Origin: Candidatus Omnitrophota bacterium
Lineage (GTDB): Bacteria; Omnitrophota; Gorgyraeia; Gygaellales; JAQTUX01
Assembly (NCBI GenBank): GCA_028707125.1
Contig: JAQTUX010000002.1
Span: 16,355 to 80,354, forward strand
DNA: 64,000 nt
Direction of reading: 5' to 3'
Shown: one piece after another, positions 1 through 64,000 of the stretch
Layout: every line of letters begins with the position of its first letter
Numbering within the stretch: the first letter of the stretch is position 1
The notes under the pieces: model-generated
Told to the model about the DNA's origin: nothing
The model's input: only the letters and a program-made list of their open reading frames with translations
Database searches by the model: none
Program-made: the position numbers and the translations under genes

Positions 1-761
1 AGCTCCCGGGTGTGCGCGTGCTTCGGGCTGGAAAAGATCTGCTCTCTGCCGCCCGACTCCACTATCTCTCCCCTGTACATTATCGCCACATCATCCGCTA
101 TCTTACGCACAATGGACAGATCGTGGGTTATGAATAGAACGGAAAATCCGAATTTATTTTTCAGGTCAAGCAAAAGGCGCAATATCTCTGACTGGGTATT
201 AACGTCAAGCGCGGTGGTCGGCTCGTCCGCGATGAGAAGTTTGGGGCTGCTTGCCAGCGCCGTAGCTATCATCGCCCTCTGGTTCATCCCTCCGGAAAGC
301 TGATGAGGATACTGCCCGAACACGTCTTCCGGACGCGGCATCCTCGCCATCCTGAGAAGTTCAATGGCCCTCTTTCTTGTCTCGGCCCTGTCTGTCTTCT
401 GGTGGAACGCCACGCATTCGCCGACCTGCTCTCCGATGGATAATACCGGGTTAAGATACGCTGCCGGCTCCTGAAAAATATAAGAGATCTCGCTGCCCCT
501 CAATTCCTGCAAGCGTTGCCGGCTCAGGGAAAATATATCTAAGCCGTCAAAATATACCCTGCCTCTGATGATCCTCGCCGAGGGCGGAAGGATATTGGTG
601 ATGGAAAGGGCTGTGATGGTCTTGCCCGAGCCGCTCTCTCCGGCAAGGGCGAATATGGAGCGCGGCCTGACAGCAAGGGTGGCCTCCCTGACCGCTGAGA
701 TCACCTTATCCCCTATCCGGATATCTACCTTAAGCCCCTCTATCCTGAGCAGATCTTCCAA
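1..761 (-). CDS. ABC transporter ATP-binding protein of a Dpp/Opp-type peptide transporter. It is partial, with the 3' end beyond the window edge.
   Basis: Minus-strand translation gives Walker A GESGSGKT and Walker B LLIADEPTTALD. A TTG start at 761 sits right after the TGA stop of the upstream permease. The ORF track does not list it because it is cut by the window edge. Confidence 0.8.
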   Translation of the reverse strand, partial: MEDLLRIEGLKVDIRIGDKVISAVREATLAVRPRSIFALAGESGSGKTITALSITNILPPSARIIRGRVYFDGLDIFSLSRQRLQELRGSEISYIFQEPAAYLNPVLSIGEQVGECVAFHQKTDRAETRKRAIELLRMARMPRPEDVFGQYPHQLSGGMNQRAMIATALASSPKLLIADEPTTALDVNTQSEILRLLLDLKNKFGFSVLFITHDLSIVRKIADDVAIMYRGEIVESGGREQIFSSPKHAHTRE

Positions 762-1556
762 TCAGGACCTCCCCCTTAAACCCTCTCCGATAAAATTAAA
801 TCCCAGTATAGTCAGCAGTATCGCCATACCGGGGAATAACATCAACCACCATGCCACGCCCAAAGTTGACTTTGCCTCTATAAGCATATTGCCCCAGCTG
901 GGCGTGGGCGGCTGAACGCCTAAGCCGAGAAAACTTAAAGACGACTCAAGAAGTATGGCGGCGGAAATGCCTAAGATAGCGCTTACCAGCACCGGGCCTA
1001 TGGCGTTAGGTATAAGATGCCGGAAGATGATCCTGAAGTTGGAGGCCCCTATTGCCACCTCTGCCTGTATAAACTCCCTGTGCCTCAAGGACAGGATCTC
1101 CGCCCGGATAAGGCGGGCAGTGCCCATCCAGCTGGTAATGCCGATTATGAACATTATATTGAATATTGACGGTTCAAGCAGAGCCACGACGCTCAGTATC
1201 AGGAAAAAAGCGGGAAAGCACAACATTATATCCGTGAAACGCATTATCAGCGAATCCAGCCAGCCGCCGTAAAACCCGGAAATAGAGCCCAGCATCACCC
1301 CGATCAACACCGCGATACCCACCGCGATAAAACCTATGGAAAGCGAGATGCGCGCGCCGAAAACCATACGGCTGAATATGTCCCTGCCCAGCGAATCCGT
1401 GCCGAAGATGTGCGCCTTTGAAGGCGACATAAGCAGGTTATCGGCGTCTATGCTGCCCGGGTCATAAGGCGCGACCGCGGGCGCGAATATTGCCAGGATG
1501 GCGAAGAGGGAGATTATTATGGCCCCGGCTATAAACAAACCTTTGTTTTCTCTCAT
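762..1556 (-). CDS. Peptide ABC transporter permease, DppC/OppC family.
   Basis: Polytopic membrane protein carrying the conserved BPD-transporter EAA-like loop (IGASNFRIIFRHLIPNAIGPVL). It sits in operon order with the B permease and the ATPase. Confidence 0.85.
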   Translation of the reverse strand: MRENKGLFIAGAIIISLFAILAIFAPAVAPYDPGSIDADNLLMSPSKAHIFGTDSLGRDIFSRMVFGARISLSIGFIAVGIAVLIGVMLGSISGFYGGWLDSLIMRFTDIMLCFPAFFLILSVVALLEPSIFNIMFIIGITSWMGTARLIRAEILSLRHREFIQAEVAIGASNFRIIFRHLIPNAIGPVLVSAILGISAAILLESSLSFLGLGVQPPTPSWGNMLIEAKSTLGVAWWLMLFPGMAILLTILGFNFIGEGLRGRS

Positions 1557-2534
1557 CTATATTTTCTTATACCTGATCCTCGGGTCAACGCAGGCGTAAG
1601 AGATATCAGCCAGCATATTGCCCAGCAGGGTCAGGATAGAGGTTATTACAAGCTCCGCCATGATCAAAGGATAATCCCTGCTCATTACCGCCTCAAAAAA
1701 GAGTTTGCCTAAACCCGGGATGCCGAACACGCTTTCCAGGATCACGCTGCCGCCTAAAAGCCCGGGCACTGAAAGCCCCAATATTGTCACCACCGGCAAC
1801 AGCGCGTTCTTCATCGCGTGCTTGTAGATCACCACTTTCTCGGGCAGCCCTTTAGCCCTTGCCGTATAAATATAGGGCATCTTCAACTCGCGTATCATAT
1901 TCTGCCTCATATAACGGCTCATCCCTGCCAGGCCGCCGAACGCGGAAACGAACACAGGCAGGACAAGATGGCTGGACATATCAATAAGTTTTCCCGGCCA
2001 GCTCAGATACTCAAAGTTCAACGACTTCAGCCCTGATATGGGAAACCAATGCATCTTCACGCCAAAAAAGTCCATCAGCGCCAGCGCCAGCCAAAATGAC
2101 GGCATGGCAAATCCCACAAAAACAAACACGGTAAAGAATTTATCATACAGCGTATTCTGCCGCACCGCGCTGCTTATGCCTATGGGAAGCGCGGCCGCCA
2201 AGATCAGGCATATTGCCAGTATGTTTATCGCCAGTGTTATGCCTACGCGCTCCTTTATCTTGTCCATTACCGGCCTTGAATCCAGGAACGACCTGCCGAA
2301 ATCAAGCTTGGCAACCCGCTTGAACCAGTCCACATACTGGATATGAAGCGGCTTGTCCAGGCCATAGAGCCGCTCCAGTTTCTGCCTGACTTCGGGAGAG
2401 AATTTCGGGTTCATCGCCTCGGTCATCGTGGTGGGCTTGCCCGGCGCCAGGTGTATCACGGCAAAACTGATTACCGTGATCCCCAGCAGAAGCGGGATCA
2501 TATGCAGCAACCTGCGTAATATATAAGCGATCAT
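1557..2534 (-). CDS. Peptide ABC transporter permease, DppB/OppB family.
   Basis: N-terminus [32 protein letters not shown] is typical of DppB/OppB. Multi-TM protein with operon context. Confidence 0.85.
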
Positions 2535-4162
2535 TGCTTCATCCTGTATTTCTGCTCACTCAAAGGCACCCACCATTTGATAAAATTCCAGCCGATCCCC
2601 AAAGGCGCGGCCTCAACGCCCCTGAAGCGCTTATGAAGCGCCTGCAAAGAATCAGGCACGTAGAGGAACATATACGGCTGGTCGTCATAAATCATCTTGT
2701 GCGCCTTATGGTAATACCCTTTACGCTTATCTATGTCAAACTCGCGCCTGGCCTCATTCAGCAGGCGGTCAACCTCAGCGTTCTTATAGCCGATAAAATT
2801 GAATTCTCCTTCTCTGGTCTTGGAGGAATGCCAGATATCAAAGATATCGGGTTCGCGGCCCAGCGACCACCCCAGGAGCACGGCGTCAAAATCACGCTTG
2901 TCAATATACTCCGCCAGCAGCACGCTCCATTCTATGACCTTGAGCTTCACCTTTACGCCTAACGGCTCAAGGCGCCTCTGGATTATTTCGGCAACGCGAA
3001 TCCTCTGCTCATTGCCCTGATTAGTGATGATGGTGAACTCAAATACCCTGCCGCCTTTGTCCAGCCAGCCGTCATTATCGCTATCATGCCAACCGGCTTC
3101 AGCCAACAGCTTCTTTGACATCGCGGGATCAAAGTGGCGCGCCAACACCTCCTTATTGTATGCCCATGATTCAGGGGCAAAAGGCCCGGTAGCCGGCCTG
3201 CCCAGCCCCAACAGCACGATCTTAATGATCTCATTCTTATCAACCGCGTAGTCCAGCGCCTGCCTCACCCTTACATCTTTGAATAGATCGTTGTTCAGAT
3301 TATAACCTAAATAGGTAAAACCAAAACTGGGCAGGTTATATTTGGAGAAACGGCTCCGGAAAAACCCGGAATCCGTCTGCCTCCTGTACTGCAAAGGCGT
3401 CAGCCCGGCTGAATCTATGTTTTCCATCTGAAGCTCAAGGAATATCGTCGCCGTATCAGGGATGACCCTGTAGACATACCTGTCTATGAACGGCCTGCCT
3501 TCAAAGTATTCGCTGTTGGCTTCCAGCTCTATCCTGTCCTGCGTAAGCCATCTCTTGAACTTATAGGGGCCGGTGCCTACGGGGCGGCGGGAAAAATCAG
3601 ATATGTCCAGGTCCTCATTCTTAAGCAGATGCTCCGGCATGATCCACATACCCCAGCTGCTCAGGCCCGGAGAAAACGGCTCTTTGTATCTTACCCTCAC
3701 CGTATGATCGTCAACCGCTTCCAGTTCAGCGACCTTCTCAAAGTCACCGGAATAAGGCGTCTTGACTTTCGGGTCAACCAGCTTATTATAGGTAAATTCA
3801 ACATCGCGGCTGGTGAATTCCCTGCCGTCATGCCACTTGACGCCGCGCCTTAAATGAAACACGATGGTCAGCCCCGCGTCAAGCACATCCCAGCTCTCTG
3901 CCAGGTCGCCGGTCAGTTTTATGTCTTTATCGTATTTAAGCAGGCCGTTAAAGATCAAGCCGCAGATCTCAGCGGAAGAGGAATCAGAGGCAAGTATGGG
4001 TATGAGCGTGCGCGCGTCGCCGATGGAAACGGAAACAAAGGCATCGCCTTGATCCCCGGCATAGCATACGGCGTTCAGAGAAAACAAAAGGACTATCGCT
4101 ATCAGCAATAGTCCTCTAAAATCCTGCCTTGGGTTCCGGTTATTTTGCTTGCTCAGGCACAC
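2531..4162 (-). CDS. Periplasmic substrate-binding protein of a peptide/nickel ABC transporter (SBP family 5).
   Basis: 543 aa with a signal-peptide-like N-terminus and family-5 SBP length and composition. It lies immediately upstream of the permease genes and overlaps the secG 3' end by about 23 nt. Confidence 0.75.
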
Positions 4163-4514
4163 TGGCTTGAGGTTGAGGAACGGGCTCTGCCTGCTCCTGA
4201 ACGGCTGCCGGCGGCTGCGGCTTGCTTATATCCTGTATAGACGAATCAGCCGCGGACGCTACCGAGGCAGCTGACTCCATAAGCGAACGGGACTGCCGCG
4301 CGGAAAGAAAGGCGATCACCAAAGAAGAACAGAGAAAGGCAGTGGCCAGGATAGCGGTGGTCTTGGCGATAAAAGAGCTGGTCTTTGTGCCGAAGATCGA
4401 CTCCATGCCGGAAGCCATCTCAACAAGGCCGCCTCCTTTGCCCTGCTGGATAAGTATCACCGCTATCAACAATACGCATATGATCACGTGTAACGCGGTA
4501 AGTAATCCTAACAT
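4140..4514 (-). CDS. secG: Preprotein translocase subunit SecG.
   Basis: N-terminus MLGLLTALHVIICVLLIAVILIQQGKGGG is SecG-like, with two TM segments. It sits in the conserved position downstream of tpiA. Confidence 0.85.
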   Translation of the reverse strand: MLGLLTALHVIICVLLIAVILIQQGKGGGLVEMASGMESIFGTKTSSFIAKTTAILATAFLCSSLVIAFLSARQSRSLMESAASVASAADSSIQDISKPQPPAAVQEQAEPVPQPQASVPEQAK

Positions 4515-5281
4515 TATTTACTCACTCCTCTTGAATTGTTGACTATTGCCGCGAACGACTCTGCCTCAAGGCTGGCGCCTCCCACAAGCGCTCCGTCAAT
4601 ATCCGCTTGAGCCATTAACTCGCGCGCATTAGCCGGCTTAACGCTGCCTCCGTACTGAATACGCACGCTGCCGGCAACATCATCATTATACAACTTTGCC
4701 AGCAATTTGCGAATAAAATTATGCGCTTCCTGCGCCTGCTGCGGGGTGGCGGTCTTGCCTGTGCCTATCGCCCATACCGGCTCATAGGCAACCACAATTC
4801 CAGCCGCGTCTTCCGCGGAGATCCCATCAAAGGCGCCCTTTATATGGCTCTCTATGATGGCGAAGGTCTGGCCTTTTTCCCGCTGCGTGAGGTTCTCTCC
4901 CACGCAGGCAATAGGCGTAAGCCCTGCTTTCAATACCGCCTTCACCTTTTTGTTCACCGTCTGATCTGTTTCGGAAAAGAACTGCCGCCTTTCTGAATGC
5001 CCGACAATGATGAATTTTGCCCCGGCGTCCTTTAACATCGGCGCGGAAACCTCTCCCGTGAAAGCGCCGCTGTCTTCCCAATAGCAGTCCTGCGCTCCAA
5101 CCTGTATGTTTGTCTCAAACAACGCCTCGGCAACCTCAGCCAGCGCCGTAAAAGGCGGACAGACCACCAGCTCTACTTCTTCCACGTCCAGAAGCTGCCG
5201 CTTAAGGTTATTCACCAGCTCAAGCGACTCGGCGATGGTCTTATTCAATTTCCAGTTACCGGCTATTATCGGCCTTCTCAT
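4514..5281 (-). CDS. tpiA: Triosephosphate isomerase.
   Basis: [15 protein letters not shown] and the AYEPVWAIGTGKTAT TIM signature. Confidence 0.95.
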   Translation of the reverse strand: MRRPIIAGNWKLNKTIAESLELVNNLKRQLLDVEEVELVVCPPFTALAEVAEALFETNIQVGAQDCYWEDSGAFTGEVSAPMLKDAGAKFIIVGHSERRQFFSETDQTVNKKVKAVLKAGLTPIACVGENLTQREKGQTFAIIESHIKGAFDGISAEDAAGIVVAYEPVWAIGTGKTATPQQAQEAHNFIRKLLAKLYNDDVAGSVRIQYGGSVKPANARELMAQADIDGALVGGASLEAESFAAIVNNSRGVSK

Positions 5282-6462
5282 TATTTTTTGTCCTTCAGTG
5301 CCGCGATGCCGGGAAGGATTTTTCCCTCCATAAGCTCAAGAGATGCCCCGCCGCCGGTTGAGATGTGGGTCATTTTGTCTTCCAGTTTAAATTTGGCTAT
5401 TGCCGCCGCGGTATCGCCGCCGCCGATTATCGTGGTGGCTCCCAACGCGGCTATCAGGTTGGCTATCTCTTCTGTGCCCTTCTTAAAAGAATCCCATTCG
5501 GAAACCCCAAGCGGGCCGTTCCATACTACTGTCTTGGCGCCTTTTAAGGCGGCCTTGAACTTTTCTATTGTCTTTGGCCCGATATCAAGGGCCATCAGGC
5601 CTTCGGGGATATCCTCGGAGTCAATAACGTGGGGCTCTGCCGAGGCGTCAAACCTGTCAGACGCTACATGGTCTACAGGAAGGGCTATGTTCACATTCTT
5701 TGTCCTGGCGTCGTCCAGGATCTTCTTGGCGATATTTACTTTATCCGGCTCAAGCTTGGAACTGCCGACATTCTTGCCTAAGGCAACAAGGAAGGTGTAG
5801 GCCATTCCTCCGCCGATTATGATGCAGTCGGCCTTGGGCAGCAGATTTTCGATCACACCTATTTTGTCGGAGATCTTGGCGCCGCCGAGGATTATCACGA
5901 AGGGCTTTTTGGGTTTATCCAGGGCGCCGATAAGGTACTCTATTTCTTTCTCCAGCAGGAAGCCGGCTACCGAAGGCAGGTATTTTGTAACGCCTTCTGT
6001 TGATGCGTGCGCTCTATGGGCTGTGCCGAAGGCGTCATTGACGAATATGTCTGCCAGGCCTGCCAGTTCTTTGGCGAAGGCAGGGTCATTGGCTTCTTCT
6101 TCGGCGTGGAATCTCAAGTTCTCCAGCAGGATGACTTTTTCTTTCGCGGCATCGACTTCTGCCTTGACTTTGACGCAGTCGTTGAGTTTTTTCACGGGCA
6201 TATTCAGGAGTTTGTTTAATCTCTCGGCTACGGGCTGTAAGCTGTATTTTGCCTCCGGCTTGCCCTTTGGCCTGCCCAGATGGCTCATCAGGATTAACTT
6301 TGCCGCGCCTTTGTCCAGGATGTATTTCATTGTGGGGACTGCCGCGCGTATTCTGATGTCATCGGTGATGTTCAAAGATTCATCGAGCGGCACATTAAAG
6401 TCCGCCCGCATAAGCACTTTTTTGCCTTTCAGGTCAATGTCTCTAATAGTCATTTTATCCAT
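5281..6462 (-). CDS. pgk: Phosphoglycerate kinase.
   Basis: [27 protein letters not shown] aligns to the Pgk N-terminus. The likely start is the ATG at 6462, with GGAGG 7 nt upstream. The ORF-track start at 6531 is a GTG inside an upstream hairpin and is probably an over-extension. Confidence 0.93.
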
Positions 6463-6520
6463 AGTCATACCTCCGAAAGAACATATTTTACGCCAATATG
6501 TCTTTTTGTCAATACTTTCT

Positions 6521-6600
6521 CCTCTACACACTTACGTGTGTAGAATCGTCTATCTTCCAAGCTTACCATGCCCCACACGTAAGTGTGGGGTAGCATTTCG
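6521..6600. repeat. Dual-hairpin intergenic element, copy 1: tctacacacTTACgtgtgtaga, a roughly 28-nt spacer, then ccccacacGTAAgtgtgggg.
   Basis: Two perfect 8-9 bp stems with 4-nt loops. A near-identical unit recurs at 26425-26503, and a single-hairpin version at 46711-46730. It lies upstream of a TTGACA-16-TAAAAT promoter for pgk. Confidence 0.7.
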
Positions 6601-6766
6601 TTCTAGGCAGCGGGGCCTGTCTTTGGACAGCCCCACCCCGTGCTCATTACCATAACGGACGGGAGAACTCCGCGCGGGGCGGGGCGCCCCGTCCAAAGCC
6701 ACCCGCTGAGACATCAGCGAGACATCCTCAACGTCCCTCGAAACCCAGCCAAGCCATCCGCTACAA
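6596..6766. repeat. GC-rich palindromic repeat, copy A (REP/MITE-like), the left boundary of the low-GC cassette.
   Basis: cctgtctttggacagccccaccccgtgctcattac ... gaactccgcgcggggcggggcgccccgtccaaagccaccc is near-identical to the reverse complement of 8966-9068. It contains internal inverted sub-repeats (ctttggac...gtccaaag). Confidence 0.75.
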
Positions 6767-6907
6767 TAATCTGTCGGCACCAAAACAAAACGGCGCCAAT
6801 TTCTCAGCGCCGATAAGTGTCACATTTTGTGACACCTTAATATTTCTTCTATAACTCGTTAGGGGTAATTAGATTGCGTAAAGCGCCTGAAGGATTAGCG
6901 ATTAGGA

Positions 6908-8131
6908 TTATACGGTAAATCTTTCAACAGTAGTCATATCTATAATCCCAGAACTAATATTCTTCAAAATGATAAAAGGTTTTAATAATGGATTTTTAAA
7001 TCGATATCTGTATCGTTTAGGTTTACCTATCTTTTCTAAAACATCTCCTCGATCGGCACTACATAATTGACTTAAATTATACGCGAAATAAGAAACAGTC
7101 ATCGTCGTCCTTTCGGTTATATATTTAAGAGGGGCTAAAATATCCATTGCACGGAAAGTTCCGTAATCATCTACAGGTGCCAAAGCACAAGCAAGCAAAA
7201 CTTCGCTAAACATTGTTTTCTTTGAAGCTATAGTTGCTTTTTGATACAAATCTCTTATGCTTTCTTGTGTATCATCTAAGGCCTGTTCTATTGCCATTTC
7301 AAAATCTGCTGAAGTGATTTCATTTCTTTCACTAATAATAGCTTGTTTAGCACAATATTTAGATAACAAATGAGTATAATGCGGAAATCCTTGAGATAGA
7401 CTTGCAATGCGATTTTTTATTTCCTCGTTCATGTTGAGCGCTAAAATACTAAGACCCTTATTTATGATCTCCTTGAGTTCTTCACGAGACATACGTTGAA
7501 GAAAGACTTGCCGAAGATTTCTTTCAATCGAAGCGTGTTCTCCTATTAACTCATTTACATTATGTGCAACGCCAACTATAACTAAAGTAACGTTAAATAA
7601 ACTGTCGGAAAAAGCTTTAATAATATCTGAAAAAAGTCGCTTAGTTTTAGTATCGTCTACTCTATCAAATTCATCAATAATTAATATTATAAATTTCGAA
7701 ATCTTCTCGAAAATATGTACAACATCATCTGGATTTATTGGCTTATCTGGAGAAAGAAAGCCATTAAGAGAAAAGGATTTTAACTCTGTATCTTTACCAA
7801 AGCCAAGCTTAGCCTGCTCTGAGGTTATATATATCCGCTTAAGCAATTTTCTCCAGATAGCTGAAAAATCATCATTGGTAACGCAGTTTACTTTAACAAC
7901 TATTTGAGCAGGTAATAACTCATTAATTATATTCGATAAAGAAGTCTTTCCAACCCCCCTCTCTCCGTATAAAATAGCATGACGTCCTTTTTCGTTTATG
8001 CTTGCATAAACTGCATCAATTTGCGATATTCTCCCTGCAAATAAATCTTTCTTATCAATAGGTGCGGATGGTGAAAATATGGAATCTAATAATATAAGTT
8101 TTTCTGTCTTAGGGTCGATTTGTTGATCCAT
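6908..8131 (-). CDS. AAA+ ATPase of the ATPase_2 (Arch_ATPase, COG1672-like) family, with a C-terminal DUF234-like domain I take to be a winged helix.
   Basis: Walker A GERGVGKTSL and Walker B IILIIDEFD. The C-terminal KPKRYRYRFKNPLLKPFI resembles the DUF234 motif. The gene is AT-rich relative to its flanks and has an AAGGGAGGA RBS. Confidence 0.7.
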   Translation of the reverse strand: MDQQIDPKTEKLILLDSIFSPSAPIDKKDLFAGRISQIDAVYASINEKGRHAILYGERGVGKTSLSNIINELLPAQIVVKVNCVTNDDFSAIWRKLLKRIYITSEQAKLGFGKDTELKSFSLNGFLSPDKPINPDDVVHIFEKISKFIILIIDEFDRVDDTKTKRLFSDIIKAFSDSLFNVTLVIVGVAHNVNELIGEHASIERNLRQVFLQRMSREELKEIINKGLSILALNMNEEIKNRIASLSQGFPHYTHLLSKYCAKQAIISERNEITSADFEMAIEQALDDTQESIRDLYQKATIASKKTMFSEVLLACALAPVDDYGTFRAMDILAPLKYITERTTMTVSYFAYNLSQLCSADRGDVLEKIGKPKRYRYRFKNPLLKPFIILKNISSGIIDMTTVERFTV

Positions 8132-8236
8132 GAGTCCTCCCTTTTTATGCAGAATAAATTCTCCAGCCGCTTTACATTACTTCCGTTACCACAAGAAATT
8201 ATTTCAATGAGAACCGTCCCCGTTACACGTATATTT

Positions 8237-8764
8237 CTATTGTAATTCATCTCTGCTGCCTACTTTAAAAAGCTTTGTAATACGGCTATCAGTTCTTAGT
8301 TTTAAATTCTTATCTCTAGCAATATCTATCATAAATTTTTTTACTGCTTTAAAAAAATCTCTGGTAAAACGTGGTATGCTTATAAGAACTAAATCTTTCT
8401 CTTTAGAGGGGTTATAAATATGTTCCGAACCATTATGATAAACAAAGATTTTACAGCTTTTCGTTTCACTTAAACGTGATTCCACTCCATATCTATGAAC
8501 AATTCCGCACCTTGCTCCATATATATCTATACTTCTATATTGATATGATTGCTGTAAATCTGTTTTCATATATTTTTCTACCCAATTAATATAATCTTTT
8601 CGCTTAACTTCCTTTTGTGCCAATGGCATTGCTAAAAAAGCCATCGCGTCAATTGCAGAAAGAGTAAGTATAACTGAACCAGCTACAATACCATTATTTT
8701 CCGCTTTTTTAATATCTCCACAAATACCATCAACTATAATCTCTATATAAAGACTTTTAGCCAT
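8237..8764 (-). CDS. Hypothetical protein of 175 aa, co-located with the ATPase in the low-GC cassette.
   Basis: Clean ORF with AT-rich codon usage matching the neighbouring ATPase. An upstream TTGAGC-16-TATAAT promoter is present. I recognise no family. Confidence 0.5.
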   Translation of the reverse strand: MAKSLYIEIIVDGICGDIKKAENNGIVAGSVILTLSAIDAMAFLAMPLAQKEVKRKDYINWVEKYMKTDLQQSYQYRSIDIYGARCGIVHRYGVESRLSETKSCKIFVYHNGSEHIYNPSKEKDLVLISIPRFTRDFFKAVKKFMIDIARDKNLKLRTDSRITKLFKVGSRDELQ

Positions 8765-8857
8765 ATAACAATCCGAATAACTTACTAATTGTTCATCTTT
8801 TCTATTATACCATCCCGCGGGCGGGGCTCAAATGGAATTTGGAGTTATCCACAACTG

Positions 8858-8929
8858 TAGGGGAGGTTTAAACCTCCCCTACCACTTATATAATATAAAA
8901 GGTGGTCGCAAATTGCGACCACCTTTTAT
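8858..8929. terminator. Pair of perfect hairpins (gtaggggaggtttaaacctcccctac, then ataaaaggtggtcgcaaattgcgaccaccttttat). The second looks like a bidirectional intrinsic terminator.
   Basis: Perfect 9-13 bp stems. The second stem is flanked by A-runs and T-runs on both sides. Confidence 0.55.
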
Positions 8930-8940
8930 ATTATTTCGTA

Positions 8941-9093
8941 GCGTCTGGCTTGGCTGTGATTGCCTCAGTGGGTGGCTTTGGACGGGGCGCCCCGCCCCGC
9001 GCGGAGTTCACCTATGATGAATTAGTAATGAGCACGGGGTGGGGCTGTCCAAAGACAGGACCCGCTGTCTCGAAACACAGCCAAGACAGACGC
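8941..9093. repeat. GC-rich palindromic repeat, copy B (REP/MITE-like), the right boundary of the low-GC cassette. Its own termini are inverted: gcgtctggcttggctg ... cagccaagacagacgc.
   Basis: The reverse complement matches copy A over about 35 + 40 bp with one or two mismatches. It carries 16-bp terminal inverted repeats and an internal imperfect palindrome. Confidence 0.75.
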
Positions 9094-9095
9094 AG

Positions 9096-9127
9096 AAAGT
9101 GTTCCTGAGCGAGAAAGGCAACGGGTT
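9096..9127. repeat. 32-bp direct repeat DR1 (tgagcgagaaaggcaacgggttcattgcatag), followed by a UUCG-type hairpin at 9131-9160.
   Basis: Matches 9849-9880 at 29 of 32 positions in direct orientation. The two copies bracket the protease module. Confidence 0.7.
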
Positions 9128-9185
9128 CATTGCATAGAGATTGCTTCGCCCCTTCGGGGCTCGCAATGACGGAAGCGGCAATTCG

Positions 9186-9584
9186 CTATGATTTTAACGA
9201 AAAGGTAAACTTCGGATAATCTATGGTAAGCAAAAACTTACTCAAGAAACTCTTTACGCCGAGCAGAGAAATGGAAAGATTTGGCAGGAAATCTATTAAA
9301 ACATCCTTAATTGTAAAATCATAAACCTGCAAGCAAACTGTATGCGCATAGGCAATCGTTTCTCCGTTGCCGGTTTTTACCTTTTTAGGATGCCCTTTTT
9401 GCAAATTATGACCGACAATAGCAGCAAAATCGGCTGGGAAGGCGCATTCGTCCGCTCCAGTATCAATTATTCCGTAGGTTCTTAATCTCTTATTTGTATG
9501 AGGATTTATAATAGTTACAGGGAGGGCTACTCGTGGTATATCATTATGGCCAATTTTAATAAAAGGATGATTAACAATATCCAT
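9186..9584 (-). CDS. Retropepsin-like (clan AA) aspartic protease.
   Basis: GIIDTGADECAFP carries the D-T-G-A catalytic signature of retroviral-type aspartyl proteases. The protein is 132 aa, consistent with a single-domain homodimeric retropepsin. Confidence 0.7.
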   Translation of the reverse strand: MDIVNHPFIKIGHNDIPRVALPVTIINPHTNKRLRTYGIIDTGADECAFPADFAAIVGHNLQKGHPKKVKTGNGETIAYAHTVCLQVYDFTIKDVLIDFLPNLSISLLGVKSFLSKFLLTIDYPKFTFSLKS

Positions 9585-9784
9585 TAGTAGATTTGCGCCA
9601 TGCCTTTTAATGGCACAAATACCACAACGGGATTATTATAGCCCTTTTTTACTGCCTTTTTAAAGGCCTCCTGAGCAGTATCGCCGTAGCCGATAACCCT
9701 GGAATCATCAAAATCCCGCATCGCTACATATCTGCCGTTATATCTATTGCCTTTTATAAGCGTCTTTATCATTTTTATCACCAA
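9584..9784 (-). CDS. Small 66-aa protein that I recall as DUF5678-like, encoded upstream of the protease with an ATGA stop/start overlap.
   Basis: The sequence, including RYNGRYVAM ... VVFVP, resembles what I recall of the DUF5678 family. It is translationally coupled to the protease gene. A TTGGCA-17-TATAAT promoter ends about 10 nt before the ATG, so the transcript is probably leaderless. Confidence 0.5.
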   Translation of the reverse strand: MVIKMIKTLIKGNRYNGRYVAMRDFDDSRVIGYGDTAQEAFKKAVKKGYNNPVVVFVPLKGMAQIY

Positions 9785-9848
9785 TTTAATTATACAACAA
9801 TCTTGCTAATTTGCCAATGGTTTTCTTCTACAGGCAGGGCCCCTCTCT

Positions 9849-9880
9849 TGAGCGAGAAAAGCAACGGGTTCATAGCACAG
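9849..9880. repeat. 32-bp direct repeat DR2 (tgagcgagaaaagcaacgggttcatagcacag).
   Basis: Direct copy of DR1 at 9096-9127. Confidence 0.7.
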
Positions 9881-9890
9881 GGGTTATAAA

Positions 9891-9917
9891 CTTGAGGTGC
9901 CAAATTGGCACCTCAAG
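9891..9917 (-). terminator. Intrinsic terminator downstream of phoU.
   Basis: Perfect 11-bp stem with a 5-nt loop (cttgaggtgcc aaatt ggcacctcaag). On the minus strand it is followed by TTTAT, 15 nt after the phoU stop. Confidence 0.7.
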
Positions 9918-9931
9918 TTGGGGCGAGGGAT

Positions 9932-10600
9932 TTACTGCAATTTCTCGGGATGATGCCGGACGACTTCTGCCTGGACCATATAGATCACGTCCTCGGCGAT
10001 ATTGGTAGCGTGGTCGCATATGCGCTCCAGGAAACGGGCTATCAGCAACAGCTGGACAGCCCTGGGGGCCGTAGAGCCGTCCTTGACCATGTAATCTTCT
10101 ATGAGCTCCTTTTGTATCACATCGCGGAGCTGATCGGCCTGCGAATCAGACAACAGGACCTGCTTTGCCAGGGCGATATCCCCTTTTACGAACGCGTCTA
10201 TGGACATCTTTACCATATTCTGCGCCACAGCCGTCAGCCTGGGTATATCTATAAGCGGCTTTAACAGCGGCTTGTCCACTATCTCAAGTGTCCGCTGCGC
10301 TATATCCACGGCAATGTCCGCTATCCTTTCCAGTTCAGCGTTTATCTTCATACCGGTGGTGATAAAACGAAGATCCTTTGCCATCGGCTGATAGCGCGCT
10401 ATCAGATCAATGCACTTCTCATCCACGGACAATTCCAGCTTATCAATATCGGCGTCGTTGCTTATGACGCTCTTTACCATATCCTTATCCCGGCCCTTCA
10501 GCGCCTCTACTGATCTATAGATGGCCTCTTCTGCCAGGGCAGCCATCTTCAGGATCTCCTTGTTCAGTTCTTTCAACTCCTGGTCAACATGCCTTTCCAT
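9932..10600 (-). CDS. phoU: Phosphate transport system regulatory protein PhoU.
   Basis: Two PhoU repeats. The gene sits at the 3' end of the pst operon. Confidence 0.9.
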   Translation of the reverse strand: MERHVDQELKELNKEILKMAALAEEAIYRSVEALKGRDKDMVKSVISNDADIDKLELSVDEKCIDLIARYQPMAKDLRFITTGMKINAELERIADIAVDIAQRTLEIVDKPLLKPLIDIPRLTAVAQNMVKMSIDAFVKGDIALAKQVLLSDSQADQLRDVIQKELIEDYMVKDGSTAPRAVQLLLIARFLERICDHATNIAEDVIYMVQAEVVRHHPEKLQ

Positions 10601-10617
10601 TTTATACCTCCGATCAT

Positions 10618-11373
10618 TTATCCATACCTTCCGGTGATGTAATCTTCCGTGCGCTTGTCCTGCGGCGCGGTGAATATCTCCTGCGTCTTCCCGAACTCTA
10701 TCAGTTCGCCTAAAAGCATGAAGCCGGTATCGTCTGAAACGCGCGCCGCCTGCTGCATATTATGCGTGACTATTATTATAGTATAACTATTCTTCAATTC
10801 ACGCATTAATTCTTCAACCCTCGCGGTCGCCTGCGGGTCCAGGGTAGAACAGGGCTCATCCATTAACAGCACATCCGGCTTGACAGCGATAAGGCGGGCT
10901 ATGCAAAGGCGCTGCTTCTGCTCCAAAGACAGGCGCAATGCCGGCTCAGCCAGCCGGTCTTTTAATTCATCCCAGAGAAGCACGCCTTTCAAGCTTGTTT
11001 CAACTATCTCGTCCAGGCCGTCCCTGGTTATATTTTCCGCGTGTATCCTTTCTCCGAAAACAATATTCTCATAGATCGACAGCGGGAAAGGGTTGGGCCG
11101 CTGGAATACCATCCCTATCTTCTTGCGCAGGGCCACCAGGTCCGCGGCAGGGTCCAGGATATTGCCGCTGTCAACCAGGACCTGCCCGTGCGTGCGCACG
11201 CCATCGATCAGGTCATTCATCCGGTTGAACACCCTGAGCAAAGTGGACTTACCGCATCCTGAAGGGCCGATTATAGCAGTGATCCTGTTGGCCTCAAAGC
11301 CGGAGTTTATATTCTTCAAGGCGTGGAAGCTGCCGTACCAAAGGTTCAGGTCTCGCGTGGCGATCTTTGCCAT
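10618..11373 (-). CDS. pstB: Phosphate ABC transporter ATP-binding protein PstB-like, a paralog with a degenerate signature motif.
   Basis: Walker [10 protein letters not shown] and Walker [12 protein letters not shown] are intact. The ABC signature reads LSLEQKQRL instead of LSGGQQQRL. Confidence 0.85.
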
Positions 11374-12119
11374 TATCCGAATTTTCCCCTGATGTAACCG
11401 TCCGTGCGCTTGTCCCGCGGCGCGGTGAACATCCTGTCTGTATTGTCCAGCTCAACGAGCTCGCCGTTCAAGAAGAACGCTGTCTTGTCTGAGACCCTGG
11501 CTGCCTGCTTCACGTTGTTGGTCACCAGGACAATGGTGAATTTCTCCTTGAGCTTGACCATGGCGTCTTCCACCTTGGCGGTAGAGATAGGGTCAAGCCC
11601 TGAACAGGGTTCGTCAAACAGTATCACCTCGGGGCCGACCGCCAATGTCCTGGCAATGCAAAGGCGCTGCTGCTGGCCCCCTGATAATTTGAACGCTGAT
11701 TCGCCTAACCTGTCTTTGACCTCTTCCCAGAGATAGGCCTGCCGCAAGGTCTCTTCCACCCTCTCTTCCAATCTCCTCATTATTTTTTCCCCGTGTATCC
11801 TTAAACCGTACGCCACATTCTCAAATATGGATAAAGGCAGAGGCAGAGGCAGCGCGAAAACCATGCCTATCTTGCGGCGCAGTTCCTCTATTTCAATCCC
11901 GCGCACATCCTCTCGCTCAAATTCTACTGCTCCGGCCGCCCTGTAATTGACGTTGAGCTCATTAAGGCGGTTAAGCGTGCGCAGGAAGGTCGTCTTGCCG
12001 CTGTTAGCCGGCCCTATCACGCCCAGTATCTCATTGGACTGGATCTCCATATTGAGATGCCTTATGGACTGCAGCGGGCCAAACCATACATTCAGATCGT
12101 GTATCTCGAATTTTACCAT
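11373..12119 (-). CDS. pstB: Phosphate ABC transporter ATP-binding protein PstB (canonical).
   Basis: Walker [10 protein letters not shown], signature [13 protein letters not shown] and Walker [12 protein letters not shown]. Confidence 0.9.
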
Positions 12120-12964
12120 TTCTTTTTCTTCCTGAACTTATAGCGTATTATTATGGCCACCAGATTCATTATCAAGACCAGCGCCAGCAGAACAAACGCC
12201 GTGCCATACCTTACCTTCTCATCAACGTTGGGCACCTGCGTGGAAATTACGTAAAGGTGGTAAGGCAGGGCCATTGCCTGGTCAAAGATGGAATTGGGCA
12301 ATTTCGGCAGATAAAATGCCGCCACGGTAAAAAGGATCGGGGCTGTTTCTCCCGCGGCCCTTCCCAGCCCCAGGATCGTCCCGGTCAATATGCCGGGTAT
12401 GGCGTTGGGAAGGACGATGTGCCTTATGGTCTGCCATTTGCTGGCGCCCAAAGACAAACTCACCTCCCGAAATGACTGCGGAACGCTCTCCAGCGCCTCG
12501 CGCGAGGTCGTGATGATCACCGGAAGGATCATTATCCCCAGGGTAAGCGAACCGGAAATGATCGAGGCGCCGAACTTGAAGAATACCACAAAAAGCGCCA
12601 GGCCAAAAAGCCCGTAGACCACCGAAGGCACGCCTGCCAGGTTCACGATAGCCAATTTTATGATGCGGGTAAGATGGTTATCTCTGGAATATTCGCTCAA
12701 GTATATAGCTGCCAGAAGGCCTATGGGCAAGGCGAAGATAATGGCGCCCGCTACCAGATATATCGTCCCAACGATCGCCGGGAATATGCCGCCGGCGCGC
12801 ATACCCTGCCTCGGTATGTCCGAAAGGAACTGCCAGTTGATCGCGGGCAGGCCTTTCTGGATAATGACCACAACGATCAGGCCAACCGGCACAACTATCA
12901 GCAGCGTGGCCAGGAATAAAAAGAAAAAGGCGATATTTTGCGTTCTGTAGGAATTCCTCATCAT
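12113..12964 (-). CDS. pstA: Phosphate ABC transporter permease PstA.
   Basis: Multi-TM permease with the PstA-type loop (LGASKWQTIRHIVLPNAIPGILTG). Confidence 0.9.
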   Translation of the reverse strand: MMRNSYRTQNIAFFFLFLATLLIVVPVGLIVVVIIQKGLPAINWQFLSDIPRQGMRAGGIFPAIVGTIYLVAGAIIFALPIGLLAAIYLSEYSRDNHLTRIIKLAIVNLAGVPSVVYGLFGLALFVVFFKFGASIISGSLTLGIMILPVIITTSREALESVPQSFREVSLSLGASKWQTIRHIVLPNAIPGILTGTILGLGRAAGETAPILFTVAAFYLPKLPNSIFDQAMALPYHLYVISTQVPNVDEKVRYGTAFVLLALVLIMNLVAIIIRYKFRKKKKW

Positions 12965-13848
12965 TGCCTCTTATGCAGGCAGAGGTCCGCGGTCACGTTA
13001 ATGGCAAAGCTGATGACAAACAGGACTATGCCGACGGCGAACAAGGCAAAATAATGCTCGCTGCCTACTACCGCCTCGCCCATTTCAGCGGCAATGGTGG
13101 CGGTCAAAGTCCTGACCGGCGCTAAAATGCTGTTGGGCATGGCCGCGGCATTGCCGGTGATCATCATTACCGCCATTGTCTCGCCGATCACCCTGCCTAT
13201 CCCCAGCATGATCGCCGCGAGTATGCCGCTTGATGCCGCCGGAAGCATCACCCGCCATATCGCCTGCCAGTGTGTAGCGCCCAGGGCGAGGGCGCCTTCC
13301 TTATATGTCTTCGGCACCGAATACAACGCGTCTTCGGCGATGGAAACTATCGTGGGCATGGCCATAAATGCCAGCATTATTGAGCCGGATAAGGCGGTCA
13401 GGCCTGTCGGCAGATGAAATACCGCCTTTACCAGGGGGACGAGCGTTACCATACCGATAAATCCCAGGACAACGCTGGGAATGGCCGCCAATAATTCGAT
13501 ACCCGCCTTAAGCGTCTCTTTGGTCTTTAACGGGGCTATCTCGGCTATATAGATCGCGCAGCCCACGCCTATCGGTAGAGAAATTACCGCCGCCCCCAGG
13601 GTAACCAGCAAAGAGCCGAGGATCAAAGGCAGTATCCCCAACTGCGGCGGCTCGGATATCGGATACCAGCTCTTTCCCAGGAGGAATTTAAAAGGGCCTA
13701 TGGTCTTAAATACCGCCAGCCCTTCCTTGAGCAGGAACAGAAAAATCAGCGCCACAAAGAATACCGAAGCCAGGCCGCAGATGAATATAAGTTTTTCAAT
13801 AAGGGATTCTTTGAACTTGCGCATAGTCCTATTTTTTAACCGGAACAA
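12961..13848 (-). CDS. pstC: Phosphate ABC transporter permease PstC.
   Basis: Multi-TM permease with the PstC-type loop (LGATHWQAIWRVMLPAASSGI). Confidence 0.9.
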   Translation of the reverse strand: MFRLKNRTMRKFKESLIEKLIFICGLASVFFVALIFLFLLKEGLAVFKTIGPFKFLLGKSWYPISEPPQLGILPLILGSLLVTLGAAVISLPIGVGCAIYIAEIAPLKTKETLKAGIELLAAIPSVVLGFIGMVTLVPLVKAVFHLPTGLTALSGSIMLAFMAMPTIVSIAEDALYSVPKTYKEGALALGATHWQAIWRVMLPAASSGILAAIMLGIGRVIGETMAVMMITGNAAAMPNSILAPVRTLTATIAAEMGEAVVGSEHYFALFAVGIVLFVISFAINVTADLCLHKRQ

Positions 13849-14683
13849 AATCGGTCTTCAGCACGATCTCCTGGCCTTCTTTTGAAAGAATAAAATCAAT
13901 AAATTTTTTGACCAGCCCATCCGGCTCTCCGTTAGTGTATATGAATAAGGGCCGGGAAATGGGATAGGCGCCGCTCAAAACATTGTCTATCGCGGGCTCA
14001 ATATATTCCGACTTTTCGTCTTTGGCCACGGCTACCGGCTTTTGCTTAGGCGAAATATAGCCCATTCCATAATAACCGATGGCGGCGGGATTGCCTGCCA
14101 CCTCATCGGCGATCGCCTGAGAAGATGAAAGCATCAGCGCCGTAGGGGCAAATTCCTCTTTGCTGCCAGGGTCGTTCTTCCTTAATACGTGCTCCTTAAA
14201 ATAAACATGGGTGCCGGAATTGACTTCGCGCGAAAGCACCACTATCTTCTCATCCCCGCCCCCCACCTGCTTCCAGTTAGTAACCCTGCCGGTAAAGATA
14301 TCGGCCAGCTGCGCCAGGGTAAGTTTAGCGGCGGGATTAGCCGGATTCACTATCACCGCGAGGCCGTCTAATCCGACTTTTATTTCGTTGGGATTGATGC
14401 CTTTCTGCCTGGCAAGGGCGATCTCCTTTTCCTTGATATTCCTGGAACTCATGGCTATATCGCAGGTGCCGCTTATCAGGCTTGACAGGCCTGTGCCTGA
14501 GCCGCCGCCCGTAACCGCCACAAAATCGCCGGCGTTATCCTCCATATACTTTTCAGCCCAGGCCTGGCCCAGGTTCACCATCGTATCCGAGCCTTTGACC
14601 TGTATGGAATTTTCATCCCTTGCCGCGGACGCGGAAGCCGCGAACATGGCCGCGATCAGAACAAATGCCCATGTTTTAAACAT
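13829..14683 (-). CDS. pstS: Phosphate-binding protein PstS.
   Basis: Signal peptide plus a PBP-like fold. The N-terminal region after the signal peptide reads GSDTM, a PstS hallmark. Confidence 0.9.
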   Translation of the reverse strand: MFKTWAFVLIAAMFAASASAARDENSIQVKGSDTMVNLGQAWAEKYMEDNAGDFVAVTGGGSGTGLSSLISGTCDIAMSSRNIKEKEIALARQKGINPNEIKVGLDGLAVIVNPANPAAKLTLAQLADIFTGRVTNWKQVGGGDEKIVVLSREVNSGTHVYFKEHVLRKNDPGSKEEFAPTALMLSSSQAIADEVAGNPAAIGYYGMGYISPKQKPVAVAKDEKSEYIEPAIDNVLSGAYPISRPLFIYTNGEPDGLVKKFIDFILSKEGQEIVLKTDFVPVKK

Positions 14684-14723
14684 ATTTTCCTCCTTATTTT
14701 TTGTTTTCTTTATTAATTATATC

Positions 14724-14773
14724 GTATCTATATTAGATATAGATGAAGTTAATGTAAAATCTATGTAAAATCT
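14724..14773 (-). promoter_or_regulatory. Pho-box-like operator and promoter upstream of pstS.
   Basis: Two perfect 11-bp tandem direct repeats (minus strand: TAGATTTTACA TAGATTTTACA, then the degenerate TTAACTTCATC). The TTTACA half-sites have 11-bp periodicity, like PhoB/PhoP boxes. The palindrome atctatattagatatagat and a TATAAT -10 follow. Confidence 0.6.
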
Positions 14774-15425
14774 AGAAAACAAGCTTTAGCTTAATTCCCA
14801 GCACATTGGCGTCTTTCCACTCCCCTGAACTCCTGCTGCTTTGCAATAAATAGTAAACCTCACTTTTTATATTCCCGTTAATGGCAAGGCCAAAACCGGA
14901 ATACAGCCTGTTCCTGCTTAGCGAGCCGTCATCTAATTCAACGAAGATTTCATCCGCCACATAAGGCTGGATCTCAAACTTTGTCAATTTCCAGGGAAAC
15001 TTTACGGCAAACTTATTACGGTACCTCCAGGTATCAGCTTGATAATCGAAATGCCGGTACTCAATGCGGTTACGGTCGTCAAGTTTAAATCCGTATAATT
15101 CATATTTTAGCGCCGCGTTCAAATGAGGCCTGTTCTCATCTTTGAATTTACCTTTCTTTTTTTCATAGGCCTGCCTGTAGGCGATCCCCAAATCAAGATG
15201 CTTGTTCAAGCTGTATATAAAACCCGCGTCATAGTGGTGATAATAGAAATCACCGGCATCATCTCCCCAGCGGAATTCTTCTTCCAGGGTTATCTTTGAC
15301 TCTTTGTTAACCTTAAATTCCTGGTTTTCTGTATGCCATATTTGAAAGTCACCGTCATCATAAGCATAAACCTTTACTGCTAAAACTAAAACCATGCTGG
15401 TTATCATAAAAATAACCTTCTTCAT
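14772..15425 (-). CDS. Small outer-membrane beta-barrel protein (DUF2490-like), a candidate phosphate-starvation-induced porin.
   Basis: Signal peptide MKKVIFMITSMVLVLAVKVYA. The protein has an alternating amphipathic beta pattern and ends in a C-terminal Phe (LKLVF), an OMP signature. A Pho-box-like repeat lies upstream. The likely start is the ATG at 15425, after AGGAGGGG. Confidence 0.6.
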   Translation of the reverse strand: MKKVIFMITSMVLVLAVKVYAYDDGDFQIWHTENQEFKVNKESKITLEEEFRWGDDAGDFYYHHYDAGFIYSLNKHLDLGIAYRQAYEKKKGKFKDENRPHLNAALKYELYGFKLDDRNRIEYRHFDYQADTWRYRNKFAVKFPWKLTKFEIQPYVADEIFVELDDGSLSRNRLYSGFGLAINGNIKSEVYYLLQSSRSSGEWKDANVLGIKLKLVF

Positions 15426-15493
15426 ATTCCCCTCCTTTTTTTTAATCCTGAAATAAGTATACAATGGGCATATTAAATCCGCTTCAAGGAGAA

Positions 15494-15515
15494 GTAAAAT
15501 GCAGGTAAAATGTTT
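15494..15515 (-). promoter_or_regulatory. Pho-box-like direct repeats upstream of the small OMP gene.
   Basis: Minus strand: CATTTTAC ctg CATTTTAC. The same ATTTTAC half-site recurs with 11-bp spacing, as upstream of pstS. Confidence 0.5.
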
Positions 15516-15521
15516 TTGGAG

Positions 15522-16622
15522 TTATTCAGGAAGGGAAAAATGGAATTTTGAGCCCAGGCCTTCGGTGCTTTCCACGCCGACTGAACCGCCGTGGAGCTCA
15601 ACAATGTGTTTAACGATAGAAAGCCCGAGGCCGGTCCCGCCGAGTTCGCGGGAGCGGGCTTTATCTACGCGGTAGAAACGTTCAAAAATACGGGGGGCAT
15701 CTTTCGCGGGGATGCCGATCCCGGAATCCTCCACGAATATTTTTATTTCGCCGCCTGAATACCGGCTGTATATTTTAACCGTGCCGTCCTGCCGGTTGAA
15801 TTTGATCGCGTTGTCAATAAGGTTAGTCATGACCTGGCTGATCTTACCTTCATCCGCCTTGATTAATAAATCCGGAGGCAGATCATTGACGGCTGAAACA
15901 GATCTTTTCTTCAAGTGAGATTTGAAACCCGCCAATATGTCGTCGGCAAGTTTCCTGATATTCACTTCCTTTTTCTCAAGCGCCGCTGCCTTTGATTCCA
16001 GATAAGACAAATCCAGCAGGTCATTGACTAAACTATCCAGGCGGTCGGTGTGATCCTGAATAATCCGCAGGAAATGCCGGCTGTTTTCTTTATCCTCTAA
16101 CGCGCCTTCAAGGAGCGTCTCCACAAAGCCCTTTATGGAAGTGAGCGGCGTCTTTAATTCGTGCGATACATTGGCTACAAAATCAGAGCGCACCTGTTCT
16201 AATTTCCTTATCTCGGTAATGTCGTGTATGACTATCAGGCAGCCGCTTACCCTGCCGTTCTCAAGTATGGGCGAAGCGTTAACCTGGAATATCCGCTGAA
16301 CAGGCCAGACAAGATCAAGTTCCTGAGAAATAAAATCCCCGTTTTTTAATACCTTCTGCATGACCTCTACGATGTCGTTATTGCGGACCGCCTCTAAAAA
16401 AAATCTGCCTTCGCTTTCTCTCTTCAGGATGCCGAATATCTTCTCCGCCGAAGAATTAATGGAAACTATCCTTGTGTCCCTGTTGACTATAATTACCCCC
16501 TCTACCATGCTCTCCAGCACAGTCCGGATAGAATTATACCGCGCCTCCAGCTTGTTCATCTCCTTAGAGGCGTGATCCAGTTCCTCTTTTAATTTTCTTA
16601 TCCTGGCCCTGTCCCCGAACAT
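15522..16622 (-). CDS. phoR: Phosphate regulon sensor histidine kinase PhoR-like (PAS-HisKA-HATPase, no obvious TM segment).
   Basis: H-box SHELKTPLTSIKG, plus N, G1 and G2 boxes (GGTGLGLSIVK). It is adjacent to phoB. Confidence 0.85.
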   Translation of the reverse strand: MFGDRARIRKLKEELDHASKEMNKLEARYNSIRTVLESMVEGVIIVNRDTRIVSINSSAEKIFGILKRESEGRFFLEAVRNNDIVEVMQKVLKNGDFISQELDLVWPVQRIFQVNASPILENGRVSGCLIVIHDITEIRKLEQVRSDFVANVSHELKTPLTSIKGFVETLLEGALEDKENSRHFLRIIQDHTDRLDSLVNDLLDLSYLESKAAALEKKEVNIRKLADDILAGFKSHLKKRSVSAVNDLPPDLLIKADEGKISQVMTNLIDNAIKFNRQDGTVKIYSRYSGGEIKIFVEDSGIGIPAKDAPRIFERFYRVDKARSRELGGTGLGLSIVKHIVELHGGSVGVESTEGLGSKFHFSLPE

Positions 16623-16625
16623 AAC

Positions 16626-17318
16626 TTACTCCTCCGCCTCAAACCTGTAGCCGTAATTTTTCACGGTAATGATCCGCCTTGCCTCAGTTCTTAATTTCGC
16701 GCGCAAAGTCCTGATATGCACATCCACGGTGCGGGTCTGGATTTCAATCGCGTGGTCAAACCCCCAGATGGTATCCAGCAGATAATCGCGCGATAAGACC
16801 CTGCCTTTGGCCTTGATCAGCGTCTTCAATAATTCAAATTCTTTGGCAGTAAGCGCTGCCGTCCTGCCTTTGACAGAAACCAGGATCTTGGAAAAATCCA
16901 TGGTCAAACCCCCTATCTTGAGCACTTCCGGCAGATTCCCTTTATCCTGCACCCTGCGCAGGACCGCTTTCACCCGGGCTATTAACTCCCTGGGACTGAA
17001 CGGCTTGGTGATGTAGTCGTCAGCGCCTAATTCCAAACCCAGGATCTTATCCGCCTCCTGGGCCTTAGCAGTCAGCATAACTATAGGAATTATGGCGGTC
17101 CTGCCTTCCTTCTTCAATATCTTGCAAACCTCTAAGCCGTCTATTCCCGGCAGCATTAAATCCAAAATGATCAGATCCGGGTGCTCTCTCCTGGCTAAAC
17201 TTAATGCGGCTTCGCCGTCATAGCAGGAAAGCGTCCTGAAGCCATCCTTTTTGAGATTATAGTCAAGCATCTTGACTATATCTCTTTCGTCCTCTACTAT
17301 CAATATCTTTTCTTTCAT
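16626..17318 (-). CDS. phoB: OmpR-family response regulator PhoB-like.
   Basis: Receiver domain (DDERDI ... LMLPGIDG) plus a winged-helix trans_reg_C domain. Confidence 0.88.
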   Translation of the reverse strand: MKEKILIVEDERDIVKMLDYNLKKDGFRTLSCYDGEAALSLARREHPDLIILDLMLPGIDGLEVCKILKKEGRTAIIPIVMLTAKAQEADKILGLELGADDYITKPFSPRELIARVKAVLRRVQDKGNLPEVLKIGGLTMDFSKILVSVKGRTAALTAKEFELLKTLIKAKGRVLSRDYLLDTIWGFDHAIEIQTRTVDVHIRTLRAKLRTEARRIITVKNYGYRFEAEE

Positions 17319-17346
17319 TCCGTCTTAACTCCTTTATGGCGCTGAT

Positions 17347-18783
17347 TTAACCGCGGCCCTCTATGTATCTGCTTAAATACCCGCCTGTCAGAGAGTCAAT
17401 GCGGGCAGTCAGCTCATCTATCCTGAGCATCAAATCATCAAATGAGGCGTCCCGCGAACCGGGGACGCCGGTCAGCTTATTCTGAAGCCGCCTTCGCTCA
17501 AAATACAGCCGGTCCAGATCCTCCAATATATCATTCCTTAACTCTACCATAAGGCGCGACCGCACGTCAATGGATGTCTGGTGCTCATTATAGATCCAGT
17601 CACCCAGGTCCCAGGCAAGATTTACATCCCAGCCGTCAGTGCGGTCCCTGGGCCCGGATATTATGTAATCCTTGGTCGCGCTGGTATAGATCTCATATGT
17701 ATCGCTTATTGAGCGGTCATAGCCGATGCTCATTGTGGGCAAGAAGGCGCGCTTCGCGGCTTTCCTGCGCCAATGAGTTATCTTGGCTGGGCTGACCTCC
17801 GCGTACTCTATGGCAGCCCTGTGCAGCTGCTCTATTGTCGGCTCTATTCCAAACACTTTCAGGCGCTCAAACATAACACTGTTACCAACCACGCTGCCGG
17901 TCTGCGCCTGCTGTTCGTAGATACCCTGCCTGTCTATAACAAAATACTCCCTCACGGCCGAGTTAAAGGCAAGGCCTTTTATTTCATAAAACTCCCTGCC
18001 GCTGTCTACCTGTTCAACCGCGTTGTTCGCGTGCCAGAATTTATAAACCGTGTTCCTGCCGGAAACATACAGGCATTGATCATCGCCTGAAGGCGCGATG
18101 CCCGTTATCTCCATTCCGCTGAGAATAGCGACTTTACTTATTAAAATACCGCTGCCTGTGAACTCCAGAGTGTAAAGCCCTGACCTGCTGCCAAGCGCCA
18201 GCCCCGCCTCATCGCCGCCTATAAAACCCAGCGCGTTGACCTCTCCGGGAAGCATTTCTTCCGTGTCCCCGGAGGGTTCGTCGGAGTCCGCCTCTTCATC
18301 GGGGCGGTTTATGCCTCCCAGAAAGATCCTCTCCCAGGACCTGCCGTCATCCTTTGAAACAAACAAACCTTCTTCCGATACGGCATAAACATATTCACCG
18401 GCAACAACCGCCTTAAATACCTCTCCCCTAAGGCCGCCGTAAGCCCTTACCCAGTTCTTGCCTGAATTATGGCTTATATATAAACCGTTCTTTGTGCCGG
18501 CGAATATAAGGTTGGCTTTTAATGCCGCGGATAGCGTATCGCCTTTGTCTTCGGTAAAATAATGAAATATCTTCTTGAACGCGGCTCCGCTGTCATCGCT
18601 GAAATATAACCCCTCGGCAGTGGCAGCCGCTATTAGATCGCCCGTTCCTCCTCCGAATATGACCTGGTTTATATCCTTGCTGTTGACCTGAGACGCGAGC
18701 GAATCCTGCCATTTGACATCAGCGCAAAAGGCCGTGCCGGACAACAGGAGAAAAGATATTACCGCGGCAACGCAGCTCTTCAT
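17347..18783 (-). CDS. Secreted BNR/Asp-box repeat protein.
   Basis: Signal peptide MKSCVAAVISFLLLSGTAFCA, with repeated S-x-D-x-G-x-x-W motifs (SDDSGAAF, SHNSGKNW, SKDDGRSW). The likely start is the internal Met at 18783. Confidence 0.6.
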   Translation of the reverse strand: MKSCVAAVISFLLLSGTAFCADVKWQDSLASQVNSKDINQVIFGGGTGDLIAAATAEGLYFSDDSGAAFKKIFHYFTEDKGDTLSAALKANLIFAGTKNGLYISHNSGKNWVRAYGGLRGEVFKAVVAGEYVYAVSEEGLFVSKDDGRSWERIFLGGINRPDEEADSDEPSGDTEEMLPGEVNALGFIGGDEAGLALGSRSGLYTLEFTGSGILISKVAILSGMEITGIAPSGDDQCLYVSGRNTVYKFWHANNAVEQVDSGREFYEIKGLAFNSAVREYFVIDRQGIYEQQAQTGSVVGNSVMFERLKVFGIEPTIEQLHRAAIEYAEVSPAKITHWRRKAAKRAFLPTMSIGYDRSISDTYEIYTSATKDYIISGPRDRTDGWDVNLAWDLGDWIYNEHQTSIDVRSRLMVELRNDILEDLDRLYFERRRLQNKLTGVPGSRDASFDDLMLRIDELTARIDSLTGGYLSRYIEGRG

Positions 18784-18885
18784 AACAACTCCCCTCGTTT
18801 TATGACCGCCCCTTATTAAACAAAATGGGGCAGGCGGCCTTTCGGCTTCCTGTCCCATTGTTTGAAACTGATGCGGTTAACCTTA

Positions 18886-19911
<1,026 letters not shown>

Positions 19912-20910
19912 TTATAGTTTTATTTTCCTGAGATATCCTGCCGCCAGCTCCGGCGGCGTAGGAACTATGTAAAAGCCGGTCCCCCATTCAAAACCGGCAA
20001 CGCGCGTAAGTTTAGGCATGATCTCTATATGCCAATGATAGCTCTCGCTTCCACTCTCGCCTAAAGGAGAGGTATGTATGATAAAGTTGTACGACGGATC
20101 GGATAAGACATTTTTGATCTTCAGCAATGTTTCTTTCAACACCGCGGCAAGCGCCTCTTTCTCGCCGTTATCTATAGAGTGGAAATGGCCCGAATGTTTC
20201 TTCGGCACGATCCAGGCCTCAAAGGCGAACCTGGAGACAAAAGGGCAAAAGGCGATAAACCTGTCCGTCTCAAGGATTATCCTTTCCTCCTCCTCCTGTT
20301 CCTGCTGGATTATGTCGCAGAATATGCATCTATCGCGAAATCCAAAATAATCAGCCGAACCGCTAAGCTCTTCCATCACGTTCTTAGGCACCATAGGCAG
20401 GGCGATAAGCTGAGAATGAGGGTGCTCCAAAGACGCGCCGGCAGAAGGGCCGTAATTTTTAAATATAAGTATATATTTGAAACGCTTGTCTTTTTTGAGG
20501 TCCAGGCAGCGGCTGCAGTATTTGTCTATAACATCCCTTATCTGCGGGACATCCAGGTCTGAGAGCTCCTTATGGTGGTCGGGCGACTCTATAATGATCT
20601 CATGCGCCCCTACGCCGGCAGTCATATCAAACACCCCTACGCCGGACCTCTCTAAATCACCCTCTATGCGCAGGGCGGGAAATTTATTAGGCACAACCCT
20701 CACCGACCAGCCGGGAGTATTGGGCTTTGTATGCGGCTGCCGCACGGCTTCGATCTCGGGAGGCGTCAGGCCCTCATTGCCGCTGCAGAAAGGGCACTCG
20801 CCCTTCTTCCATTCGTGGGCCTCCCTCTCAAAATCGCCGGGCCCCATAGGGCGCTCAACGTTGGTAATGACCCACCTGCCTATGACAGGGTCCCTTCTTA
20901 ACTCACCCAT
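19912..20910 (-). CDS. Galactose-1-phosphate uridylyltransferase-like HIT-family nucleotidyltransferase (canonical copy).
   Basis: CPFC zinc motif and an intact HxHxQ motif (EHPHSQ). Confidence 0.8.
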   Translation of the reverse strand: MGELRRDPVIGRWVITNVERPMGPGDFEREAHEWKKGECPFCSGNEGLTPPEIEAVRQPHTKPNTPGWSVRVVPNKFPALRIEGDLERSGVGVFDMTAGVGAHEIIIESPDHHKELSDLDVPQIRDVIDKYCSRCLDLKKDKRFKYILIFKNYGPSAGASLEHPHSQLIALPMVPKNVMEELSGSADYFGFRDRCIFCDIIQQEQEEEERIILETDRFIAFCPFVSRFAFEAWIVPKKHSGHFHSIDNGEKEALAAVLKETLLKIKNVLSDPSYNFIIHTSPLGESGSESYHWHIEIMPKLTRVAGFEWGTGFYIVPTPPELAAGYLRKIKL

Positions 20911-21933
20911 CTATATCTTTATCCCCTTCAAAAATTTAGTCGCGTCTTCAGGCGCCAGCGGGCAGATATAAAAACCTGTGCCCCACTCAAAACCCGCCAC
21001 CCTGGTCAAACGCGGCATGATCTCTATGTGCCAGTGGAAATCGCTGTCTATGGTCTTCCAGTAACCCGCCTTCTGCCTCCTGAAAGGCGCGCTATGTATG
21101 ATATAATTATAGGGCGGGTTGTCCAGCCCGATATTCAACTTCTGCAGCACCTGCTTTATCATCAACGCCAGATATTTTCTGTTCTGCGGTTCTATGCTCG
21201 CGAAATCAGCGGAATGTTTCTTAGGGAGTATCCAGACCTCAAAAGGGAACCTTGAGGCAAACGGGCTTATGGCCACAAATCCGTCAAGGTCAAGTATGAC
21301 CCTTTCGCCGGAATCCAGTTCCTGCTTTATCAGATCGCAGAAAACACAACGCTCGCGGTATTCAAAATATTTCCGCGCGCCAACCAGCTTTTCCTTCACC
21401 CTCTTGGGTGTAACCGGCGTGGCGATCAGCTGAGAACGCGAGTGTTTGATCCTGCCGCCGCCGGATGCCCAGCCGTAATTTTTAAAAACAAGGACGTATT
21501 TAAACCTTTCGTCTTTCTCCAGGTCGTTTATGCGGCTGATGTAAGTATTGATGACCTCCTCTATGAGCTCCGGGGGCAGATCAGCCATATTGGCTATATG
21601 CGCGTTTGTCTCTATCACGACTTCGTGCGCCCCGATCCCGTTCATAAGGTCATACAGGCCGTGGCCGCGCCTCTCTATCCCGTCTTTGACCTCAAGAAAA
21701 GGGGCGATGCTGGAGACCACCCTCACGCGCCAGCCGGGGCTGTTCGGTTTTGTCTCTCCCGCGCGGACGGCGTATATTTCAGGAGGGGTCATTGCCTCCC
21801 TGCCTTCACAAAAAGGGCATTCGCCTTCCGACGGCGCCTCTGTGGCAGGCGCGAATGAGTCCGGCCTCTTCTTTCTTTCGGTGGCAATAATAACCCAGCG
21901 TCCTATTATGGGGTCTTTCCTTAATTCAGGCAT
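20911..21933 (-). CDS. GalT-like HIT-family paralog with the active-site motif altered to H-S-R-S-Q.
   Basis: About 50% identical to the neighbouring copy, with CPFC retained. The second (nucleophilic) His of HxHxQ is replaced by Arg (IKHSRSQ). Confidence 0.75.
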   Translation of the reverse strand: MPELRKDPIIGRWVIIATERKKRPDSFAPATEAPSEGECPFCEGREAMTPPEIYAVRAGETKPNSPGWRVRVVSSIAPFLEVKDGIERRGHGLYDLMNGIGAHEVVIETNAHIANMADLPPELIEEVINTYISRINDLEKDERFKYVLVFKNYGWASGGGRIKHSRSQLIATPVTPKRVKEKLVGARKYFEYRERCVFCDLIKQELDSGERVILDLDGFVAISPFASRFPFEVWILPKKHSADFASIEPQNRKYLALMIKQVLQKLNIGLDNPPYNYIIHSAPFRRQKAGYWKTIDSDFHWHIEIMPRLTRVAGFEWGTGFYICPLAPEDATKFLKGIKI

Positions 21934-21990
21934 CTTTCAGGGAATTATATTTTTAAAGAATTGGAAGTTTTATTATAACATCCTTATATC

Positions 21991-22938
21991 TTATTGCAAC
22001 AGATTTCTCCCGCCCAGGACTTCACCGGGGGACATCTTATGCCCGGCAATGAACTCCCGCGCGCTCATCGATCTGGCCCCTTCTAATTGCAATTCCTGGA
22101 TGATAACCGCGCCTGAGCCCGCCTTGACCGTGATGCCGCTTTTGCCGACACTGACAACTTCTGCCGGTCCGGCCCCCTTAAAGTCATTTTCCGACAAGGC
22201 GGCCTTCAATATCTTCAGATTCTTACCTATATAATATGTGAAGGCGCAGGGCCAGCCGGCCAGGCCGCGGACCAGATCATGTATCTGAAGCGCGCCGCAT
22301 GACCAGTCTATCAACCCGTCTTCTTTCTTCAGCTTAGGGGCGAAGGTCGCCTCTTTCTCGTTTTGCTTTATCAGGCTGAATCCGCCTTTATCTATGCTTT
22401 CGATCGCCTCGATCAATCTCCTGCTTCCCAGCGAAGATAATTTGCCCGCGAGCGTTACGGCGTTATCATCCGGGCTGATCGCGGTCTCGTCTTTCAGCAG
22501 GATGTCTCCCGCGTCCATCTTCTCGTTCATGCGGATAATGGACACCCCTGTCTTCTTCTCTCCGCTTATTATCGCCCGGTTTATGGGCGCCGCGCCCCTG
22601 TATTTAGGTAAAAGCGAGGCATGGAGATTTATAGAAAATGTTTTGGGTATATCAAGTATCGGCTTAGGTATTATCTTGCCGTAGGAAACTACCACAAACA
22701 AATCCGCCTGCCTCTCCTTAAGCGCCCGCAGGCACTTTTTGTCCAACGCGGCCGGCTGATAAACTTCGATACCCTTGCTCACAGCCAGTTCTTTTACCGG
22801 CGTAGCAGAGACCTTCAGGCCCCTGCCCTTAGCCCTGTCAGGCTGGGTCACCACAAGCGCGACCTTATGCCGGCTCTCCAGTATCGCCTGAAGCGGCTTG
22901 ACCGCGAATTCCGAGCTTCCGAAAAATACAATGTCCAT
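21991..22938 (-). CDS. fmt: Methionyl-tRNA formyltransferase.
   Basis: N-terminal formyl-transferase domain (SLLPKYRGAAPI) plus a C-terminal domain. Confidence 0.92.
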   Translation of the reverse strand: MDIVFFGSSEFAVKPLQAILESRHKVALVVTQPDRAKGRGLKVSATPVKELAVSKGIEVYQPAALDKKCLRALKERQADLFVVVSYGKIIPKPILDIPKTFSINLHASLLPKYRGAAPINRAIISGEKKTGVSIIRMNEKMDAGDILLKDETAISPDDNAVTLAGKLSSLGSRRLIEAIESIDKGGFSLIKQNEKEATFAPKLKKEDGLIDWSCGALQIHDLVRGLAGWPCAFTYYIGKNLKILKAALSENDFKGAGPAEVVSVGKSGITVKAGSGAVIIQELQLEGARSMSAREFIAGHKMSPGEVLGGRNLLQ

Positions 22939-22944
22939 ACAACC

Positions 22945-24801
22945 TCACACCGGGTCCACGTCCACAGTCACAATTATACCCGACGGACGGAAATCCCTCA
23001 AGGCCTCTTTTAACCTGGGAGATGTTGACCGCGGACGGCTGCTGTTTATGACTATCTGCCGGCGAAAATTTCCCCGCAGCTTAAAAGGCGTATTCCTGAC
23101 GCTGCCTATCAAACTGGTGTGTTTATAGGGAGCGAACTTATCCTTCAACAGGTCAAACAGCTTGCCTGACGCCTCCTCCACCTTATCCTGCTCCCTGCCC
23201 CTGAGGTTGACCAGGATAATATGCCTGTATGGCGGCAGGTTCAGCTGCTTTCTCGTGGAAAATTCATTCTTATAAAAAAGCCCATAGTCGTCTTTCTTAA
23301 CGGCCTCAAAACAATAATGCTGCGGGCTCATGGTCTGGATGGCCATCCTGCCCCGGCATAATCTTTTTAATTTAAACAACAAAGCGAACGCCTTCTCCGC
23401 CGCCCTGAAATCCGCCTGGTTAAGAAGGTTGTCCACCGATACCACTCCCAGCAGATCCACGGGGGGCAGGTGCGCCTTCAAGACGACCTGAGAAGCCACA
23501 AGGATGTCGCGATCAGTGTCCGGGCGCGGGCTCTCGCTGTCAAGCCTCCCGATAGATGCTTGAGGGAATATCCTCCTCAATTCGCCTTCCAGCTTTTCAA
23601 TGCCGAAACTAAAATAATGCATATACCCCGCGTTGCATTTCGGGCAGATATTCCGGACCTCCGTCTTATAGTTACAGCGCCTGCAGAGGAACAGGTTCCT
23701 GTCCAGATGAAAGACCAGAGGCAGGTTGCAGCGTTCGCAGATAAATGTGAAGCCGCAGGAAGGGCACTTTATATTCTGCGCGAAACCGCTTCTGTTGGAG
23801 AACAATATCACCTTTCGCGAAGAAGAAAGCGCGTCCCCGATCAGCCTCTCCATCTCAAGAGAAATAATGTACTCCCCCTTCTTGCGGAAATGCTTGAGAA
23901 ACTCCTTACGCATATCAATAATGGAGACCTCACATAATGGGGCGCCGGGTTCCAACACAGTTAATTTAGCCGCCTCGCCCGAGGCCATATTATACGCCTC
24001 CAAAGAAGGCATCTGCGATGTCAGTATCACGCTTACGCCTTCCAGCCTGGACCGGAACAGAGCGACCTCTCTGGCGTTATAACAGGGCGCCTGCTCCTGT
24101 TTGTAAACGGGGTTTGACTCGTCTTCCAGTATGATCAATCCCAGGTTCTTGATCTGAGAGAAGACCGCGGAACGCATACCAAGAAACGCCTTCGGCTCCG
24201 CTCCGGCCAGCAGCTCTAATTTTCGCGCCCCTGTCTTAAAGGATTCCTCTTTCATTATCACCACGGGCTCGATACCCAGATCCTGCTTTATCCGCGCCTC
24301 TGTGTCTGATAATGCCGACGCCTCCGGCACGACTATCAGCACGGACATACCTTCCTTCATAAGATCCCTGATCCTGCTGAAATACCAATAACGCTTATCT
24401 CCGGCTGGATCAAATATGAGTTCTACGGACGCGCTTCTGCCGCGGATGTTTTCCGGAGGATAACCGTTTATTCCCGGAAACGGCTTATTGCGCGCCAGAA
24501 AACGCGGCAGGCCCGTCTCGATCATCATTCCCCAGGAAGAGCAATAATAAATAGAAAGCTCCCTGCAAAGCTCCAGGTATTGCCTGCTGAGAACGGCGGA
24601 ACCGTCCAATACGCCGGCGATCTCTTTGATTTTCTTGAAGGGGGTTTTAGAACAGGTGCCGACTACAAAACCGAGGAGGGCGCGGTTACGAAACGGGACA
24701 ACGACCCTCGAACCTGCCTTAAGAAAAGAATGTTCCCGCGGTATAATATAATCAAAGGGGCCTTCAGGAGGGATCCCCAGGGCAACTTTTGCATATTTCA
24801 T
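22945..24801 (-). CDS. priA: Primosomal protein N' (PriA) homolog with degenerate helicase motifs.
   Basis: 3'-binding N-terminus and the Cys-rich zinc region CPSCG...CERC...CRRC...CPKC. Helicase motif I GxGKT is replaced by PAGDKR. Motif II DEEH is replaced by EDES. Confidence 0.8.
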   Translation of the reverse strand: MKYAKVALGIPPEGPFDYIIPREHSFLKAGSRVVVPFRNRALLGFVVGTCSKTPFKKIKEIAGVLDGSAVLSRQYLELCRELSIYYCSSWGMMIETGLPRFLARNKPFPGINGYPPENIRGRSASVELIFDPAGDKRYWYFSRIRDLMKEGMSVLIVVPEASALSDTEARIKQDLGIEPVVIMKEESFKTGARKLELLAGAEPKAFLGMRSAVFSQIKNLGLIILEDESNPVYKQEQAPCYNAREVALFRSRLEGVSVILTSQMPSLEAYNMASGEAAKLTVLEPGAPLCEVSIIDMRKEFLKHFRKKGEYIISLEMERLIGDALSSSRKVILFSNRSGFAQNIKCPSCGFTFICERCNLPLVFHLDRNLFLCRRCNYKTEVRNICPKCNAGYMHYFSFGIEKLEGELRRIFPQASIGRLDSESPRPDTDRDILVASQVVLKAHLPPVDLLGVVSVDNLLNQADFRAAEKAFALLFKLKRLCRGRMAIQTMSPQHYCFEAVKKDDYGLFYKNEFSTRKQLNLPPYRHIILVNLRGREQDKVEEASGKLFDLLKDKFAPYKHTSLIGSVRNTPFKLRGNFRRQIVINSSRPRSTSPRLKEALRDFRPSGIIVTVDVDPV

Positions 24802-25873
24802 CGTATATCTGGCTTAAAACTGCCGGGTTGGACAACTGCCGCACGCGGGCAGCGGCAGATCTAGCATTGTCCGGATCATTCTTCAGATCCAGGACCGCCT
24901 CTTTTACCGCCTCCGCGCTATCTGCCAGCGCGCCTACGCCATAGCGCGCTAATACCCTGACGTTGCTTACCTCCTGTCCGGGTATGGGAGAAATAAAGAT
25001 CATCGGCAGGCCCATGGCTATGCTCTCCGATACAGACAGCCCGCCCGGCTTTGTGACTATCGCATCTGCCGCCGCCATTAATTCATACATATTGTCCACA
25101 AATCCGAATACCTTCACGCCGCGAAGGTTACTTTCGTTCAATTTTCGGAATATCTTCCTGTTATGCCCGCAGACAACCATAAGATCGACATTGCCCCGCA
25201 GCCGCTCAACTATCCTCTCTAACGGCCCCATGCCGACCGTGCCGCCGGCGATCAATACAGTAAACCCGTCTTTCCGCAGGCCAAGCTTCATCCTCATGAG
25301 CGCCTTATCGTAAATACGGTGGTACTCTTCGGCAACAGGTATGCCTGTGACCATGATCCTGGACCTGTCTATACCCAGCGCCATAAGAGCATCCCTGGTG
25401 CTGTCCAGGGCGACCACAAATTTATATACAGAATCAAACAGCCAGTATCTGTGCACGTCAAAATCGGTGATCACGCAAAAAAGGCGCGCGCGCAGGCCTC
25501 TATACTTTATGAGAAAATCCAGGATCTCATTGATCAGAAAATGGGTGGAGATGATCACGTCCGGCCTGGACCGGAAAACATACCGCGCGAACCCGGAGGT
25601 ATTTAAGCGGTTGACCAGAAACCTGAAGGGGCTGCTGATACTGGCGCAAAAATGAGAGAGATGATACAACAGCGCCCAGACAGGCCTGAGCCGGGTTATA
25701 AGATATAAGTAGCCGCGGTCATATATTCTTTTAAAAACGGGGTTGGTGAACGCCAGGATGTCTATAAGTTCGGCGCTATGCTGAGGGTGATGGCGGGTAA
25801 GATAACTATGTACCGCCTCCGCCGATTTCCTGTGGCCGGTGCCGCTTGAGGCATAACAAACCAGTATCTTCAT
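24764..25873 (-). CDS. MGDG-synthase-like / UgtP-type GT28 glycosyltransferase.
   Basis: MKILVCYASSGTGHRKSAEAV N-terminus, as in the MGDG_synth family, plus a GT28 C-terminal domain. Confidence 0.7.
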   Translation of the reverse strand: MKILVCYASSGTGHRKSAEAVHSYLTRHHPQHSAELIDILAFTNPVFKRIYDRGYLYLITRLRPVWALLYHLSHFCASISSPFRFLVNRLNTSGFARYVFRSRPDVIISTHFLINEILDFLIKYRGLRARLFCVITDFDVHRYWLFDSVYKFVVALDSTRDALMALGIDRSRIMVTGIPVAEEYHRIYDKALMRMKLGLRKDGFTVLIAGGTVGMGPLERIVERLRGNVDLMVVCGHNRKIFRKLNESNLRGVKVFGFVDNMYELMAAADAIVTKPGGLSVSESIAMGLPMIFISPIPGQEVSNVRVLARYGVGALADSAEAVKEAVLDLKNDPDNARSAAARVRQLSNPAVLSQIYDEICKSCPGDPS

Positions 25874-26424
25874 CGCAGGATAATATCAACCGCTTCCCGC
25901 AGGTCGGAAGCGGTGTGATCCGGGGCAGCATCCCAGGCGCTTTTATTGCGCGGCTTCTCCTTGCCGGAAAATACCACGATCGTCTTTAACCCGGCGGATC
26001 TGCCTGTCTTTACGTCAACAATAGAATCGCCCACAAAGAAACACCTGGAGAGATCCAATTTCTGACTTTTTCCAGCTAAAAGTTTCACGGCCTTATCTAT
26101 CAAGCCGGTCCTGGGCTTCCTGCAGGGACAATTATCCGCGGCAGTATGCGTGCAGTAAGAAACGCAATCTACGACAGCCCCTTCGGCTTTAAGTTTTGAC
26201 AGCATCTTTTGAGTTATCTCATTAAGTGAGTCCTGGCTGAACAGGCCCCTGCCTACGCCTGACTGGTTGGACACGACGCATACCTTGAACCCCGCCTTGT
26301 TCAGTTTCTTTATCGCGTCTATGGCCCCAGGTAGAAAGACAAACTCCTTCCAGGAGGTAACGTAGCTGTCGTCTCCGGGGTATTTGTTTATGACGCCGTC
26401 CCTGTCCAAAAATACAATTTTCAT
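25870..26424 (-). CDS. gmhB: D-glycero-D-manno-heptose 1,7-bisphosphate phosphatase (HAD-IIIA).
   Basis: DRDGV HAD motif I and the CxC zinc motif (CPCRKP) typical of GmhB. Confidence 0.85.
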   Translation of the reverse strand: MKIVFLDRDGVINKYPGDDSYVTSWKEFVFLPGAIDAIKKLNKAGFKVCVVSNQSGVGRGLFSQDSLNEITQKMLSKLKAEGAVVDCVSYCTHTAADNCPCRKPRTGLIDKAVKLLAGKSQKLDLSRCFFVGDSIVDVKTGRSAGLKTIVVFSGKEKPRNKSAWDAAPDHTASDLREAVDIILR

Positions 26425-26503
26425 ATTTCCTCTACACGCTTACGCGTGTAGTATCCTTTGCCTCTCTTGGAATTGCCATTCCCCACACGTGAGTGTGGGG
26501 TAA
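26425..26503. repeat. Dual-hairpin intergenic element, copy 2 (tctacacgcTTACgcgtgtag, spacer, ccccacacGTGAgtgtgggg). It fills the whole gap between the epimerase stop and the gmhB start.
   Basis: Same architecture and near-identical stems as 6521-6600. The 3' arm of the first hairpin runs directly into AGGAAAT-ATG of gmhB. Confidence 0.7.
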
Positions 26504-27541
26504 TCACCTAAAGAATTTCTCATTCTCCTTTACCCACTCAATGAGCCGGCCTATACCCTGCGGCACGCTCGTCCCCGCCTTCCAGCCCAGCGCCTTCTCC
26601 ACCTTTTTTGTATCCGAAATGTACACCTTCTGGTCGGAAGGCCTCCAGCCGCAGAATTTAATGTCCGTCCCCGTACCGGTCTGTTTTTTTAATTCATCCA
26701 TGAATTCAAGAAGCGACGCGGTGTTAGCGGGGCCTCCGCCTATGTTGAAGACCTCGCCCTTTATATTGCTATGTATGAATTTGTCAAACGCGTCCACCAG
26801 ATCGGTGACATAAAGCAGGTCTCTGACCTGCTTGCCGTCACCATAAATATTGATGGGCTTGCGGAAAAGATTGGCGATCACAAACCAGGCAACCCATCCC
26901 TGGTCCTCAAAGCCGAACTGCCTGACGCCGTAAATACAGGACATCCTGAATATGCCTGTCCTCATCCCGTAAATATGCCCGTACTCCTGAGTATAAAGGT
27001 CGCCGGTCAGCTTTGACACGCCGTAAGGCGTATGGCCGGTCAGGTCCGTGCACATGGATTCGTTTATGCCGGCACTGCCATCATAGGTATACCTTTTCCC
27101 GCCTTCCTTCAACGGTATGCTGTCGATATTTTCTCCATAGACCTTGTTGGTAGAACAGTAAACAAACGCCGCGTCTTTGTTCTTCTGCCTTAAGGCCTCA
27201 AGCACATTGATCGTGCCGAAGGCGTTTATGCTGAAGTCCTCAAGGGGCATCCTGACCGAAGAAGGCACTCCCGGCTGGCCCGCGGTATGTATACAGGCGT
27301 CAACACCTTTTCCTATCGCCTTCTTTACGTCCTGTTCATTCCTCACATCCCCCTTTACCCTCTCTATATTCTTATATTGTTTCAGATAGTTCCAGTTGAA
27401 TTCCACCGAATCCTTGTCGTAGCCGAACAACTTTGAGCGCATCAGGTTATCCAACGCGACAACATCATAGCCCTTCCTGGCAAAATGCTCCGCGCAATGC
27501 GAACCCACCAATCCTGCTCCGCCAGTGACCAATATCCTCAT
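26504..27541 (-). CDS. NAD-dependent sugar epimerase/dehydratase (SDR, CDP-paratose-2-epimerase-like).
   Basis: TGGAGLVGSH Rossmann motif and a YxxxK catalytic pair. Confidence 0.75.
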   Translation of the reverse strand: MRILVTGGAGLVGSHCAEHFARKGYDVVALDNLMRSKLFGYDKDSVEFNWNYLKQYKNIERVKGDVRNEQDVKKAIGKGVDACIHTAGQPGVPSSVRMPLEDFSINAFGTINVLEALRQKNKDAAFVYCSTNKVYGENIDSIPLKEGGKRYTYDGSAGINESMCTDLTGHTPYGVSKLTGDLYTQEYGHIYGMRTGIFRMSCIYGVRQFGFEDQGWVAWFVIANLFRKPINIYGDGKQVRDLLYVTDLVDAFDKFIHSNIKGEVFNIGGGPANTASLLEFMDELKKQTGTGTDIKFCGWRPSDQKVYISDTKKVEKALGWKAGTSVPQGIGRLIEWVKENEKFFR

Positions 27542-28305
27542 CTTGTTTCCTTCTCCTTTCTTTTCATCTCCCAGAATTTAGCGTAACTCATGATCTGATA
27601 CATTGAAGCGAAATAAGAAACCATAAAACCCGTAAATCCGTCCTTGTACGCGCCCTTGCCGATATAGCTGCGAAAAAACCTGTCCACGGCGCGCCAAAAC
27701 GCGTGGAAAAGCGTCATCCTCCTGCCGGCCTTAAACCATTTTAACGCCTCTCTGCCTGATTGAGAGTTCAATTTGTCAACAAAATCCGCGAAATCCCTGT
27801 AGGAATAATGTATCAGATCGGCCCTGATGTGGCCGCTCTCCCCGTCAAGGAACGCGCGCGGATGCACCTCAACCTCTTCATATTTGAACTTATCTTTCAT
27901 GAACAGGCGCAGCTGCCCTCCGGGGTACCAGCCGCCATGCCTCACCCAGTAATCGCCGATATAATTTCTCCTCTGCACGCTAAAACCAGTATACCTGACG
28001 TTGTCCTCCAGCGCCTTCTGGATCCCGTCTCTTAATTCAGGCGTGACCCGCTCATCAGCGTCCAAACTCAATACCCAGGCATTCCTTGCCTGTGAATACG
28101 CCCAATTCCTATGCGTACCCTCTACTTCCATCTTCCTGCTTATGACCTTATGGGTATACCTTGAAGCGATCTCCACAGTCGAATCGGTGCTTAAATCATC
28201 TATTACAATTATTTCGTCGGCCCAGCCCGCGACCGACTTCAGGCAATCTTCTATACGGGCCTCTTCATTCCTGCTAAGAACCACTACGGAAACCGGAACC
28301 CTCAT
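27538..28305 (-). CDS. Family 2 glycosyltransferase (LPS core type).
   Basis: VVVLSRNEE ... DxD-like DADE motif, with a GT-A fold. Confidence 0.8.
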   Translation of the reverse strand: MRVPVSVVVLSRNEEARIEDCLKSVAGWADEIIVIDDLSTDSTVEIASRYTHKVISRKMEVEGTHRNWAYSQARNAWVLSLDADERVTPELRDGIQKALEDNVRYTGFSVQRRNYIGDYWVRHGGWYPGGQLRLFMKDKFKYEEVEVHPRAFLDGESGHIRADLIHYSYRDFADFVDKLNSQSGREALKWFKAGRRMTLFHAFWRAVDRFFRSYIGKGAYKDGFTGFMVSYFASMYQIMSYAKFWEMKRKEKETR

Positions 28306-29360
28306 GACAATAACCTTTCCGCTGCCTCATACACATCTTTTACATCTATATCCCTAAGACACTCATTCTCATTTAAACACTCATCTATCCTAAAGTTATT
28401 ATAGCATGGCCTGCATTCAGTTTCCCGCGATATAACTATGTGCCTGCTGGACTTAGGATAAGGGCCATATACCCTTTCGTCAGTAGGGCCGAACAGGGAA
28501 ACGGTCTTTATCCCCAAGGCAACGGCCATATGCAAAATGCCCCCGTCATTGGTAATCAATAATCCACACCTCTTAAGGAGCGCGGACAATGAGCCGAGGG
28601 ATACCTTGCCCGCGGCATTGACCGGCCGGTTCTCCATTAAAGACATAATACCGCTTATCTGCCCCGCGTCGCCCTTGTCTCCCAGAAATATTACGCCGGC
28701 CCCCATATTCTTGATCAAATTATCCGCAAGCCCGGCAAAGTGTTCCTTCGGCCAATATTTAAGGCGGGCCTTCTCCCCCCAGCTTAATCCCCCCGCGGGG
28801 GCGATCCCTATGATCAAGGCGCCGCTTTTTATATTACGCGTTCTTAAAAAATCATCCGCCCGTAATTCATCCTCGGGCGCCGTAAACAACTCCATGTGTT
28901 CGCCTTGCCGGCTGATCCCGGCCTTGTTTAACAAATCAAGGTAATACTCGATGACGTGTTTATCCTTATATCCGGCAAGAGGGAACTTGTCCGTAAGAAA
29001 GCGGCCCCTGTTCTTAAAATCATACCCTATCCTTTTACGTATCCCGGCTAATTTACAAAGCAAGGCATAACGATGGTCCAAAGATAGATCAACCGCGGCA
29101 TCAAACCTTTCCCTCCTGATACCTCTGGCTAAATCCAGCAAGGCGGCCGCCCCCTCAGGCCAGGACAGCTTTTTCAAATCGCCTCTGGACATGGCGAATA
29201 TCCTGTCAACGTGAGGATTACGCCTTAAGATCTCCTCTACCCTGATATTGCACCAATAACCCAGAAAAACATTATCGGCGCTTCTCTTTATCGCCCTGGC
29301 CAGTGGCGTGGTAAACAGCACATCGCCGATACCGAAAGGATTTATTATAAGAAATCTCAT
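28302..29360 (-). CDS. ADP-heptose:LPS heptosyltransferase (GT9).
   Basis: MRFLIINPFGIGDVLFTTPL N-terminus and GT9 C-terminal motifs (NDGGILHMA). Confidence 0.85.
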   Translation of the reverse strand: MRFLIINPFGIGDVLFTTPLARAIKRSADNVFLGYWCNIRVEEILRRNPHVDRIFAMSRGDLKKLSWPEGAAALLDLARGIRRERFDAAVDLSLDHRYALLCKLAGIRKRIGYDFKNRGRFLTDKFPLAGYKDKHVIEYYLDLLNKAGISRQGEHMELFTAPEDELRADDFLRTRNIKSGALIIGIAPAGGLSWGEKARLKYWPKEHFAGLADNLIKNMGAGVIFLGDKGDAGQISGIMSLMENRPVNAAGKVSLGSLSALLKRCGLLITNDGGILHMAVALGIKTVSLFGPTDERVYGPYPKSSRHIVISRETECRPCYNNFRIDECLNENECLRDIDVKDVYEAAERLLS

Positions 29361-30331
29361 TAAGACGATAACAAATTCACGGCAGCATCTATTACGCTTT
29401 GAGGGCTGATGCTGCTAAGCGAACCGGATTCGATCACGGCGTGTTTGACGCCCCATGGCCCCCATCTCCTGGCTGACTTACCCTGGATATCGTTCCTGAA
29501 TACAGCCACCACAGGCGTACCTACCGCGGCAGCCATATGCACCGGCCCGCTGTCGTTAGATATCAGCAATTTGCACGTTTTTAACAGGGCTGCCAGTTGC
29601 CTTAAACTCAATTTGCCTGCCAGATTTACCGGCTGTCCCGGCCCCTGGCAGAATATTTCAGTTGCCTCCGCCTCCTCCTTGCCTCCGATAACCAACACCC
29701 TGCAGCGCAGGATATCCGGCAGGACCCCGGCAAGATAAGCGAAATTCTCCACAGGCCATTGCTTTACGGGGTCTGATGTCCAGGGGTGCAAGGCGATCAA
29801 CATATCCCTGTCGGAAATGCCGGAATCCGCCAACAGCGACTTTATATACTCCTCATCATTCTTGTCCGTATCTATACGCGGCGACTTATCAGACGGCTCT
29901 ATCCCGATGGCGGCCAAAAGGTCAAGATTATATTCTACCTCGTGTTTTTCTCCCAGGTGTTTCCTATCTTTTATCTTATGGGTCAACAAAAAACCCCACT
30001 TCCTGTCATAACCCACCCTTACGGGTATGCCTGCCAGGAAAACCGCTATATTAAATATCTTTCTGGGATTCAGGATGATGGCCGCGTCAAACCTCTCCTT
30101 TCTTATCTGCCCTGATAATCTGAGCCCGCTCAATAATCCGCCCATCGATCTTTCATCGTAAAGCATGATATCGTCTATATCGCGGCTGAGCGCGATGAGC
30201 TCCTTGACAACAGGGCTGACCATGACGCTGATATACGAAGAGGGGTATCTCTGTCTCAGCGCCCTTATCACCGGAAGATTCAAAATGAATTCGCCAAACC
30301 TGTCTGTCCTGATTATCAAGATCCTGTTCAT
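29360..30331 (-). CDS. ADP-heptose:LPS heptosyltransferase (GT9), second copy.
   Basis: ILIIRTDRFGEF ... NDSGPVHMAAAVGTP. Confidence 0.85.
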   Translation of the reverse strand: MNRILIIRTDRFGEFILNLPVIRALRQRYPSSYISVMVSPVVKELIALSRDIDDIMLYDERSMGGLLSGLRLSGQIRKERFDAAIILNPRKIFNIAVFLAGIPVRVGYDRKWGFLLTHKIKDRKHLGEKHEVEYNLDLLAAIGIEPSDKSPRIDTDKNDEEYIKSLLADSGISDRDMLIALHPWTSDPVKQWPVENFAYLAGVLPDILRCRVLVIGGKEEAEATEIFCQGPGQPVNLAGKLSLRQLAALLKTCKLLISNDSGPVHMAAAVGTPVVAVFRNDIQGKSARRWGPWGVKHAVIESGSLSSISPQSVIDAAVNLLSS

Positions 30332-31566
30332 TCACCCTGAGCTTCTTTCAGATTAAGAATGCCTAATAGGACACCGACCTCAAACCAAAACAGCACCGCG
30401 ACCTTAGGGTAATACAGGACCGTTTCCGTAAATCCGTTGATAAGAAAAGCCAGGATCCCGCCCGTAATGCCCAGCGCGGCCATCTTTAAGAAATCATCTT
30501 TCAAATATCTGTATCTGCTCCAGGCATATTTAAACAAAGAGAAGGCCAGCCATAAGAACGCGATCAGCCCGAATATCCCGATCTCCCCCCACATATGAAG
30601 ATAGATATTGTGCGCGTAACCGGCATTGCCGATATATACGCTGCCGTCTCTGATCTTATATTTATCAATGTGCAGGATATAGGTATTGACCCCGACTCCC
30701 AGCAAGGGGTTATGGCGTATCATATTCAGGGCGTTCCTATAGTCGCCTATCCTTTCCGGGTTCAGTAATATATCCCAAACCGAATCCGCCTTGCTGGACC
30801 AATCCCTTATGCCTGCCGGCATGCATATCACCCCAATAATAAAAATACACATTAAAAATATAAATACTGATTTGTTCCTCCTGGCCAGGCCGATCAAAAC
30901 CAGGGCGGCAATAAGCCCTACAGCGGCCCCCCTGGCAAAGGTAAAGGCAAGGCAAAACAAAGATACGATCATAAGCAGGGCATAAGTTAACCTCCGGACT
31001 ATGCCGTTATTCCAGCTATATATGAGCATGGCGGCGGCCAGAGGGATCACCGAAACCAGATAAGCGGCGAAAATATTGGTATGCGGAAACGCCGAATTTA
31101 TCCTGGGCAGGCCCATATCCGCCTGTATCGCGTAAGCCCTCTGTCTGAAGAGATCCCAGCCGAATTGGAGCTGCCATATACCGTTTAAAGACGAAAGCAG
31201 CAGCCCCAGCATAGCCGAAATAACTATTCTTTTGGCGTATTTCCTGCCGGTTATCTCTTCGCAGACCACGGTAAACAACGAACCGAAATAAGCGAGTTTC
31301 CACATACCCTGCAGGCTTGCCCGCGGGCTTACCGTCTTGAATATGGAAACAAACGAAAGGGCCATCAACAGTAAAAATGGCCATTTAACAGGCATGCTCT
31401 TGAAAGAAAAATCCCTTCCCGCTATCCTTTTAACCAAAAAGGCCACGATCATGAATATGGAAACTACCGTGACCGCCGCGGAAGAAAAAGAGATCACAAA
31501 AGGGATGAGCAAAAGGAAAAACCCGGTCAATCTGTCCGCGTGCTTATATACCTTTTCTCTGTTCAT
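30328..31566 (-). CDS. O-antigen ligase / Wzy_C-family membrane protein.
   Basis: About 10-12 TM helices with a large periplasmic loop. It sits in an LPS-type cluster. Confidence 0.7.
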   Translation of the reverse strand: MNREKVYKHADRLTGFFLLLIPFVISFSSAAVTVVSIFMIVAFLVKRIAGRDFSFKSMPVKWPFLLLMALSFVSIFKTVSPRASLQGMWKLAYFGSLFTVVCEEITGRKYAKRIVISAMLGLLLSSLNGIWQLQFGWDLFRQRAYAIQADMGLPRINSAFPHTNIFAAYLVSVIPLAAAMLIYSWNNGIVRRLTYALLMIVSLFCLAFTFARGAAVGLIAALVLIGLARRNKSVFIFLMCIFIIGVICMPAGIRDWSSKADSVWDILLNPERIGDYRNALNMIRHNPLLGVGVNTYILHIDKYKIRDGSVYIGNAGYAHNIYLHMWGEIGIFGLIAFLWLAFSLFKYAWSRYRYLKDDFLKMAALGITGGILAFLINGFTETVLYYPKVAVLFWFEVGVLLGILNLKEAQGE

Positions 31567-33029
31567 TATTTCAGCAGTTTTTCCATAAAACCCTTTATCT
31601 TCGTTTCTAACATAAACCTGAAGAAAAGATGCCTCACCCGGAATTTTGCCAATGGGCGGTAGATCTCAATTAAGAACCTGACGACCCTGGACTTGACCAT
31701 GTCCTTCGCGCGGTGCCTGTCTAAAAACATGGAGGAAAAGAATAAGGAAGAAATGTTTCTTTTCCTTTCCGGCGATTGCCAGAGATCATCTCCATAATCC
31801 GCGGTTTGCCAATCCTCCAGGCTTTTTCTATGGATAAATCCGCCATCAAGGCTTTTCTGATAAAGTATGGTCCCGGGATAAGGCGTATAAGGGCAGATCG
31901 GAGAAATGAGCGCGTTGGGGTTTTCCTCCATCAATTGAAATACCAGGTCCTTGGTTTTACGGATGTCTTCCCATGTTTCTTCGGGAAAGCCGCACATGAA
32001 ATTATATTGAATGACAATGTCAAATCTGCGCCATTCTCTATTGACCTTTATTATATCACTGATCTTCAAATTCTTATTTATCTGTTTCAGCACGCGTTCA
32101 GACCCCGACTCCACTCCAAAGTGCACCTTCTTCAACCCTGACTTCAACAACACATCCATGTAATCATCATCCATTTTCAACGCTGAATTCACTGTTATCC
32201 CCTGCGCCTCCCAGAAAATATCCAACCCCTCATCTATTATGCCCTGTGCTATATTCAAACTGCGCCTTAGATCAACGAAAAAGTTATCGTCAACCACATA
32301 GTAGCTGTTTATATGATAACGGCCGGTCAGGTATTTCAGGTCGCGTATGACCCTTTCCGCGGAAAAAGCCCTCCACGTGCTGTTATTATAAGTGTAATTG
32401 TAACAAAAGGCGCAGCGATTAGGGCAGCCCCGCGATGTCTCTATATAAAATGTCCTGCGGCCCTTAAAACTGGGCAGGTATTTATTCAAGTCCACCAGGG
32501 ACAACGGCAGTTCAGGCAGATCATCCAGATCCGCGAATTTTATTCCGGGATTCTTAACGGCCCGCCCTGCCTCTTTAAACCAGATGCCCTCTATCCCTTT
32601 CAGGCTGGATCTCGCTGCCAATCTTTTAACTAATTCCAGGAACGACGCCTCTCCTTCGCCGATAGCGACAATATCTACGGATTTATTCTCAAGCGTAGAT
32701 TCAGGCAATATGCTGGAGTGTATGCCTCCCCAGACAACCGGGATATCGGACAGCGCCTTAACGTATCTTGAAACCTCAAGGGCATAGCCTATCTGCCTGC
32801 CGGTCATGGAAGTGACCCCCACGCAAAGCGGTTCCTTCTCGATCTCGCGTTTTAAGGTCTTCTTCCATTCCCTATCCACTCTGGTGTCTATTAAAACGAC
32901 GTCAAATTCCCTGGCAACCCTCCTCGCGCAGGATAACAAAGCCAGCGGCAAAGACGGATGGGAGCGAAAATCATCCCAATCCCCTACCTTCGGCTGTACC
33001 AGTATTACTTTAGGCGTCTTATCGTCCAA
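31566..33029 (-). CDS. Cobalamin-binding radical SAM enzyme (class B type).
   Basis: N-terminal B12-binding-like domain and the CxxxCxxC cluster (CPNRCAFC). Confidence 0.75.
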   Translation of the reverse strand: MDDKTPKVILVQPKVGDWDDFRSHPSLPLALLSCARRVAREFDVVLIDTRVDREWKKTLKREIEKEPLCVGVTSMTGRQIGYALEVSRYVKALSDIPVVWGGIHSSILPESTLENKSVDIVAIGEGEASFLELVKRLAARSSLKGIEGIWFKEAGRAVKNPGIKFADLDDLPELPLSLVDLNKYLPSFKGRRTFYIETSRGCPNRCAFCYNYTYNNSTWRAFSAERVIRDLKYLTGRYHINSYYVVDDNFFVDLRRSLNIAQGIIDEGLDIFWEAQGITVNSALKMDDDYMDVLLKSGLKKVHFGVESGSERVLKQINKNLKISDIIKVNREWRRFDIVIQYNFMCGFPEETWEDIRKTKDLVFQLMEENPNALISPICPYTPYPGTILYQKSLDGGFIHRKSLEDWQTADYGDDLWQSPERKRNISSLFFSSMFLDRHRAKDMVKSRVVRFLIEIYRPLAKFRVRHLFFRFMLETKIKGFMEKLLK

Positions 33030-33032
33030 TCT

Positions 33033-35093
33033 TTATATATTTAATCTGTAGACCCTTACGGTATCGTTGGAAAAAACCAATTTAAATTCTTCCGGGTTAT
33101 TTTCAGCCCAGCCATCTTCAAGAGGGAATACCATATCTTTTGTATGTTGAAGCGAATAAATAAACAGAAGATCTGTATTCCTCTTTTTTAGATTGCGCAG
33201 CCAAGCCGCGTAATCGGCCCCGCCGCGATAGTTATCCGGCTCTTCGAAACTTTTATGCATTTGCGTGGCGTCATCTGTCCATCTTGGCCATCGGTAGTTA
33301 GAATTCTTCAGGTCGTGCAAATGTATCGGGTCAACAGAATTAACCGATACGTAATAAACATTGTTCTTAAGGCCTGTCCCATACAAAGGAAACGGCAGGG
33401 GCTTGCCTACATACGCGATATTATCGCCTTTTGTATTCTCATTAAGCCATGCCCAGGATTGAGTAACATCAGGCCCATAGCGCGAATTCTTAATGTAACG
33501 TCCATATTCATTTTCTCTATAATCTGAGAACAGCCATCCAAGGCAGAAAATAAAGATCAATACGATCGTAACCGGCCTGGCCTTAGAGAATAAAATGTTC
33601 TTTAATCGTTCGGATCTTAAATAGAACACGCAGCCGATAAGTAATAATAAACCCGCCGCGAAAGAAACGATCAGCTCTAAGTGGCGCGCGCACTCAGCCA
33701 ACGAAGCGATTACGATTATTATAGAGGCCGTCCTGATGAATCTATCGGGGACCCGCAGGGAATCCAGAATATAGAAGCCAACGATCATGCCCATGCCTAA
33801 CGCCGGATATAGATAACGGGAGTTTGGGATCGGCAGAATAAACCGGTAGATCAGATAAAGCAATAAAGGCAATAACATAAAACAGCCCAAAACAGAATCC
33901 CTGTTCCTGTTTTTATATAAATAGAGCGGAAATGCCATGATCCCGGCAGGCAGGATGATGAGCAGCGATTGTATGCCTAATCCCTCATGGAATAGCAGCT
34001 TGGCCAAAAAGTATCCTGCCTGCTCATTGCGGGATATAAAAGTCGCTTTATCTATTACGCCCTTAAAAAGGGTCGTTCCCAGCATCTTGACTTCCAATGG
34101 ATAAAAAGGGTTAGCGGTTAAAATGAAGTTTCTAAGATAGCCGAAGCACCCAAAAATGAATATCAACAGAAAAAACAAAGCCATATACAGGAGCCTGCTT
34201 CTTAATCCGATCAGCCTCTGCGTAAAAAGCAGGTATATAAATACCATAAAGACCAGAAGGCCGTAAGGCAGGGCCGTTGTCTTGACGCCTATGAATATTC
34301 CAAAAGAAACGGCAAGGATAATAACGTTTTTAATGTTGAATCTTTCTCTCAGGGCTAAAATAAAATTTATTGATACCAGGAATAACGCCGCCAGCATCAG
34401 ATCTACATAACCGATCTGTAGTTGTTTAAAAAAGTTCGGAATGATTACGAAAAGCGAAGAGGCAAAAAAAGAATGCTCATTATTCAATCTTAACTTTTTG
34501 CCGATGGAGAAAACGGCGAAAAAGGCAATGATAAAAAATGGCAGCTGGCCCAAGTCCGCCAAATACGCGCTTTTAAAAGGCAGGATAAGCCAAAGAAATA
34601 ACAAAGAGCCGTTTATCGGGTAATAAGCCGGAAAAGGATCGTCGCTTACTACAATTGGATTATCAAGATTCCCGTTCTTCAGCCATTCAACGGCAAAGGT
34701 AAAATGATAATTCAAACTGTCCCAGCCAAACGGGGGGTTTATCAAGTTTATGAATATCTTCACGATCGCGAAACCGGCAATAAACGCTAATACAAATACA
34801 GCCGGCTTGCTTAAAGCGATGCCGGGCTTATGACTGATCTTTGCCGGGCAGGACTGCCTTATGAATACCAGGCCCGTCAATAAAATCAGGGAATGCAGGA
34901 TGAGGGCGTTGAATAAAGAAAGTATCCGCAATATCCCCAGTAATTCCAGCGAGATAATGACCTGGGCTAAATACAGAATAAAGAAAACGATAAGGCCGCT
35001 TTCTCCGTCCTCCGCCGCGAAAAATCTACGGATAATCAACCTTACATTCAGAAAGACCAGATAATTAGCGATCAGAAATATAACGTAATCCAT
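33033..35093 (-). CDS. Large polytopic membrane glycosyltransferase, PMT/ArnT-like (GT39/GT83-type).
   Basis: 686 aa, with about 13 TM helices followed by a roughly 170-aa C-terminal soluble domain. Located in a glycan cluster. Confidence 0.55.
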   Translation of the reverse strand: MDYVIFLIANYLVFLNVRLIIRRFFAAEDGESGLIVFFILYLAQVIISLELLGILRILSLFNALILHSLILLTGLVFIRQSCPAKISHKPGIALSKPAVFVLAFIAGFAIVKIFINLINPPFGWDSLNYHFTFAVEWLKNGNLDNPIVVSDDPFPAYYPINGSLLFLWLILPFKSAYLADLGQLPFFIIAFFAVFSIGKKLRLNNEHSFFASSLFVIIPNFFKQLQIGYVDLMLAALFLVSINFILALRERFNIKNVIILAVSFGIFIGVKTTALPYGLLVFMVFIYLLFTQRLIGLRSRLLYMALFFLLIFIFGCFGYLRNFILTANPFYPLEVKMLGTTLFKGVIDKATFISRNEQAGYFLAKLLFHEGLGIQSLLIILPAGIMAFPLYLYKNRNRDSVLGCFMLLPLLLYLIYRFILPIPNSRYLYPALGMGMIVGFYILDSLRVPDRFIRTASIIIVIASLAECARHLELIVSFAAGLLLLIGCVFYLRSERLKNILFSKARPVTIVLIFIFCLGWLFSDYRENEYGRYIKNSRYGPDVTQSWAWLNENTKGDNIAYVGKPLPFPLYGTGLKNNVYYVSVNSVDPIHLHDLKNSNYRWPRWTDDATQMHKSFEEPDNYRGGADYAAWLRNLKKRNTDLLFIYSLQHTKDMVFPLEDGWAENNPEEFKLVFSNDTVRVYRLNI

Positions 35094-35108
35094 AATAACG
35101 CGGCCCGC

Positions 35109-35870
35109 CTATTTTATATGCGATACCCTTGCCGAGTAAAACATCCTGCCGGAAGCGATCTTTATGAAAACCGGGGTCCTGTTCTTATTATCCAGGATCC
35201 ACATCTTTACCTTCGAGGCATGGCCGGGGTCTTTGTCGCGCCTCCTGATATCGCCTGTCAATCGCCATACCTTTATATCTTTATTGTTTAACCTGTAAAT
35301 TATCTCGTCAACTTCTCCGCGAAAGATGTAGTTACGCTGGTTGCTGTTTATGTTCAGATCAAAATATTTTACGGCATCAAAATCCAGCTGCCTTACATAG
35401 TTAAAGGCCGATAACGGGTCAAAGGTGCCGGGCAGTATCCCTATCCTCTCACCGTCGGCTATCATAATACCCCTGGAATTACTATATAAGATCTCCTTTA
35501 CGCCCTTATCGTTACCGTTGATCTTTATGGACTCTTTATAATATACCGGTAGCAGCGACTCCGGGCTGACATACGAGCTTACCTTGAGCTCCGCCTTAAA
35601 GAACTTTGAGAATATGTCTTTTGACCTGGCGATAAGGGCGATATTATAAACATTCTCTTCCCTGAATGCCGTAATGCCCTTATTCTCCACTATAGCATCC
35701 CCGACAGGCAGGAATCCGAAAAGCTTTACCTCAAAGTTTACGGCCGTAGCGGCTGGAATGCCTTCTTTCATCAATGACCCCACTACCGAACGCGGGTCAT
35801 TCTCCAGCACCGCGAATACACAGATGAATAACGCTATCAGTAAGAGAAAAAATAACGCCTTCTTAACCAT
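35109..35870 (-). CDS. Secreted hypothetical protein (DUF3108-like).
   Basis: Signal peptide, 253 aa, no catalytic motifs recognised. Confidence 0.45.
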   Translation of the reverse strand: MVKKALFFLLLIALFICVFAVLENDPRSVVGSLMKEGIPAATAVNFEVKLFGFLPVGDAIVENKGITAFREENVYNIALIARSKDIFSKFFKAELKVSSYVSPESLLPVYYKESIKINGNDKGVKEILYSNSRGIMIADGERIGILPGTFDPLSAFNYVRQLDFDAVKYFDLNINSNQRNYIFRGEVDEIIYRLNNKDIKVWRLTGDIRRRDKDPGHASKVKMWILDNKNRTPVFIKIASGRMFYSARVSHIK

Positions 35871-35883
35871 ACGCCTCCCCGCG

Positions 35884-36042
35884 TTAAAACAACGTGTAAA
35901 TAAACGGGGCTACGGCTGAGCCGGAAGATAAAAATATCAACAGACCAAGAAGCAGAAGCATTATTATAATGGGGGTCAGCCACCACTTCTTCCTTACCCG
36001 TAAAAAAGCCCAGAATTCTTTCAGGATCGACAATTTACCCAT
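35884..36042 (-). CDS. Small membrane protein of 52 aa (DUF5989-like), third member of the carbamoyltransferase triad.
   Basis: Not in the ORF track because it is under 60 aa. AAGGAGGG RBS 4 nt upstream of the ATG. MGKLSILKEFWAFLRVRKKWWLTPIIIMLLLLG has a single TM. Its position directly after the SxtJ-like gene is conserved. Confidence 0.6.
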   Translation of the reverse strand: MGKLSILKEFWAFLRVRKKWWLTPIIIMLLLLGLLIFLSSGSAVAPFIYTLF

Positions 36043-36053
36043 AATACCCTCCT

Positions 36054-36443
36054 TTAGAACTGCCGCTCATAATCGGTTGACTTCGGATCAACCTTTTTCC
36101 AGTAAGTAGAAGAATTACCCAATTTTTTGTCTAACAGATCCTTGCCCGCGATCTTTAAGATCATACCTATGGGCGTCAAGACCAACAAAAAGATCAAAGA
36201 CAGTATGAGGCGCGAAACAACATACCCCAATACCTCTGCCAGGCGCATCCAGGGGATATAAATAACCCTGAGACATCCCGGTATAAATATGCCGGCCGAT
36301 AAGAACAATAGCGAGGCCGCAAGCAGGGCTTTATTGATCTCCCTGTGTTTTAAGAAAATAACCAGGCCGATGATCAGCAAGCATGCCGCCATCGTTACCG
36401 CGAACTTTCTTAAACCCGCCTTTGATAGATCCAGCTTTTCCAT
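36054..36443 (-). CDS. SxtJ-like small membrane protein.
   Basis: 129 aa with 3 TM helices. It sits between a carbamoyltransferase and a DUF5989-like ORF, as in sxtI-J-K-type arrangements. Confidence 0.6.
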   Translation of the reverse strand: MEKLDLSKAGLRKFAVTMAACLLIIGLVIFLKHREINKALLAASLLFLSAGIFIPGCLRVIYIPWMRLAEVLGYVVSRLILSLIFLLVLTPIGMILKIAGKDLLDKKLGNSSTYWKKVDPKSTDYERQF

Positions 36444-38272
36444 CAGTCCAACTCAAACTCTTTCTGCCAGCGTGAATCATGCTCAACCGGCTTTTGTTCT
36501 TTTTTATGCAACAGAAACCTGCCAATGCTTAAATAATCCATATCAGTGCGCATAAAACAGGTAAAGGCGTCTTTGGGTGTGCAGACGATCGGCTCTCCCC
36601 TCACATTAAAAGATGTATTTATGACCACGGGGCATCCGGTCAGTTTGTAAAATTCATTGATCAGATCATAATATAGCGGATTATGCTCCCTTGTGATCGT
36701 TTGTATCCTGGCGGAATTATCCACATGGGTAACAGCGGGTATAACCGAACGCTTGACCTTAAGCTTGTCAAATCCCCGCGGCCCCCTCCGGGAATCCTCT
36801 ATAGGCAGAAGCTTGTCGCTCTTCACATCCGCCACAAGCAGCATATACGGGCTTTCTCCCTCAAATTCAAAGTAATCCGCCGCCTTCTCCCTGAGGACGG
36901 TCGGGGCGAACGGCCTGAATGACTCGCGGAATTTTATCTTGAGATTCATGCGGAACTGCATCTCCGCGGAACGCGCGTCCCCTATTATGCTCCTTGCCCC
37001 TAACGCGCGCGGCCCGAATTCCATACGGTGCTGAAACCAGCCGATAACACTGCCGCCTGCCAAAAGAGCGGCGACGCCCCTAGCCAGTTCCTCATCGCTG
37101 TTAAACTTATGATATGGCGCGCCTTCCTCTTTAAGAAACTCCTCTATTTCTTCATCTCTAAAACGCGGGCCGAGAAATGAGCCCTTTTGGCTGTCATGCC
37201 GCTCATCGCAAAGCCGCTTATTACCCAGGACCTTATGCCAGATCAACAAGGCAACGCCCAACGCCCCTCCGGCGTCGCCGCTTGCCGGCTGTATCCACAG
37301 ATCTTCTAACCCGGCCTCCCTGAGGATCCTGCCGTTTCCCACGCAATTTAACGCCACGCCGCCCGCGAGGCAAAGCTTGCTTTTACCGGTTACTTTAAGC
37401 GCGTATTTTGCCGCGCGCAGCATTACCTCTTCGGTAACAACCTGGATGGACCTGGCCAGGTCCATATGCGCCTGCGTGATCTTTGTTTCGGGTTTACGCG
37501 CCGGGCCTCCAAAAAGCCGTTCAAACCTCCTGTTTACCATCTTCAGTTGATCACAATAGCCAAAATATTCCATATTTAACTTAAAAGAACCGTCTTCTTT
37601 CAGGTCTATAAGTTCCTTCAAGATCAAATCCGCGTATTTCGGCTCGCCATAAGGCGCCAGCCCCATAAGTTTGTACTCCCCTGAATTGACCTTAAACCCC
37701 GTATAGTATGTAAACGCGGAATAAAGCAGCCCTAAAGAATGCGGAAAATCTATCTCATACTGCAGGTTGACCCGATCTCCTTCGCCGATGCCGATACTGG
37801 CCGTGCCCCACTCTCCTACTCCGTCCATAGTTAATACGGCAGCCGTGCTGAAAGGGGAAGGATAGAAAGCCGACGCAGCGTGGGACTCATGGTGGCCGGC
37901 AAATAAAATCTTGCCGTTGTAGCCTGTTTCTTTCTTGATTATCTCCGGTATCCAGATCTTCTGCTTAAGCCACAAAGGCATTGCCTGATAGAACGTCTTA
38001 ATGCCTCTCGGCGCGTAGGAAAGGGCGGTTTCTAATATTCTTTCAAATTTAATAAGCGGCTTGTCATAAAACCCCGTGTAGTCCAGGCGGCCAGATTCAA
38101 TCCCCGCCTCCTTCAAGCAATAATTTATGGCGCAAATGGGAAAACCGGCATCGTGCTTACGGCGCGTAAATCTCTCCTCCTGCGCGGCGGCAACTATCTC
38201 TCCGTCGCGCAGTATGGCAGCGGCGCTGTCGTGATAGAACGCCGAAATTCCCAGAATATACGTGGGCTTCAT
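36443..38272 (-). CDS. Carbamoyltransferase, NodU/CmcH family.
   Basis: MKPTYILGISAFYHDSAAAI N-terminal Kae1/YgjD-like domain and a C-terminal carbamoyltransferase domain. 609 aa. Confidence 0.85.
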   Translation of the reverse strand: MKPTYILGISAFYHDSAAAILRDGEIVAAAQEERFTRRKHDAGFPICAINYCLKEAGIESGRLDYTGFYDKPLIKFERILETALSYAPRGIKTFYQAMPLWLKQKIWIPEIIKKETGYNGKILFAGHHESHAASAFYPSPFSTAAVLTMDGVGEWGTASIGIGEGDRVNLQYEIDFPHSLGLLYSAFTYYTGFKVNSGEYKLMGLAPYGEPKYADLILKELIDLKEDGSFKLNMEYFGYCDQLKMVNRRFERLFGGPARKPETKITQAHMDLARSIQVVTEEVMLRAAKYALKVTGKSKLCLAGGVALNCVGNGRILREAGLEDLWIQPASGDAGGALGVALLIWHKVLGNKRLCDERHDSQKGSFLGPRFRDEEIEEFLKEEGAPYHKFNSDEELARGVAALLAGGSVIGWFQHRMEFGPRALGARSIIGDARSAEMQFRMNLKIKFRESFRPFAPTVLREKAADYFEFEGESPYMLLVADVKSDKLLPIEDSRRGPRGFDKLKVKRSVIPAVTHVDNSARIQTITREHNPLYYDLINEFYKLTGCPVVINTSFNVRGEPIVCTPKDAFTCFMRTDMDYLSIGRFLLHKKEQKPVEHDSRWQKEFELD

Positions 38273-38278
38273 ATCGGC

Positions 38279-39043
38279 TTAATTAGGCGCTTTGTATTTC
38301 CTGAACATATTATAAAAACCTGACAGCTTTGCCCGGAGCACGATCGGATTGGCGGAGCCATTGGTCATCTTTATCCGCCTTATCGCATAAATATTATCCC
38401 CCCTGCCCCGGTTGGTGGTGCATGCCGCCTTGAACCCCAGATCCCTGGCGATATCAATGGCGTCTTGCGTATAACCACCGGTGGGATAGCATAAGAGCGT
38501 CACCGTATCCCCTGTATTGCGCTCAATCGCCTGTTTGGACTCAGACAACTCCGCGCGTATCTTCTCAACCGTCAGGTCCGGAAGATAGGCGTTATTCGCG
38601 GTATGAACCCCGATTGAAATACCGTTCTTTATCATCTCGCCTATCTGCTCCCAGGAGAGATATCCGGCGCGCCCCACAAAATTGCTTATCACAAAGATAG
38701 TCGCGGGAAAACCGCGTTCCTTGAGAATTGGGAACGCGTTTATGTAGTTATTTTCGTATCCGTCATCAAAGGTAATGACCACTGACTTCGCGGGGATGAC
38801 TTCGCCTTCCAGGGCCGCGTCCGCGTATTCATCTAAGGATATTACTTTGTAGTTATGCTCTGCGATGAATTTCATCTGCTTCAGGAAGTTCTCTGTCGTT
38901 ACGTCAAGGGTGCCCATGTCTTCTTCAGAGCCGATGCTATGGTACATTAAGATCGGGGTTTGCCGCGGAAGGAATATATATATACAACCAGGCAAAACTA
39001 CGCTAAGCAGGAGCGCAGAAAATAGTATTCTTTTCAAACGCAT
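38279..39043 (-). CDS. Polysaccharide deacetylase (NodB homology domain).
   Basis: TFDDGY motif and a conserved His/Asp pattern. N-terminal TM anchor. Confidence 0.85.
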   Translation of the reverse strand: MRLKRILFSALLLSVVLPGCIYIFLPRQTPILMYHSIGSEEDMGTLDVTTENFLKQMKFIAEHNYKVISLDEYADAALEGEVIPAKSVVITFDDGYENNYINAFPILKERGFPATIFVISNFVGRAGYLSWEQIGEMIKNGISIGVHTANNAYLPDLTVEKIRAELSESKQAIERNTGDTVTLLCYPTGGYTQDAIDIARDLGFKAACTTNRGRGDNIYAIRRIKMTNGSANPIVLRAKLSGFYNMFRKYKAPN

Positions 39044-39047
39044 AAAC

Positions 39048-40052
39048 TCAGGATAAAAGATTAAGTTCGCCTAATTTTTCCGATAAATAATCCGCGATAA
39101 TATTGTTTGCCCTGTGGTTCTTATGCCTGTCGATCTCATTTATGGCCAGATCATCCGGCTCAAGATTCAACTCTGCCAGATAATATACAGGATCAATTAT
39201 GGCCAGATTGGGATGCTCTATTGAGCCGATCTTTTTATTTATATTCCAGAAAGGGTAACCAGTTTTAAAATCCGTGACCGAAGCGCACATCTCCGGAACA
39301 ACTGCCAGAACCAGCCTTATGCCGTGATTTTCGGTAAGATCTGCCATCCGCAGGATAGTATCGCGCGCCTGGCTGAAGGCATCCGAAGAATATAGATATC
39401 GATTATGGTCTACCTCGTTATGGATGCCCTTCGCCTGCCTTTGCCTGCGGATATTGTATTTCTTCCACCTGTAAAGAAAATACCTGGCCGTAAGCGAATG
39501 CGTATTAAGGAAATTCTTTTTAAAATAAAACTCCGGCTCGTCCGCGTCGTTAAAACAATAATATACAATTACTAAATCGGGGTTATATTTCATCCCCTTG
39601 ACTTTAAGCATCTCTAACTCCTGAAAACTATTATATCCTTCCACACCCATATTAATAACTTCAAACCTCGCGGGAGAAAAGTTATTATTCAAAGATGCCT
39701 CTAATTGTTTCGCGATAGTATGTTCTAAAGGCAGGAACCGGCCAAAGGCCTCAGAATCACCGATAAATACTATACGAAACACCCCTTGCGGCTTCTCCTG
39801 AGGGTACTCCTTATCCCTGAAGCCGTCAGAGTTGATCTCGATCTTATAACCCCGGTCTCTGTAATCTTCGAACGTGTTTGGCTTAAATTCATACCGTAAA
39901 ATTTTGTTATCACTCTTCTGAAATATATTCGCCTTCCAGGGGAAACGGCCCATTTCCCAGAACAGATACAGCCCTGCCTCAAAAATAAGAAACATAGCGG
40001 TAATAACGGCTATGTTCACGATTATGACTTTAGATATGGATCTTCTATCCAT
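39048..40052 (-). CDS. SGNH/GDSL-type hydrolase (esterase or acyltransferase-like), membrane-anchored.
   Basis: Block I FIGDSEAFG. N-terminal TM segment. Confidence 0.6.
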   Translation of the reverse strand: MDRRSISKVIIVNIAVITAMFLIFEAGLYLFWEMGRFPWKANIFQKSDNKILRYEFKPNTFEDYRDRGYKIEINSDGFRDKEYPQEKPQGVFRIVFIGDSEAFGRFLPLEHTIAKQLEASLNNNFSPARFEVINMGVEGYNSFQELEMLKVKGMKYNPDLVIVYYCFNDADEPEFYFKKNFLNTHSLTARYFLYRWKKYNIRRQRQAKGIHNEVDHNRYLYSSDAFSQARDTILRMADLTENHGIRLVLAVVPEMCASVTDFKTGYPFWNINKKIGSIEHPNLAIIDPVYYLAELNLEPDDLAINEIDRHKNHRANNIIADYLSEKLGELNLLS

Positions 40053-40073
40053 ATATATTTATTTTATGGATTT

Positions 40074-41279
40074 TCAGCTCTGTATTGCGATCTTTAAAAA
40101 CCTGCGTGAGCCGGCCTTTAATATCCCCGGCCTTGCAACGGAAAACTTGTCGTCAACGATCTTGCCCCCATCAAGGCTGACCGCGCCCTGCGCGATAAGG
40201 CGCCTGGCCTCGTTGCCGCTGCCTGCCATCCCGGAATCGGTCATGACCTTGACAATATTCTCCTGGCCGCTGATCCTGTATTCAGGTATGTTATCGGGCA
40301 ATTCTTTGTTGGAAAATACGCGCTTGAATTCATCGCGGCTGCGCTCTGCCTCTTTTTTTGAATGATATTTACCGACGACCATGAACGCGAGCCGCTCTTT
40401 GGCCTCCCTGGGATGCATCTGTTTTACGAAAGACAGATCTTCATCGGTCAATAATTCATAGTAACTCATCATAAGCGCGTCGGAAACGGACATGAGCTTG
40501 CCGAAGATCTCTTTCGGCGGCTCATCAATGCCCACGTAATTCGCGAAACTCTTGCTCATCTTCTGCGTTCCGTCCAGGCCTAGAAGAAGCGGCATCAATA
40601 TCAGCGCCTGCGGCTCCTGGCCGAAATCCCTCTGTAGATCCCTGGCCATAAGCAGGTTGAATTTCTGGTCAATACCGCCCAATTCAATATCCGCCTTTAA
40701 AACCACGGAATCATATGCCTGCATCAGGGGGTAGAATGTTTCCAGCAAGCTTACGGGCTTATTCTCCTTCAGGCGCTTGGAAAAGTCATCGCGCTCAATA
40801 AGCCGTGAGATGGTGCATCTTGAGGCAAGCGCCATGAAGCCGTCAAGATCAATGTGCATATTGCCCTTACGTTTAGAGGAAAGCCACGCGCTGTTCCTCT
40901 TTATCTCAAATACCGCCCTGTCCGTCTTGAGTATCTTGCGCGCCTGCTTCAGGTAGGTCTTGAGGTTTACCTCAACCTCCGAGGCGGAAAGCATCTTTCT
41001 CGCCTGGCTCTGGCCGGAAGGGTCCCCTATCATAGCCGTGTAATCACCGATAAGGAATACCGCCTTATGCCCCAGGTCCTGGAATGCCCTGAGCTTCTCC
41101 AGCAACACGGTATGCCCAAGATGCAGGTCCGAAGAGGTGGGGTCAAATCCCGCCTTAACGATAAGCTGCCTTTTGTTGTCGTAACTATGCCGTAATTTCT
41201 TAAGCAGCTCTTCCTCGGAGATTATCTCAACCGCCGCGCGCTTTATTGCCTTTAACTGCTCTTCGACCGGTTTAAACAT
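40074..41279 (-). CDS. tyrS: Tyrosyl-tRNA synthetase.
   Basis: HIGH motif (HLGH) and KMSKS. C-terminal S4 domain. Confidence 0.93.
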   Translation of the reverse strand: MFKPVEEQLKAIKRAAVEIISEEELLKKLRHSYDNKRQLIVKAGFDPTSSDLHLGHTVLLEKLRAFQDLGHKAVFLIGDYTAMIGDPSGQSQARKMLSASEVEVNLKTYLKQARKILKTDRAVFEIKRNSAWLSSKRKGNMHIDLDGFMALASRCTISRLIERDDFSKRLKENKPVSLLETFYPLMQAYDSVVLKADIELGGIDQKFNLLMARDLQRDFGQEPQALILMPLLLGLDGTQKMSKSFANYVGIDEPPKEIFGKLMSVSDALMMSYYELLTDEDLSFVKQMHPREAKERLAFMVVGKYHSKKEAERSRDEFKRVFSNKELPDNIPEYRISGQENIVKVMTDSGMAGSGNEARRLIAQGAVSLDGGKIVDDKFSVARPGILKAGSRRFLKIAIQS

Positions 41280-42822
41280 TGGCGCTCAAACCTATTTTCT
41301 CCTGCTCAATATCTACCTTTATTACTTTAACCTTGATCTTATCTGCCGGCTTAAGGGCGCTCATCGCCTCCTTGCTGATCTCGTTGGAAAATATCAGGCC
41401 CTCGAGGCCGTCTTCCAATTTCACGAATACGCCGAAATCAGTGACCTTCACTACCTCGGAATCCCAGGAAGAATCAATGGCGTATTTTTCGGCGATCCCG
41501 GCCCAGGGATTCTCCTCTAACTGCTTTAACCCGAGGGACAGCCTGCGGTTGGAGCCGTCAACCTGAAGCACGACCACATCCACTCTCTGGCCTTTCTTTA
41601 ATACGTCCTGAGGATTATTCACTCTTTTCAGCCAGGACATATCGTTGACGTGGACCATCCCCTCGATACCGTCGTCAAGCTCTACAAACGCGCCGTAATC
41701 CGCGAAGCTCTTGACCTTGCCCGATAATCTGGAGCCGACGATATATTTTTTCTCCGCGTCAAGCCAGGGGTTCGCCTCCAGCTGCCGCACGCTCAAGGAG
41801 ATCCTGCGGTTATCCTTATCCACGTTCAATATCTGCACCTCCACAATATCGCCTATGGCAAAGATCTCCTGCGGATTTGTTATCTTCTTGGTCCAGGACA
41901 TCTCCGAGATATGCACCAGCCCTTCTATCCCTTTCTCGATCTCCACAAATACGCCGTAAGGCAGTATGTTCACCACCTTGCCTTTTATTTTTGAACCCAC
42001 CGAGAATTTGGACTCCACGTCTGACCAGGGGTCGGGCAGCCTCTGCTTCAGCCCAAGAGATACTCTGTGCGTCTGGCTGTCCACGTTCAATATAGCCACG
42101 TCTATTTTATCCCCCACTGTCAGCATCTCGGAAGGATGGGCTATTTTTGACCATGACATATCGGTTATATGCAGGAGCCCGTCCAGGCCTCCCAGGTCAA
42201 TGAACGCGCCGAAGTCGGTTATTGCCTTTACCAATCCCTGCCTTATCTCGCCGACCTTCAATTCCCCCCAGAGCTTATTCCTGGCATCCTCTCTTTCTCT
42301 CTGCAGCGCCTCGCGCCTGGAAACTATCAAACCCTTCCTCAGATTGTCCACCTTTATCAGCTTGAATTTGAACAACTGGCCGATAATGTCTTTATCAGGC
42401 ACACCCTTGAACATGGATAAAGACGCCGGCAGGAACGCCTCTGTGCCCATGACATCAACAAGAAAGCCTCCCTTGACCTTTTTAACCGGACGGCCGTCGA
42501 TCAGATCGCCCTCCTTGTACTTCTGGGTTATCTTATCCCAGCCCTGCGCCTTATACGCCTTTTCCTTTGAGAGCACAACCTTGCCGCTATCATCCTCCAC
42601 GGCCTCCACCAAAACCTCGATCTCCTTGCCTACCTCCAGCTCGTCCTTGGCAAATTGAGCAAGCGGGATAAACCCTTCGGATTTATATCCGACGTCAATA
42701 ACCGCCTCTTTCTGAGTGATCGCGATTATCCTGCCCTTAATGATATCCCCCTCCTTAACCGGCTTTATGCTTTCTTCATAAAGCCGCTCGAACGCTGAAC
42801 TGCTTTCTGTTTTTTTAATCAT
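41272..42822 (-). CDS. rpsA: 30S ribosomal protein S1.
   Basis: Multiple S1 RNA-binding repeats. 516 aa. Confidence 0.92.
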   Translation of the reverse strand: MIKKTESSSAFERLYEESIKPVKEGDIIKGRIIAITQKEAVIDVGYKSEGFIPLAQFAKDELEVGKEIEVLVEAVEDDSGKVVLSKEKAYKAQGWDKITQKYKEGDLIDGRPVKKVKGGFLVDVMGTEAFLPASLSMFKGVPDKDIIGQLFKFKLIKVDNLRKGLIVSRREALQREREDARNKLWGELKVGEIRQGLVKAITDFGAFIDLGGLDGLLHITDMSWSKIAHPSEMLTVGDKIDVAILNVDSQTHRVSLGLKQRLPDPWSDVESKFSVGSKIKGKVVNILPYGVFVEIEKGIEGLVHISEMSWTKKITNPQEIFAIGDIVEVQILNVDKDNRRISLSVRQLEANPWLDAEKKYIVGSRLSGKVKSFADYGAFVELDDGIEGMVHVNDMSWLKRVNNPQDVLKKGQRVDVVVLQVDGSNRRLSLGLKQLEENPWAGIAEKYAIDSSWDSEVVKVTDFGVFVKLEDGLEGLIFSNEISKEAMSALKPADKIKVKVIKVDIEQEKIGLSANV

Positions 42823-42854
42823 TTACCTTTTATCCTCCTTAATATAGAATTTTT

Positions 42855-43463
42855 TTAATTTGGAACATTTCCCTTCAATTTACCGATCTCATCCATGACC
42901 ATCCGCGAAACCTCAAGGTCGCTTTTGCCACTCTGCCTGTCCGCCCTGATCGCCTCGCCGAAACAAACAAAGATCTCTGCCCGCCTTATCCTTTGTGACC
43001 CCTTTGGCATAGCTGAATCGGATCCCTTTATATAAGCGGGTACTATGGGAACCCCGGCTACCCTGGCTAAAAAGCCTATGCCGCGGTTCACCCTGAAATC
43101 GTCTCTAAGGCCGGCTCCGCGCGTGCCTTCAGGAAAAACAACCAGCCCCCTGCCTCCTTTCAAGATCTCTACCGCCCGGCGTATGGCAGCCGAGTCGGCG
43201 GTGTTACGCTTCACGGGGAAAGCGTTACTATGCTTAAGTATCCAGGAAAAAAGCGGGAAACTGAACAACTCGCTCTTTGCCATATAACTCAATTTTCTTT
43301 TGCTGATAGTGCCGAGCAGGACCGGATCTATGTTGCTTAAATGATTACTCGCTAATATAAACGGCCCCTTATCCGGCACGTACCCGCTTCCAGCGACTTT
43401 TATTTTACAGCCTGATATTCTAAGGACCAATACGCATATAGCCCTGAATATTACATACAGCAT
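42855..43463 (-). CDS. plsC: 1-acyl-sn-glycerol-3-phosphate acyltransferase.
   Basis: NHLSNIDP (HX4D) and FPEGTR motifs. Confidence 0.85.
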   Translation of the reverse strand: MLYVIFRAICVLVLRISGCKIKVAGSGYVPDKGPFILASNHLSNIDPVLLGTISKRKLSYMAKSELFSFPLFSWILKHSNAFPVKRNTADSAAIRRAVEILKGGRGLVVFPEGTRGAGLRDDFRVNRGIGFLARVAGVPIVPAYIKGSDSAMPKGSQRIRRAEIFVCFGEAIRADRQSGKSDLEVSRMVMDEIGKLKGNVPN

Positions 43464-43469
43464 GATGTT

Positions 43470-44936
43470 TTATTTAACCAATGACTTGCCGTATTCAAGT
43501 AAACGCCTGGCTTCTTTAAGGCTCTTGGACTCGGCATACACGCGGATTATCGGCTCTGTGCCGGAGCCCCTTATCATTATCCAGCTGTCGTTATCCAAAA
43601 TCAGCTTAACGCCGTCAAAGTCCTTCCTTTCAACTACCTTCCTGCCGATCACCATATCCGTATTCTTAAAACCGTCAATATCAAAACTACCCGTCTGGCG
43701 CAAGGCAATGCTGTCCTTGACATAGTAATACCTGCCGTATTTCTTCTCCATATCGGCAATGATCTTATCTATTGATTTCCCGCGGTAAGCCATCATCTCA
43801 AGCAGCATAAGGCCGGCCAGCGTTCCGTCACGCTCAGGTATGTAGTTCTTAAACCCTATTCCTCCCGCCTCTTCGCCGCCCACAAGCACATCGCGCGTAT
43901 TCATAAGTTCAGAAATATACTTGAAGCCGACAGGTGTCTCGAACATCTCAACGCCTAAGTCCCCGGCTATCTTATCAAGCACGCGGCTGCCGCATATCGT
44001 CTTTACAACCGCCCCCTTCATGCCTCTGTCCTGCTTAAGGTGTAATATCAATAACGCCAGTATCTTCTGAGGGCTGATAAACTCTCCATCAGGCGCCAAA
44101 GCCGCTATCCTGTCCGCGTCACCGTCAAGCACAAGCCCTATATTAAATCTGCCTTTTTTCATTTTAGACATAGACGGCCCTAAATTCTCCGGTATGGGCT
44201 CGGGCTGGCATCCGCCGAAAGAAGGGTTATATTCCCGGCGCGCGAATTCAATTCTTATACTGCTTCCTTTAAGTATCTCTGATATCAGGCCGTCCCCGCT
44301 GCCGTGCATAGTATCAACCAGGATCTTGAATTTCGCTTTCTTCAAGAGCTTAAGGTCCACGTAGGAACGCAGGAATTTAACGTAGTCATTTACAAAATCT
44401 CGATACGCGACCAGGCCCGTACCCTTTCCTCGCGCGCGATAAGGAGAAAGCAGTTTCTCCACTTCAGAAGTCACCTCCGAACCAGCGGCGCCTCCGGAAG
44501 AGGTCTTTATTTTGATCCCGTTATAACTGGACGGATTATGGCTGGCGGTGATCACAATGCCAGCGCTGGCCTTAAATCTTTTTACGGCAAGGCTGACTGC
44601 TGGAGTAGGAAGATATTTATCCGAAAGCAGGACCTTGATGCCGTTTTGGCTCAAGACCTCGCTTACCGTGTGGGCGAATTCTTTTGATAGGAATCTCGTG
44701 TCATAGCCGACCGCGAAAACAATCTCTCCGGAAGACAGGCGGCCTTTGTAATAATCGGCTATTGCCTGCGACACTATCCGCACATTCTGAAATGTGAAAT
44801 TATCCGCTATTATCCCCCGCCATCCATCGGTGCCGAACTTTATCTGGGAACGTATGTCGTCCATTGAAACAAGCCTCCGTTGTTTATCTGTAAAGCCCTC
44901 TCTTCTCAATATACCCGCGAACCTCATCAGGAACAA
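43470..44936 (-). CDS. Phosphoglucomutase/phosphomannomutase family protein.
   Basis: Active-site TASHNP and the metal loop DGDADR. Confidence 0.88.
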   Translation of the reverse strand: MFLMRFAGILRREGFTDKQRRLVSMDDIRSQIKFGTDGWRGIIADNFTFQNVRIVSQAIADYYKGRLSSGEIVFAVGYDTRFLSKEFAHTVSEVLSQNGIKVLLSDKYLPTPAVSLAVKRFKASAGIVITASHNPSSYNGIKIKTSSGGAAGSEVTSEVEKLLSPYRARGKGTGLVAYRDFVNDYVKFLRSYVDLKLLKKAKFKILVDTMHGSGDGLISEILKGSSIRIEFARREYNPSFGGCQPEPIPENLGPSMSKMKKGRFNIGLVLDGDADRIAALAPDGEFISPQKILALLILHLKQDRGMKGAVVKTICGSRVLDKIAGDLGVEMFETPVGFKYISELMNTRDVLVGGEEAGGIGFKNYIPERDGTLAGLMLLEMMAYRGKSIDKIIADMEKKYGRYYYVKDSIALRQTGSFDIDGFKNTDMVIGRKVVERKDFDGVKLILDNDSWIMIRGSGTEPIIRVYAESKSLKEARRLLEYGKSLVK

Positions 44937-45450
44937 GATACCTTGCCGACCTGCCCGCCCTTATCAGGTTCCTTATTTCATAGGCAGAGATGTCTATGGA
45001 TTTTATATTTACCTTGACTATCCTTTCCGGAAGGCTTGAGAGTATGTACCCCGGGCGATTAGCGACCACAAAATCAGCCAGGGCAAAGATCTCATCCACG
45101 TCCTTCCATTCGCCTAAATAGTTGATAAGGTCCGAACCGGTTATAAAGAAAAGTTTATCGTCAGGATATATCTTTTTAAGCTGCCTTAAGGTCTCAACCG
45201 AATAGGACTTGCCTTTGCGCCGTATCTCTATATCAGACACAAAAAAGCGCGGATTTTGTTTCAAGGCCTTCTTCACCATCACAAGCCGGTCTTTCGCGGA
45301 GGCGATCGAATCCTCCTGCTTATGAGGAGGTAGGTTGGAAGGGATGAATATCACCCTGTCCAGGCCCAATCCCTGCAAGACCTGCTCTGCCATCAATAGA
45401 TGGCCGTAATGTATCGGGTTAAACGTGCCTCCTAAAATGCCTATCTTCAT
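44884..45450 (-). CDS. nadD: Nicotinate-nucleotide adenylyltransferase.
   Basis: GGTFNPIHYGH (H/T-x-G-H) motif. Confidence 0.9.
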   Translation of the reverse strand: MKIGILGGTFNPIHYGHLLMAEQVLQGLGLDRVIFIPSNLPPHKQEDSIASAKDRLVMVKKALKQNPRFFVSDIEIRRKGKSYSVETLRQLKKIYPDDKLFFITGSDLINYLGEWKDVDEIFALADFVVANRPGYILSSLPERIVKVNIKSIDISAYEIRNLIRAGRSARYLVPDEVRGYIEKRGLYR

Positions 45451-46703
45451 GCCCGCACCTGTCCGCTGCCATAAATAGTATATTTATAGGTAGTCAGTTC
45501 TTCCAGCGCCATGGGGCCGCGGGCGTGCAGCTTATCAGTGCTTATGCCTATTTCCGCGCCCATACCGAATTCATAACCGTCGGTAAAACGGGTAGAGGCG
45601 TTCAGGTAAAGGCAGGCGGAATCTACCTTGCCGAAGAACACCCGCGCGCGCTCCTCATCATCGGTAACAATGCTTTCGGAATGGCCGCTGCCGTACTTAT
45701 TGATGTGCCTTATGGCCTCTTCAAGGGAATCAACCACCCTTACCGACAGTATCAGGCCAAGGTACTCCTCTGACCAGTCATTTTCCTGAGCCCGCTTTAG
45801 CCCCCTTACGATCCTCCTCGTCAGTTCATCGCCGCGTATCTCAACGCCCGCCTCCGCGAGTTGTTTTATCATCCCGGGCAGGAACCGCGCCGCGACATCC
45901 TTGTGCACAAGCAGCGTCTCCATCGCGTTGCAGACCCCCGGGCGCTGCACCTTGGCGTTAAAGGCGATCCTCTGCGCCATATTCAGATCCGCCTCTGAAT
46001 CAATATACACATGGCATACCCCTTTATAATGCTTGATCACGGGTATCCTGGATTTAGCGGCGATCTTTTTTATCAGCGCCTCGCCTCCGCGCGGAATGAT
46101 CAGGTCTATGTATTTATCAAGAGTGAGCATCGCGTCTACGGCCGATTTATCGGAGAATAAGATCATATTAAGGCAGCCCTGGGGAATGCCGGACTCAAGC
46201 GCGGCATTATTCAATGTGTTAAAGATCGCGCGGTTGGAATTCAGCGCTTCGGAGCCGCCGCGCAGAATAACGGCGTTGCCCGACTTAAGGCATAACCCCG
46301 CGCAGTCGGCGGTAACGTCAGGCCGTGATTCGTAAATGATCCCTATAACGCCTATGGGCACGCGCACCTTCCTTATCTTGAGGCCGTTTGGCCTCAATGT
46401 TTCCTTGATCACTTCTCCTACCGGATCAGGAAGCGAGGCCACCTGCTCAAGGGAAGCGCGCATAGCGGCTACGCGCTTATCATTAAGCGACAGCCGGTCT
46501 ATTATGGAGGCGGAAAGCCCCTTCTTCCCTGCCAGGGCAACGTCTTTCTGATTAGCGCCAAGGATCTCCTTGATGTTGGAAGATAACGCGGCAGACATAT
46601 TCCGCAGGGCCCTGTTCTTGATGTTGGTATCAAGGGCGGCTAAATCAACCGCCGCCTTCTTTGCCGCCTGAGCAATTTTGAGTATTCTTTTCTGGATATC
46701 CAT
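45447..46703 (-). CDS. proA: Gamma-glutamyl phosphate reductase.
   Basis: Aldehyde-dehydrogenase-fold ProA signature, adjacent to proB. Confidence 0.92.
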   Translation of the reverse strand: MDIQKRILKIAQAAKKAAVDLAALDTNIKNRALRNMSAALSSNIKEILGANQKDVALAGKKGLSASIIDRLSLNDKRVAAMRASLEQVASLPDPVGEVIKETLRPNGLKIRKVRVPIGVIGIIYESRPDVTADCAGLCLKSGNAVILRGGSEALNSNRAIFNTLNNAALESGIPQGCLNMILFSDKSAVDAMLTLDKYIDLIIPRGGEALIKKIAAKSRIPVIKHYKGVCHVYIDSEADLNMAQRIAFNAKVQRPGVCNAMETLLVHKDVAARFLPGMIKQLAEAGVEIRGDELTRRIVRGLKRAQENDWSEEYLGLILSVRVVDSLEEAIRHINKYGSGHSESIVTDDEERARVFFGKVDSACLYLNASTRFTDGYEFGMGAEIGISTDKLHARGPMALEELTTYKYTIYGSGQVRA

Positions 46704-46710
46704 CTTTCCC

Positions 46711-46730
46711 CTCTACAGGCTTACGCCTGT
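46711..46730 (-). promoter_or_regulatory. GNRA-tetraloop hairpin in the proB-proA junction. The proB stop codon lies in the loop and the proA Shine-Dalgarno sequence follows the 3' arm.
   Basis: mRNA sense: CUACAGGC GUAA GCCUGUAG, then AGGGGAAAG-AUG. The last three proB codons (LQA) form the 5' arm and the stop TAA is the loop. The stem is the same as in the dual-hairpin elements at 6521 and 26425. Confidence 0.6.
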
Positions 46731-47794
46731 AGCATCACCAAATCATTCCTGTGCACTACTTCCCTGGCAAATTTCTTTCCAGTATTTCCCGCGATCGCGG
46801 AAGAAGAAAAAGAAGATATGCCGCGCGCGAATTCTTCGCCGTTCTTATCCAATATGCTTATTATTTCACGAGCGTCAAATTCACCTTTGACATCAATAAT
46901 GCCCACGGCAAGCAGGCTTTTATTTTTATTTATAAGCGCGGCCTTCGCGCCGTCATCAACGACGATCTTTCCCTTCGGCTTTGTCCCGAAGGCGATCCAG
47001 TGTTCTTTCGCCGAAAGGCCCTTCTTTGACACGAACAAAGTCCCGTTATCCTGAGGCGCGATCACGGCTGAAGCGACTATTCGCTCCTTATACCCGTTAG
47101 CAATGACACATGGTATGCCCGAATCCACCGCGATCTTTGCCGCCTCGATCTTAGTGATCATCCCGCCTACACAAGTCCTGTTTTTAGTAGGGCAGGCCAG
47201 GGATTTTATCTCGGCGCCGATCTCATCCACTATCCGAATGACTCTCCCCTCTTTATCCAGCAGCCCGTCCACATCCGAGAGCATGACCAGGAGGTCCGCC
47301 TCCACTAATTTTGCCACCAGCGCCGAAAGCCGGTCATTATCGCCGAATTTTATCTCGTCTGTAGAAATAGTGTCATTTTCATTGACTACGGGCACGCGCC
47401 CTAATCTTAGTAACGCCAAAAGCGTATTCCTGGCGTTCAGGTAACGCTGACGGCTGTCAAAATCATCCCAGGTCAATAATACCTGCGCGCAGTTAATGCC
47501 GAACTTTTTAAATTGGCCCCTATAGTTATCCATCAACTCATTCTGGCCGATGGCCGCGGCCGCCTGAAGCAGGGGCAATTGTTTCGGCCTGGCAGCCAGC
47601 TTCATCGACTCCATCCCCAGGGCAATCGCGCCGGAAGATACAACGATGACCTCTTTGCCTTCGGCTTTTATCAATTCGCTGAGCTGCGAAACGATTTCAA
47701 AAAAACGCGACAATTCCAGCTTCCTGCCGCTATAAAAAAGGCTTGAGCCGATCTTTATCACGATCCTTTTATATTTTTTTGACGACCGCTTCAA
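46721..47794 (-). CDS. proB: Glutamate 5-kinase.
   Basis: Amino-acid kinase domain plus a C-terminal PUA domain. Confidence 0.92.
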   Translation of the reverse strand: MKRSSKKYKRIVIKIGSSLFYSGRKLELSRFFEIVSQLSELIKAEGKEVIVVSSGAIALGMESMKLAARPKQLPLLQAAAAIGQNELMDNYRGQFKKFGINCAQVLLTWDDFDSRQRYLNARNTLLALLRLGRVPVVNENDTISTDEIKFGDNDRLSALVAKLVEADLLVMLSDVDGLLDKEGRVIRIVDEIGAEIKSLACPTKNRTCVGGMITKIEAAKIAVDSGIPCVIANGYKERIVASAVIAPQDNGTLFVSKKGLSAKEHWIAFGTKPKGKIVVDDGAKAALINKNKSLLAVGIIDVKGEFDAREIISILDKNGEEFARGISSFSSSAIAGNTGKKFAREVVHRNDLVMLQA

Positions 47795-48722
47795 GCAGAT
47801 CCTCCAATCCTTCTTTCTTCAGCGCCGATACAGGGTAAACCGTTTTCTTAATAATACCCTTGAACCTTCTGAGGTTGGCCCCGGCCGCTTCAAGGTCCAT
47901 CTTATTGGCCGCGATAACCTGCGGCTTACGCGAAAGTTCACGGCTGTAAGCGCCGAGTTCCTTATTTATTTTTTTATAATCCTCTACCGGGTCGCGGCCT
48001 TCAAAACCGGAAATATCCACCAGGTGGATCAGGATCCTGGTACGTTCAATATGGCGTAGAAATTTATCGCCCAACCCTTTGCCCGAAGACGAACCCTCAA
48101 TTAATCCGGGTATATCGGCGACAATGAAAGACCTTCCCGCGGATTCGGCTACGCCCAGAATAGGGGCCTTTGTGGTGAACGGGTACGCGGCGATCCGCGG
48201 CCGGGCGTTTGAAACCGCCGAGATCAAAGTTGATTTTCCCGCGTTGGGAAAACCCACCACCCCCACTTCGGCAATAAGCTTTAAGTCAAGAAGCAGGTCC
48301 TTCTCTTCGCCGGGCTCTCCCTCCGTCGGATCTTTGACGTGCTTGTTTCCCAGGCCGCCTTTGCCGCCGCGGGCGGCGATAAACTCTTCCTTATCTATGG
48401 TCAGGTCGCGCAATACGCAGCCGGTAGCGATGTCTTTGATCACAGTACCCAGCGGCACCCGGATAACCACCGGTTCGGCCCCGGCGCCTTTTCTATCCTT
48501 TCCTGAGCCATGGCCGCCGTGTTTGCCGTGAAAATGGCGGTTATACCTGAAATCCAGAAGCGTATAAAGCCGGCTGTCCGCCAGGATTATTATATCCGCC
48601 CCCTTGCCGCCGTCTCCGCCATCGGGGATCCCCTGGCGCGTATATTTATCGCGGTAGAAACTGCGGCAGCCATTGCCTCCAGCCCCCGCCTTCACATTGA
48701 TCTTAGCGCTGTCAATGAACAT
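47769..48722 (-). CDS. obg: GTPase Obg/CgtA.
   Basis: Obg N-terminal glycine-rich fold (AGAGGNGC ... DGGDGGKG) and the G-domain GFPNAGKSTL. Confidence 0.93.
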   Translation of the reverse strand: MFIDSAKINVKAGAGGNGCRSFYRDKYTRQGIPDGGDGGKGADIIILADSRLYTLLDFRYNRHFHGKHGGHGSGKDRKGAGAEPVVIRVPLGTVIKDIATGCVLRDLTIDKEEFIAARGGKGGLGNKHVKDPTEGEPGEEKDLLLDLKLIAEVGVVGFPNAGKSTLISAVSNARPRIAAYPFTTKAPILGVAESAGRSFIVADIPGLIEGSSSGKGLGDKFLRHIERTRILIHLVDISGFEGRDPVEDYKKINKELGAYSRELSRKPQVIAANKMDLEAAGANLRRFKGIIKKTVYPVSALKKEGLEDLLEAVVKKI

Positions 48723-48725
48723 TGC

Positions 48726-49037
48726 TTACGCGGTGATCTCCTTGACCTTCAAACGCGTCAGCTGCTGCCTATGGCCCTTCTTCCAATGAGAGGATTTCCG
48801 CCTTTTGTATTTGTAGGAAACAACCTTCTTTGACTTAAAATGCCCTATGACTTCCGCGTCTACCTTCGCCCCTTTAATATAGGGCCGACCGACCTTGATC
48901 TCTGATTTATCGGAAATCAAAAGCACCTTATCTAAATGCACGGGCTTTCCTTCTTTTGCCTGGATCGTCTCCGTTTGGATAATATCGCCTTTTTTTACTT
49001 TGAGCTGTTTTGCTCCAACCTCAATGATTGCAAACAT
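48726..49037 (-). CDS. rplU: 50S ribosomal protein L21.
   Basis: MFAIIEVGAKQLKV ... 103 aa. Confidence 0.93.
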   Translation of the reverse strand: MFAIIEVGAKQLKVKKGDIIQTETIQAKEGKPVHLDKVLLISDKSEIKVGRPYIKGAKVDAEVIGHFKSKKVVSYKYKRRKSSHWKKGHRQQLTRLKVKEITA

Positions 49038-49159
49038 TTTGAGCCTTCCTCCTTATTCTTTAAGTTTTATACAGGCATTTATGATAACATATAAAAGGAC
49101 GGCAGTCAATATAAACCTGTGCCATTTATACGCCATTTAATTACAATGAGGGCATAGGG

Positions 49160-50611
49160 TTACACTTGAATAACCTTGAATTCCTCGAGATGAACGCTGG
49201 GGTCGGGATTGACGGATATGCGGCTGCGGAATGTATTCTGGAGAGCCCTGATCCCTGAACTATCCTCCAATAGCTGGCTGGCTACGGACGGATGCACAAC
49301 GAGATTCAGCTCCTGCCTGACCTTGCCCTTAAGATGTTCTCTTAACGCCCTTACTATTTCAATAGAGACCGTAAGCGCTGACTTGGTCTTCCCCTTGCCC
49401 TTACAATAGGGACAGTCCTGAAAAGTCATCGTTTCAAGGGTCCTATGCACTCTTTCCCTGGTCATCTCCACCAGGCCGAACTTGGAAATACCCAGCACGT
49501 CTGTCTTGGCCTTGTCGCTGCTCAGGTGCCGTTTCAAGACATCTAAAACAGCCCTGCGGTGGCCCTCTTGTTCCATATCTATAAAATCTATGACTATGAT
49601 GCCGGCCAGATCCCTCAACTTAAGCTGCCTGGCTGCCTCCTTTGCCGCCTCACAGTTGACCCTGAATGCCATTTCTTCCGGATTAAGGTGCCTTTTGAAT
49701 CTGCCGCTGTTAACGTCCACAACCACCAATCCTTCGGTGGGCTCTATCACCAGGTATGCCCCGGATTTAAGATAAACCTTCTTGTCGAATATGTCCTTGA
49801 TCTGTTTATCCACTCCCCTGCTTTCAAATAACGGGGCATCCCCCTGATAAAGGGCGATCCTCTTCCTCAGCGACGGAGCAAAGGCCCTGACAAAGCCGTA
49901 GATCCTCCTGAACTCCGCCTTGGAATCGATCGTAAGCCGCTCCACGTCTTCAGTGAAAGAGTCCCTTATAATCCTTAATATTAGGTCGTAGTCCTCGAAC
50001 AGAAGCGCTGGCGCCTGCTTATGCGAACTGACCCTCTTAGTCGTATGCCACTGCTTAAGAAGATAATAAACGTCCTTCTCCAGTTCTTTTTTTGATTTCC
50101 CGCTGGCAGCGGTGCGGATTATGACACCCATGTCTTTGGGCATATTCAGGCCATTCAGTACGCCCCTGAGCCTGCTCCTTTCTTTATCATCGTCAATGCG
50201 CCTGGAGATGCCCCTCGTAGGCGAATTAGGCATAAGCACAAGAAATCTGCCCGGCAGGCCTATGAGGCTTGAGAGCCGGGCGCCCTTTGTCCCAAACGGC
50301 TCCTTTACCACCTGCACTGTGACCTCCTGGCCCTTCTTTAATTCCTGAAGCCGCGCCGGCTCCATCTGTTCCAGAAGGTCATGCGCCTCGATACCCTCCT
50401 GCAGGTATAAAAACCCCTTCTTTGCCAGCCCTATATCCACGAAGGCCGCGTTGATCGAACGTATCACGCGTTCTACCTTGCCCTTATAAATACTGCCTAC
50501 CACCGTCTTGTCCTGCGGCCTCTCAATATAGAATTCATCAAGATGCCCGTCGCTTATGACCGCCACCTGCTTTTCCTGCATATCAACGCTTATCAATATC
50601 TCTTTTCCCAT
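49160..50611 (-). CDS. Ribonuclease G/E family endoribonuclease (catalytic domain only).
   Basis: N-terminal S1 domain, a DNase-I-like region and the Zn-link CPxC motif. Confidence 0.85.
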   Translation of the reverse strand: MGKEILISVDMQEKQVAVISDGHLDEFYIERPQDKTVVGSIYKGKVERVIRSINAAFVDIGLAKKGFLYLQEGIEAHDLLEQMEPARLQELKKGQEVTVQVVKEPFGTKGARLSSLIGLPGRFLVLMPNSPTRGISRRIDDDKERSRLRGVLNGLNMPKDMGVIIRTAASGKSKKELEKDVYYLLKQWHTTKRVSSHKQAPALLFEDYDLILRIIRDSFTEDVERLTIDSKAEFRRIYGFVRAFAPSLRKRIALYQGDAPLFESRGVDKQIKDIFDKKVYLKSGAYLVIEPTEGLVVVDVNSGRFKRHLNPEEMAFRVNCEAAKEAARQLKLRDLAGIIVIDFIDMEQEGHRRAVLDVLKRHLSSDKAKTDVLGISKFGLVEMTRERVHRTLETMTFQDCPYCKGKGKTKSALTVSIEIVRALREHLKGKVRQELNLVVHPSVASQLLEDSSGIRALQNTFRSRISVNPDPSVHLEEFKVIQV

Positions 50612-50622
50612 ACCGTCCTTCC

Positions 50623-50934
50623 TTATTTTCTATTAATGCCGAACACCTCAAGCACGTTTACGCCTTCAGGCAAACACGCGTTGAGTTTTCCCTTGAACTC
50701 ATCAGCGCGTATCGGCTCATTAAGATATATGCTGCATTCTTCGTTATCGCTCTCAAGGCCCAGCCTCAAGGCCCTTTTGAACACGATCTTGGGGCGGGGA
50801 GAAAACCCCTTAGTTAAATAAAGCGGCAGCCCCGCCCGCCTTGCCGCGCGCGCGAACAGCCTGACCAGGTCAAGATGCGAGATATATTTTATCTTTCCCC
50901 TCTTGTAGAATTTGAAATGAGCGATATAAACCAC
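50623..50934 (-). CDS. DUF2344/TIGR03936-type small protein ('radical SAM-linked'), short form.
   Basis: The motif FKRGKIKYISHLDLVRLFARAARRAGLPL ... GFSPRPKI matches the conserved core of that family. Confidence 0.55.
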   Translation of the reverse strand: MVYIAHFKFYKRGKIKYISHLDLVRLFARAARRAGLPLYLTKGFSPRPKIVFKRALRLGLESDNEECSIYLNEPIRADEFKGKLNACLPEGVNVLEVFGINRK

Positions 50935-50952
50935 TTATAAGGCGCGGGTCAT

Positions 50953-52533
50953 TTATCTTTTCTTCTTTTTCTTTTTTCTCTTCCCGTCTATACCGCCGCC
51001 GAACTCTTCTTCCGTAGTACCCAGGCCGTCTTTTAAGGCCGCGATCTTATCTTCGGTAAACTCGCCTTCCTTAACGATCCTGGCGGTTATGAAAATAAGC
51101 AGGTCTATTTTCTCCCAATCATGGGTAGTACGCTGAAACATAAGGCCCAACAGCGGGACATGCCTCAAGAAAGGCACCCCCGAAACTGTCTTGCCCTTTA
51201 CGTCTTTAAGCAGGCCGCCTAAGACAATGGTTTCGCCGTCTTTCATCAACACCCGCGTCTCCGCTTCCCGCGTGTTAATTATGGGATACAGATTTGTCCC
51301 TACGGTCTGGGTATAGGAAGTTATGGCCGGATGCAGGATCATGTTTATATAGCCCTCCTCCCCTATTTGAGGAAGGACATTGAGCTGTATGCCGATATCC
51401 TGATAATAATCAAGGGTCTGGGTAACCGTAAATGATGACTGCGTGCTTTCCTCCGACTTAAGGATCGGGTATTTTGTGCCCACCAGGATAGCCGCCTCCT
51501 GATTACTTAAGGCGAGTATGCGGGGGGCTGAAAGCGTATTGGTATTCACATCCTCTTCCAGCGCGTGCACCATGGCTTCAAACGCGCTGCCGCTAAGCTT
51601 TTTATAAACTAACTGCAAACCGAGATTGAACGGCTCTACGCCGGTAACATCCGTTACCTTCGGGCCGAATGAAGAAGGCGCTACCTGAGACCCAAGGGTG
51701 TGACCGCCGATCTCTGTAATCGCCTGGCCTGTGCTACTTTTGCCGGCGGGTATGCTGGTTATAGTGGAAGAATCAACCCCTGTGCTGCCGGTCCCGAGGT
51801 CCACGCCGAGATCCCTCAATTTATCCTTGCTTACCTCCATTATCCTCGTCTCTATATATACCTGTTTAGGCGCGACATCTATATCGGCGACGATCTCTCT
51901 TATCTTTTCCAGAACAGGCGGGATATCGCTTACTATCAGCACCTTTGAACGCCCTCTTTCCTGTTCCGCTTCTCTGGTCCTTTTGGCAAGCTCTCCCGTG
52001 CCAAACTTCCAGCCGGCCTGGCCTGTCATCTCAAGCACCGTAACCTTGCCGCGCGGCGACAACTGCGGCTCTATGGCCCGCTTGGCATCCTGGGCATCCA
52101 GGAATTTCAGTTTAAACACCTGTGACTGTGTCTGCTGCACCTGCTCCAGTTCAACCTCCTGCTGCTTCATCGCGGTCAATTTCTCTATAGGGGCTACGGT
52201 TATGATATTGCCGTGCGCCTCATAGGCGAAACCGTAATTTTTAAGTATGGTTTCAAGCGCCTTCTTCCACGGCACATCAACCAGCCGTATCGTAACCAGG
52301 CCGATAACCTCGGGTGAAGGCACGATGTTTACCCTGGCCTTGTAAGAAAGTATGCGCAGCACGTCTTTAATATCCGCCTCTTTGAAATCAAGGGTTATCA
52401 GTTCGGCCTCCGCGCCGCCTGCCCGGCTGTCGCCTGAGGCCTCATCCGCCAATAGAAAAGAGGAGCCGTCGTGAACGAATACCGCGAAACAAGATAACGC
52501 CAAGGCGCATAAAAATATCCTAATATTTTTCAT
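50953..52533 (-). CDS. pilQ: Type IV pilus secretin PilQ.
   Basis: Signal peptide, secretin N-domains and a C-terminal secretin domain (VSGVPFLRHVPLLGLMF). The protein ends in KRKKKKKKR. Confidence 0.88.
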   Translation of the reverse strand: MKNIRIFLCALALSCFAVFVHDGSSFLLADEASGDSRAGGAEAELITLDFKEADIKDVLRILSYKARVNIVPSPEVIGLVTIRLVDVPWKKALETILKNYGFAYEAHGNIITVAPIEKLTAMKQQEVELEQVQQTQSQVFKLKFLDAQDAKRAIEPQLSPRGKVTVLEMTGQAGWKFGTGELAKRTREAEQERGRSKVLIVSDIPPVLEKIREIVADIDVAPKQVYIETRIMEVSKDKLRDLGVDLGTGSTGVDSSTITSIPAGKSSTGQAITEIGGHTLGSQVAPSSFGPKVTDVTGVEPFNLGLQLVYKKLSGSAFEAMVHALEEDVNTNTLSAPRILALSNQEAAILVGTKYPILKSEESTQSSFTVTQTLDYYQDIGIQLNVLPQIGEEGYINMILHPAITSYTQTVGTNLYPIINTREAETRVLMKDGETIVLGGLLKDVKGKTVSGVPFLRHVPLLGLMFQRTTHDWEKIDLLIFITARIVKEGEFTEDKIAALKDGLGTTEEEFGGGIDGKRKKKKKKR

Positions 52534-52882
52534 TGACTCCCCCTGTATTCAAACCGACCTCCAGGATCTCGCCTTCTTTTATTAAGAAAACCCTGTCTTT
52601 CTCGATCTTGAACACCTCGCAGCCGTTTATTACGTCGCCTTTCTTCACTACCTTCCCGTTTATAATGGCGAGGGAATTCCCTTCCCTGTCATATATTATG
52701 CCCTCTAACTTAACTTCGGAATCTTCGCCGTACGGCTCAAGCTTAAGAAGCGCCCCCTCAGGGGTCACCAGGGGGATAAACGGGTCTCTTTTCCGTCCGC
52801 TTTCATAAACAAACTCTTCTTCCGCGGCAATAGCGCTGAACGCGAACAACAGGCAGATCAAGGCTGTCTTTACGCCCCTCAT
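52520..52882 (-). CDS. pilP: Pilus assembly protein PilP-like.
   Basis: Small secreted protein directly upstream of the secretin, with the PilP-like beta-domain pattern. Confidence 0.65.
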   Translation of the reverse strand: MRGVKTALICLLFAFSAIAAEEEFVYESGRKRDPFIPLVTPEGALLKLEPYGEDSEVKLEGIIYDREGNSLAIINGKVVKKGDVINGCEVFKIEKDRVFLIKEGEILEVGLNTGGVNEKY

Positions 52883-52883
52883 T

Positions 52884-53504
52884 TTATTTTCCTATAAAAT
52901 ACGCCAGCAATACCATATCTATATCGTGATCCGGGTAACCGCTTCCTCTATGGACTATGGAAATACCGTCCACCGCCATAAAAACAGGGAACAGTTCGAT
53001 CTTGTTTATAAATTTACCCAGCTCATGGAACCCCGATCTCGCCGAAATAATGATCTTTATGTCGAAGAATTTGGAAAGCAGCGTAGTGGCTGCGGGCTTA
53101 TTCTGTTCATTTTTAACCGACCTTATCTGCAGTATCTTGACGCCGGCACCCTCCGCCATCTTTGAAACCTCCTCTATTAATACCGGTATCTCCTCCTCGC
53201 TGATAACCTTCCGCAGCAGGTCTTCCGATCTCTCCGGAGAGCCGGCAGGCCCGGCCTTATATTTTTCCAGCTCAGTTATATCCCTGCGCGCGTTAATTAT
53301 GTCGGACCTTAATTTCCTGAGATTGGAGTTTACCCCGGAGAGCCGGCTTATTTGAGGCTTAAGCGCCAAATTAGCATCCAAAAGCAGTATCGCCAACGCG
53401 GCCGCGCAGGTCAAAATGAGTTTTTTCCTGGCCGCTGTTAATCGCGCGATGACATCATTTCTTCGCATCCGCTTCTCCCGAGATAACGAATTCCGACGCC
53501 TCAA
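52884..53504 (-). CDS. pilO: Type IV pilus biogenesis protein PilO-like.
   Basis: Bitopic protein: N-terminal TM, a coiled coil and a periplasmic domain. Operon order MNOPQ. Confidence 0.7.
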   Translation of the reverse strand: MRRRNSLSREKRMRRNDVIARLTAARKKLILTCAAALAILLLDANLALKPQISRLSGVNSNLRKLRSDIINARRDITELEKYKAGPAGSPERSEDLLRKVISEEEIPVLIEEVSKMAEGAGVKILQIRSVKNEQNKPAATTLLSKFFDIKIIISARSGFHELGKFINKIELFPVFMAVDGISIVHRGSGYPDHDIDMVLLAYFIGK

Positions 53505-54027
53505 AACCCTTTATTTCTTTTTTAGTAATGGAATCCAGCTCCAGCGCGGATAGCCCCTCGGAAAAATAGCGGTCGCCGGCAAGCTGGTTGAGGAATGCCC
53601 TTATGAGGCCGGCATCCTGACCTTTTTCAGAGATCACATTTCCGATCAGGTTTAATTTGCCGTCGTTGAATACAAGATTAGTCAGCCACATTCCGCGGGG
53701 CAGGTACTCGCTTACTTTACTCAGCTTCCTTGCCCAGATCAATCTGCTTGCCGTAAGCTGCCTTATCGTATTTCTGTTCGCTTCCGCGTCCCTTATATCG
53801 GTCCTTAATATATCCGCCTTTTCCATCTGCGGCTTCAAATCGCTAAAGGCCGCCCAGTATTGCCTGTATTGGACATTCTTAAAAATAAGCGCCGCCCATA
53901 ATATAAAATTCAAAGACACCGCCGCGGCAATGGCCGCGTAGCATACTGTCACAATAAGATTATCGGGCAGACCAAAGCCCTTCTTCGCCCTCTCCGATTC
54001 CTCAGGCAGCAGGTCGATCTTGATCAT
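53455..54027 (-). CDS. pilN: Type IV pilus biogenesis protein PilN-like.
   Basis: Bitopic protein with a conserved N-terminal segment (MIKIDLLPEE) that in PilN binds PilM. Confidence 0.7.
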   Translation of the reverse strand: MIKIDLLPEESERAKKGFGLPDNLIVTVCYAAIAAAVSLNFILWAALIFKNVQYRQYWAAFSDLKPQMEKADILRTDIRDAEANRNTIRQLTASRLIWARKLSKVSEYLPRGMWLTNLVFNDGKLNLIGNVISEKGQDAGLIRAFLNQLAGDRYFSEGLSALELDSITKKEIKGFEASEFVISGEADAKK

Positions 54028-55043
54028 CCTATGGCCAACCCCACGGCAACCGCCAATTTATGTTTATGCTTATTGATCGCGTTTAAATCAAGCGCGGGAT
54101 CGAGTTCCATGTTGATCAACGGATCCCAACGCGCGAATTCAATACCTGCCGCCTGCCCCAGCGATACATCAAGGCCTGTAAATTCGCTCCCTCCGCCGCT
54201 GAGAAAAACCTTCTCTACGCCCGCGGCGCTATGGCTTTCAAAATAATCAAAAGAAGCCCTTATCTCATTAGCCAGGTTGTTTATTGCCGGTTCGCACGCG
54301 GCCTTTACTGATGACATTTTTTCCGCGGGATCGGCCTTTAATTCTTCCGAACTCTGAAGATCGATCCCTAAGGAAGAGCCTATCTTCTCCGTAAGCACAT
54401 TGCCGCCCCAGGAGATCTCCCTGTTAAAAACCGGCACGCTGCCTTCAAGGATATTCAAGCTGGAAACAGAGGCCCCGATATTGAGCAGGGCGCATACCCT
54501 GCATTTATAGTCCTTTTGAAATTTAATAAACCGTTCCGTAAACGCGTTGATAAGCGCGATGGAATCTATGCCGACTGAATTTATCTCCAACCCGCTGCCG
54601 CGGATCACCTTGATCTTCTCCGTCAGGAAGGCCTTTTTTACGGCGGCAAGCAAAACCAGCATCTTTTTCTCCGGCAGATCGTTCTTAAGTATCGCCGCGT
54701 CTATTATACATTCAGATATGGAAAACGGGATATGTTTTTCCGCCTCAAAGTTTAAGGCGCTCTTGAGTTCAGAAGGGCTCATGCCGGGCATAATGACATA
54801 ACGGCTGATAACGGCGCTGCCTGAAAAAGATATATTCACGGCGATCCCCGCGATATCGTTTTTCCTGACCATATCCGATAAGGCGCCGGGGATATCCACG
54901 CAGGGGACGACAACGCAGCGCCTTAACGCTGCCGCGCCCTCTCTTTTCTCCAACGACAGGAATTTTATATTGCCTGTGCCGATATCAAGGGCGTAAGAGG
55001 CGTCCTGTTTCGCGAAAAGGCGTTTAAAGAAATAATTCCTCAT
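54024..55043 (-). CDS. pilM: Type IV pilus assembly ATPase-fold protein PilM.
   Basis: Actin/FtsA-like fold (ALDIGTGNIKF ... GGGSEFTGL). Confidence 0.85.
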   Translation of the reverse strand: MRNYFFKRLFAKQDASYALDIGTGNIKFLSLEKREGAAALRRCVVVPCVDIPGALSDMVRKNDIAGIAVNISFSGSAVISRYVIMPGMSPSELKSALNFEAEKHIPFSISECIIDAAILKNDLPEKKMLVLLAAVKKAFLTEKIKVIRGSGLEINSVGIDSIALINAFTERFIKFQKDYKCRVCALLNIGASVSSLNILEGSVPVFNREISWGGNVLTEKIGSSLGIDLQSSEELKADPAEKMSSVKAACEPAINNLANEIRASFDYFESHSAAGVEKVFLSGGGSEFTGLDVSLGQAAGIEFARWDPLINMELDPALDLNAINKHKHKLAVAVGLAIG

Positions 55044-55045
55044 CC

Positions 55046-55074
55046 TTAAAAAAAATGCCTCTTTTTTCCAGAGG
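55046..55074 (-). terminator. Intrinsic terminator between the pilin gene and pilM.
   Basis: Stem gcctct/agaggc, followed by a T8 run on the minus strand. Confidence 0.65.
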
Positions 55075-55196
55075 CAACTGCCATATCCGGGCTCAATTTA
55101 TGGCCATTTCTCTATAATACATCAATTTTATTTTGCGAATGCCCCGGTCATCCTTTTTCAGGATAACCGGGACATTCTTAAACGTAGCAGTAAATA

Positions 55197-55613
55197 TTAA
55201 CCGGCTGCGCAAGCGGCTTCCGTCAACACGCCGCCTGTGGTGATCGTATAGGTCTTTGTTCCGGTAGTACCGCAAGTTCCAGGCGTGGCAGTGCAGGAAT
55301 AACCCGTAGCAGCCAAAGTGCCGCAGGCATAGGTATACCCCTGATAAGGCCCGCCGGTCGTATAATCCTTACCCATATAACTGGGGGTTACGCCTACCAG
55401 ATCAGCGGCTATGTTATCGGGATAATTTCCGTTATTAGATACCGCGTATGTCTCGCAGGCAGTAGAAAGCGTCCGCAATGTTGCCTGGGCCGCAGCCTCG
55501 TTGGCAGTAACCCTCGCCCTCAACAGGTTGGGTATGGCTATGGCCGCCAGAAGCGCGATAATGGCCACTACAATCATGATCTCCACCAATGTAAAACCTT
55601 TTCTCATTTTCAT
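55197..55613 (-). CDS. Type IVa pilin (major pilin candidate).
   Basis: Class III leader MKMRKG|FTLVEIMIVVAIIALLAAIAIP with Glu at +5. The C-terminus is rich in Thr, Gly and Cys. Confidence 0.88.
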   Translation of the reverse strand: MKMRKGFTLVEIMIVVAIIALLAAIAIPNLLRARVTANEAAAQATLRTLSTACETYAVSNNGNYPDNIAADLVGVTPSYMGKDYTTGGPYQGYTYACGTLAATGYSCTATPGTCGTTGTKTYTITTGGVLTEAACAAG

Positions 55614-55679
55614 TCTACCTCCTCTCTAAGGTAAGATTAGGCCGTGCGCCACCCTCATTGTTAACAATATATCATATCT

Positions 55680-56609
55680 TTAATATTTTTCAAGTGTCTT
55701 TTTTAAACCCTCGCGCAATCCTATTCCGGGTTTCCATCCTAATTTCTTTTTAGCCAGCGATATATCCGGACGGCGCTGCCTGGGGTCATCCTCAGGCAGC
55801 TTCTTAAATATGATCTTGCTGCTGCTGCCGGTGATCTTTACTATACATTTCGCGAGGTCATATATTGTATATTCGGCCGGGTTCCCAAGGTTTACAGGGC
55901 AGTTTAAACCTGAAAGCAGCAACTTGTAAATCCCGTTTATGAGGTCGCTTATATAACAGAAAGACCGCGTCTGGCGGCCGTTCCCATAAACAGTGATCGG
56001 CTTGCCGGAAAATGCCTGAGAAAGAAAATTAGGAATGGCCCTGCCGTCGTTCTCTCTCATTCTGGGGCCGTAAGTATTGAATATCCTGACTATCCTTGTA
56101 TCTATCTTGTGAACCCGGTTATAGGCCATTGTGATCGCCTCCGCGAAACGCTTTGCTTCATCGTAACAGCCGCGAACGCCTATAGGATTCACATGGCCCC
56201 AGTATCCCTCTCTTTGCGGATGGACCTGCGGGTCGCCATATATCTCACTGGTGGACGCCAGCATAAATGTTGCTCTTTTCTCCTTCGCCAGGCCTAAAGC
56301 GTTATGCGTTCCCAAAGAACCGACTTTTAATGTTTGAATGGGAAACTTCAGATAATCTATGGGGCTGGCGGGAGAAGCAAAGTGCAGTATATAATCAATC
56401 TTGCCCTTTATATTTATATATTTAGCGACATCATGCCTGACAAATCTGAATGAAGCGTTATTCTTGAGATGACTTATGTTGTCGGGGCTGCCCGTAATGA
56501 GATTATCAAGGCAGATCACGCGAAAACCCTTATTAAGCAAGAAATCGCACAGATGCGAACCGATGAAACCGGCGCCTCCGGTTATCAATGCTGTTTTTCT
56601 TCGAACCAT
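55680..56609 (-). CDS. UDP-glucuronate decarboxylase (UDP-xylose synthase) family SDR.
   Basis: [14 protein letters not shown], YxxxK and UXS-like length and motifs. Confidence 0.8.
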
Positions 56610-57529
56610 TCTATCGTCTTCTTTAATCCGTTTTTAAAATCGGTTTTCGTCTTATATCCCAGCTCTTTCTCGATCCGCGAGACATCCGCCAGCGTCCTGC
56701 GCACATCTCCCTTGCGCGGGGGCTTGAAATCAGGATCGGCCCTTTTTCCCATTATCCGGCATATTGACTCTAAAAGCTCCAATACCGTATGGTCCCGGCC
56801 TGCCGCCACATTATAGACATTGCCGGCGCCGTTTTTTGAACGCGCCGCCAGGATATTGGCCTCCACAACGTTATCCACGAAAGTAAAGTCCCTCGACTGT
56901 TTACCATCTCCGTAAACCGGGGGCATCCTTCCTTCCATGACGGATGTTATGAATTTGGGCACAACAACGGCATAATCGTCATCCAGTGACTGCCTGGGCC
57001 CGAACACGTTAAAGTACCGCAGGATAAAGGCCTTCAGCCCGTAAAACCTCGTAAATATCCTGCAGTAATATTCTCCGGCGAGCTTGCTCAACGCGTAAGG
57101 CGAGATAGGCGAAGGCGGCGCGTCTTCTTTCTCGGGAAAGGCATCCGTATCTCCGTAAACAGAACTGGAAGAGGCAAATACGAAACTCTTCGCGTTATTC
57201 TCTACGGCCGCTTCAAGCATGTTCAGCGTGCCGCCTATATTAACTTTATCATATTCATGCGGCTGTTCAAATGACCTGGGCACGCTCCTTAGCGCCGCCT
57301 GATGCAATATGTAATCCGTGGACTGAACCGCCTTACGGCAAGTATCCCTGTCGCGGATATCGCCTTCTATTATCTCAAGGTTGGCGCCTTTCAGATGAGA
57401 CAGGTTACCTCTGCTGCCGGAAGAGAAATTATCCAGCACCCTGACGTAATTACCTTCCCTGATCAACCTTTCGGTTATATGTGAGCCGATAAAACCGGCT
57501 CCGCCGGTTATAAGATATCTTTCCATCAC
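56585..57529 (-). CDS. NAD-dependent nucleotide-sugar 4-epimerase (WbpP/GalE-like).
   Basis: [11 protein letters not shown] Rossmann motif and SSSVYGD, with YxxxK. Confidence 0.8.
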
Positions 57530-57532
57530 CCG

Positions 57533-58279
57533 CTACCTCTTTAAGGCCCGCCCCCGATGCAGTTCATCCTGGATAAGAAGTTTTTCCAGCCAGACATACA
57601 GCACCGTAAAAAGATATTTCCTGCTTAACGCCCTGATGCTCAGTTTTGACAAGCCGCTTTTCCTGCCGTACCAGTTGATCGGTATCTGCGCGAAGGAAAA
57701 ACCCCTTACTATCGCCTTTAACGGCATCTCTACCGTTATGTTAAAATGCTGCGCCTGAAGCGGCTGTATCGCGTTTACCACATCGGCCCTATAGAGCTTA
57801 AAGGCGTTCGTAATATCATTTTCCTTCAATAAAAATAATGCCTGCACAAAAGTATTTGCCAGGCGATTGATCATAAGTTTCAGCAGCGGGTAATCCTTCA
57901 CAACGCTGCCTTTCACGAACCTGGAACCGAATACGCAGTCATAACCTTCTTCCAGTTTTCGGAAACAGCGCACAATATCTTTCGGGTCATCCGACTGGTC
58001 CCCCATAACTACCGCGACAGCATCGCCGGTTGTATGCGACAACCCTTCCCTGAGCGCCCTGCCGAAACCGGATGGCTGTTGACGATTGACGGGTTTTATA
58101 CGCGGATTAACTCCGGCCAGCCCCTCTATGATATCACGCGTGCCGTCGGTACTGTTATCGTTAACGCAAACGATCTCGTAATCTATGCCCGCGCGGCTCA
58201 ATTCAGACGCGACATCCTCTATGGCCTGCCTGATACACCCTTGCTCATTATGCGCCGGTATTACCACGGACAGCTTCAC
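57533..58279 (-). CDS. GT2 polyprenol-phosphate glycosyltransferase (DPM1/ArnC-like).
   Basis: LSVVIPAHNE ... DxD (MGDQSDD), with a C-terminal amphipathic or TM tail. Confidence 0.75.
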   Translation of the reverse strand: MKLSVVIPAHNEQGCIRQAIEDVASELSRAGIDYEIVCVNDNSTDGTRDIIEGLAGVNPRIKPVNRQQPSGFGRALREGLSHTTGDAVAVVMGDQSDDPKDIVRCFRKLEEGYDCVFGSRFVKGSVVKDYPLLKLMINRLANTFVQALFLLKENDITNAFKLYRADVVNAIQPLQAQHFNITVEMPLKAIVRGFSFAQIPINWYGRKSGLSKLSIRALSRKYLFTVLYVWLEKLLIQDELHRGRALKR

Positions 58280-59538
58280 TTTAGCCCGCCCTCTGCTGTA
58301 TCAGCCGGCAAGAGCTGGCTGCCCTTTATTATGACCGCCGCGCCCAGCGCGAGATCGAACCAAAAGAACATCCCCAGGTTCAAATTATACAGGCTGGTAT
58401 CAAAGAGCATATGCCCGCAAAATACTATGGCGGCCGATACGCTGGCCAGGGATGTATACCAATATACATCCCTCCTGCCTTTCTTTAAAAATCTGATACC
58501 GTAGTAGAAAAAAACAAGCAATATTAACAGGAACGACGCCAACCCTATAACCCCTGTTTCAGCTGCTATCTGCAGGTAGCAATTATGCGCGTAGGGTATA
58601 CCGTGGCCGTAGGGATAATCCACAAATCTCCTGAAATTGAACATGAAAGTACCCAGGCCAATACCCATCCACGGCTTGGACAGGATCATCTTAAGGCACC
58701 CCTGCCAGATCAGGCGCCTGTCCATACTGCCGGCATCGGTCAATTCAAACATGCCTTTCAGGCGCGCCTGCAAATAGGTATTGCCGGAAAGGAAGAATGC
58801 CGCGGTGCCTACTATAAGCACCAAGACAAGAAAGACAGCCAGATACCTCAGCCATAAGCTCATAAATAATATTGAAATAAGCGAAACAAGCCATGAGCCG
58901 CGGGAAACGGTAAGCATTAAACAGGAAAACAGGAGCACGAACAGGGCCAATACCGAGGCGCGGGCAAACCTGCGGCGGAAGAAAGCGAAGGCGGAGATCA
59001 CAAAAGGAATGACCATGGCCAGATAGCAGCCAAAATCATTAGGCGTATAGAATGACGCTGTGATCCTGGGTATGTCCCACCATTTACGGCAGCGGATGAA
59101 GTCCTTGTGAGTAAAATGCTGATATATACCGTCTATTCCCAAAAGGGCGGCGGATACGAACAGGATATAAAATACATTCCTGACCCTGCGTTGATTATTC
59201 AGGGTTTCCACTACGGCAAAGAAAAATAATATATTCTGTAAAAGCTTATATGAAAAGGTGTGCGCGCTGATTATCAGGTTGCTGCTAAGGAAAACCGACA
59301 GGAAACAAATAGCCAGGTAGGCAAAGATCGCGTAATTCATATAGGTATCCGGCAGCAGGCTGCGCTGCAGGATCTTTTTGAAGACATATAACGCTATTGC
59401 CAGAATACTTGCCGTCTCTATAATGGCGGTGGATATCGGCAAAAAATATACGACTATGTAGATCAGAACAAGGATAGCCCTATCCAGAAAACCTATGGCC
59501 TTATCTCTTTCAAAACGCATCCGCGCCTGCCTTATCAA
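58276..59538 (-). CDS. O-antigen ligase/polymerase-like membrane protein (Wzy_C family), second copy.
   Basis: About 11 TM helices and a periplasmic loop with the conserved Arg/His pattern. Confidence 0.65.
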   Translation of the reverse strand: MIRQARMRFERDKAIGFLDRAILVLIYIVVYFLPISTAIIETASILAIALYVFKKILQRSLLPDTYMNYAIFAYLAICFLSVFLSSNLIISAHTFSYKLLQNILFFFAVVETLNNQRRVRNVFYILFVSAALLGIDGIYQHFTHKDFIRCRKWWDIPRITASFYTPNDFGCYLAMVIPFVISAFAFFRRRFARASVLALFVLLFSCLMLTVSRGSWLVSLISILFMSLWLRYLAVFLVLVLIVGTAAFFLSGNTYLQARLKGMFELTDAGSMDRRLIWQGCLKMILSKPWMGIGLGTFMFNFRRFVDYPYGHGIPYAHNCYLQIAAETGVIGLASFLLILLVFFYYGIRFLKKGRRDVYWYTSLASVSAAIVFCGHMLFDTSLYNLNLGMFFWFDLALGAAVIIKGSQLLPADTAEGGLK

Positions 59539-61339
59539 GTAAGCCGCCTAACCTTCTATATTCCACTCCCGCCTCGCCGCATATCCCGGCTATATGAGAA
59601 ATATCGGAAGGGCCCAACCCGGGGATGGCTATGATGACTTCCTTAATATCACGGGCCTTTATTATCTCAAATAACCTGTCTCTCGCTCCCGCGACAGGGA
59701 CCCCGTGTATCTTGTTGTTCAGCTTGCGGGGGTCGTCATCAATAAAACATACGGGATTGTAGTCCAGATTCCTGTTCCTGCGTATCTCTCTTAACGCCAT
59801 CTCGCCTGTGTCGCCCGCGCCGTATATCAGGATATTTATGCTTCTGGGCCTGGCCCGGTCAAAAAAATCTCCGATCAGGCGGAACAGCACCCTCGTGCCG
59901 GACGCCAAAAACAAAAGCAGCAACCAGTCGATAAAAAATACCGCCCGGGAATATTCCCTGAATCTGAACAATAGCGTTAAGGCGGCTATCGATATGACCG
60001 AGCCCAGGCTTACCGCCTTAAAAATATTCGTCAGGTCTGATATACTTATGTATTTCCATACGCCCCTGTAAAGGCCGAACATAAAGAATACTGACATCTT
60101 TATAAGTATAATAAAAGGCCACGATTCTTTTATCATTGATAAACTATTGATAAGAGAGGTATTGCCTTCATAGCGCAGGAAAAACGCAAAATAGTAGGCA
60201 GCGCATATAAGGATAAAATCCAATAATACCTCTACCACCCGCCTTTTATGCAGCAGCATACCGTCAAACACGGTCATACTTGACCCCGGCCGGCGGGATC
60301 TCTGAGACGACACTACGCCCTCTCCCGAGATCCTGACTTCGGCAAGAAAAAACCCGAAATATAAAAGAATGATCGCGGCGACAACCGTGAGGAGCGCCGT
60401 AAGAAAGATATTCACCCTGGAGTAAGAAAGCGCGATCAAGCCAAGCAGGGCGCTTATCAGATAAAACAGGCAGACCGTCTTCCTCACGCTTAAACCCAGG
60501 TAAACGATCCTGTGGGAGGTATGGTCCTTGCCGCCTTTGGCGATCGACTGCCCCTTAAACATCCTCACAAGAGAAACAAACGTGGTATCAAATATCGGCA
60601 CGGCCATAACTAAAAACGGGATGGCCATTGTGACTATTAAATTAGAAAGAGAGCCGGTGGTCCCCATGATCGCTATCATTGCCAGGCTGAATCCCAGGAA
60701 CATGCTCCCGCTGTCTCCCATAAATATCCTGGCAGGATTAAAATTATACGGCAGAAAACCCAAAGACGCGCCTGCCAGCACTAACGCGATCATTGCCAGG
60801 GCAGTATGCTGCATAAAAACCGAGTTAACGAACAACATAAGGGAAGCGATGGCAGCTATCCCGCAGGCAAGGCCGTCCATATTATCCAGCATATTGAAGG
60901 CGTTAGTTACACCGATGATCCAAAGTATAATAAGAGGCGCGAGGAAAATATTGCCGATAACGGGAAAACTGGAAACGCCAAAGAATATAGTGATGCTGGC
61001 GGCTGTCATCTGGCCCAGGAGCTTAATATACGGCTGAAAGCCCAGCATATCATCCATAACCCCCCAAAAGAATATAAAAGACGCTCCAAATAACAGGCCC
61101 TTTGCCTGCGAGAAAACAGCGGGATTAAAAAGAAAGGTTAAAAAGGAGGCGGAAAAGATCGCCACGCCGCCAAATAGGGCTGTGGGAACGGTATGCCATC
61201 TGTCGCTCCTTGGCCTGGACACCAATCCCAGCCGCAAGGCAGCAAGCCGCACAACAGGTGTCAACCCTAATGATAAAACCAGGGCCGACAGGAACGCGAA
61301 TATAAACGGCTTATTTTCTGCGATAAAACCCGATAACAT
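59510..61339 (-). CDS. Fusion protein: a WecA/MraY-family polyprenol-phosphate sugar-1-phosphate transferase (GT4 MraY-like) fused to a CapD/WbpM-type membrane plus Rossmann N-domain.
   Basis: N-terminal half has NAFNMLDNMDGL and DSGSMFLG motifs. C-terminal half has YGAGDTGE ... a CoA-binding-like Rossmann fold, as at the N-terminus of PglF/WbpM. Confidence 0.7.
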   Translation of the reverse strand: MLSGFIAENKPFIFAFLSALVLSLGLTPVVRLAALRLGLVSRPRSDRWHTVPTALFGGVAIFSASFLTFLFNPAVFSQAKGLLFGASFIFFWGVMDDMLGFQPYIKLLGQMTAASITIFFGVSSFPVIGNIFLAPLIILWIIGVTNAFNMLDNMDGLACGIAAIASLMLFVNSVFMQHTALAMIALVLAGASLGFLPYNFNPARIFMGDSGSMFLGFSLAMIAIMGTTGSLSNLIVTMAIPFLVMAVPIFDTTFVSLVRMFKGQSIAKGGKDHTSHRIVYLGLSVRKTVCLFYLISALLGLIALSYSRVNIFLTALLTVVAAIILLYFGFFLAEVRISGEGVVSSQRSRRPGSSMTVFDGMLLHKRRVVEVLLDFILICAAYYFAFFLRYEGNTSLINSLSMIKESWPFIILIKMSVFFMFGLYRGVWKYISISDLTNIFKAVSLGSVISIAALTLLFRFREYSRAVFFIDWLLLLFLASGTRVLFRLIGDFFDRARPRSINILIYGAGDTGEMALREIRRNRNLDYNPVCFIDDDPRKLNNKIHGVPVAGARDRLFEIIKARDIKEVIIAIPGLGPSDISHIAGICGEAGVEYRRLGGLLDKAGADAF

Positions 61340-62288
61340 CGTTAATAATTTCCTCTAAATTATAGCTGGGCTTAAACCCTATCAGCTTGTTGATCTTACC
61401 CGTGTCGGGTACCCTGCGCTGCATATCTTCAAAGCCCTCCTCGTAGGCCTGATTATAAGGAACATATACGATATTTGACTTGCTGCCGGTTAATTTAATG
61501 ATCTTTTCGGCTAATTTTTCTATGCTGACCTCTTCCTGGCTGCCTATATTAAAAACCTCGCCCACAGCGCCCTTCTCATCCATCAGGGCCGCGATCGCGT
61601 TCACGGCGTCTCCGACATGTAAAAAACACCTCGTCTGTTTGCCGCTCCCATAGACGGTTATATTCTCATTATTTATGGCCTGTTTTACGAACCTGGGGAT
61701 CACCATTCCGTAGGAGCCGGTCTGCCTGGGGCCCACAGTGTTGAACAACCTCACAATTATGCTGGGCAGGCCCTTCTCTTTCCAGTATATATAAGCCAGC
61801 ATCTCATCTACCGCCTTGGCGGTAGAATAACCCCAGCGGCTCTTCAAAGGAGAACCCAGGATCCTGTCATCGGTCTCCTTGAGCGGGCCGTTTGTGTTTT
61901 TGCCGTAGATCTCCGAAGTGGATGTGATCAATATCTTTTTGTGATAACGATAAGCCATATCTATGACTATCTCGCTTCCCTTGATATTGGTCGTCAGCGA
62001 CTCCAGCGGCCTTTTTACCACTAATTCAACCCCCACAGCCGCGGCAAGATGGAATATCACATCACACTTATCTACCAATTTTTCTACGACCGGGCCGTTA
62101 AGTATGGAGCCCGTCATAACATGTAAACGCGGGTTATCTTCAAATGAGGCAATATTATCCCAGCTGCCTGTTGAAAGGTCGTCCAGAATGGTTACTTCAT
62201 CGCCCTTCCGCAGGTAGGCTTCCGCCAAATGAGAACCGATAAAACCCGCGCCGCCTGTAATCAATACCTTCATATTTTCACCTGACAA
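61311..62288 (-). CDS. NAD-dependent epimerase/dehydratase (SDR).
   Basis: [13 protein letters not shown] and YxxxK (YSTAK). Confidence 0.8.
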   Translation of the reverse strand: MSGENMKVLITGGAGFIGSHLAEAYLRKGDEVTILDDLSTGSWDNIASFEDNPRLHVMTGSILNGPVVEKLVDKCDVIFHLAAAVGVELVVKRPLESLTTNIKGSEIVIDMAYRYHKKILITSTSEIYGKNTNGPLKETDDRILGSPLKSRWGYSTAKAVDEMLAYIYWKEKGLPSIIVRLFNTVGPRQTGSYGMVIPRFVKQAINNENITVYGSGKQTRCFLHVGDAVNAIAALMDEKGAVGEVFNIGSQEEVSIEKLAEKIIKLTGSKSNIVYVPYNQAYEEGFEDMQRRVPDTGKINKLIGFKPSYNLEEIINDVIGFYRRK

Positions 62289-63463
62289 ACCATATTATTA
62301 TACAACCTTTCCATATCATTAATCAATCTTTCCTTTGCAAACTGCGATTTTACAAATTCCCTGCCTGCCGCTCCCAATCTTTCCCTTAAGCCCCTGTCTT
62401 TTAACAACAGGCCTAAACTATGGGCGAAACCTTCCGCGTCATCAGGCCTTACCAATATCCTTTCCGCGGGGATACCTGCCCCGCGGCAGACCGGCTCAAG
62501 CAGATCTTTAACCCCTCCCACATCAGTGGCGATCACGGGCCTGCCCGCTGCCATGGCCTCAATTAAGGATACCGGCGTCCCCTCATTCAAAGAAGTCAAA
62601 GCCACTATATCCAGATCAGCGTATATCTGCGCCAGGTCGCGCTTCCAACCGATGAAAGATACGCTGGAAGCAATACCGGAACTTACGGCATGATCTTCCA
62701 ATTCCCGGCGCAATGGCCCGTCGCCTACTATAAATAAACGCGTATTTTCTACGGCATCCGAAGTATCTTTTAACAACCTGACAGCATCCAGAAGCAGCCT
62801 ATGGTTTTTTATCGGCACGAGACGGCCGATAATACCGATAGTTATGGCATCGGTGTGGGGCTTACCGTTCTGGACGATCCGCAGGTATTTCTCTAATTCT
62901 AAACCGAGAGGAACAACGATGATCTTCCCCGGCCGCGATATCCTCAGATCAACTAATTCTCTCTTTACGCCTTCACTGACAGTTATGATCTTATCTGTGA
63001 ACGCGCCCAAAAACCGCTCTATGCAGGTAAAGAACCCGCTCCTTAATTTACCAAAATAACCATGCAGGACATGACCGTGAAAGGTATGGATCAATTTGCA
63101 TTTCCTCTTCCCGGAGATCAGATTATAAAGTAAACCGGCTAAACGGCCCAGCGTGCCGGCCTTGGCAGTATGGGTATGAACAATATCCGGACGCCCTTTT
63201 CTGATCAAGCCAAATATCTTCCAGAAAGCGATAAAATCATCCCGGATATTCAGGTTAGGCCCTAATTCGGGGATGATCACGGGATGAACGCCTTTCTCTT
63301 CCGCCAGATATGACATATCACCTTCTTTTTCTCCCGGCGTGCCCGTAAGCAGGACGGTTTCAAAGCCGGCGTTATTCAGCCCCTGGCTAAGCAAAATGGA
63401 ATGTATGGCCGGCCCGCCTATATTTAACCTGGTAATTATCCTTAAAACCCTGATCTTTCTCAT
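62270..63463 (-). CDS. Family 4 glycosyltransferase.
   Basis: GT-B fold with the EX7E-like motif (EGTPVSLIEAMAAGRPV). Confidence 0.8.
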   Translation of the reverse strand: MRKIRVLRIITRLNIGGPAIHSILLSQGLNNAGFETVLLTGTPGEKEGDMSYLAEEKGVHPVIIPELGPNLNIRDDFIAFWKIFGLIRKGRPDIVHTHTAKAGTLGRLAGLLYNLISGKRKCKLIHTFHGHVLHGYFGKLRSGFFTCIERFLGAFTDKIITVSEGVKRELVDLRISRPGKIIVVPLGLELEKYLRIVQNGKPHTDAITIGIIGRLVPIKNHRLLLDAVRLLKDTSDAVENTRLFIVGDGPLRRELEDHAVSSGIASSVSFIGWKRDLAQIYADLDIVALTSLNEGTPVSLIEAMAAGRPVIATDVGGVKDLLEPVCRGAGIPAERILVRPDDAEGFAHSLGLLLKDRGLRERLGAAGREFVKSQFAKERLINDMERLYNNMVCQVKI

Positions 63464-63901
63464 TCAAAACAAACACGCTATGCCGGCAACTAAGAACAGC
63501 GCGCGCATTAACCAGTGCCATATGCCTGTCTGCACCTGGAAAATCAATGATAAAACTGTATTTACGGCAACTACGGCAATTATAACCATACCCGCTCTCG
63601 CGGGCATCACTGCAAATGCCGGAATATCCTCCAGATAATAAATTGCCCTGCGTTTATACCTTTTAGAGAAACTGATGAAATATCGCGCTATCCGGCTGCT
63701 CTCCAGCACCGTGAACACCGCCGGCCCCGGGCCGCTTGGGTCGGTCATTCTTCCGAAAAAACTCTGCCTGAAATAACATACTACCTTCTCCGAGAAAGAC
63801 CTCCTCAGGCAATACGTCATACTATTACGATATACGCCTTTGAAGTTGCTTCTTAATTGCCCCCACACTTTTATGACAACGCTTGCATCTCTCCGGCTCA
63901 T
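63464..63901 (-). CDS. Hypothetical protein of 145 aa with a C-terminal hydrophobic segment.
   Basis: An ORF in the operon position immediately upstream of the GT4 gene, contiguous with no gap. I recognise no family. Confidence 0.35.
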   Translation of the reverse strand: MSRRDASVVIKVWGQLRSNFKGVYRNSMTYCLRRSFSEKVVCYFRQSFFGRMTDPSGPGPAVFTVLESSRIARYFISFSKRYKRRAIYYLEDIPAFAVMPARAGMVIIAVVAVNTVLSLIFQVQTGIWHWLMRALFLVAGIACLF

Positions 63902-64000
63902 TTTATCTCAATACCCCGTATTACACCAGACATGGAATATAGTTCCGTGGAAAAGACAATGCTGTTGCCCATCTTTACAGGATAATTCTTGAAATAATAT

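Follow-up and report, generated by a model that had tools for sequence, protein, structure and literature searches.

In the genome of an uncultured Candidatus Omnitrophota bacterium, a phosphate-uptake operon and a glycolysis operon are separated by an interval of ~3.5 kb (positions 6466-9931 of the 64-kb stretch of DNA that was analysed, referred to here as the window), and the locus raises the question of whether the genes that fill this interval came from elsewhere, by what route, and whether the site is a hotspot for such arrivals. A first-pass annotation had placed two accessory modules of distinct composition between pgk-tpiA-secG and phoU and suggested a recombination or defence-island hotspot. 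Pfam matches identify the flanks as that annotation had them, both on the minus strand:

5281..6465, minus strand: pgk, the left flank (Pfam PGK, 6e-160)
6485..6512, minus strand: sigma-70-like promoter of pgk, TTGACA-16-TAAAAT (consensus scan, 11 of 12 matches)
9932..10600, minus strand: phoU, the right flank (Pfam PhoU, 3e-44)

The pgk gene is the first of a conserved block, pgk-tpiA-secG-opp, whose synteny is retained in all of the Omnitrophota relatives examined, and the stretch homologous to its promoter in relative L091 reads, by eye, as TTGACA and TATAAT. On the other side, phoU is the last gene of a conserved pho block (genes for phoB/phoR-like two-component regulators, DUF2490, pstS, pstC, pstA, two pstB genes and phoU) that is kept in three other genomes (L097, L098, L100); in the source genome the gap-to-pgk space houses the whole pho regulon. 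Like pgk, tpiA, secG and phoU, all four genes of the interval are on the minus strand. They are arranged in two self-contained cassettes, designated A (~6771-8929; genes for a 175-aa protein and a 407-aa ATPase) and B (~9143-9845; genes for a DUF5678 protein and a retropepsin-like aspartic protease), each of which is predicted to have its own promoter and terminator.

Composition of the interval

GC content drops from ~52% to 30-36% over 6800-8800 and is ~38% over 9200-9800. Three of the four interval genes, those for the 175-aa protein, the ATPase and the protease, have the lowest GC among the 63 genes in the window (31%, 33% and 37% overall), and their GC3 values of 18%, 24% and 33% (z = -4.6, -4.0 and -2.9) compare with 58±9% for the window as a whole. 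Tetranucleotide usage, scored over 2 kb at a time, is most deviant at 7001-9000 (z = 5.4). The two proposed modules are indeed extreme outliers of composition, each bracketed by repeats and unrelated to the other in gene content.

Cassette A

6791..6835, minus strand: two adjacent hairpins after the ATPase stop codon (terminator scan)
6908..8131, minus strand: 407-aa Cdc6/ORC-like AAA+ ATPase of the nSTAND1 family (Pfam nSTAND1 and AAA_16)
8237..8764, minus strand: 175-aa protein of an uncharacterised family
8804..8831, minus strand: promoter-like site, TTGAGC-16-TATAAT with an upstream TG (consensus scan, 10 of 12 matches)
8856..8934, no strand assigned: two adjacent hairpins between the cassettes (inverted repeat, 100% complementary)

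The larger protein is a Cdc6-like AAA+ ATPase of the nSTAND1 family, as indicated by its Pfam scores (nSTAND1, 39.2 bits, cut-off 27.1; AAA_16, 38.6, cut-off 32.6), its Walker A (GERGVGKTS) and Walker B (IIDEFD) motifs, and an AF2 model (pLDDT 94) with AAA+ base, lid and C-terminal winged helix that is matched over its full length in Foldseek by Cdc6 (1fnn, 3e-12), SSO1545 (2fna), Orc1 (2qby) and RuvB. Among 46 homologues, G56, R58-S64 (GxRGVGKTS in Walker A) and D153-E154 are invariant and E57 nearly so. With its 407 aa, the protein has neither an effector nor a repeat sensor domain, which sets it apart from the large, multidomain STAND proteins of defence. More than 4,600 homologues occur across phyla, with a patchy distribution that extends to phages; the protein matches phrog_6841 at 7.9e-58, many homologues are on prophage contigs, and they are found in Gordonia phage Cashline and in Mycobacterium phage Kevin1, where the gene has the lysis genes on one side and the integrase and repressor genes on the other. 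At the ~40 other loci analysed the homologues are solitary, with no conserved neighbour found, and at every one of these the gene has a lower GC content than its own locus; two of the loci adjoin tRNA genes (L085, L086), and direct repeats bracket the first of them. Judging from these contexts, the family elsewhere appears to be a single mobile accessory gene, often carried in prophages.

At those loci the ATPase homologues are not regularly accompanied by the 175-aa gene. Its product belongs to a family with 798 cluster representatives at E<=1e-3 and matches phrog_18591 at 1.8e-8, with no sequence match in Pfam or PDB. The AF2 model (pLDDT 96) is mostly helical and found no significant match in a fold search of the PDB. 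An R85-x4-H90 motif is near-invariant, with both residues kept by 90% or more of the 56 sequences compared, and fits the R-x4-6-H that marks the all-alpha HEPN superfamily; the same 56 members had no match to the HEPN families of Pfam, and Foldseek comparisons of the model with the HEPN structures 2hsb, 1ufb, 5yep and 2q00 were not significant (E 3-9).

Of the hairpins that border the two genes, 6791-6812 is followed by a T-run and resembles an intrinsic terminator, and 8890-8934 has a perfect 22-bp stem with A- and T-runs on either side, the appearance of a terminator that acts in both directions and divides the cassettes. The "dual-hairpin units" (6791-6835 and 8856-8934) that had been read as a repeat family are adjacent terminator-type hairpins and are not repeats of one another in sequence.

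The palindromic repeat

6527..6587, no strand assigned: hairpin that separates the left palindrome from the pgk promoter, arms of 23 nt (inverted repeat, 83% complementary)
6601..6764, plus strand: left copy of the palindromic repeat, degraded (inverted-repeat pairs with the right copy, alignment)
8938..9096, minus strand: right copy of the palindromic repeat, intact (inverted repeats, RNA fold)

Cassette A is bracketed by two mutually inverted copies of a ~160-nt palindromic repeat, with arms of 50-52 nt that are 94% complementary. The predicted fold of the right copy is a single long hairpin of ~160 nt (-90.8 kcal/mol, z = -7.8; outer stem 8941-8961 / 9073-9093), and the left copy, with one deletion and one insertion, folds weakly (z about -2). 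Exactly two copies occur in the 64-kb window, none of them outside this locus, as the first-pass annotation had noted; 0 are expected from shuffles. The palindrome is nevertheless not private to the pgk-phoU locus: a core of ~95 nt, alignable with the right copy, is present at three more intergenic sites on metagenome contigs of other genomes (L081, L082=L084, L083), and in relative L091, which is 92% identical, the contig end falls inside the homologous palindrome, which lies as far upstream of pgk (~135 nt) as it does in the source genome. The similarity does not take in the 23-nt-arm hairpin, as blastn of L091 against 6520-6604 gave no match and the sequence there is unrelated. With its multiple intergenic copies and stable hairpin, the palindrome is a dispersed REPIN/MITE-like repeat. 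It shares with REP, REPIN and MITE repeats a GC-rich, imperfect sequence of 95-160 nt, an intergenic location in multiple genomes, strongly conserved arms and a variable apical loop, and differs from them in that two inverted copies here bracket foreign genes and in that no associated RAYT or transposase has been identified.

This arrangement invites the view that cassette A and both palindromes form one cargo element of ~2.5 kb whose ends are inverted repeats of ~160 nt and which is moved in trans in the manner of a MITE or composite transposon. The inverted copies exactly bracket the lowest-GC segment and have no further counterparts in the 64 kb, and the intact copy has terminal inverted stems. 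Even so, we regard such an element as unlikely: the palindrome is equally far from pgk in the closest relative, the copies elsewhere are solo, ~95 nt in length and without cargo, each flank of cassette A is a complete palindrome instead of a half, and no transposase is known for it. Nor is a target-site duplication evident at any of the five copies when read by eye, and no such inverted repeats flank the ATPase homologues elsewhere. We favour the reading that the palindrome is a resident, dispersed repeat whose copies most likely gave cassette A a sequence at which to recombine or land.

A dispersed palindrome could also have misled the assembly, by allowing an unrelated AT-rich segment to be joined in from the metagenome. 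The stretch 6684-8999 is matched at 100% identity by an independent Logan contig (L103, k=31), which on both sides ends inside the exact inverted repeats and so does not confirm the junctions of cassette A; the palindrome is also dispersed in related genomes. We nonetheless consider an artefact very improbable, since a read would be longer than the ~30-50 nt over which the copies agree exactly, the copies differ by adjoining indels, the source contig is 510 kb long, and the relative's pgk contig enters the palindrome at the same place.

Cassette B

9103..9142, plus strand: direct repeat copy A, pgk-side boundary of cassette B (85% identity over 40 nt)
9141..9172, minus strand: GC-rich hairpin after the protease stop codon (sequence read directly)
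9186..9584, minus strand: 132-aa retropepsin-like (clan AA) aspartic protease (Pfam, D-T-G-A active-site motif)
9584..9784, minus strand: DUF5678 small protein (Pfam DUF5678, 38.6 bits, cut-off 23.2)
9789..9817, minus strand: promoter-like site, TTGGCA-17-TATAAT (consensus scan, 11 of 12 matches)
9846..9885, plus strand: direct repeat copy B, phoU-side boundary of cassette B (85% identity over 40 nt)
9889..9919, no strand assigned: perfect hairpin with a 15-bp stem after the phoU stop codon (100% complementary)

With an active-site motif, IDTGAD, in its translation and scores above the Pfam cut-offs (gag-asp_proteas, 29.8 bits, cut-off 28.2; Asp_protease_2, 28.7, cut-off 24.3), the 132-aa product belongs with the retropepsin-like proteases of clan AA. 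The NCBIfam subfamilies TIGR02281 and TIGR03698 were also considered; since the scores are under the cut-offs of both models, the protein is placed outside them. The DUF5678 gene has a probable ATG start at 9772, read from the sequence, which would give 62 aa, and the sequence TAATG contains both its stop codon and the start codon of the protease gene; the two genes are probably translationally coupled. Two small genes with a stop/start overlap, their own predicted promoter and an AT-rich composition recall type II toxin-antitoxin modules; this likeness is one of layout, and we found no literature on DUF5678-protease pairs, whether as toxin-antitoxin systems with published evidence of such action or in any other role.

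The direct repeats at the boundaries, which had been described as 32 bp long, do form a flanking pair, of 40 nt and imperfect, sharing a 24-nt core with one base different; as with the palindrome, the window holds exactly two copies, with 0 expected from shuffles. They would be accounted for if cassette B had entered as a circular intermediate by a single crossover at a short shared site. An identity of only 85% implies that such an entry happened long ago, unless the repeats arose in some other way.

At both phoU and the protease gene, the stop codon is followed by a hairpin and then by the conserved 40-nt repeat, at similar distances of ~45 nt, and all of the genes are co-oriented, features that might suggest an integron-like array in which a hairpin recombination site comes after the ORF of each unit. 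We give this idea almost no credence. The hairpins are perfect short palindromes in which no R''/L'' or L'/R' core sites (RYYYAAC / GTTRRRY) were seen by eye, no integron integrase gene lies within 6466-9931, and the cassettes have their own predicted promoters. The hairpin at 9889-9919 has a homologous palindrome in the closest relative (L096), where it lies within the ORF6N gene downstream of phoU, and the alignment shows three compensated changes of stem pairs.

Comparison with relatives and the hotspot question

The closest sampled relative (Logan SRR33086907, 88-92% nucleotide identity) is the sole close one and is represented by fragmentary contigs, one of which stops 430 nt past phoU and the other inside the palindrome next to pgk. 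DNA similarity to it ends at the phoU stop codon, beyond which a convergent ORF6N gene (Pfam, 3.8e-12) stands in place of cassette B; the absence of the cassettes is thus direct for the 430 nt after phoU only and otherwise indirect. In other Omnitrophota, pgk is preceded by gap, a spermine-synthase-like gene, dnaE, TPR or unknown genes, or a low-GC unknown gene, and phoU is followed by S4_2, GIY-YIG or unknown genes; these neighbours differ in every distant genome examined, and at 67-80% identity in PGK such genomes differ by general rearrangement. The first-pass annotation had named an identical gene content of matching composition in related genomes as the sign of ancestral genes; no relative examined shows the same content at this locus.

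That the cassettes are old, resident AT-rich genes, with relatives differing through ordinary rearrangement, deserves consideration here. The left palindrome is common to the closest relative, the direct repeats have diverged to 85%, all of the interval genes share the strand of their neighbours, and the relatives compared are distant (PGK at most 80% identical in all but one). We think an ancestral origin improbable in view of a GC3 of 18-33% against 58±9%, which has not ameliorated, a loss of similarity to an 88-92% identical genome exactly at the phoU stop codon, and the patchiness of the ATPase family across phyla and phages. The PGK and PhoU of the closest relative are 92-93% identical to those encoded here, as compared to 64% for the best ATPase homologue; no ATPase above 64% was found in any other sample, though the PGK and PhoU of the close relative were.

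A hotspot in the strict sense is a site at which close relatives carry different cargo. The proposal is partly supported: two acquired-looking modules and a content unlike that of relatives accord with it, and turnover at the very same site is at most suggested by the one close relative, whose two contigs are too short to span the site. The suggestion of a defence island finds a partial match of the ATPase to the PADLOC candidate PDC-S59 (1.6e-12, residues 149-298 only), a candidate that is unvalidated and was not found in the literature searched; the other PADLOC matches are weak and confined to the P-loop. The interval resembles genomic islets and "defence islands" in having AT-rich accessory genes between housekeeping blocks, a content that differs from relatives, and one gene whose family is known from prophage variable regions and a defence-candidate catalogue. 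It differs in comprising only two tiny cassettes, without an integrase, a tRNA or a validated defence gene. Its four ORFs (ATPase, uncharacterised 175-aa protein, protease and DUF5678) include no integrase, transposase or relaxase gene, and there is no tRNA or tmRNA gene in the whole window, so the mechanism of integration is one that we infer entirely.

Conclusions

Both cassettes almost certainly came from elsewhere. Their layout, composition, repeat statistics and protein families, and the difference in content from relatives, are observed here, and the manner of their integration and their functions are inferred. The account that we find probable as a whole is that the phoU-pgk interval is a small accessory islet, placed where two conserved operon blocks meet, into which two AT-rich cassettes were acquired horizontally and independently, cassette A at the resident palindrome and cassette B by way of a circular intermediate. 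For the Omnitrophota genome this is an ordinary variable accessory islet and no new kind of system.

Setting and composition of the phoU-pgk junction

Two foreign-looking, self-contained cassettes, each bracketed by repeats, lie between phoU and pgk (window 6466-9931) of a Candidatus Omnitrophota genome, at a junction that varies among relatives. Cassette A consists of genes for a 175-aa protein and an ATPase, and cassette B of a DUF5678 gene and a gene for a retropepsin-like aspartic protease. All real genes within the first 22 kb of the window lie on the minus strand, and the features of the locus are listed here in the direction of transcription.

Features of the locus (window coordinates)
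fmt, two galT-like genes and gap (18886-19896), minus
17347-18858, minus: gene for a 503-aa protein
phoB-like and phoR-like two-component regulator genes, then DUF2490 (14772-15464), minus
pstS, pstC, pstA, two pstB genes and phoU (9932-10600), minus
about 9143-9845: cassette B
9817-9789: promoter-like site of cassette B, TTGGCA-17-TATAAT
9772, minus: probable ATG start of the DUF5678 gene
132-aa protease gene, minus, its ATG overlapping the DUF5678 stop codon (TAATG)
9141-9172: GC-rich hairpin closing cassette B
8890-8934: perfect 22-bp-stem hairpin with A- and T-runs on its sides, dividing cassettes A and B
about 6771-8929: cassette A
8831-8804: promoter-like site of cassette A from a consensus scan, TTGAGC-16-TATAAT with TG upstream
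8764-8237, minus: 175-aa gene, followed by a 105-nt spacer
8131-6908, minus: 407-aa ATPase gene
6812-6791: hairpin with T-run, last listed feature of cassette A
5281-6465, minus: pgk, then tpiA, secG and an opp-type transporter

Having their own promoter-like sites and hairpins, with the 22-bp-stem hairpin between them, the two cassettes each make up a self-contained transcription unit. GC content drops from ~52% to 30-36% across 6800-8800 and to ~38% across 9200-9800. The genes for the 175-aa protein, the ATPase and the protease have the lowest GC among the window's 63 genes of at least 100 aa (GC3 of 18%, 24% and 33%, respectively, as compared to a mean of 58±9%), and no stretch of the window deviates more in tetranucleotide composition than 7001-9000 (z = 5.4), all of which bears out the two compositionally distinct modules described in the first-pass annotation. 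Moderately low GC (~42%) is also seen at 33000-35100 and 39000-40100, spanning a 686-aa ORF and a 334-aa ORF. The DUF2490 gene is likewise low in GC (40%), yet it is kept in the pho block of three relatives (L097, L098 and L100). The 503-aa protein has no significant Pfam match.

Comparison with relatives

The best match of PGK among species-representative genomes is ~70% identical and belongs to Omnitrophota. The tpiA-secG-opp order 3' of pgk is kept in all Omnitrophota relatives examined, and the pho block (phoB/phoR-like regulators, DUF2490, pstS, pstC, pstA, two pstB and phoU) is conserved as a unit. The genes that adjoin these two blocks at the junction, upstream of pgk and downstream of phoU, differ in every relative examined.

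Neighbours of pgk and phoU in other genomes or metagenomes (loci designated by L-numbers)
Upstream of pgk, L005 and L007: gap, directly adjacent
Upstream of pgk, L006: gap, then a 742-aa spermine-synthase-like gene
Upstream of pgk, L003: dnaE
Upstream of pgk, L093: TPR and unknown genes
Upstream of pgk, L092: low-GC unknown gene
Downstream of phoU, L097: 886-nt gap, then S4_2
Downstream of phoU, L098: unknown gene and GIY-YIG
Downstream of phoU, L100: GIY-YIG and a radical-SAM methylthiotransferase-type gene

Close synteny evidence comes from a single relative (L096, Logan SRR33086907) and from 430 nt of its sequence past phoU. Nucleotide identity with the window is 88.5% across pstB-phoU and similarity stops at the phoU stop codon, after which the relative has a convergent ORF6N-domain gene (Pfam 3.8e-12). 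About 45 nt following phoU in the window are homologous to a perfect palindrome within this gene, the rest of which is not retained: the window hairpin at 9889-9919, with a perfect 15-bp stem, corresponds to 2684-2714 of the relative, where the ORF6N coding region encodes NLKSQFVTSSW, and three of the stem pairs carry changes in both arms, leaving the palindrome still perfect. The ATPase had no match above 64% identity in any other sample, though PGK and PhoU of the close relative were recovered. The content of the interval is thus not shared with the relatives examined; the same gene content, which the first-pass annotation would have taken as evidence against acquisition, was not encountered.

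Here the pho regulon (9932-18858) also lies between gap and pgk, which are directly adjacent in L005 and L007, so that 12.4 kb are extra relative to those two loci. On gene order, the distant comparisons show general rearrangement and not repeated insertion at one site. An integration hotspot had been proposed for this locus; the two accessory modules and the variation of the junction among relatives uphold part of that proposal. As a side observation, more than 100 Omnitrophota protein clusters share 85-92% identity with PhoU, whereas PGK matches from the phylum plateau at ~70%, save three closer ones (93%, 80% and 77%); judged by these identities, PhoU is unusually conserved within Omnitrophota. 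An exact look-up with PhoU of the window itself gave no record.

Repeats around the cassettes

The two palindrome copies (6601-6764 and 8938-9096) are GC-rich and mutually inverted, with 50-52-nt arms that are 94% complementary. The right copy is a hairpin of ~160 nt (-90.8 kcal/mol, z = -7.8); in the left copy part of one outer arm is missing and ~28 nt have been inserted, and its fold is no longer exceptional. Cassette B is bracketed by 40-nt direct repeats (9103-9142 and 9846-9885) that are 85% identical, with one mismatch in a 24-nt core. The palindrome and the direct repeat each occur exactly twice in the 64-kb window, as against zero in shuffled controls, so these two families are confined within the window to this locus, as had been claimed; the "dual-hairpin units" of the same claim (6791-6835 and 8856-8934) each consist of two hairpins of the terminator type and form no sequence family. 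An Rfam scan of 6300-10100 gave chance-level matches only, far under gathering scores, a tRNA/tmRNA scan of the whole window gave none, and the direct-repeat pattern was absent from all fetched loci. Three origins considered for the direct repeat were rejected: a tRNA fragment and an attC site on reading the sequence, and a relic of the ORF6N coding region on an alignment that is near random beyond the hairpin.

A palindrome core of ~95 nt is present in four metagenome contigs, representing three distinct intergenic sites and having no further similarity to the window; it was not found in viral contigs. Among the copies compared the arms hardly vary, unlike the apical loop, and this pattern at dispersed intergenic sites is characteristic of a dispersed REP/REPIN/MITE-type element. 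The pgk contig of the closest relative (92% nucleotide identity) starts inside a palindrome copy ~135 nt upstream of pgk, as in the window, which makes the left palindrome a resident element and not one imported with cassette A; the hairpin sequence between palindrome and pgk differs between the two. An independent short-read contig (L103, Logan SRR22315508) is 100% identical to window 6684-8999, with both ends inside inverted exact repeats. Such ends are expected of a k=31 assembly, and the contig confirms the sequence of cassette A and not its junctions. In another locus (L082 205-320, = L084) the REPIN-like repeat directly adjoins a further GC-rich palindromic element that is unrelated to it, which suggests that genomes with this repeat have several families of palindromic repeats.

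Genes of the two cassettes

The ATPase scores above cut-offs for both nSTAND1 and AAA_16 in Pfam and matches phrog_6841 over its full length (7.9e-58). Its match to the PADLOC candidate PDC-S59 (1.6e-12) is restricted to residues 149-298, and a literature search on PDC-S59 found nothing relevant. The AF2 model (pLDDT 94) has full-length Foldseek matches to Cdc6/Orc1, the archaeal ATPases SSO1545 and PAB2304, and RuvB, which imply an AAA+ base, a lid and a C-terminal winged helix. Homologues of ~400 aa number more than 4,600 in many phyla, the nearest non-identical one being 64% identical.

We compared ~40 other ATPase loci (three genomic, two from cultured actinophages and 34 IMG/VR contigs). 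None shares a conserved neighbour, save one near-duplicate pair (L131, L132), and in every one the ATPase gene is lower in GC than its own locus. The settings include a lone ATPase gene between genes for GTP cyclohydrolase I and a dihydropteroate-synthase-type (Pterin_bind) protein (L088); a 7.5-kb island of ~30% GC beside tRNA-Gly and tRNA-Met (L086); Mycobacterium phage Kevin1, where the homologue adjoins a HicB-like gene, with the lysis genes on one side and the integrase and repressor genes on the other; and an Omnitrophota homologue (L085, 62% identical) that adjoins tRNA-Arg (5518-5592) and lies between 43-nt direct repeats (5941-5983 and 7408-7450, 86% identical). A TGGTATAAT -10-like motif occurs in each of these 43-nt repeats, a short way upstream of a gene. 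Given the absence of a conserved neighbour, the low GC and the tRNA and phage settings, the ATPase behaves as a solitary mobile accessory gene. It can be viewed as a candidate NTPase of accessory or defence function whose winged helix would bind DNA, and a defence role is plausible.

The 175-aa protein belongs to a family of 798 cluster representatives (E<=1e-3). It has no match in Pfam, PDB sequences or PADLOC, nor by tblastn against plasmids and phages; the family profile finds nothing meaningful in Pfam or PDB sequences, and a weak PHROG match has no assigned function. The model (pLDDT 96) is mostly helical and has no significant match among PDB folds. HEPN proteins are four of its top weak, non-significant fold matches and an R85-x4-H90 motif is near-invariant across the family, a hint that the protein is possibly a HEPN-like nuclease. 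A conserved two-gene system of this protein and the ATPase was considered and rejected, the 175-aa family being unrepresented within 4 kb of the ATPase gene at all ~40 other loci.

In cassette B, the protease carries a D-T-G-A motif and scores above the cut-offs of two clan AA models in Pfam, and the DUF5678 protein passes its own Pfam model. Neither matched plasmids by tblastn, the protease was not found in viral contigs, and literature searches on the pair, on DUF5678 and on retropepsin-like plus antitoxin returned nothing relevant. From their arrangement the two genes probably form a coupled module.

Possible routes of entry and significance

Cassette B may have entered via a single crossover at a short shared sequence, leaving the 40-nt direct repeats behind, and cassette A by entry at, or recombination between, the resident palindromic repeats. 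The interval has no recombinase gene, so any such enzyme would act in trans. A more ambitious reading, which we consider very improbable, would have the GC-rich REPIN-like palindromes of Omnitrophota serve as landing pads, with foreign cassettes that bring their own promoters being captured between inverted copies; the Rx4H 175-aa protein and the Cdc6-like ATPase would then be an anti-phage system of two genes, not described before, in which the effector is HEPN-like. The interval is an ordinary small accessory islet. It adds one more documented case of gene flux in Omnitrophota, a poorly known and mostly uncultured phylum, and draws attention to a dispersed palindromic repeat family there, to a widespread solitary Cdc6-like ATPase that is mobile and prophage-associated in its behaviour, and to the uncharacterised family of the 175-aa protein, whose fold is predicted with high confidence. 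Current concepts are unchanged, and these findings will be of use mainly in annotation and as candidates for defence-gene screens.

Follow-up and report, generated by a model that had tools for sequence, protein, structure and literature searches.

Paired intergenic hairpins of Omnitrophota as probable gene-less derivatives of an IS200/IS605-family transposon

What kind of element places the same small hairpins ahead of genes as different as pgk, gmhB and proA? The question is raised by the window, the whole 64-kb stretch of a Candidatus Omnitrophica MAG analyzed here, which contains two two-hairpin elements and one single-hairpin copy, all on the minus (gene) strand (Table 1). We refer to the hairpin beside the downstream gene as h1 and to the hairpin beside the upstream gene as h2. 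On the minus strand, the h1 pattern CTACAnnC-GTAA-GnnTGTAG-AGG occurs at three sites compared with 0.03 expected from shuffles, and the h2 pattern CCCCACAC-N4-GTGTGGGG occurs at two sites compared with 0.10 expected. All stems in the window copies are perfect Watson-Crick helices of 8-9 bp, the ninth pair (T-A) being present in copy 1 only. Folded as RNA, copy 1 forms two hairpins with a z-score of -5.4, copy 2 reaches -5.5, and the h1-only copy 3 reaches -2.1; the covariance score of copy 1 is 63.2 bits in the sense orientation vs. 38 bits in the antisense orientation. The original prediction of a two-hairpin architecture with perfect stems in two copies is thereby borne out, and the spacer between the hairpins, predicted to be about 28-30 nt, measures 27 and 29 nt. 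The single-hairpin variant that had been proposed also exists, but its hairpin is located at 46713-46732 and not at 46711-46730, an offset of 2 nt. With filters off, the covariance model detected no fourth copy in the 64 kb. Rfam gave no gathering-level matches in the whole window and, for 6300-7000 at E<=10, nothing above chance level, and no tRNA or tmRNA genes were found in the window.

Table 1 Features of the element copies and their neighboring genes in the window (parts written in the minus sense), and junctions occupied by intact transposase genes in related loci.
Feature	Positions	Strand	Basis or detail
pgk promoter-like site	6485-6512	-	TTGACA-16-TAAAAT, 11/12 matches
Copy 1, full form	6520-6591	-	pattern matches, covariance model, fold
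Copy 1, right end	6520-6523	-	AGGA
Copy 1, h1	6524-6543	-	CTACACAC-GTAA-GTGTGTAG
Copy 1, spacer	6544-6570	-	27 nt, CATG...GATT
Copy 1, h2	6571-6590	-	CCCCACAC-TTAC-GTGTGGGG
Copy 1, left end	6591	-	A
gmhB-like HAD phosphatase gene	25870-26424	-	AGGA of copy 2 as candidate ribosome-binding site
Copy 2, full form	26428-26501	-	pattern matches, covariance model 72.6 bits
Copy 2, right end	26428-26431	-	AGGA
Copy 2, h1	26432-26451	-	CTACACGC-GTAA-GCGTGTAG
Copy 2, spacer	26452-26480	-	29 nt, AATGGCAATTCCAAGAGAGGCAAAGGATA
Copy 2, h2	26481-26500	-	CCCCACAC-TCAC-GTGTGGGG
Copy 2, left end	26501	-	A
NAD-dependent epimerase/dehydratase gene	26504-27541	-	TGA stop 3 nt before h2 of copy 2
proA, glutamate-5-semialdehyde dehydrogenase	45447-46703	-	downstream of copy 3; protein 100% identical to one from a Candidatus Omnitrophica MAG
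Copy 3, h1 only	46709-46736	-	pattern match, covariance model 31.1 bits
Copy 3, right end	46709-46712	-	AGGG
Copy 3, h1	46713-46732	-	CTACAGGC-GTAA-GCCTGTAG, consensus form
Copy 3, left part	46733-46736	-	GATG
proB, glutamate 5-kinase	46721-47794	-	last codons CTA CAG GCG TAA are the h1 5' arm and loop
tnpA, L103			between V-ATPase E and C
tnpA, L106 / L107			between argG and argH
tnpA, L104			after SpvB, before Tc-toxin gene

In line with the original prediction, copy 2 takes up all 79 nt that separate the epimerase stop (26504) from the gmhB ATG (26424); its AGGA is followed by AAT and then directly by the ATG at 26424-26422. Copy 3 overlaps the 3' end of proB: the TAA within its GTAA loop is the proB stop (46721-46723), 9 nt ahead of the proA ATG and in the frame used by the transposase stop described below (..LQA*). 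Its AGGG is followed by GAAAG and the proA ATG at 46703. The hairpin and AGGA of copies 2 and 3 probably act as the ribosome-binding sites of gmhB and proA, the hairpins being passive in the operon mRNA. Copy 1, also as predicted, is positioned just upstream of the -35 box of pgk (an ORF with a Pfam PGK score of 533 bits), with a terminator-like site upstream of it and the pgk promoter downstream. Because the promoter-like site immediately follows it, copy 1 is expected to be outside the pgk mRNA, and it appears to be a relic without apparent host role. A short upstream ORF that follows copy 1 (15 aa; start TTG at 6512-6510, ending in ATGA on the pgk start) was dismissed, since its TTG opens the TTGACA -35 hexamer and the ORF would be absent from the pgk mRNA. 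The view that the elements are not typical intrinsic terminators also holds: in the sense orientation, (A/C)AUGG comes after h2 and AGGA after h1, without a U-tract behind either hairpin. Of the hairpins, a terminator scan flagged h2 of copy 1 alone, on its antisense side.

The short-element architecture recurs in other Omnitrophota genomes and in metagenomes, where it follows the consensus of a stop codon, A-CCCCACAC-N4-GTGTGGGG-AATG, a variable stretch of 0-21 nt, GATA-CYRCANNC-GTAA-GNNTGYRG-AGGA, and a start codon. Scanning 185,579 genomes (one per species) with an exact pattern, we obtained 10 loci, six of which have h1 (five loci from Omnitrophota MAGs and one from a MAG labelled Planctomycetia). 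Directly before h1, h2 is found in five of these six loci; in the sixth (L004), the sequence begins 20 nt upstream of h1. The remaining four of the 10 loci are without h2, about the chance expectation. The 8-nt AATGGATA is the commonest link between h2 and h1 in those genome loci. For the metagenomes, we used GGGGAATG...GATA-N8-GTAA-N8-AGG as the anchor and left the h1 stem unconstrained; the hits fell into two distinct groups, 16 of them having 7-8 paired positions and 71 having at most 6. Both collection scans demanded AGG after h1, which biases the sample to copies preceding genes; among 10 copies found without that requirement, nine have AGG after h1. The outcome that would have refuted the original prediction, a lack of further copies or of conserved pairing, did not occur, since many more paired copies exist.

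When 19 elements are aligned, 97.7% of the cells are paired, compared with at most 56% in slid controls. Covariation is also evident: seven of the 16 stem pairs, distributed over both stems, carry compensatory changes on both sides. The h1 stems alternate between CTAC/GTAG, CCAC/GTGG, CTGC/GCAG and CCGC/GCGG, and the h2 stems between CCCCACAC, CCCCATGC, CCCCACGC and CCCCGTAC. The covariance model favors the gene-sense strand over the antisense strand by about 30 bits, and of seven stretches folded as RNA, six have z-scores of -4.6 to -5.7 and the seventh (L046) has -3.5. Across 27 copies the layout is constant, with the upstream stop codon 0-13 nt before h2 (often as TAA-CCCC), h1 followed by AGG(A), and the start codon 3-20 nt past h1. 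The genes flanking the elements are of the housekeeping type, and the more than 20 downstream genes are unrelated and include pgk, gmhB, proA, ruvB, trpS, ligA, ispG, thiL, accB, V-ATPase E and glycosyltransferases, among others. Conservation is limited by A(-1) on the left and by AGGA on the right. On the left flank, A occupies position -1 in all 18 copies considered, positions -2 and -3 lean to T and A, and TAA directly abuts the element in six of the 18; no conserved target tetranucleotide was seen among these 18 copies.

The two hairpins share a common plan. Each, read on its own strand, consists of a 4-nt tag (GATA or CATT), the arm C-N-N-C-A-N-N-C and a GTAA-type loop, and the two hairpins have their GNRA-type loops on opposite strands. 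As judged from its arms, loops and tags, the hairpin pair is a combination of two units of the same type in inverse orientation, joined by a variable linker. This common plan on opposite strands explains why the GNRA loops had earlier been seen to face opposite strands. Counted with the AATG and GATA tags, the whole stretch from h2 to h1 ranges from 7 to 29 nt in short elements and is about 94 nt where the transposase gene (tnpA) keeps its coding segment.

The origin of the hairpins is suggested by a transposase gene. One scan hit, in an Acidobacteriota MAG (L003), carries a Y1 transposase ORF between inverted copies of CTACACGCGTAAGCGTGTAG, and its protein, searched against the collected loci, matches L006 and L031. 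In L006, a copy of h2 is followed after 16 nt by a Y1 transposase ORF that holds h2, spacer and h1 in frame (..HE TPHLRMGNSGYYRRKPVEGKRHF WARRYGY..). This ORF has 21 database homologues of 86-145 aa with Pfam Y1_Tnp, and those that are named carry the NCBI name 'IS200/IS605 family transposase [Candidatus Omnitrophota]'. For the associated transposase, which belongs to related loci outside the window, the Pfam Y1_Tnp score is 99.9 bits. Three of the proteins (P0131, P0123 and P0129) score 84-89 bits with the NCBIfam model transpos_IS200 (NF033573; cut-off 55), and the RAYT model REP_Tyr_transpos (NF047646) fails with 22-32 bits vs. a cut-off of 80. The transposases align to IS608 TnpA (2a6m) over residues 3-115, covering HVHIL and YIREQ in the HUH and Tyr regions.

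Both hairpins are found within the 3' third of the 120-145 aa tnpA gene. In the DNA of L103, L104 and L106, h2 is formed by the codons ACC CCA CAC TTA CGT GTG GGG AAT, which encode TPHLRVGN, the commonest variant of a TP-x-x-R-x-G/R-N motif found in 19 of the 21 homologues and located just ahead of the strand and helix bearing the catalytic tyrosine. At the end of the gene, h1 is formed by ..AGG ATA CCA CAC ACG TGA GTGTGTGG AGG, which encodes the last residues ..KRIPHT, with the stop codon inside its loop and AGGA behind it; the 120-aa transposases accordingly end in ..YIREQKRIPHT*. A covariance model made solely from the intergenic elements has matches inside the tnpA genes that score 36.5-75.3 bits. 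Residues 2 and 5 of the motif covary (H/V in 11 proteins, R/V in three, H/A in three and C/M in two, with no discordant pairs). These are exactly the combinations that preserve the stem, which indicates that the hairpin constrains the protein; in L104, for example, CCG...GCG gives P...A. In a 140-aa subtype (P0121-P0126, L006 and L106), an entire short element lies in frame after the native h2, and the terminal h1 is degenerate. The intergenic short elements translate to TPCLRMGNARCNEGYHRRKPVEE, with as much as 92% identity to this segment in P0124. In the window, copy 2 reads TPHSRVGN...GYYTRKRVEE in the transposase frame, and its spacer (..TCCAAGAGAGGCAAAGGATA) still resembles the final tnpA codons (ATCCGAGAGCAGAAAAGGATA). 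No tnpA gene or fragment was found in the 64-kb window; short copies and a transposase gene co-occur in L031, L104 and L006. At the level of sequence and structure, the comparison shows the short elements to be the two hairpins of tnpA minus the intervening coding sequence.

Intact tnpA genes are co-oriented cistrons in host operons, 1-30 nt away from the adjacent genes (Table 1). At the V-ATPase E-C junction of L031, the same as in L103, tnpA is internally deleted to its first 10 codons and the h2-to-h1 tail. The transposon-derived part is about 89% identical between the two loci, and the adjacent E gene 73%. L031 represents an in-place decay intermediate of tnpA. At the neighboring c-E junction, a short element is present in L031 and none in L103. 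The same short spacers, AATGGATA or a 23-nt class, occur at unrelated junctions, even within one MAG, which favors copying of an already short unit over repeated identical deletions. Copy number varies from three in the 64-kb window and at least four in MAG MFD13425 bin19 to none in 78 kb from four other Omnitrophota; L108 has no copy. Orthologous conservation at the proB-proA junction is ruled out, since the corresponding junctions of four relatives have no h1, the genes overlapping or being 1-2 nt apart. L009 and L021 carry an element at a homologous junction, their flanking proteins being 44% identical. Single-hairpin forms also occur elsewhere, one of them (L103, 11767-11809) being a chimera that joins the 5' arm of h2 to the 3' arm of h1. 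We recovered no empty-site/filled-site pair with clean ends, so that transposition of the short form is an inference.

We consider it likely, with a probability of roughly 80%, that the short elements are gene-less miniature derivatives of an Omnitrophota-specific IS200/IS605-family transposon, similar to PATEs, REP doublets and BIMEs. The suggestion of a REP-like mobile palindrome in the original prediction is thus supported and sharpened, in that both hairpins are those inside a transposase gene of the IS200/IS605-type Y1 class in Omnitrophota. The short form retains A, h2 and AATG together with GATA, h1 and AGGA, and lacks the approximately 85 nt of intervening coding sequence. In the mechanism that we propose, the Y1 transposase would recognize the hairpins as single-stranded DNA and copy the short unit in trans. 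Co-orientation with genes could arise from the lagging-strand-template bias of the family, from selection, or from both. The element would then travel in the operon mRNA, with the AGGA 3' of a stable hairpin placed as a Shine-Dalgarno sequence, as for gmhB and proA, and the AGGA end looks like an adaptation that permits the element inside operons. Since the left hairpin is internal in the 120-aa gene, a unit bounded by h2 and h1 excludes part of that gene, and this mechanism does not account for the movement of the whole gene.

Several features of the element are shared with systems already described. PATEs (palindrome-associated transposable elements) are non-autonomous IS200/IS605 derivatives (PMC3119063, PMC7290912); like them, the Omnitrophota element is short, devoid of an ORF and retains two hairpin-forming ends of the IS200/IS605 type, and the protein linked to it, a Y1 HUH transposase, scores above the cut-off of the IS200 model. 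However, it is far smaller (about 52-75 nt), its ends are inside the tnpA reading frame instead of in non-coding flanks, no target tetranucleotide is seen, and the asymmetric loops of its hairpins are on opposite strands. IS200 of Salmonella and IS608 of Helicobacter belong to the IS200/IS605 family, which moves by peel-and-paste single-strand transposition (PMC5027513). The transposase fold and motifs are alike, and the hairpins are likely recognition elements. In contrast to IS608, with its TTAC target, no conserved target tetranucleotide is seen on the left flank of the 18 Omnitrophota copies considered; furthermore, the Omnitrophota gene encodes only 120 aa and is a host-operon cistron a few nucleotides from its neighbors, neither L103 nor L106 shows a separate left-end hairpin ahead of the gene, and the right end donates a Shine-Dalgarno sequence to a host gene. 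A bias towards the lagging-strand template has been reported for the IS200/IS605 family (PMC5027513). In keeping with such a bias, the GC skew of the window plus strand is -0.09 to -0.16 throughout, and 63 of the 64 window ORFs as well as the transposase-sense strand of the element belong to the G-rich strand; only one region is concerned, and because nearly all its genes are on the same strand, a replication bias is inseparable from selection against antisense insertions.

For the REP, BIME and REPIN repeats and their RAYT (TnpA-REP) proteins (PMC8266576, PMC3733652, PMC3116915), the likeness concerns the arrangement of 20-nt palindromes as inverse doublets with a variable linker, their intergenic location mostly between co-directional genes, the sub-families with complementary stem changes, and the physically associated Y1 gene. 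The h2-h1 pair corresponds to a tail-to-tail doublet in the sense of PMC3733652, and its opposite-strand GNRA loops are nearer to REP/iREP pairs than to the ends of IS608. Unlike REPs, the Omnitrophota hairpins are without the unpaired GTAG, their unpaired tags being GATA and, on the other strand, CATT, and the family spans many Omnitrophota lineages instead of being species-specific. REP systems are further marked by a high copy number, in the hundreds per genome. A single long hairpin between h2 and h1 as in REPINs was rejected, since the halves are too dissimilar (12/20 alike) and covariation is internal to each. In the literature searched, we found no report joining Omnitrophota with IS200, REP or hairpin repeats, and the element family is undescribed there.

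Among the alternatives to a transposon derivative, an intercistronic RNA device selected by the host deserves the closest attention, although we regard it as unlikely. The spacer would be cleaved, with h2 guarding the upstream 3' end and h1 the downstream 5' end; h1 would in addition insulate and present the Shine-Dalgarno sequence, and the link to the transposase would be the evolutionary origin only, or a full exaptation. Such a device would account for the strict sense orientation, the placement between a stop 0-13 nt before h2 and a start 3-20 nt after h1, the AGG after h1 in nine of the 10 copies collected without requiring it, the strong folds (z -4.6 to -5.7), the perfect stems with compensatory changes, and the junction shared by L009 and L021 despite the 44% identity of their flanking proteins. 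However, selection on the transposon family explains the stem covariation equally well, and the spacer classes of L009 and L021 differ, which suggests separate insertions. Copy 1, located between the terminator-like site and the pgk promoter, is not intercistronic, the four related regions (78 kb) are devoid of copies although their proB-proA junctions function, and the GNRA-type loop of h2 is antisense, which a role in RNA only does not explain. Perfect stems everywhere and the element at the homologous L009/L021 junction could still reflect host-level selection for an RNA role, and a dedicated RNA-processing or stabilizing function is plausible as a possible, secondary property of the transposon-derived elements.

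A classical REP/BIME mobilized by a RAYT (a REPtron), and not by an IS200-type enzyme, appears less probable still. Two inverse 20-nt palindromes with a variable linker match the definition of a BIME (PMC8266576), the window copies show CTAC...GTAG ends, and the Y1 gene of the Acidobacteriota locus L003 is flanked by inverted copies of nearly the same 20-mer. Nevertheless, the proteins pass transpos_IS200 and stay at 22-32 bits on REP_Tyr_transpos (cut-off 80), the GTAG is paired in the stem instead of forming an unpaired 5' tag and shifts to GTGG, GCAG and GCGG together with its partner, and the hairpins are within the gene instead of flanking it. The perfect palindromes near gene starts might also be read as a palindromic operator for a dimeric regulator common to several operons, a possibility raised by the original prediction, or as a riboswitch-like leader. 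Covariation at the stem centers is not required for an operator contacted by protein, the loops are asymmetric with an orientation fixed relative to the genes, the more than 20 downstream genes have no common function, and no Rfam family matches; we regard the operator or leader as effectively refuted, and a riboswitch or regulon was likewise rejected because the downstream genes are unrelated. Two further candidates were discarded: a CsrA site (GGA in the spacer plus the Shine-Dalgarno GGA), given that the spacer motif is (G)ATA and the GGA is not conserved, and a combined -35/-10 promoter spanning both hairpins, given that their spacing varies (8-29 nt).

Taking the short elements as derivatives of the IS200/IS605-type transposon, we tentatively envisage a life-style that would be undescribed, a possibility that we hold to be somewhat doubtful. 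A minimal Y1 gene might live as a cistron of housekeeping operons, carrying its hairpin substrates in frame and copying only the tail of its own gene, and the resulting doublets of 50-75 nt might have been domesticated across Omnitrophota as intercistronic cassettes. Within this tentative scheme, h2 would dictate a conserved peptide motif and h1 would hold the stop codon, and each cassette would offer a hairpin past the upstream stop, followed by a hairpin-insulated Shine-Dalgarno sequence for the next gene.

As a small mobile repeat, the element is ordinary; its coding-embedded hairpins, operon-embedded transposase and donated ribosome-binding site are unusual. The reading as a transposon derivative accounts for a puzzling conserved intergenic motif of a poorly studied, uncultured phylum and yields a family that can be masked or labelled during annotation by means of a covariance model. 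It also provides a clear case of a DNA/RNA hairpin shaping a protein, with PHLRVG, PCLRMG and PHLRAG covarying with the stem, and an example of a transposon that essential operons tolerate because its end probably provides the ribosome-binding site for the following gene. If mobilization is confirmed, the elements would be among the smallest known hairpin-bounded mobile units, and the 120-aa TnpA with its 20-nt hairpins would be a tractable pair for studies of single-strand transposition.

Genes in the window (positions 1-64000) show an extreme strand bias: among ORFs no shorter than 90 aa, 63 of 64 lie on the minus strand; GC skew of the plus strand is negative throughout (-0.09 to -0.16), and the majority of gene junctions overlap or are shorter than 30 nt. 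Between the hairpin and T-run on the STAND-NTPase side and element copy 1, the full two-hairpin form just upstream of the pgk promoter-like site, lies a non-coding, GC-rich stretch (6594-6790, minus sense) that folds strongly. The 317-nt fold over 6594-6910 reaches -125 kcal/mol (z -3.8), and two large hairpins within 6594-6790 have TTTGGAC/GTCCAAA in common. No Rfam match to this stretch was found, nor any further copy among the comparison loci. The stretch may encode a small RNA or be one more decayed element.

Other hairpins and palindromes were also observed in the window (Table). The one with the TTAA loop, located within a 421-nt intergenic gap (8765-9185), has the GTAG/CTAC ends of REP-type repeats and occurs once in the window. 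Of the two palindromes within ORFs, the one with the CTTG loop has TCTAC...GTAGA ends identical to those of h1, the element's hairpin on the downstream-gene side.

Table. Positions of palindromes, hairpins and associated features in the window and the comparison loci.
Locus	Position	Feature	Sequence or source
Window	6791-6812	Terminator-like site (hairpin and T-run) after STAND-NTPase gene	
Window	8857-8882	Perfect 11-bp hairpin	GTAGGGGAGGT-TTAA-ACCTCCCCTAC
Window	58448-58473	Perfect 11-bp palindrome within ORF	AGGGATGTATA-CCAA-TATACATCCCT
Window	61807-61826	Perfect 8-bp palindrome within ORF	TCTACCGC-CTTG-GCGGTAGA
L003	6271-6708	IS200-like Y1 transposase ORF	Acidobacteriota MAG CAVSLK010000005.1
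L010	455-545	h2 variant, additional hairpin (about 20-30 nt) nested in stem	
L016	6261-6340	h2 variant, as in L010	
L031	11900-12040	Cluster of other short GC-rich hairpins (GNRA-type loops) past a gene's end	

The Acidobacteriota transposase ORF is flanked on both sides by inverted copies of CTACACGCGTAAGCGTGTAG (unit 6069-6775), each preceded by GCCGTC-N4-GACGGC-GTCAGAATTTA, and a third CTACACGCGTAAGCGTGTAG copy occupies 6069-6088. The unit is REPtron-like, and its hairpin is nearly identical to h1 despite the different phylum. In the h2 variants, exemplified by CCCCAC..GTGCCCCGTTAGAT..ATCTAACGGGGCAC GTGGGG, the upstream-side hairpin accommodates a further one; the element tolerates insertions in h2 and in the spacer alike.

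The hairpin cluster in L031, which includes ATTCCCGC-GGAA-GCGGGAAT and CCCCTGC-GAAA-GCAGGGG, may constitute a second family of repeats in that organism. The Omnitrophota transposase gene tnpA, which carries both h2 and h1 inside its reading frame, occupies the V-ATPase E-C junction in L103 and, in an internally deleted form, in L031. At this junction the V-ATPase C-subunit frame reaches upstream into the 3' arm of h1 (10361-10372 in L103 and 7414-7425 in L031). A GTG of this frame stands at 10368 in L103, 5 nt past the tnpA stop, and no alternative start codon is close by in L031. The host V-ATPase C-subunit gene may be translationally coupled to tnpA.

Follow-up and report, generated by a model that had tools for sequence, protein, structure and literature searches.

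A horizontally acquired DUF5678–retropepsin gene pair next to phoU that resembles an uncharacterised selfish or toxin–antitoxin-like module

We analysed a 64-kb stretch of DNA from a Candidatus Omnitrophota bacterium (hereafter the window), in which two small genes lie on the minus strand beside the phosphate regulator gene phoU. ORF calling placed them at 9584–9784, with the family start at 9772, and at 9186–9584. The segment 9186–9820, which adjoins phoU, has a GC content of ~40% compared with 52–55% in its flanks. This segment was acquired horizontally and forms a self-contained cassette of two genes, comprising a sigma-70-type promoter of its own, a short leader bearing a Shine-Dalgarno (SD)-like motif, a DUF5678-family gene and a retropepsin-like protease gene connected to it by a TAATG junction. 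A preliminary description of this DNA had pointed out the two genes, the promoter and a direct repeat, and all of these proved to be real. Rfam scans of 6300–10100 and 8900–9950 returned only chance matches below threshold.

The upstream gene (9584–9772, minus strand, TAA stop at 9584–9586) matched DUF5678 (Pfam PF18929) with 38.6 bits against a gathering threshold of 23.2 over profile positions 4–47 of 49, and the DUF5678 assignment proposed earlier holds at the Pfam level. The product had been described as a 66-aa protein, but the start used by the family is the ATG at 9772, hence it consists of 62 aa. An NCBI protein of 62 aa (P0121) is 100% identical to it, its relatives also have 62 aa, and its homologues carry precomputed PF18929 matches. 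When the 62-aa sequence alone was used in a word search, only three proteins were retrieved; more were reached with a profile made from 69 locus-derived sequences. The AF2 model (pLDDT 86.6) predicted a beta-beta-alpha-beta fold, and the C-terminal ...IY is invariant. Fold comparison revealed neither similarity to known small toxins nor a recognisable DNA-binding fold. The gene showed a dN/dS of 0.24 against the nearest relative (locus L082), indicating purifying selection. To our knowledge, no function has been assigned to DUF5678.

The downstream gene (9186–9584, minus strand) encodes a 132-aa protein that scored above the cut-offs of PF13975 (29.8 bits vs 28.2) and PF13650 (28.7 bits vs 24.3) and carries the motif GIIDTGADEC with the catalytic D41-T-G-A. 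Its AF2 model had a pLDDT of 90, and the top Foldseek matches were ApRick (5c9f/5c9d), HIV-1 protease and HTLV protease with a probability of 1.00. By profile, motif and predicted fold, the protein is a clan AA retropepsin-like aspartic protease; the Pfam score and the predicted fold agree with the earlier reading of it as a D-T-G-A protease of this type. It had also been linked to the AF_0612 clan AA family (TIGR03698), for which it scored only 19.8 bits against the cut-off of 57.35 and to which it therefore does not belong. The DTGADEC motif is invariant across 20 homologues, and the N-terminus is highly conserved among the relatives. Judged from its sequence, the protease belongs to a separate and tightly conserved subfamily, which is marked by the invariant DTGADEC, a TGNG hairpin tip and PNL...LLG..SFL. 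An identical NCBI protein exists, although searching the contig index for the exact protease sequence gave no match.

The promoter TTGGCA-17-TATAAT was found at 9817..9789 on the minus strand (–35 box at 9812–9817, –10 box at 9789–9794) and agrees with the consensus at 11 of 12 positions. As claimed in the preliminary description, this promoter is genuine. It is conserved in the closest relative: both hexamers are identical in L082, and the DNA homology of L082 to the window starts at the –35 box. A promoter match of at least 9/12 was present in 32 of 74 loci, and relatives with a strong promoter have a TATAAT/TATACT/TATAGT-like box mostly ~16–30 nt upstream of the ATG. The –10 box in the window had been placed about 10 nt before the first ATG, but the actual distance is 16 nt. 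These 16 nt (TAAATTGGTGATAAAA) include GGTGAT at 9777–9782 (minus strand), 4 nt upstream of the ATG, and the leader is predicted to be roughly 10 nt long. Since GGTGAT is complementary to the 3' end of 16S rRNA and lies between the promoter and the ATG, the statement that an SD sequence is absent was incorrect. L082 has GGGAGGT at the equivalent position, and an SD-like motif was detected 3–11 nt upstream of the ATG in 60 of 74 loci. Thus, the transcript is not leaderless as had been supposed.

Reading of the sequence also corrected the junction of the two genes. It is not an ATGA overlap but TAATG, in which the ATG of the protease gene shares a single base with the stop codon of the DUF5678 gene. 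The same 1-nt stop/start overlap was found in 38 of 79 relatives, and the junctions ranged from –49 to +97 nt. Since the retropepsin ORF overlaps the end of the upstream ORF in a different frame, the arrangement is reminiscent of retroviral gag-pro. A gag-pro-like frameshift fusion was rejected, because no slippery heptamer was seen at the junction and the junctions vary over this range. Fused DUF5678–protease proteins were not found among the best 120 relatives in two listings or among the best 150. The lack of a slippery site, the variable junction and the lack of listed fusions make ordinary termination–reinitiation coupling the simplest reading.

The preliminary description had asked whether the gene pair recurs in other genomes. 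It does: among 80 related loci, which represent at least ten phyla, 79 have the DUF5678 gene immediately before the protease gene, and in the remaining one a contig end truncates the locus. Bacterial carriers include Omnitrophota, Elusimicrobiota, Nitrospirota, Thermodesulfobacteriota/Deltaproteobacteria, Planctomycetota, Margulisiibacteriota, Saganbacteria, Firestonebacteria, Lindowbacteria and Brevinema, and one archaeon, Methanoperedens, also has the pair. Homologues from unrelated phyla and this archaeon are 54–71% identical, and the pairwise distances of the two proteins are correlated across loci (r = 0.77). The pair is thus a strict unit across many phyla. The 120 immediate neighbours examined fell into 138 Pfam families, each seen at most twice, and no third gene, recombinase or transposase family is conserved beside the pair. 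In L082, the nearest relative (79% amino-acid identity), the pair is placed after a CODH/ACS gene, and the DNA homology to the window is limited to the region from the –35 box through the stop codon of the protease gene. No flanking direct repeat was found in L082 within the 185 nt available downstream.

In the window, the cassette lies between two copies of a direct repeat, 9103–9142 and 9846–9885 (40 nt, 85% identity), with a core of 29/32 identical positions (9106–9137 vs 9849–9880). The 32-bp repeat reported earlier is therefore real, but its first copy had been placed 10 nt off, since 9096–9127 gives only 5/32 identities in register. The copy at 9846–9885 is on the side of the phoU terminator, upstream with respect to cassette transcription, and the copy at 9103–9142, downstream of the cassette, abuts a 159-nt palindromic element (8940–9098). 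A third copy beside the left palindromic element (~6530–6570) was considered and rejected as a chance-level alignment. The repeat might itself be a chance match or a dispersed genome-wide repeat unrelated to the module boundaries, as may be suspected from the dispersed nature of the neighbouring hairpin at 9140–9170 (see below) and from two other loci, L003 and L063, which are flanked by dispersed or low-complexity repeats. This explanation is very unlikely, because exactly two copies are present in 64 kb where none is expected (100 shuffles), the score of this repeat (23) is higher than any reached in 296 cross-locus controls (at most 15), and the inner edges of the repeat enclose the promoter-to-terminator unit. 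Moreover, metagenome contigs scanned for the repeat (GAGCGAGAAARGCAACGGGTTCAT) contained no exact match, and there was no significant match in 80 loci of PhoU relatives or in 80 cassette-carrying genome loci (L001–L080). The repeat thus differs from a common genome-wide repeat, which the preliminary description had named as the finding that would speak against its proposal.

A stable hairpin had been reported after each repeat copy. The hairpin 3' of phoU (9889–9919) is indeed very stable (–23.3 kcal/mol, z = –7.5), but the GC-rich hairpin 3' of the protease stop codon (9140–9170, minus strand) does not exceed shuffled sequence in stability (z = –0.8), and its sequence is unrelated to that of the phoU hairpin. 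It is a member of a dispersed GTCATTGCGAG...CGAAGCAATC hairpin family with seven matches in 1.09 Mb of retrieved loci against 0.5 expected. This hairpin occurs once in the window, is matched at 31 of 32 positions in L088, the locus of a PhoU relative, and is absent from L082. It may act as a terminator, and it is located outside the conserved cassette.

To evaluate the flanking repeats across loci, direct repeats scoring at least 16 were counted, with 296 cross-locus comparisons as the control. Repeats at or above this score surround the cassette at 16 of the 74 loci, roughly a fifth, and occur in none of the 296 controls. They differ in sequence at every locus and represent locus-specific host gene ends, namely those of asd, ychF, pcm, larB, a methylase and an epimerase. 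In L054, from the cultured strain Desulfoferrobacter suflitae DRH4, the two copies agree perfectly over 34 bp. Because locus-specific repeats flank the cassette in this way, the earlier proposal of a small integrated element is sound; the low GC content and the different context of the nearest relative agree with it. The interpretation of the repeats as att sites or target duplications is not, because the repeats vary in length (23–181 nt) and in how far they lie from the genes (7–266 nt), and neither a recombinase nor a terminal inverted repeat was found. The recurrence of flanking repeats and the lack of any other mobility-gene candidate nearby could also suggest an autonomous mobile element, in which one or both of the proteins catalyse insertion and the repeats are target duplications or att sites. 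This is extremely improbable in view of the variable repeats, the absence of terminal inverted repeats and of conserved ends outside the promoter-to-stop region, and the conventional retropepsin fold with its protease catalytic motif. The cassette has no transposase and no fixed-length duplication as expected of a transposable element, nor a site-specific recombinase and a conserved att core as expected of an integrase island.

The repeat copies themselves also argue against a staggered cut. In L017, the two copies of the asd 3' end differ at 18 sites, of which 13 are third codon positions, and the differences affect 14 codons synonymously and two non-synonymously. In L049, the same stop codon is retained in both copies. 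The synonymous bias and the shared stop codon indicate that a different functional gene, in L017 that of another genome, supplied the second copy, which did not arise by decay in place. At L018, the three codon positions are affected about equally (5/5/4), as would be expected if the gene end had been duplicated in place and had then decayed. Since only about one-fifth of the loci have repeats and L018 shows this pattern, more than one insertion route may exist.

An empty site between pgk and phoU, which had been suggested as a check, was not found among 80 PhoU relatives (78–92% amino-acid identity). These relatives have the pst operon upstream of phoU in common, and no pgk, cassette, ATPase island or repeat was found downstream. 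The 3' end of phoU is a synteny break, and therefore no true empty site could be shown. These sequence comparisons favour one-sided recombination over integration at an att site or target duplication of fixed length. We propose that the cassette was inserted just 3' of the phoU terminator through recombination with one-sided homology. A circular copy could have entered by a single crossover of the Campbell type, or a linear fragment by homology-facilitated illegitimate recombination. Such an event would leave an imperfect direct repeat of 35–40 nt, as at 9103–9142 and 9846–9885, and would take place with no dedicated recombinase.

The gene pair looks like an uncharacterised selfish or toxin–antitoxin (TA)-like module. 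Two adjacent, co-oriented small genes with a TAATG overlap and a promoter directly upstream correspond to the operon layout of TA systems, and a small gene preceding an overlapping larger one, its own promoter and the sporadic distribution across phyla and domains are likewise TA-like features. By analogy with such systems, a TA-like function of the pair is plausible. Retropepsins form homodimers, and in our model the pair would behave as a toxin–antitoxin or addiction-type module, in which the protease homodimer is the effector, the co-translated small protein is its cognate neutraliser or inhibitor, and the TAATG overlap keeps the two products in step. We put the probability at about one half that the whole of this reading applies, that is, a horizontally acquired cassette, one-sided insertion, and TA- or addiction-type action with a protease effector and a small-protein neutraliser. 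It is possible, though doubtful, that the pair represents an as yet unrecognised class of TA or abortive-infection systems with a free-standing homodimeric aspartic protease effector and a 62-aa inhibitor, which spreads in a recombinase-free manner by gene-end homology. The spread across phyla and into an archaeon could then be explained if the cassette carries short conserved host gene ends that enable its integration.

Several observations speak against a TA-like function. Classical TA modules are common on plasmids and phages, but the protease had no match among PLSDB plasmids and INPHARED phages and was present on only four of 2.9 million IMG/VR contigs. The pair mostly lies among housekeeping genes and not within TA or defence islands. 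Neither protein had a match in PHROGs, and PADLOC gave one weak match to a generic protease model (E = 0.003). The housekeeping neighbours and the absence from plasmid and phage collections would also fit an ordinary accessory protease system, in which the protease acts on a cellular substrate with the DUF5678 protein as its cofactor, chaperone, adaptor or substrate. The pair would simply be transferred often, and generic recombination around any small transferred cassette would leave such flanking repeats as a by-product. The strong purifying selection on the protease gene (dN/dS 0.06) and the lack of enrichment of defence or TA families among the neighbours are in line with such a system. 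Furthermore, the published abstracts ascribe cellular roles to characterised bacterial enzymes of the retropepsin type, RimB of the RimABK system (PMC11957791) and Rlo, secreted retropepsin-like proteases of Pseudomonas aeruginosa (PMC11957051). We nevertheless consider an accessory protease rather unlikely. It does not readily account for the identity between homologues of unrelated phyla and an archaeon or for a context that varies even between the closest relatives, and the atypical GC content, the own promoter and the lack of conserved partners are features of a selfish or addictive module rather than of a pathway component.

The roles of the two proteins within a TA-like module could be reversed, with the DUF5678 protein as the harmful component and the protease as a proteolytic antitoxin. 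Toxin-first two-gene modules such as hicAB and mqsRA are established, the conserved C-terminus of the small protein and the conserved N-terminus of the protease could reflect recognition or cleavage, and an orphan DUF5678 gene seems to be rare. The one orphan found, in L081, lacks the protease gene and adjoins known TA genes. Reading of the ORFs showed that the copies in L040 and L030 also adjoin TA genes. This orphan, together with four loci in which a stop codon interrupts the protease gene while the small gene is intact, makes the reverse polarity improbable, because an unopposed toxin would be lethal; the lack of fold similarity to known small toxins is also against it. A frameshifted small gene was found in two loci, and decay of the two genes shows no asymmetry. 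As a signature of TA systems, in which the toxin is lost and the antitoxin kept, the ratio of four to two is not informative. We favour the protease as the effector and the small protein as its neutraliser.

Few proteases are as poorly understood as the stand-alone retropepsins of prokaryotes, and no description of a DUF5678–retropepsin pair was found in the full-text literature searched. The strict pairing across phyla offers a concrete, testable hypothesis for both families, a protease and its cognate neutraliser. If it is true, an aspartic protease would join the types of toxins and effectors, and the small protein would be a natural protein inhibitor of the retropepsin fold. The flanking copies of host gene ends, of which the second is clearly derived from a functional gene of another genome in at least one locus, bear on the old question of how small addiction-type cassettes move without mobility genes.

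Among known proteins, the protease most closely resembles APRc/ApRick of Rickettsia conorii (PDB 5C9B, 5C9D, 5C9F), which was its best match both in sequence (E = 1e-3) and in fold (Foldseek probability 1.00, TM 0.63–0.72). Both have a single retropepsin domain of ~130 residues, D-T-G-A and LLG...L near the C-terminus. The identity is only 21–24%, and APRc, a membrane-associated rickettsial surface protease (PMC4140852), has no DUF5678 partner, while the window protease is a free-standing protein of 132 residues with no obvious extra domain. The TIGR02281 (D-T-G-A type) and TIGR03698/COG5550 (AF_0612 type) proteases are likewise small, single-domain, non-viral proteins of bacteria or archaea, but the window protease falls below both curated cut-offs (26.3 vs 57.95 for TIGR02281; the TIGR03698 score is given above). 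Of stand-alone prokaryotic clan AA proteases it has been stated that 'little is known' (PMC2642776). RimB and Rlo belong to the same structural class and show that non-selfish regulatory functions are possible; they have other operon contexts and partners, and neither is described with a DUF5678 partner in the abstracts, a distinction that is based on descriptions rather than on sequences. Insertion sequences, MITEs, integron cassettes and integrase islands share with the cassette a short foreign segment between direct repeats. The cassette differs from all of them in having no transposase, integrase, terminal inverted repeats or conserved ends, and in that its repeats, which consist of host gene ends, are of variable length. 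A TA system with an aspartic protease component was not found in the literature libraries searched, and the pair is unlike type II TA systems in that the small protein has no recognisable DNA-binding fold and the protease is absent from catalogued plasmids and phages. It is like them in its two-gene operon with a small upstream gene, a stop/start overlap and its own promoter, as well as in its patchy spread across phyla, its insertion between unrelated genes and its occasional TA-gene neighbours.

The window comes from a Candidatus Omnitrophica MAG, and every gene in the region described here is on its minus strand. In the order of transcription, phoU (10600-9932) is followed by a very stable terminator-like hairpin (9919-9889; fold -23.3 kcal/mol, z = -7.5), repeat copy B (9885-9846), a sigma-70-type promoter (TTGGCA-17-TATAAT, 9817-9789; consensus match 11/12), the small ORF, the 132-aa protease ORF (9584-9186), a GC-rich hairpin 3' of the protease gene (9170-9140), repeat copy A (9142-9103) downstream of the cassette, and finally a 159-nt palindromic element (9098-8940). 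The small ORF was initially read as 66 aa, which corresponds to a TTG start at 9784. Since the identical NCBI protein (P0121) and most relatives have 62 aa, ATG 9772 is the family start. The small gene and the protease gene share one base in TAC TAA TGG, and the junction is thus TAATG rather than the ATGA overlap described previously. The GC content of the cassette is ~40% compared with 52-55% in phoU and pgk.

The small protein matched Pfam DUF5678 (38.6 bits, cut-off 23.2), and the 132-aa protein, which contains GIIDTGADEC, matched two retropepsin-type models with scores just over their cut-offs. The protease as modelled by AlphaFold2 (pLDDT 90) was matched by Foldseek with a probability of 1.00 to the Rickettsia retropepsin-like protease ApRick, HIV-1 protease and HTLV protease, which supports a predicted retropepsin fold; ApRick was also its sole sequence match in the PDB (E = 1e-3). 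DTGADEC, the TGNG hairpin tip, Y-x-H-T and PNL...LLG..SFL were invariant or near-invariant in 20 protease homologues. These results confirm both family assignments of the preliminary description except for membership in the AF_0612 family, because in the profile scan the protease scored below cut-off for both TIGR02281 and TIGR03698 (AF_0612 type), which are curated subfamilies.

More than 500 protease homologues of 132-142 aa were found. Scanning one genome per species gave 184 confirmed loci, 80 of which were fetched. They are distributed over Omnitrophota, Elusimicrobiota/Endomicrobiia, Nitrospirota, Nitrospinota, Thermodesulfobacteriota/Deltaproteobacteria, Planctomycetota (including Kuenenia), Margulisiibacteriota, Saganbacteria/WOR-1, Firestonebacteria, Lindowbacteria and Brevinema, as well as the archaeal Methanoperedens, and their proteases are 54-71% identical to that of the window. 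The pair recurs: in 79 of the 80 loci the protease gene is immediately preceded by a DUF5678-like gene, and in the single exception a contig end cuts off the region. The stop and start codons overlap by 1 nt in 38/79 loci and by 11 nt in 9/79. In the 11-nt variant (L036, L037, L052, L064, L066, L079, L031, L075, L011), the small ORF extends into the protease gene; in eight loci its C-terminus reads ...IYYVS, ...IYYVG or closely similar residues in place of ...IY, and in L011 it is frameshifted. The distances of the two proteins between loci are correlated (r = 0.77), and the dN/dS values against the nearest relative (0.24 for the small gene, 0.06 for the protease gene) indicate purifying selection on both. 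When 1.84 billion cluster representatives were searched with a profile, 913 DUF5678-like proteins were retrieved; nearly all of the best 150 are 55-136 aa long and carry the domain at their very C-terminal end, and a protease fusion is seen in none of these 150. The 120 immediate neighbours of the pair, mostly housekeeping genes, comprise 138 Pfam families, each seen at most twice, and include neither a conserved third gene nor a conserved recombinase. The protease had zero matches in PLSDB plasmids and INPHARED phages and was present on 4 of 2.9 million IMG/VR contigs. On a Thermodesulfovibrio MAG contig (L081, MIDI01000004.1), two DUF5678 genes (836-1314 and 3240-3428) lie inside 4.6 kb surrounded by known TA-type genes (UPF0175/DUF3368, DUF433, DUF4258/MqsA-like); downstream of the first is a 96-aa ORF without a Pfam match, and the second lacks a protease gene.

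In the nearest relative (L082/L083), the protease and the small protein are 79% and 85% identical to those of the window, and the pair is located downstream of a CODH/acetyl-CoA synthase gene, a context unlike that of the window. DNA homology between the window and L082 extends from the -35 box to the protease stop codon. Thus, the conserved unit spans ~9186-9820, and the hairpin at 9140-9170 is outside it. The flanking repeats, with which the differing context and the low GC content agree, support the proposal of a small integrated unit. The -35 and -10 hexamers are identical in the two loci. The 16 nt between the -10 box and the ATG of the small gene (TAAATTGGTGATAAAA) contain GGTGAT, which can base-pair with the 3' end of 16S rRNA, and L082 has GGGAGGT at the same position. 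The statement that a Shine-Dalgarno sequence is absent is therefore incorrect. An SD-like motif was present 3-11 nt upstream of the ATG in 60 of 74 loci; 32 of the 74 had a strong promoter match (≥9/12), with the -10 box mostly ~16-30 nt before the ATG. From these positions, the transcript is predicted to carry a short leader with an SD sequence and not to be leaderless. DNA identity to L082 drops from 5' to 3' along the cassette (window 9186-9772 versus L082 2339-2940), and synonymous divergence, 0.27 in the small gene, is saturated at ~2 in the protease gene. These differences suggest a recombination breakpoint within the cassette or an extra constraint on the RNA of the small gene.

The direct repeat of the window is 40 nt long with 85% identity. 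It is real, with 29/32 identical positions over 32 bp, the first copy there being at 9106-9137, 10 nt from the position assigned initially, and the second at 9849-9880. It is non-coding, and only two copies occur in 64 kb (chance expectation 0). As no exact match was found in the metagenome collection and no match in 160 related loci, it is not a common genome-wide repeat; searches traced no source for it. Each copy had been described as followed by a stable hairpin. The phoU hairpin is indeed stable, but the hairpins adjoining copies A and B are unrelated to each other, and that at 9140-9170 belongs to a dispersed family, GTCATTGCGAG-variable-CGAAGCAATC, with 7 matches versus 0.5 expected in the 1.09 Mb of fetched loci. 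In L088, a PhoU-relative locus, 31/32 positions match. Members of this family are intergenic on Omnitrophota-type contigs (L088 1856-1930, L098, L029, L060, L065).

To evaluate flanking repeats at other loci, the 300 nt preceding the small gene were compared with the 300 nt following the protease gene in each locus. The score was ≥16 in 16/74 loci including the window, compared with 0/296 cross-locus controls (maximum 15) and a maximum of 14 in inverted orientation. Dispersed or low-complexity repeats account for the score in two of the 16 (L003, L063). The other 14 have locus-specific repeats of 23-181 nt with 81-100% identity, located 23-266 nt upstream and 7-235 nt downstream of the genes. 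Reading of translations assigned the coding repeats to host gene ends: the 3' ends of asd (L017), ychF (L074), pcm (L008, opposite strand) and a fucose-synthase/epimerase-like gene (L049, L040), and the 5' ends of larB (L030) and a methylase-like gene (L018). The isolate Desulfoferrobacter suflitae DRH4 (L054) has a perfect 34-bp pair, which rules out MAG assembly as the cause of the pattern. The asd copies of L017 differ at 18/96 positions, 13 of them third codon positions (14 synonymous versus 2 non-synonymous codons), and those of L049 keep the same stop codon, with 11/20 differences at third positions. Such copies must derive from two functional orthologues, and one of the copies therefore came with the cassette from another genome. 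In L018 no codon position is favoured (5/5/4 differences), which is what duplication in place with subsequent decay would give; more than one insertion route is therefore possible. The archaeal pair of L049 (3446-4081, Candidatus Methanoperedens MAG; protease 56% identical to that of the window) is flanked by two 109-nt copies of the epimerase/fucose-synthase-like 3' end, a sign of transfer between domains.

An att site or a fixed target duplication, as suggested previously, does not agree with these variable, locus-specific repeats and the absence of a recombinase, and no terminal inverted repeats were found at the cassette loci. Transposition and site-specific integration do not fit these features or the absence of conserved termini. 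Together with the conserved gene ends, these features fit recombination with homology on one side only, most likely the route by which the cassette arrived. A circular copy of the cassette bearing some host-like DNA could have entered by a single crossover, or a linear fragment by homology-facilitated illegitimate recombination. The proposed empty site between pgk and phoU was not found among 80 PhoU relatives (L084-L163; 78-92% aa identity). In these, the pst-phoU operon is syntenic upstream, and downstream of phoU nothing is common with the window; the phoU 3' end (9932) is therefore an insertion hot spot at which synteny breaks recurrently.

The ~159-nt palindromic element is GC-rich (-49 kcal/mol as single-stranded DNA, z = -7.5) and has no Rfam match. 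Inverted copies (94% complementary; 6575-6760 and 8940-9098, arms 6601-6650/9025-9074 and 6662-6713/8961-9012) bracket a neighbouring low-GC cassette and look like a MITE/REP-like pair. With pgk on one side and the retropepsin cassette on the other, this second foreign cassette (31-36% GC) encodes a STAND/AAA ATPase (nSTAND1, 6908-8131, minus strand; PADLOC candidate PDC-S59, E = 1.6e-12; phrog_6841, E = 8e-58) and a 175-aa protein (8237-8764, minus strand; phrog_18591, E = 1.8e-8; no Pfam match), which may be a phage-derived or defence pair. Two adjacent perfect hairpins (8855-8929) separate the 175-aa gene from the palindromic element and resemble a bidirectional terminator; their only Rfam matches, to rli42 and ceN80, were sub-threshold and were dismissed as chance matches to hairpin-rich models.

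The observation in the preliminary description was thus largely real, if wrong in several details, and its interpretation is partly supported. Fold and sequence comparisons gave no link to known antitoxins, and gene decay is not asymmetric (a stop codon in four protease genes, frameshifts in two small genes). These results, the absence from catalogued plasmids and phages and the mostly housekeeping neighbours count against a TA-like model or fail to support it. An ordinary accessory protease with the small protein as its cofactor or substrate remains as an alternative, as does a module of reversed polarity. We favour a TA- or addiction-type module, in which a retropepsin-like homodimer would be the effector and the 62-aa protein its cognate neutraliser. 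As in TA systems, a small upstream gene has a stop/start overlap with a larger one, and the pair has its own promoter, is strictly co-inherited, is scattered over phyla and one domain boundary, is inserted at unrelated sites and has an atypical base composition; some copies lie among known TA genes (L081). This uncharacterised two-gene cassette is widely transferred and may be TA-like.
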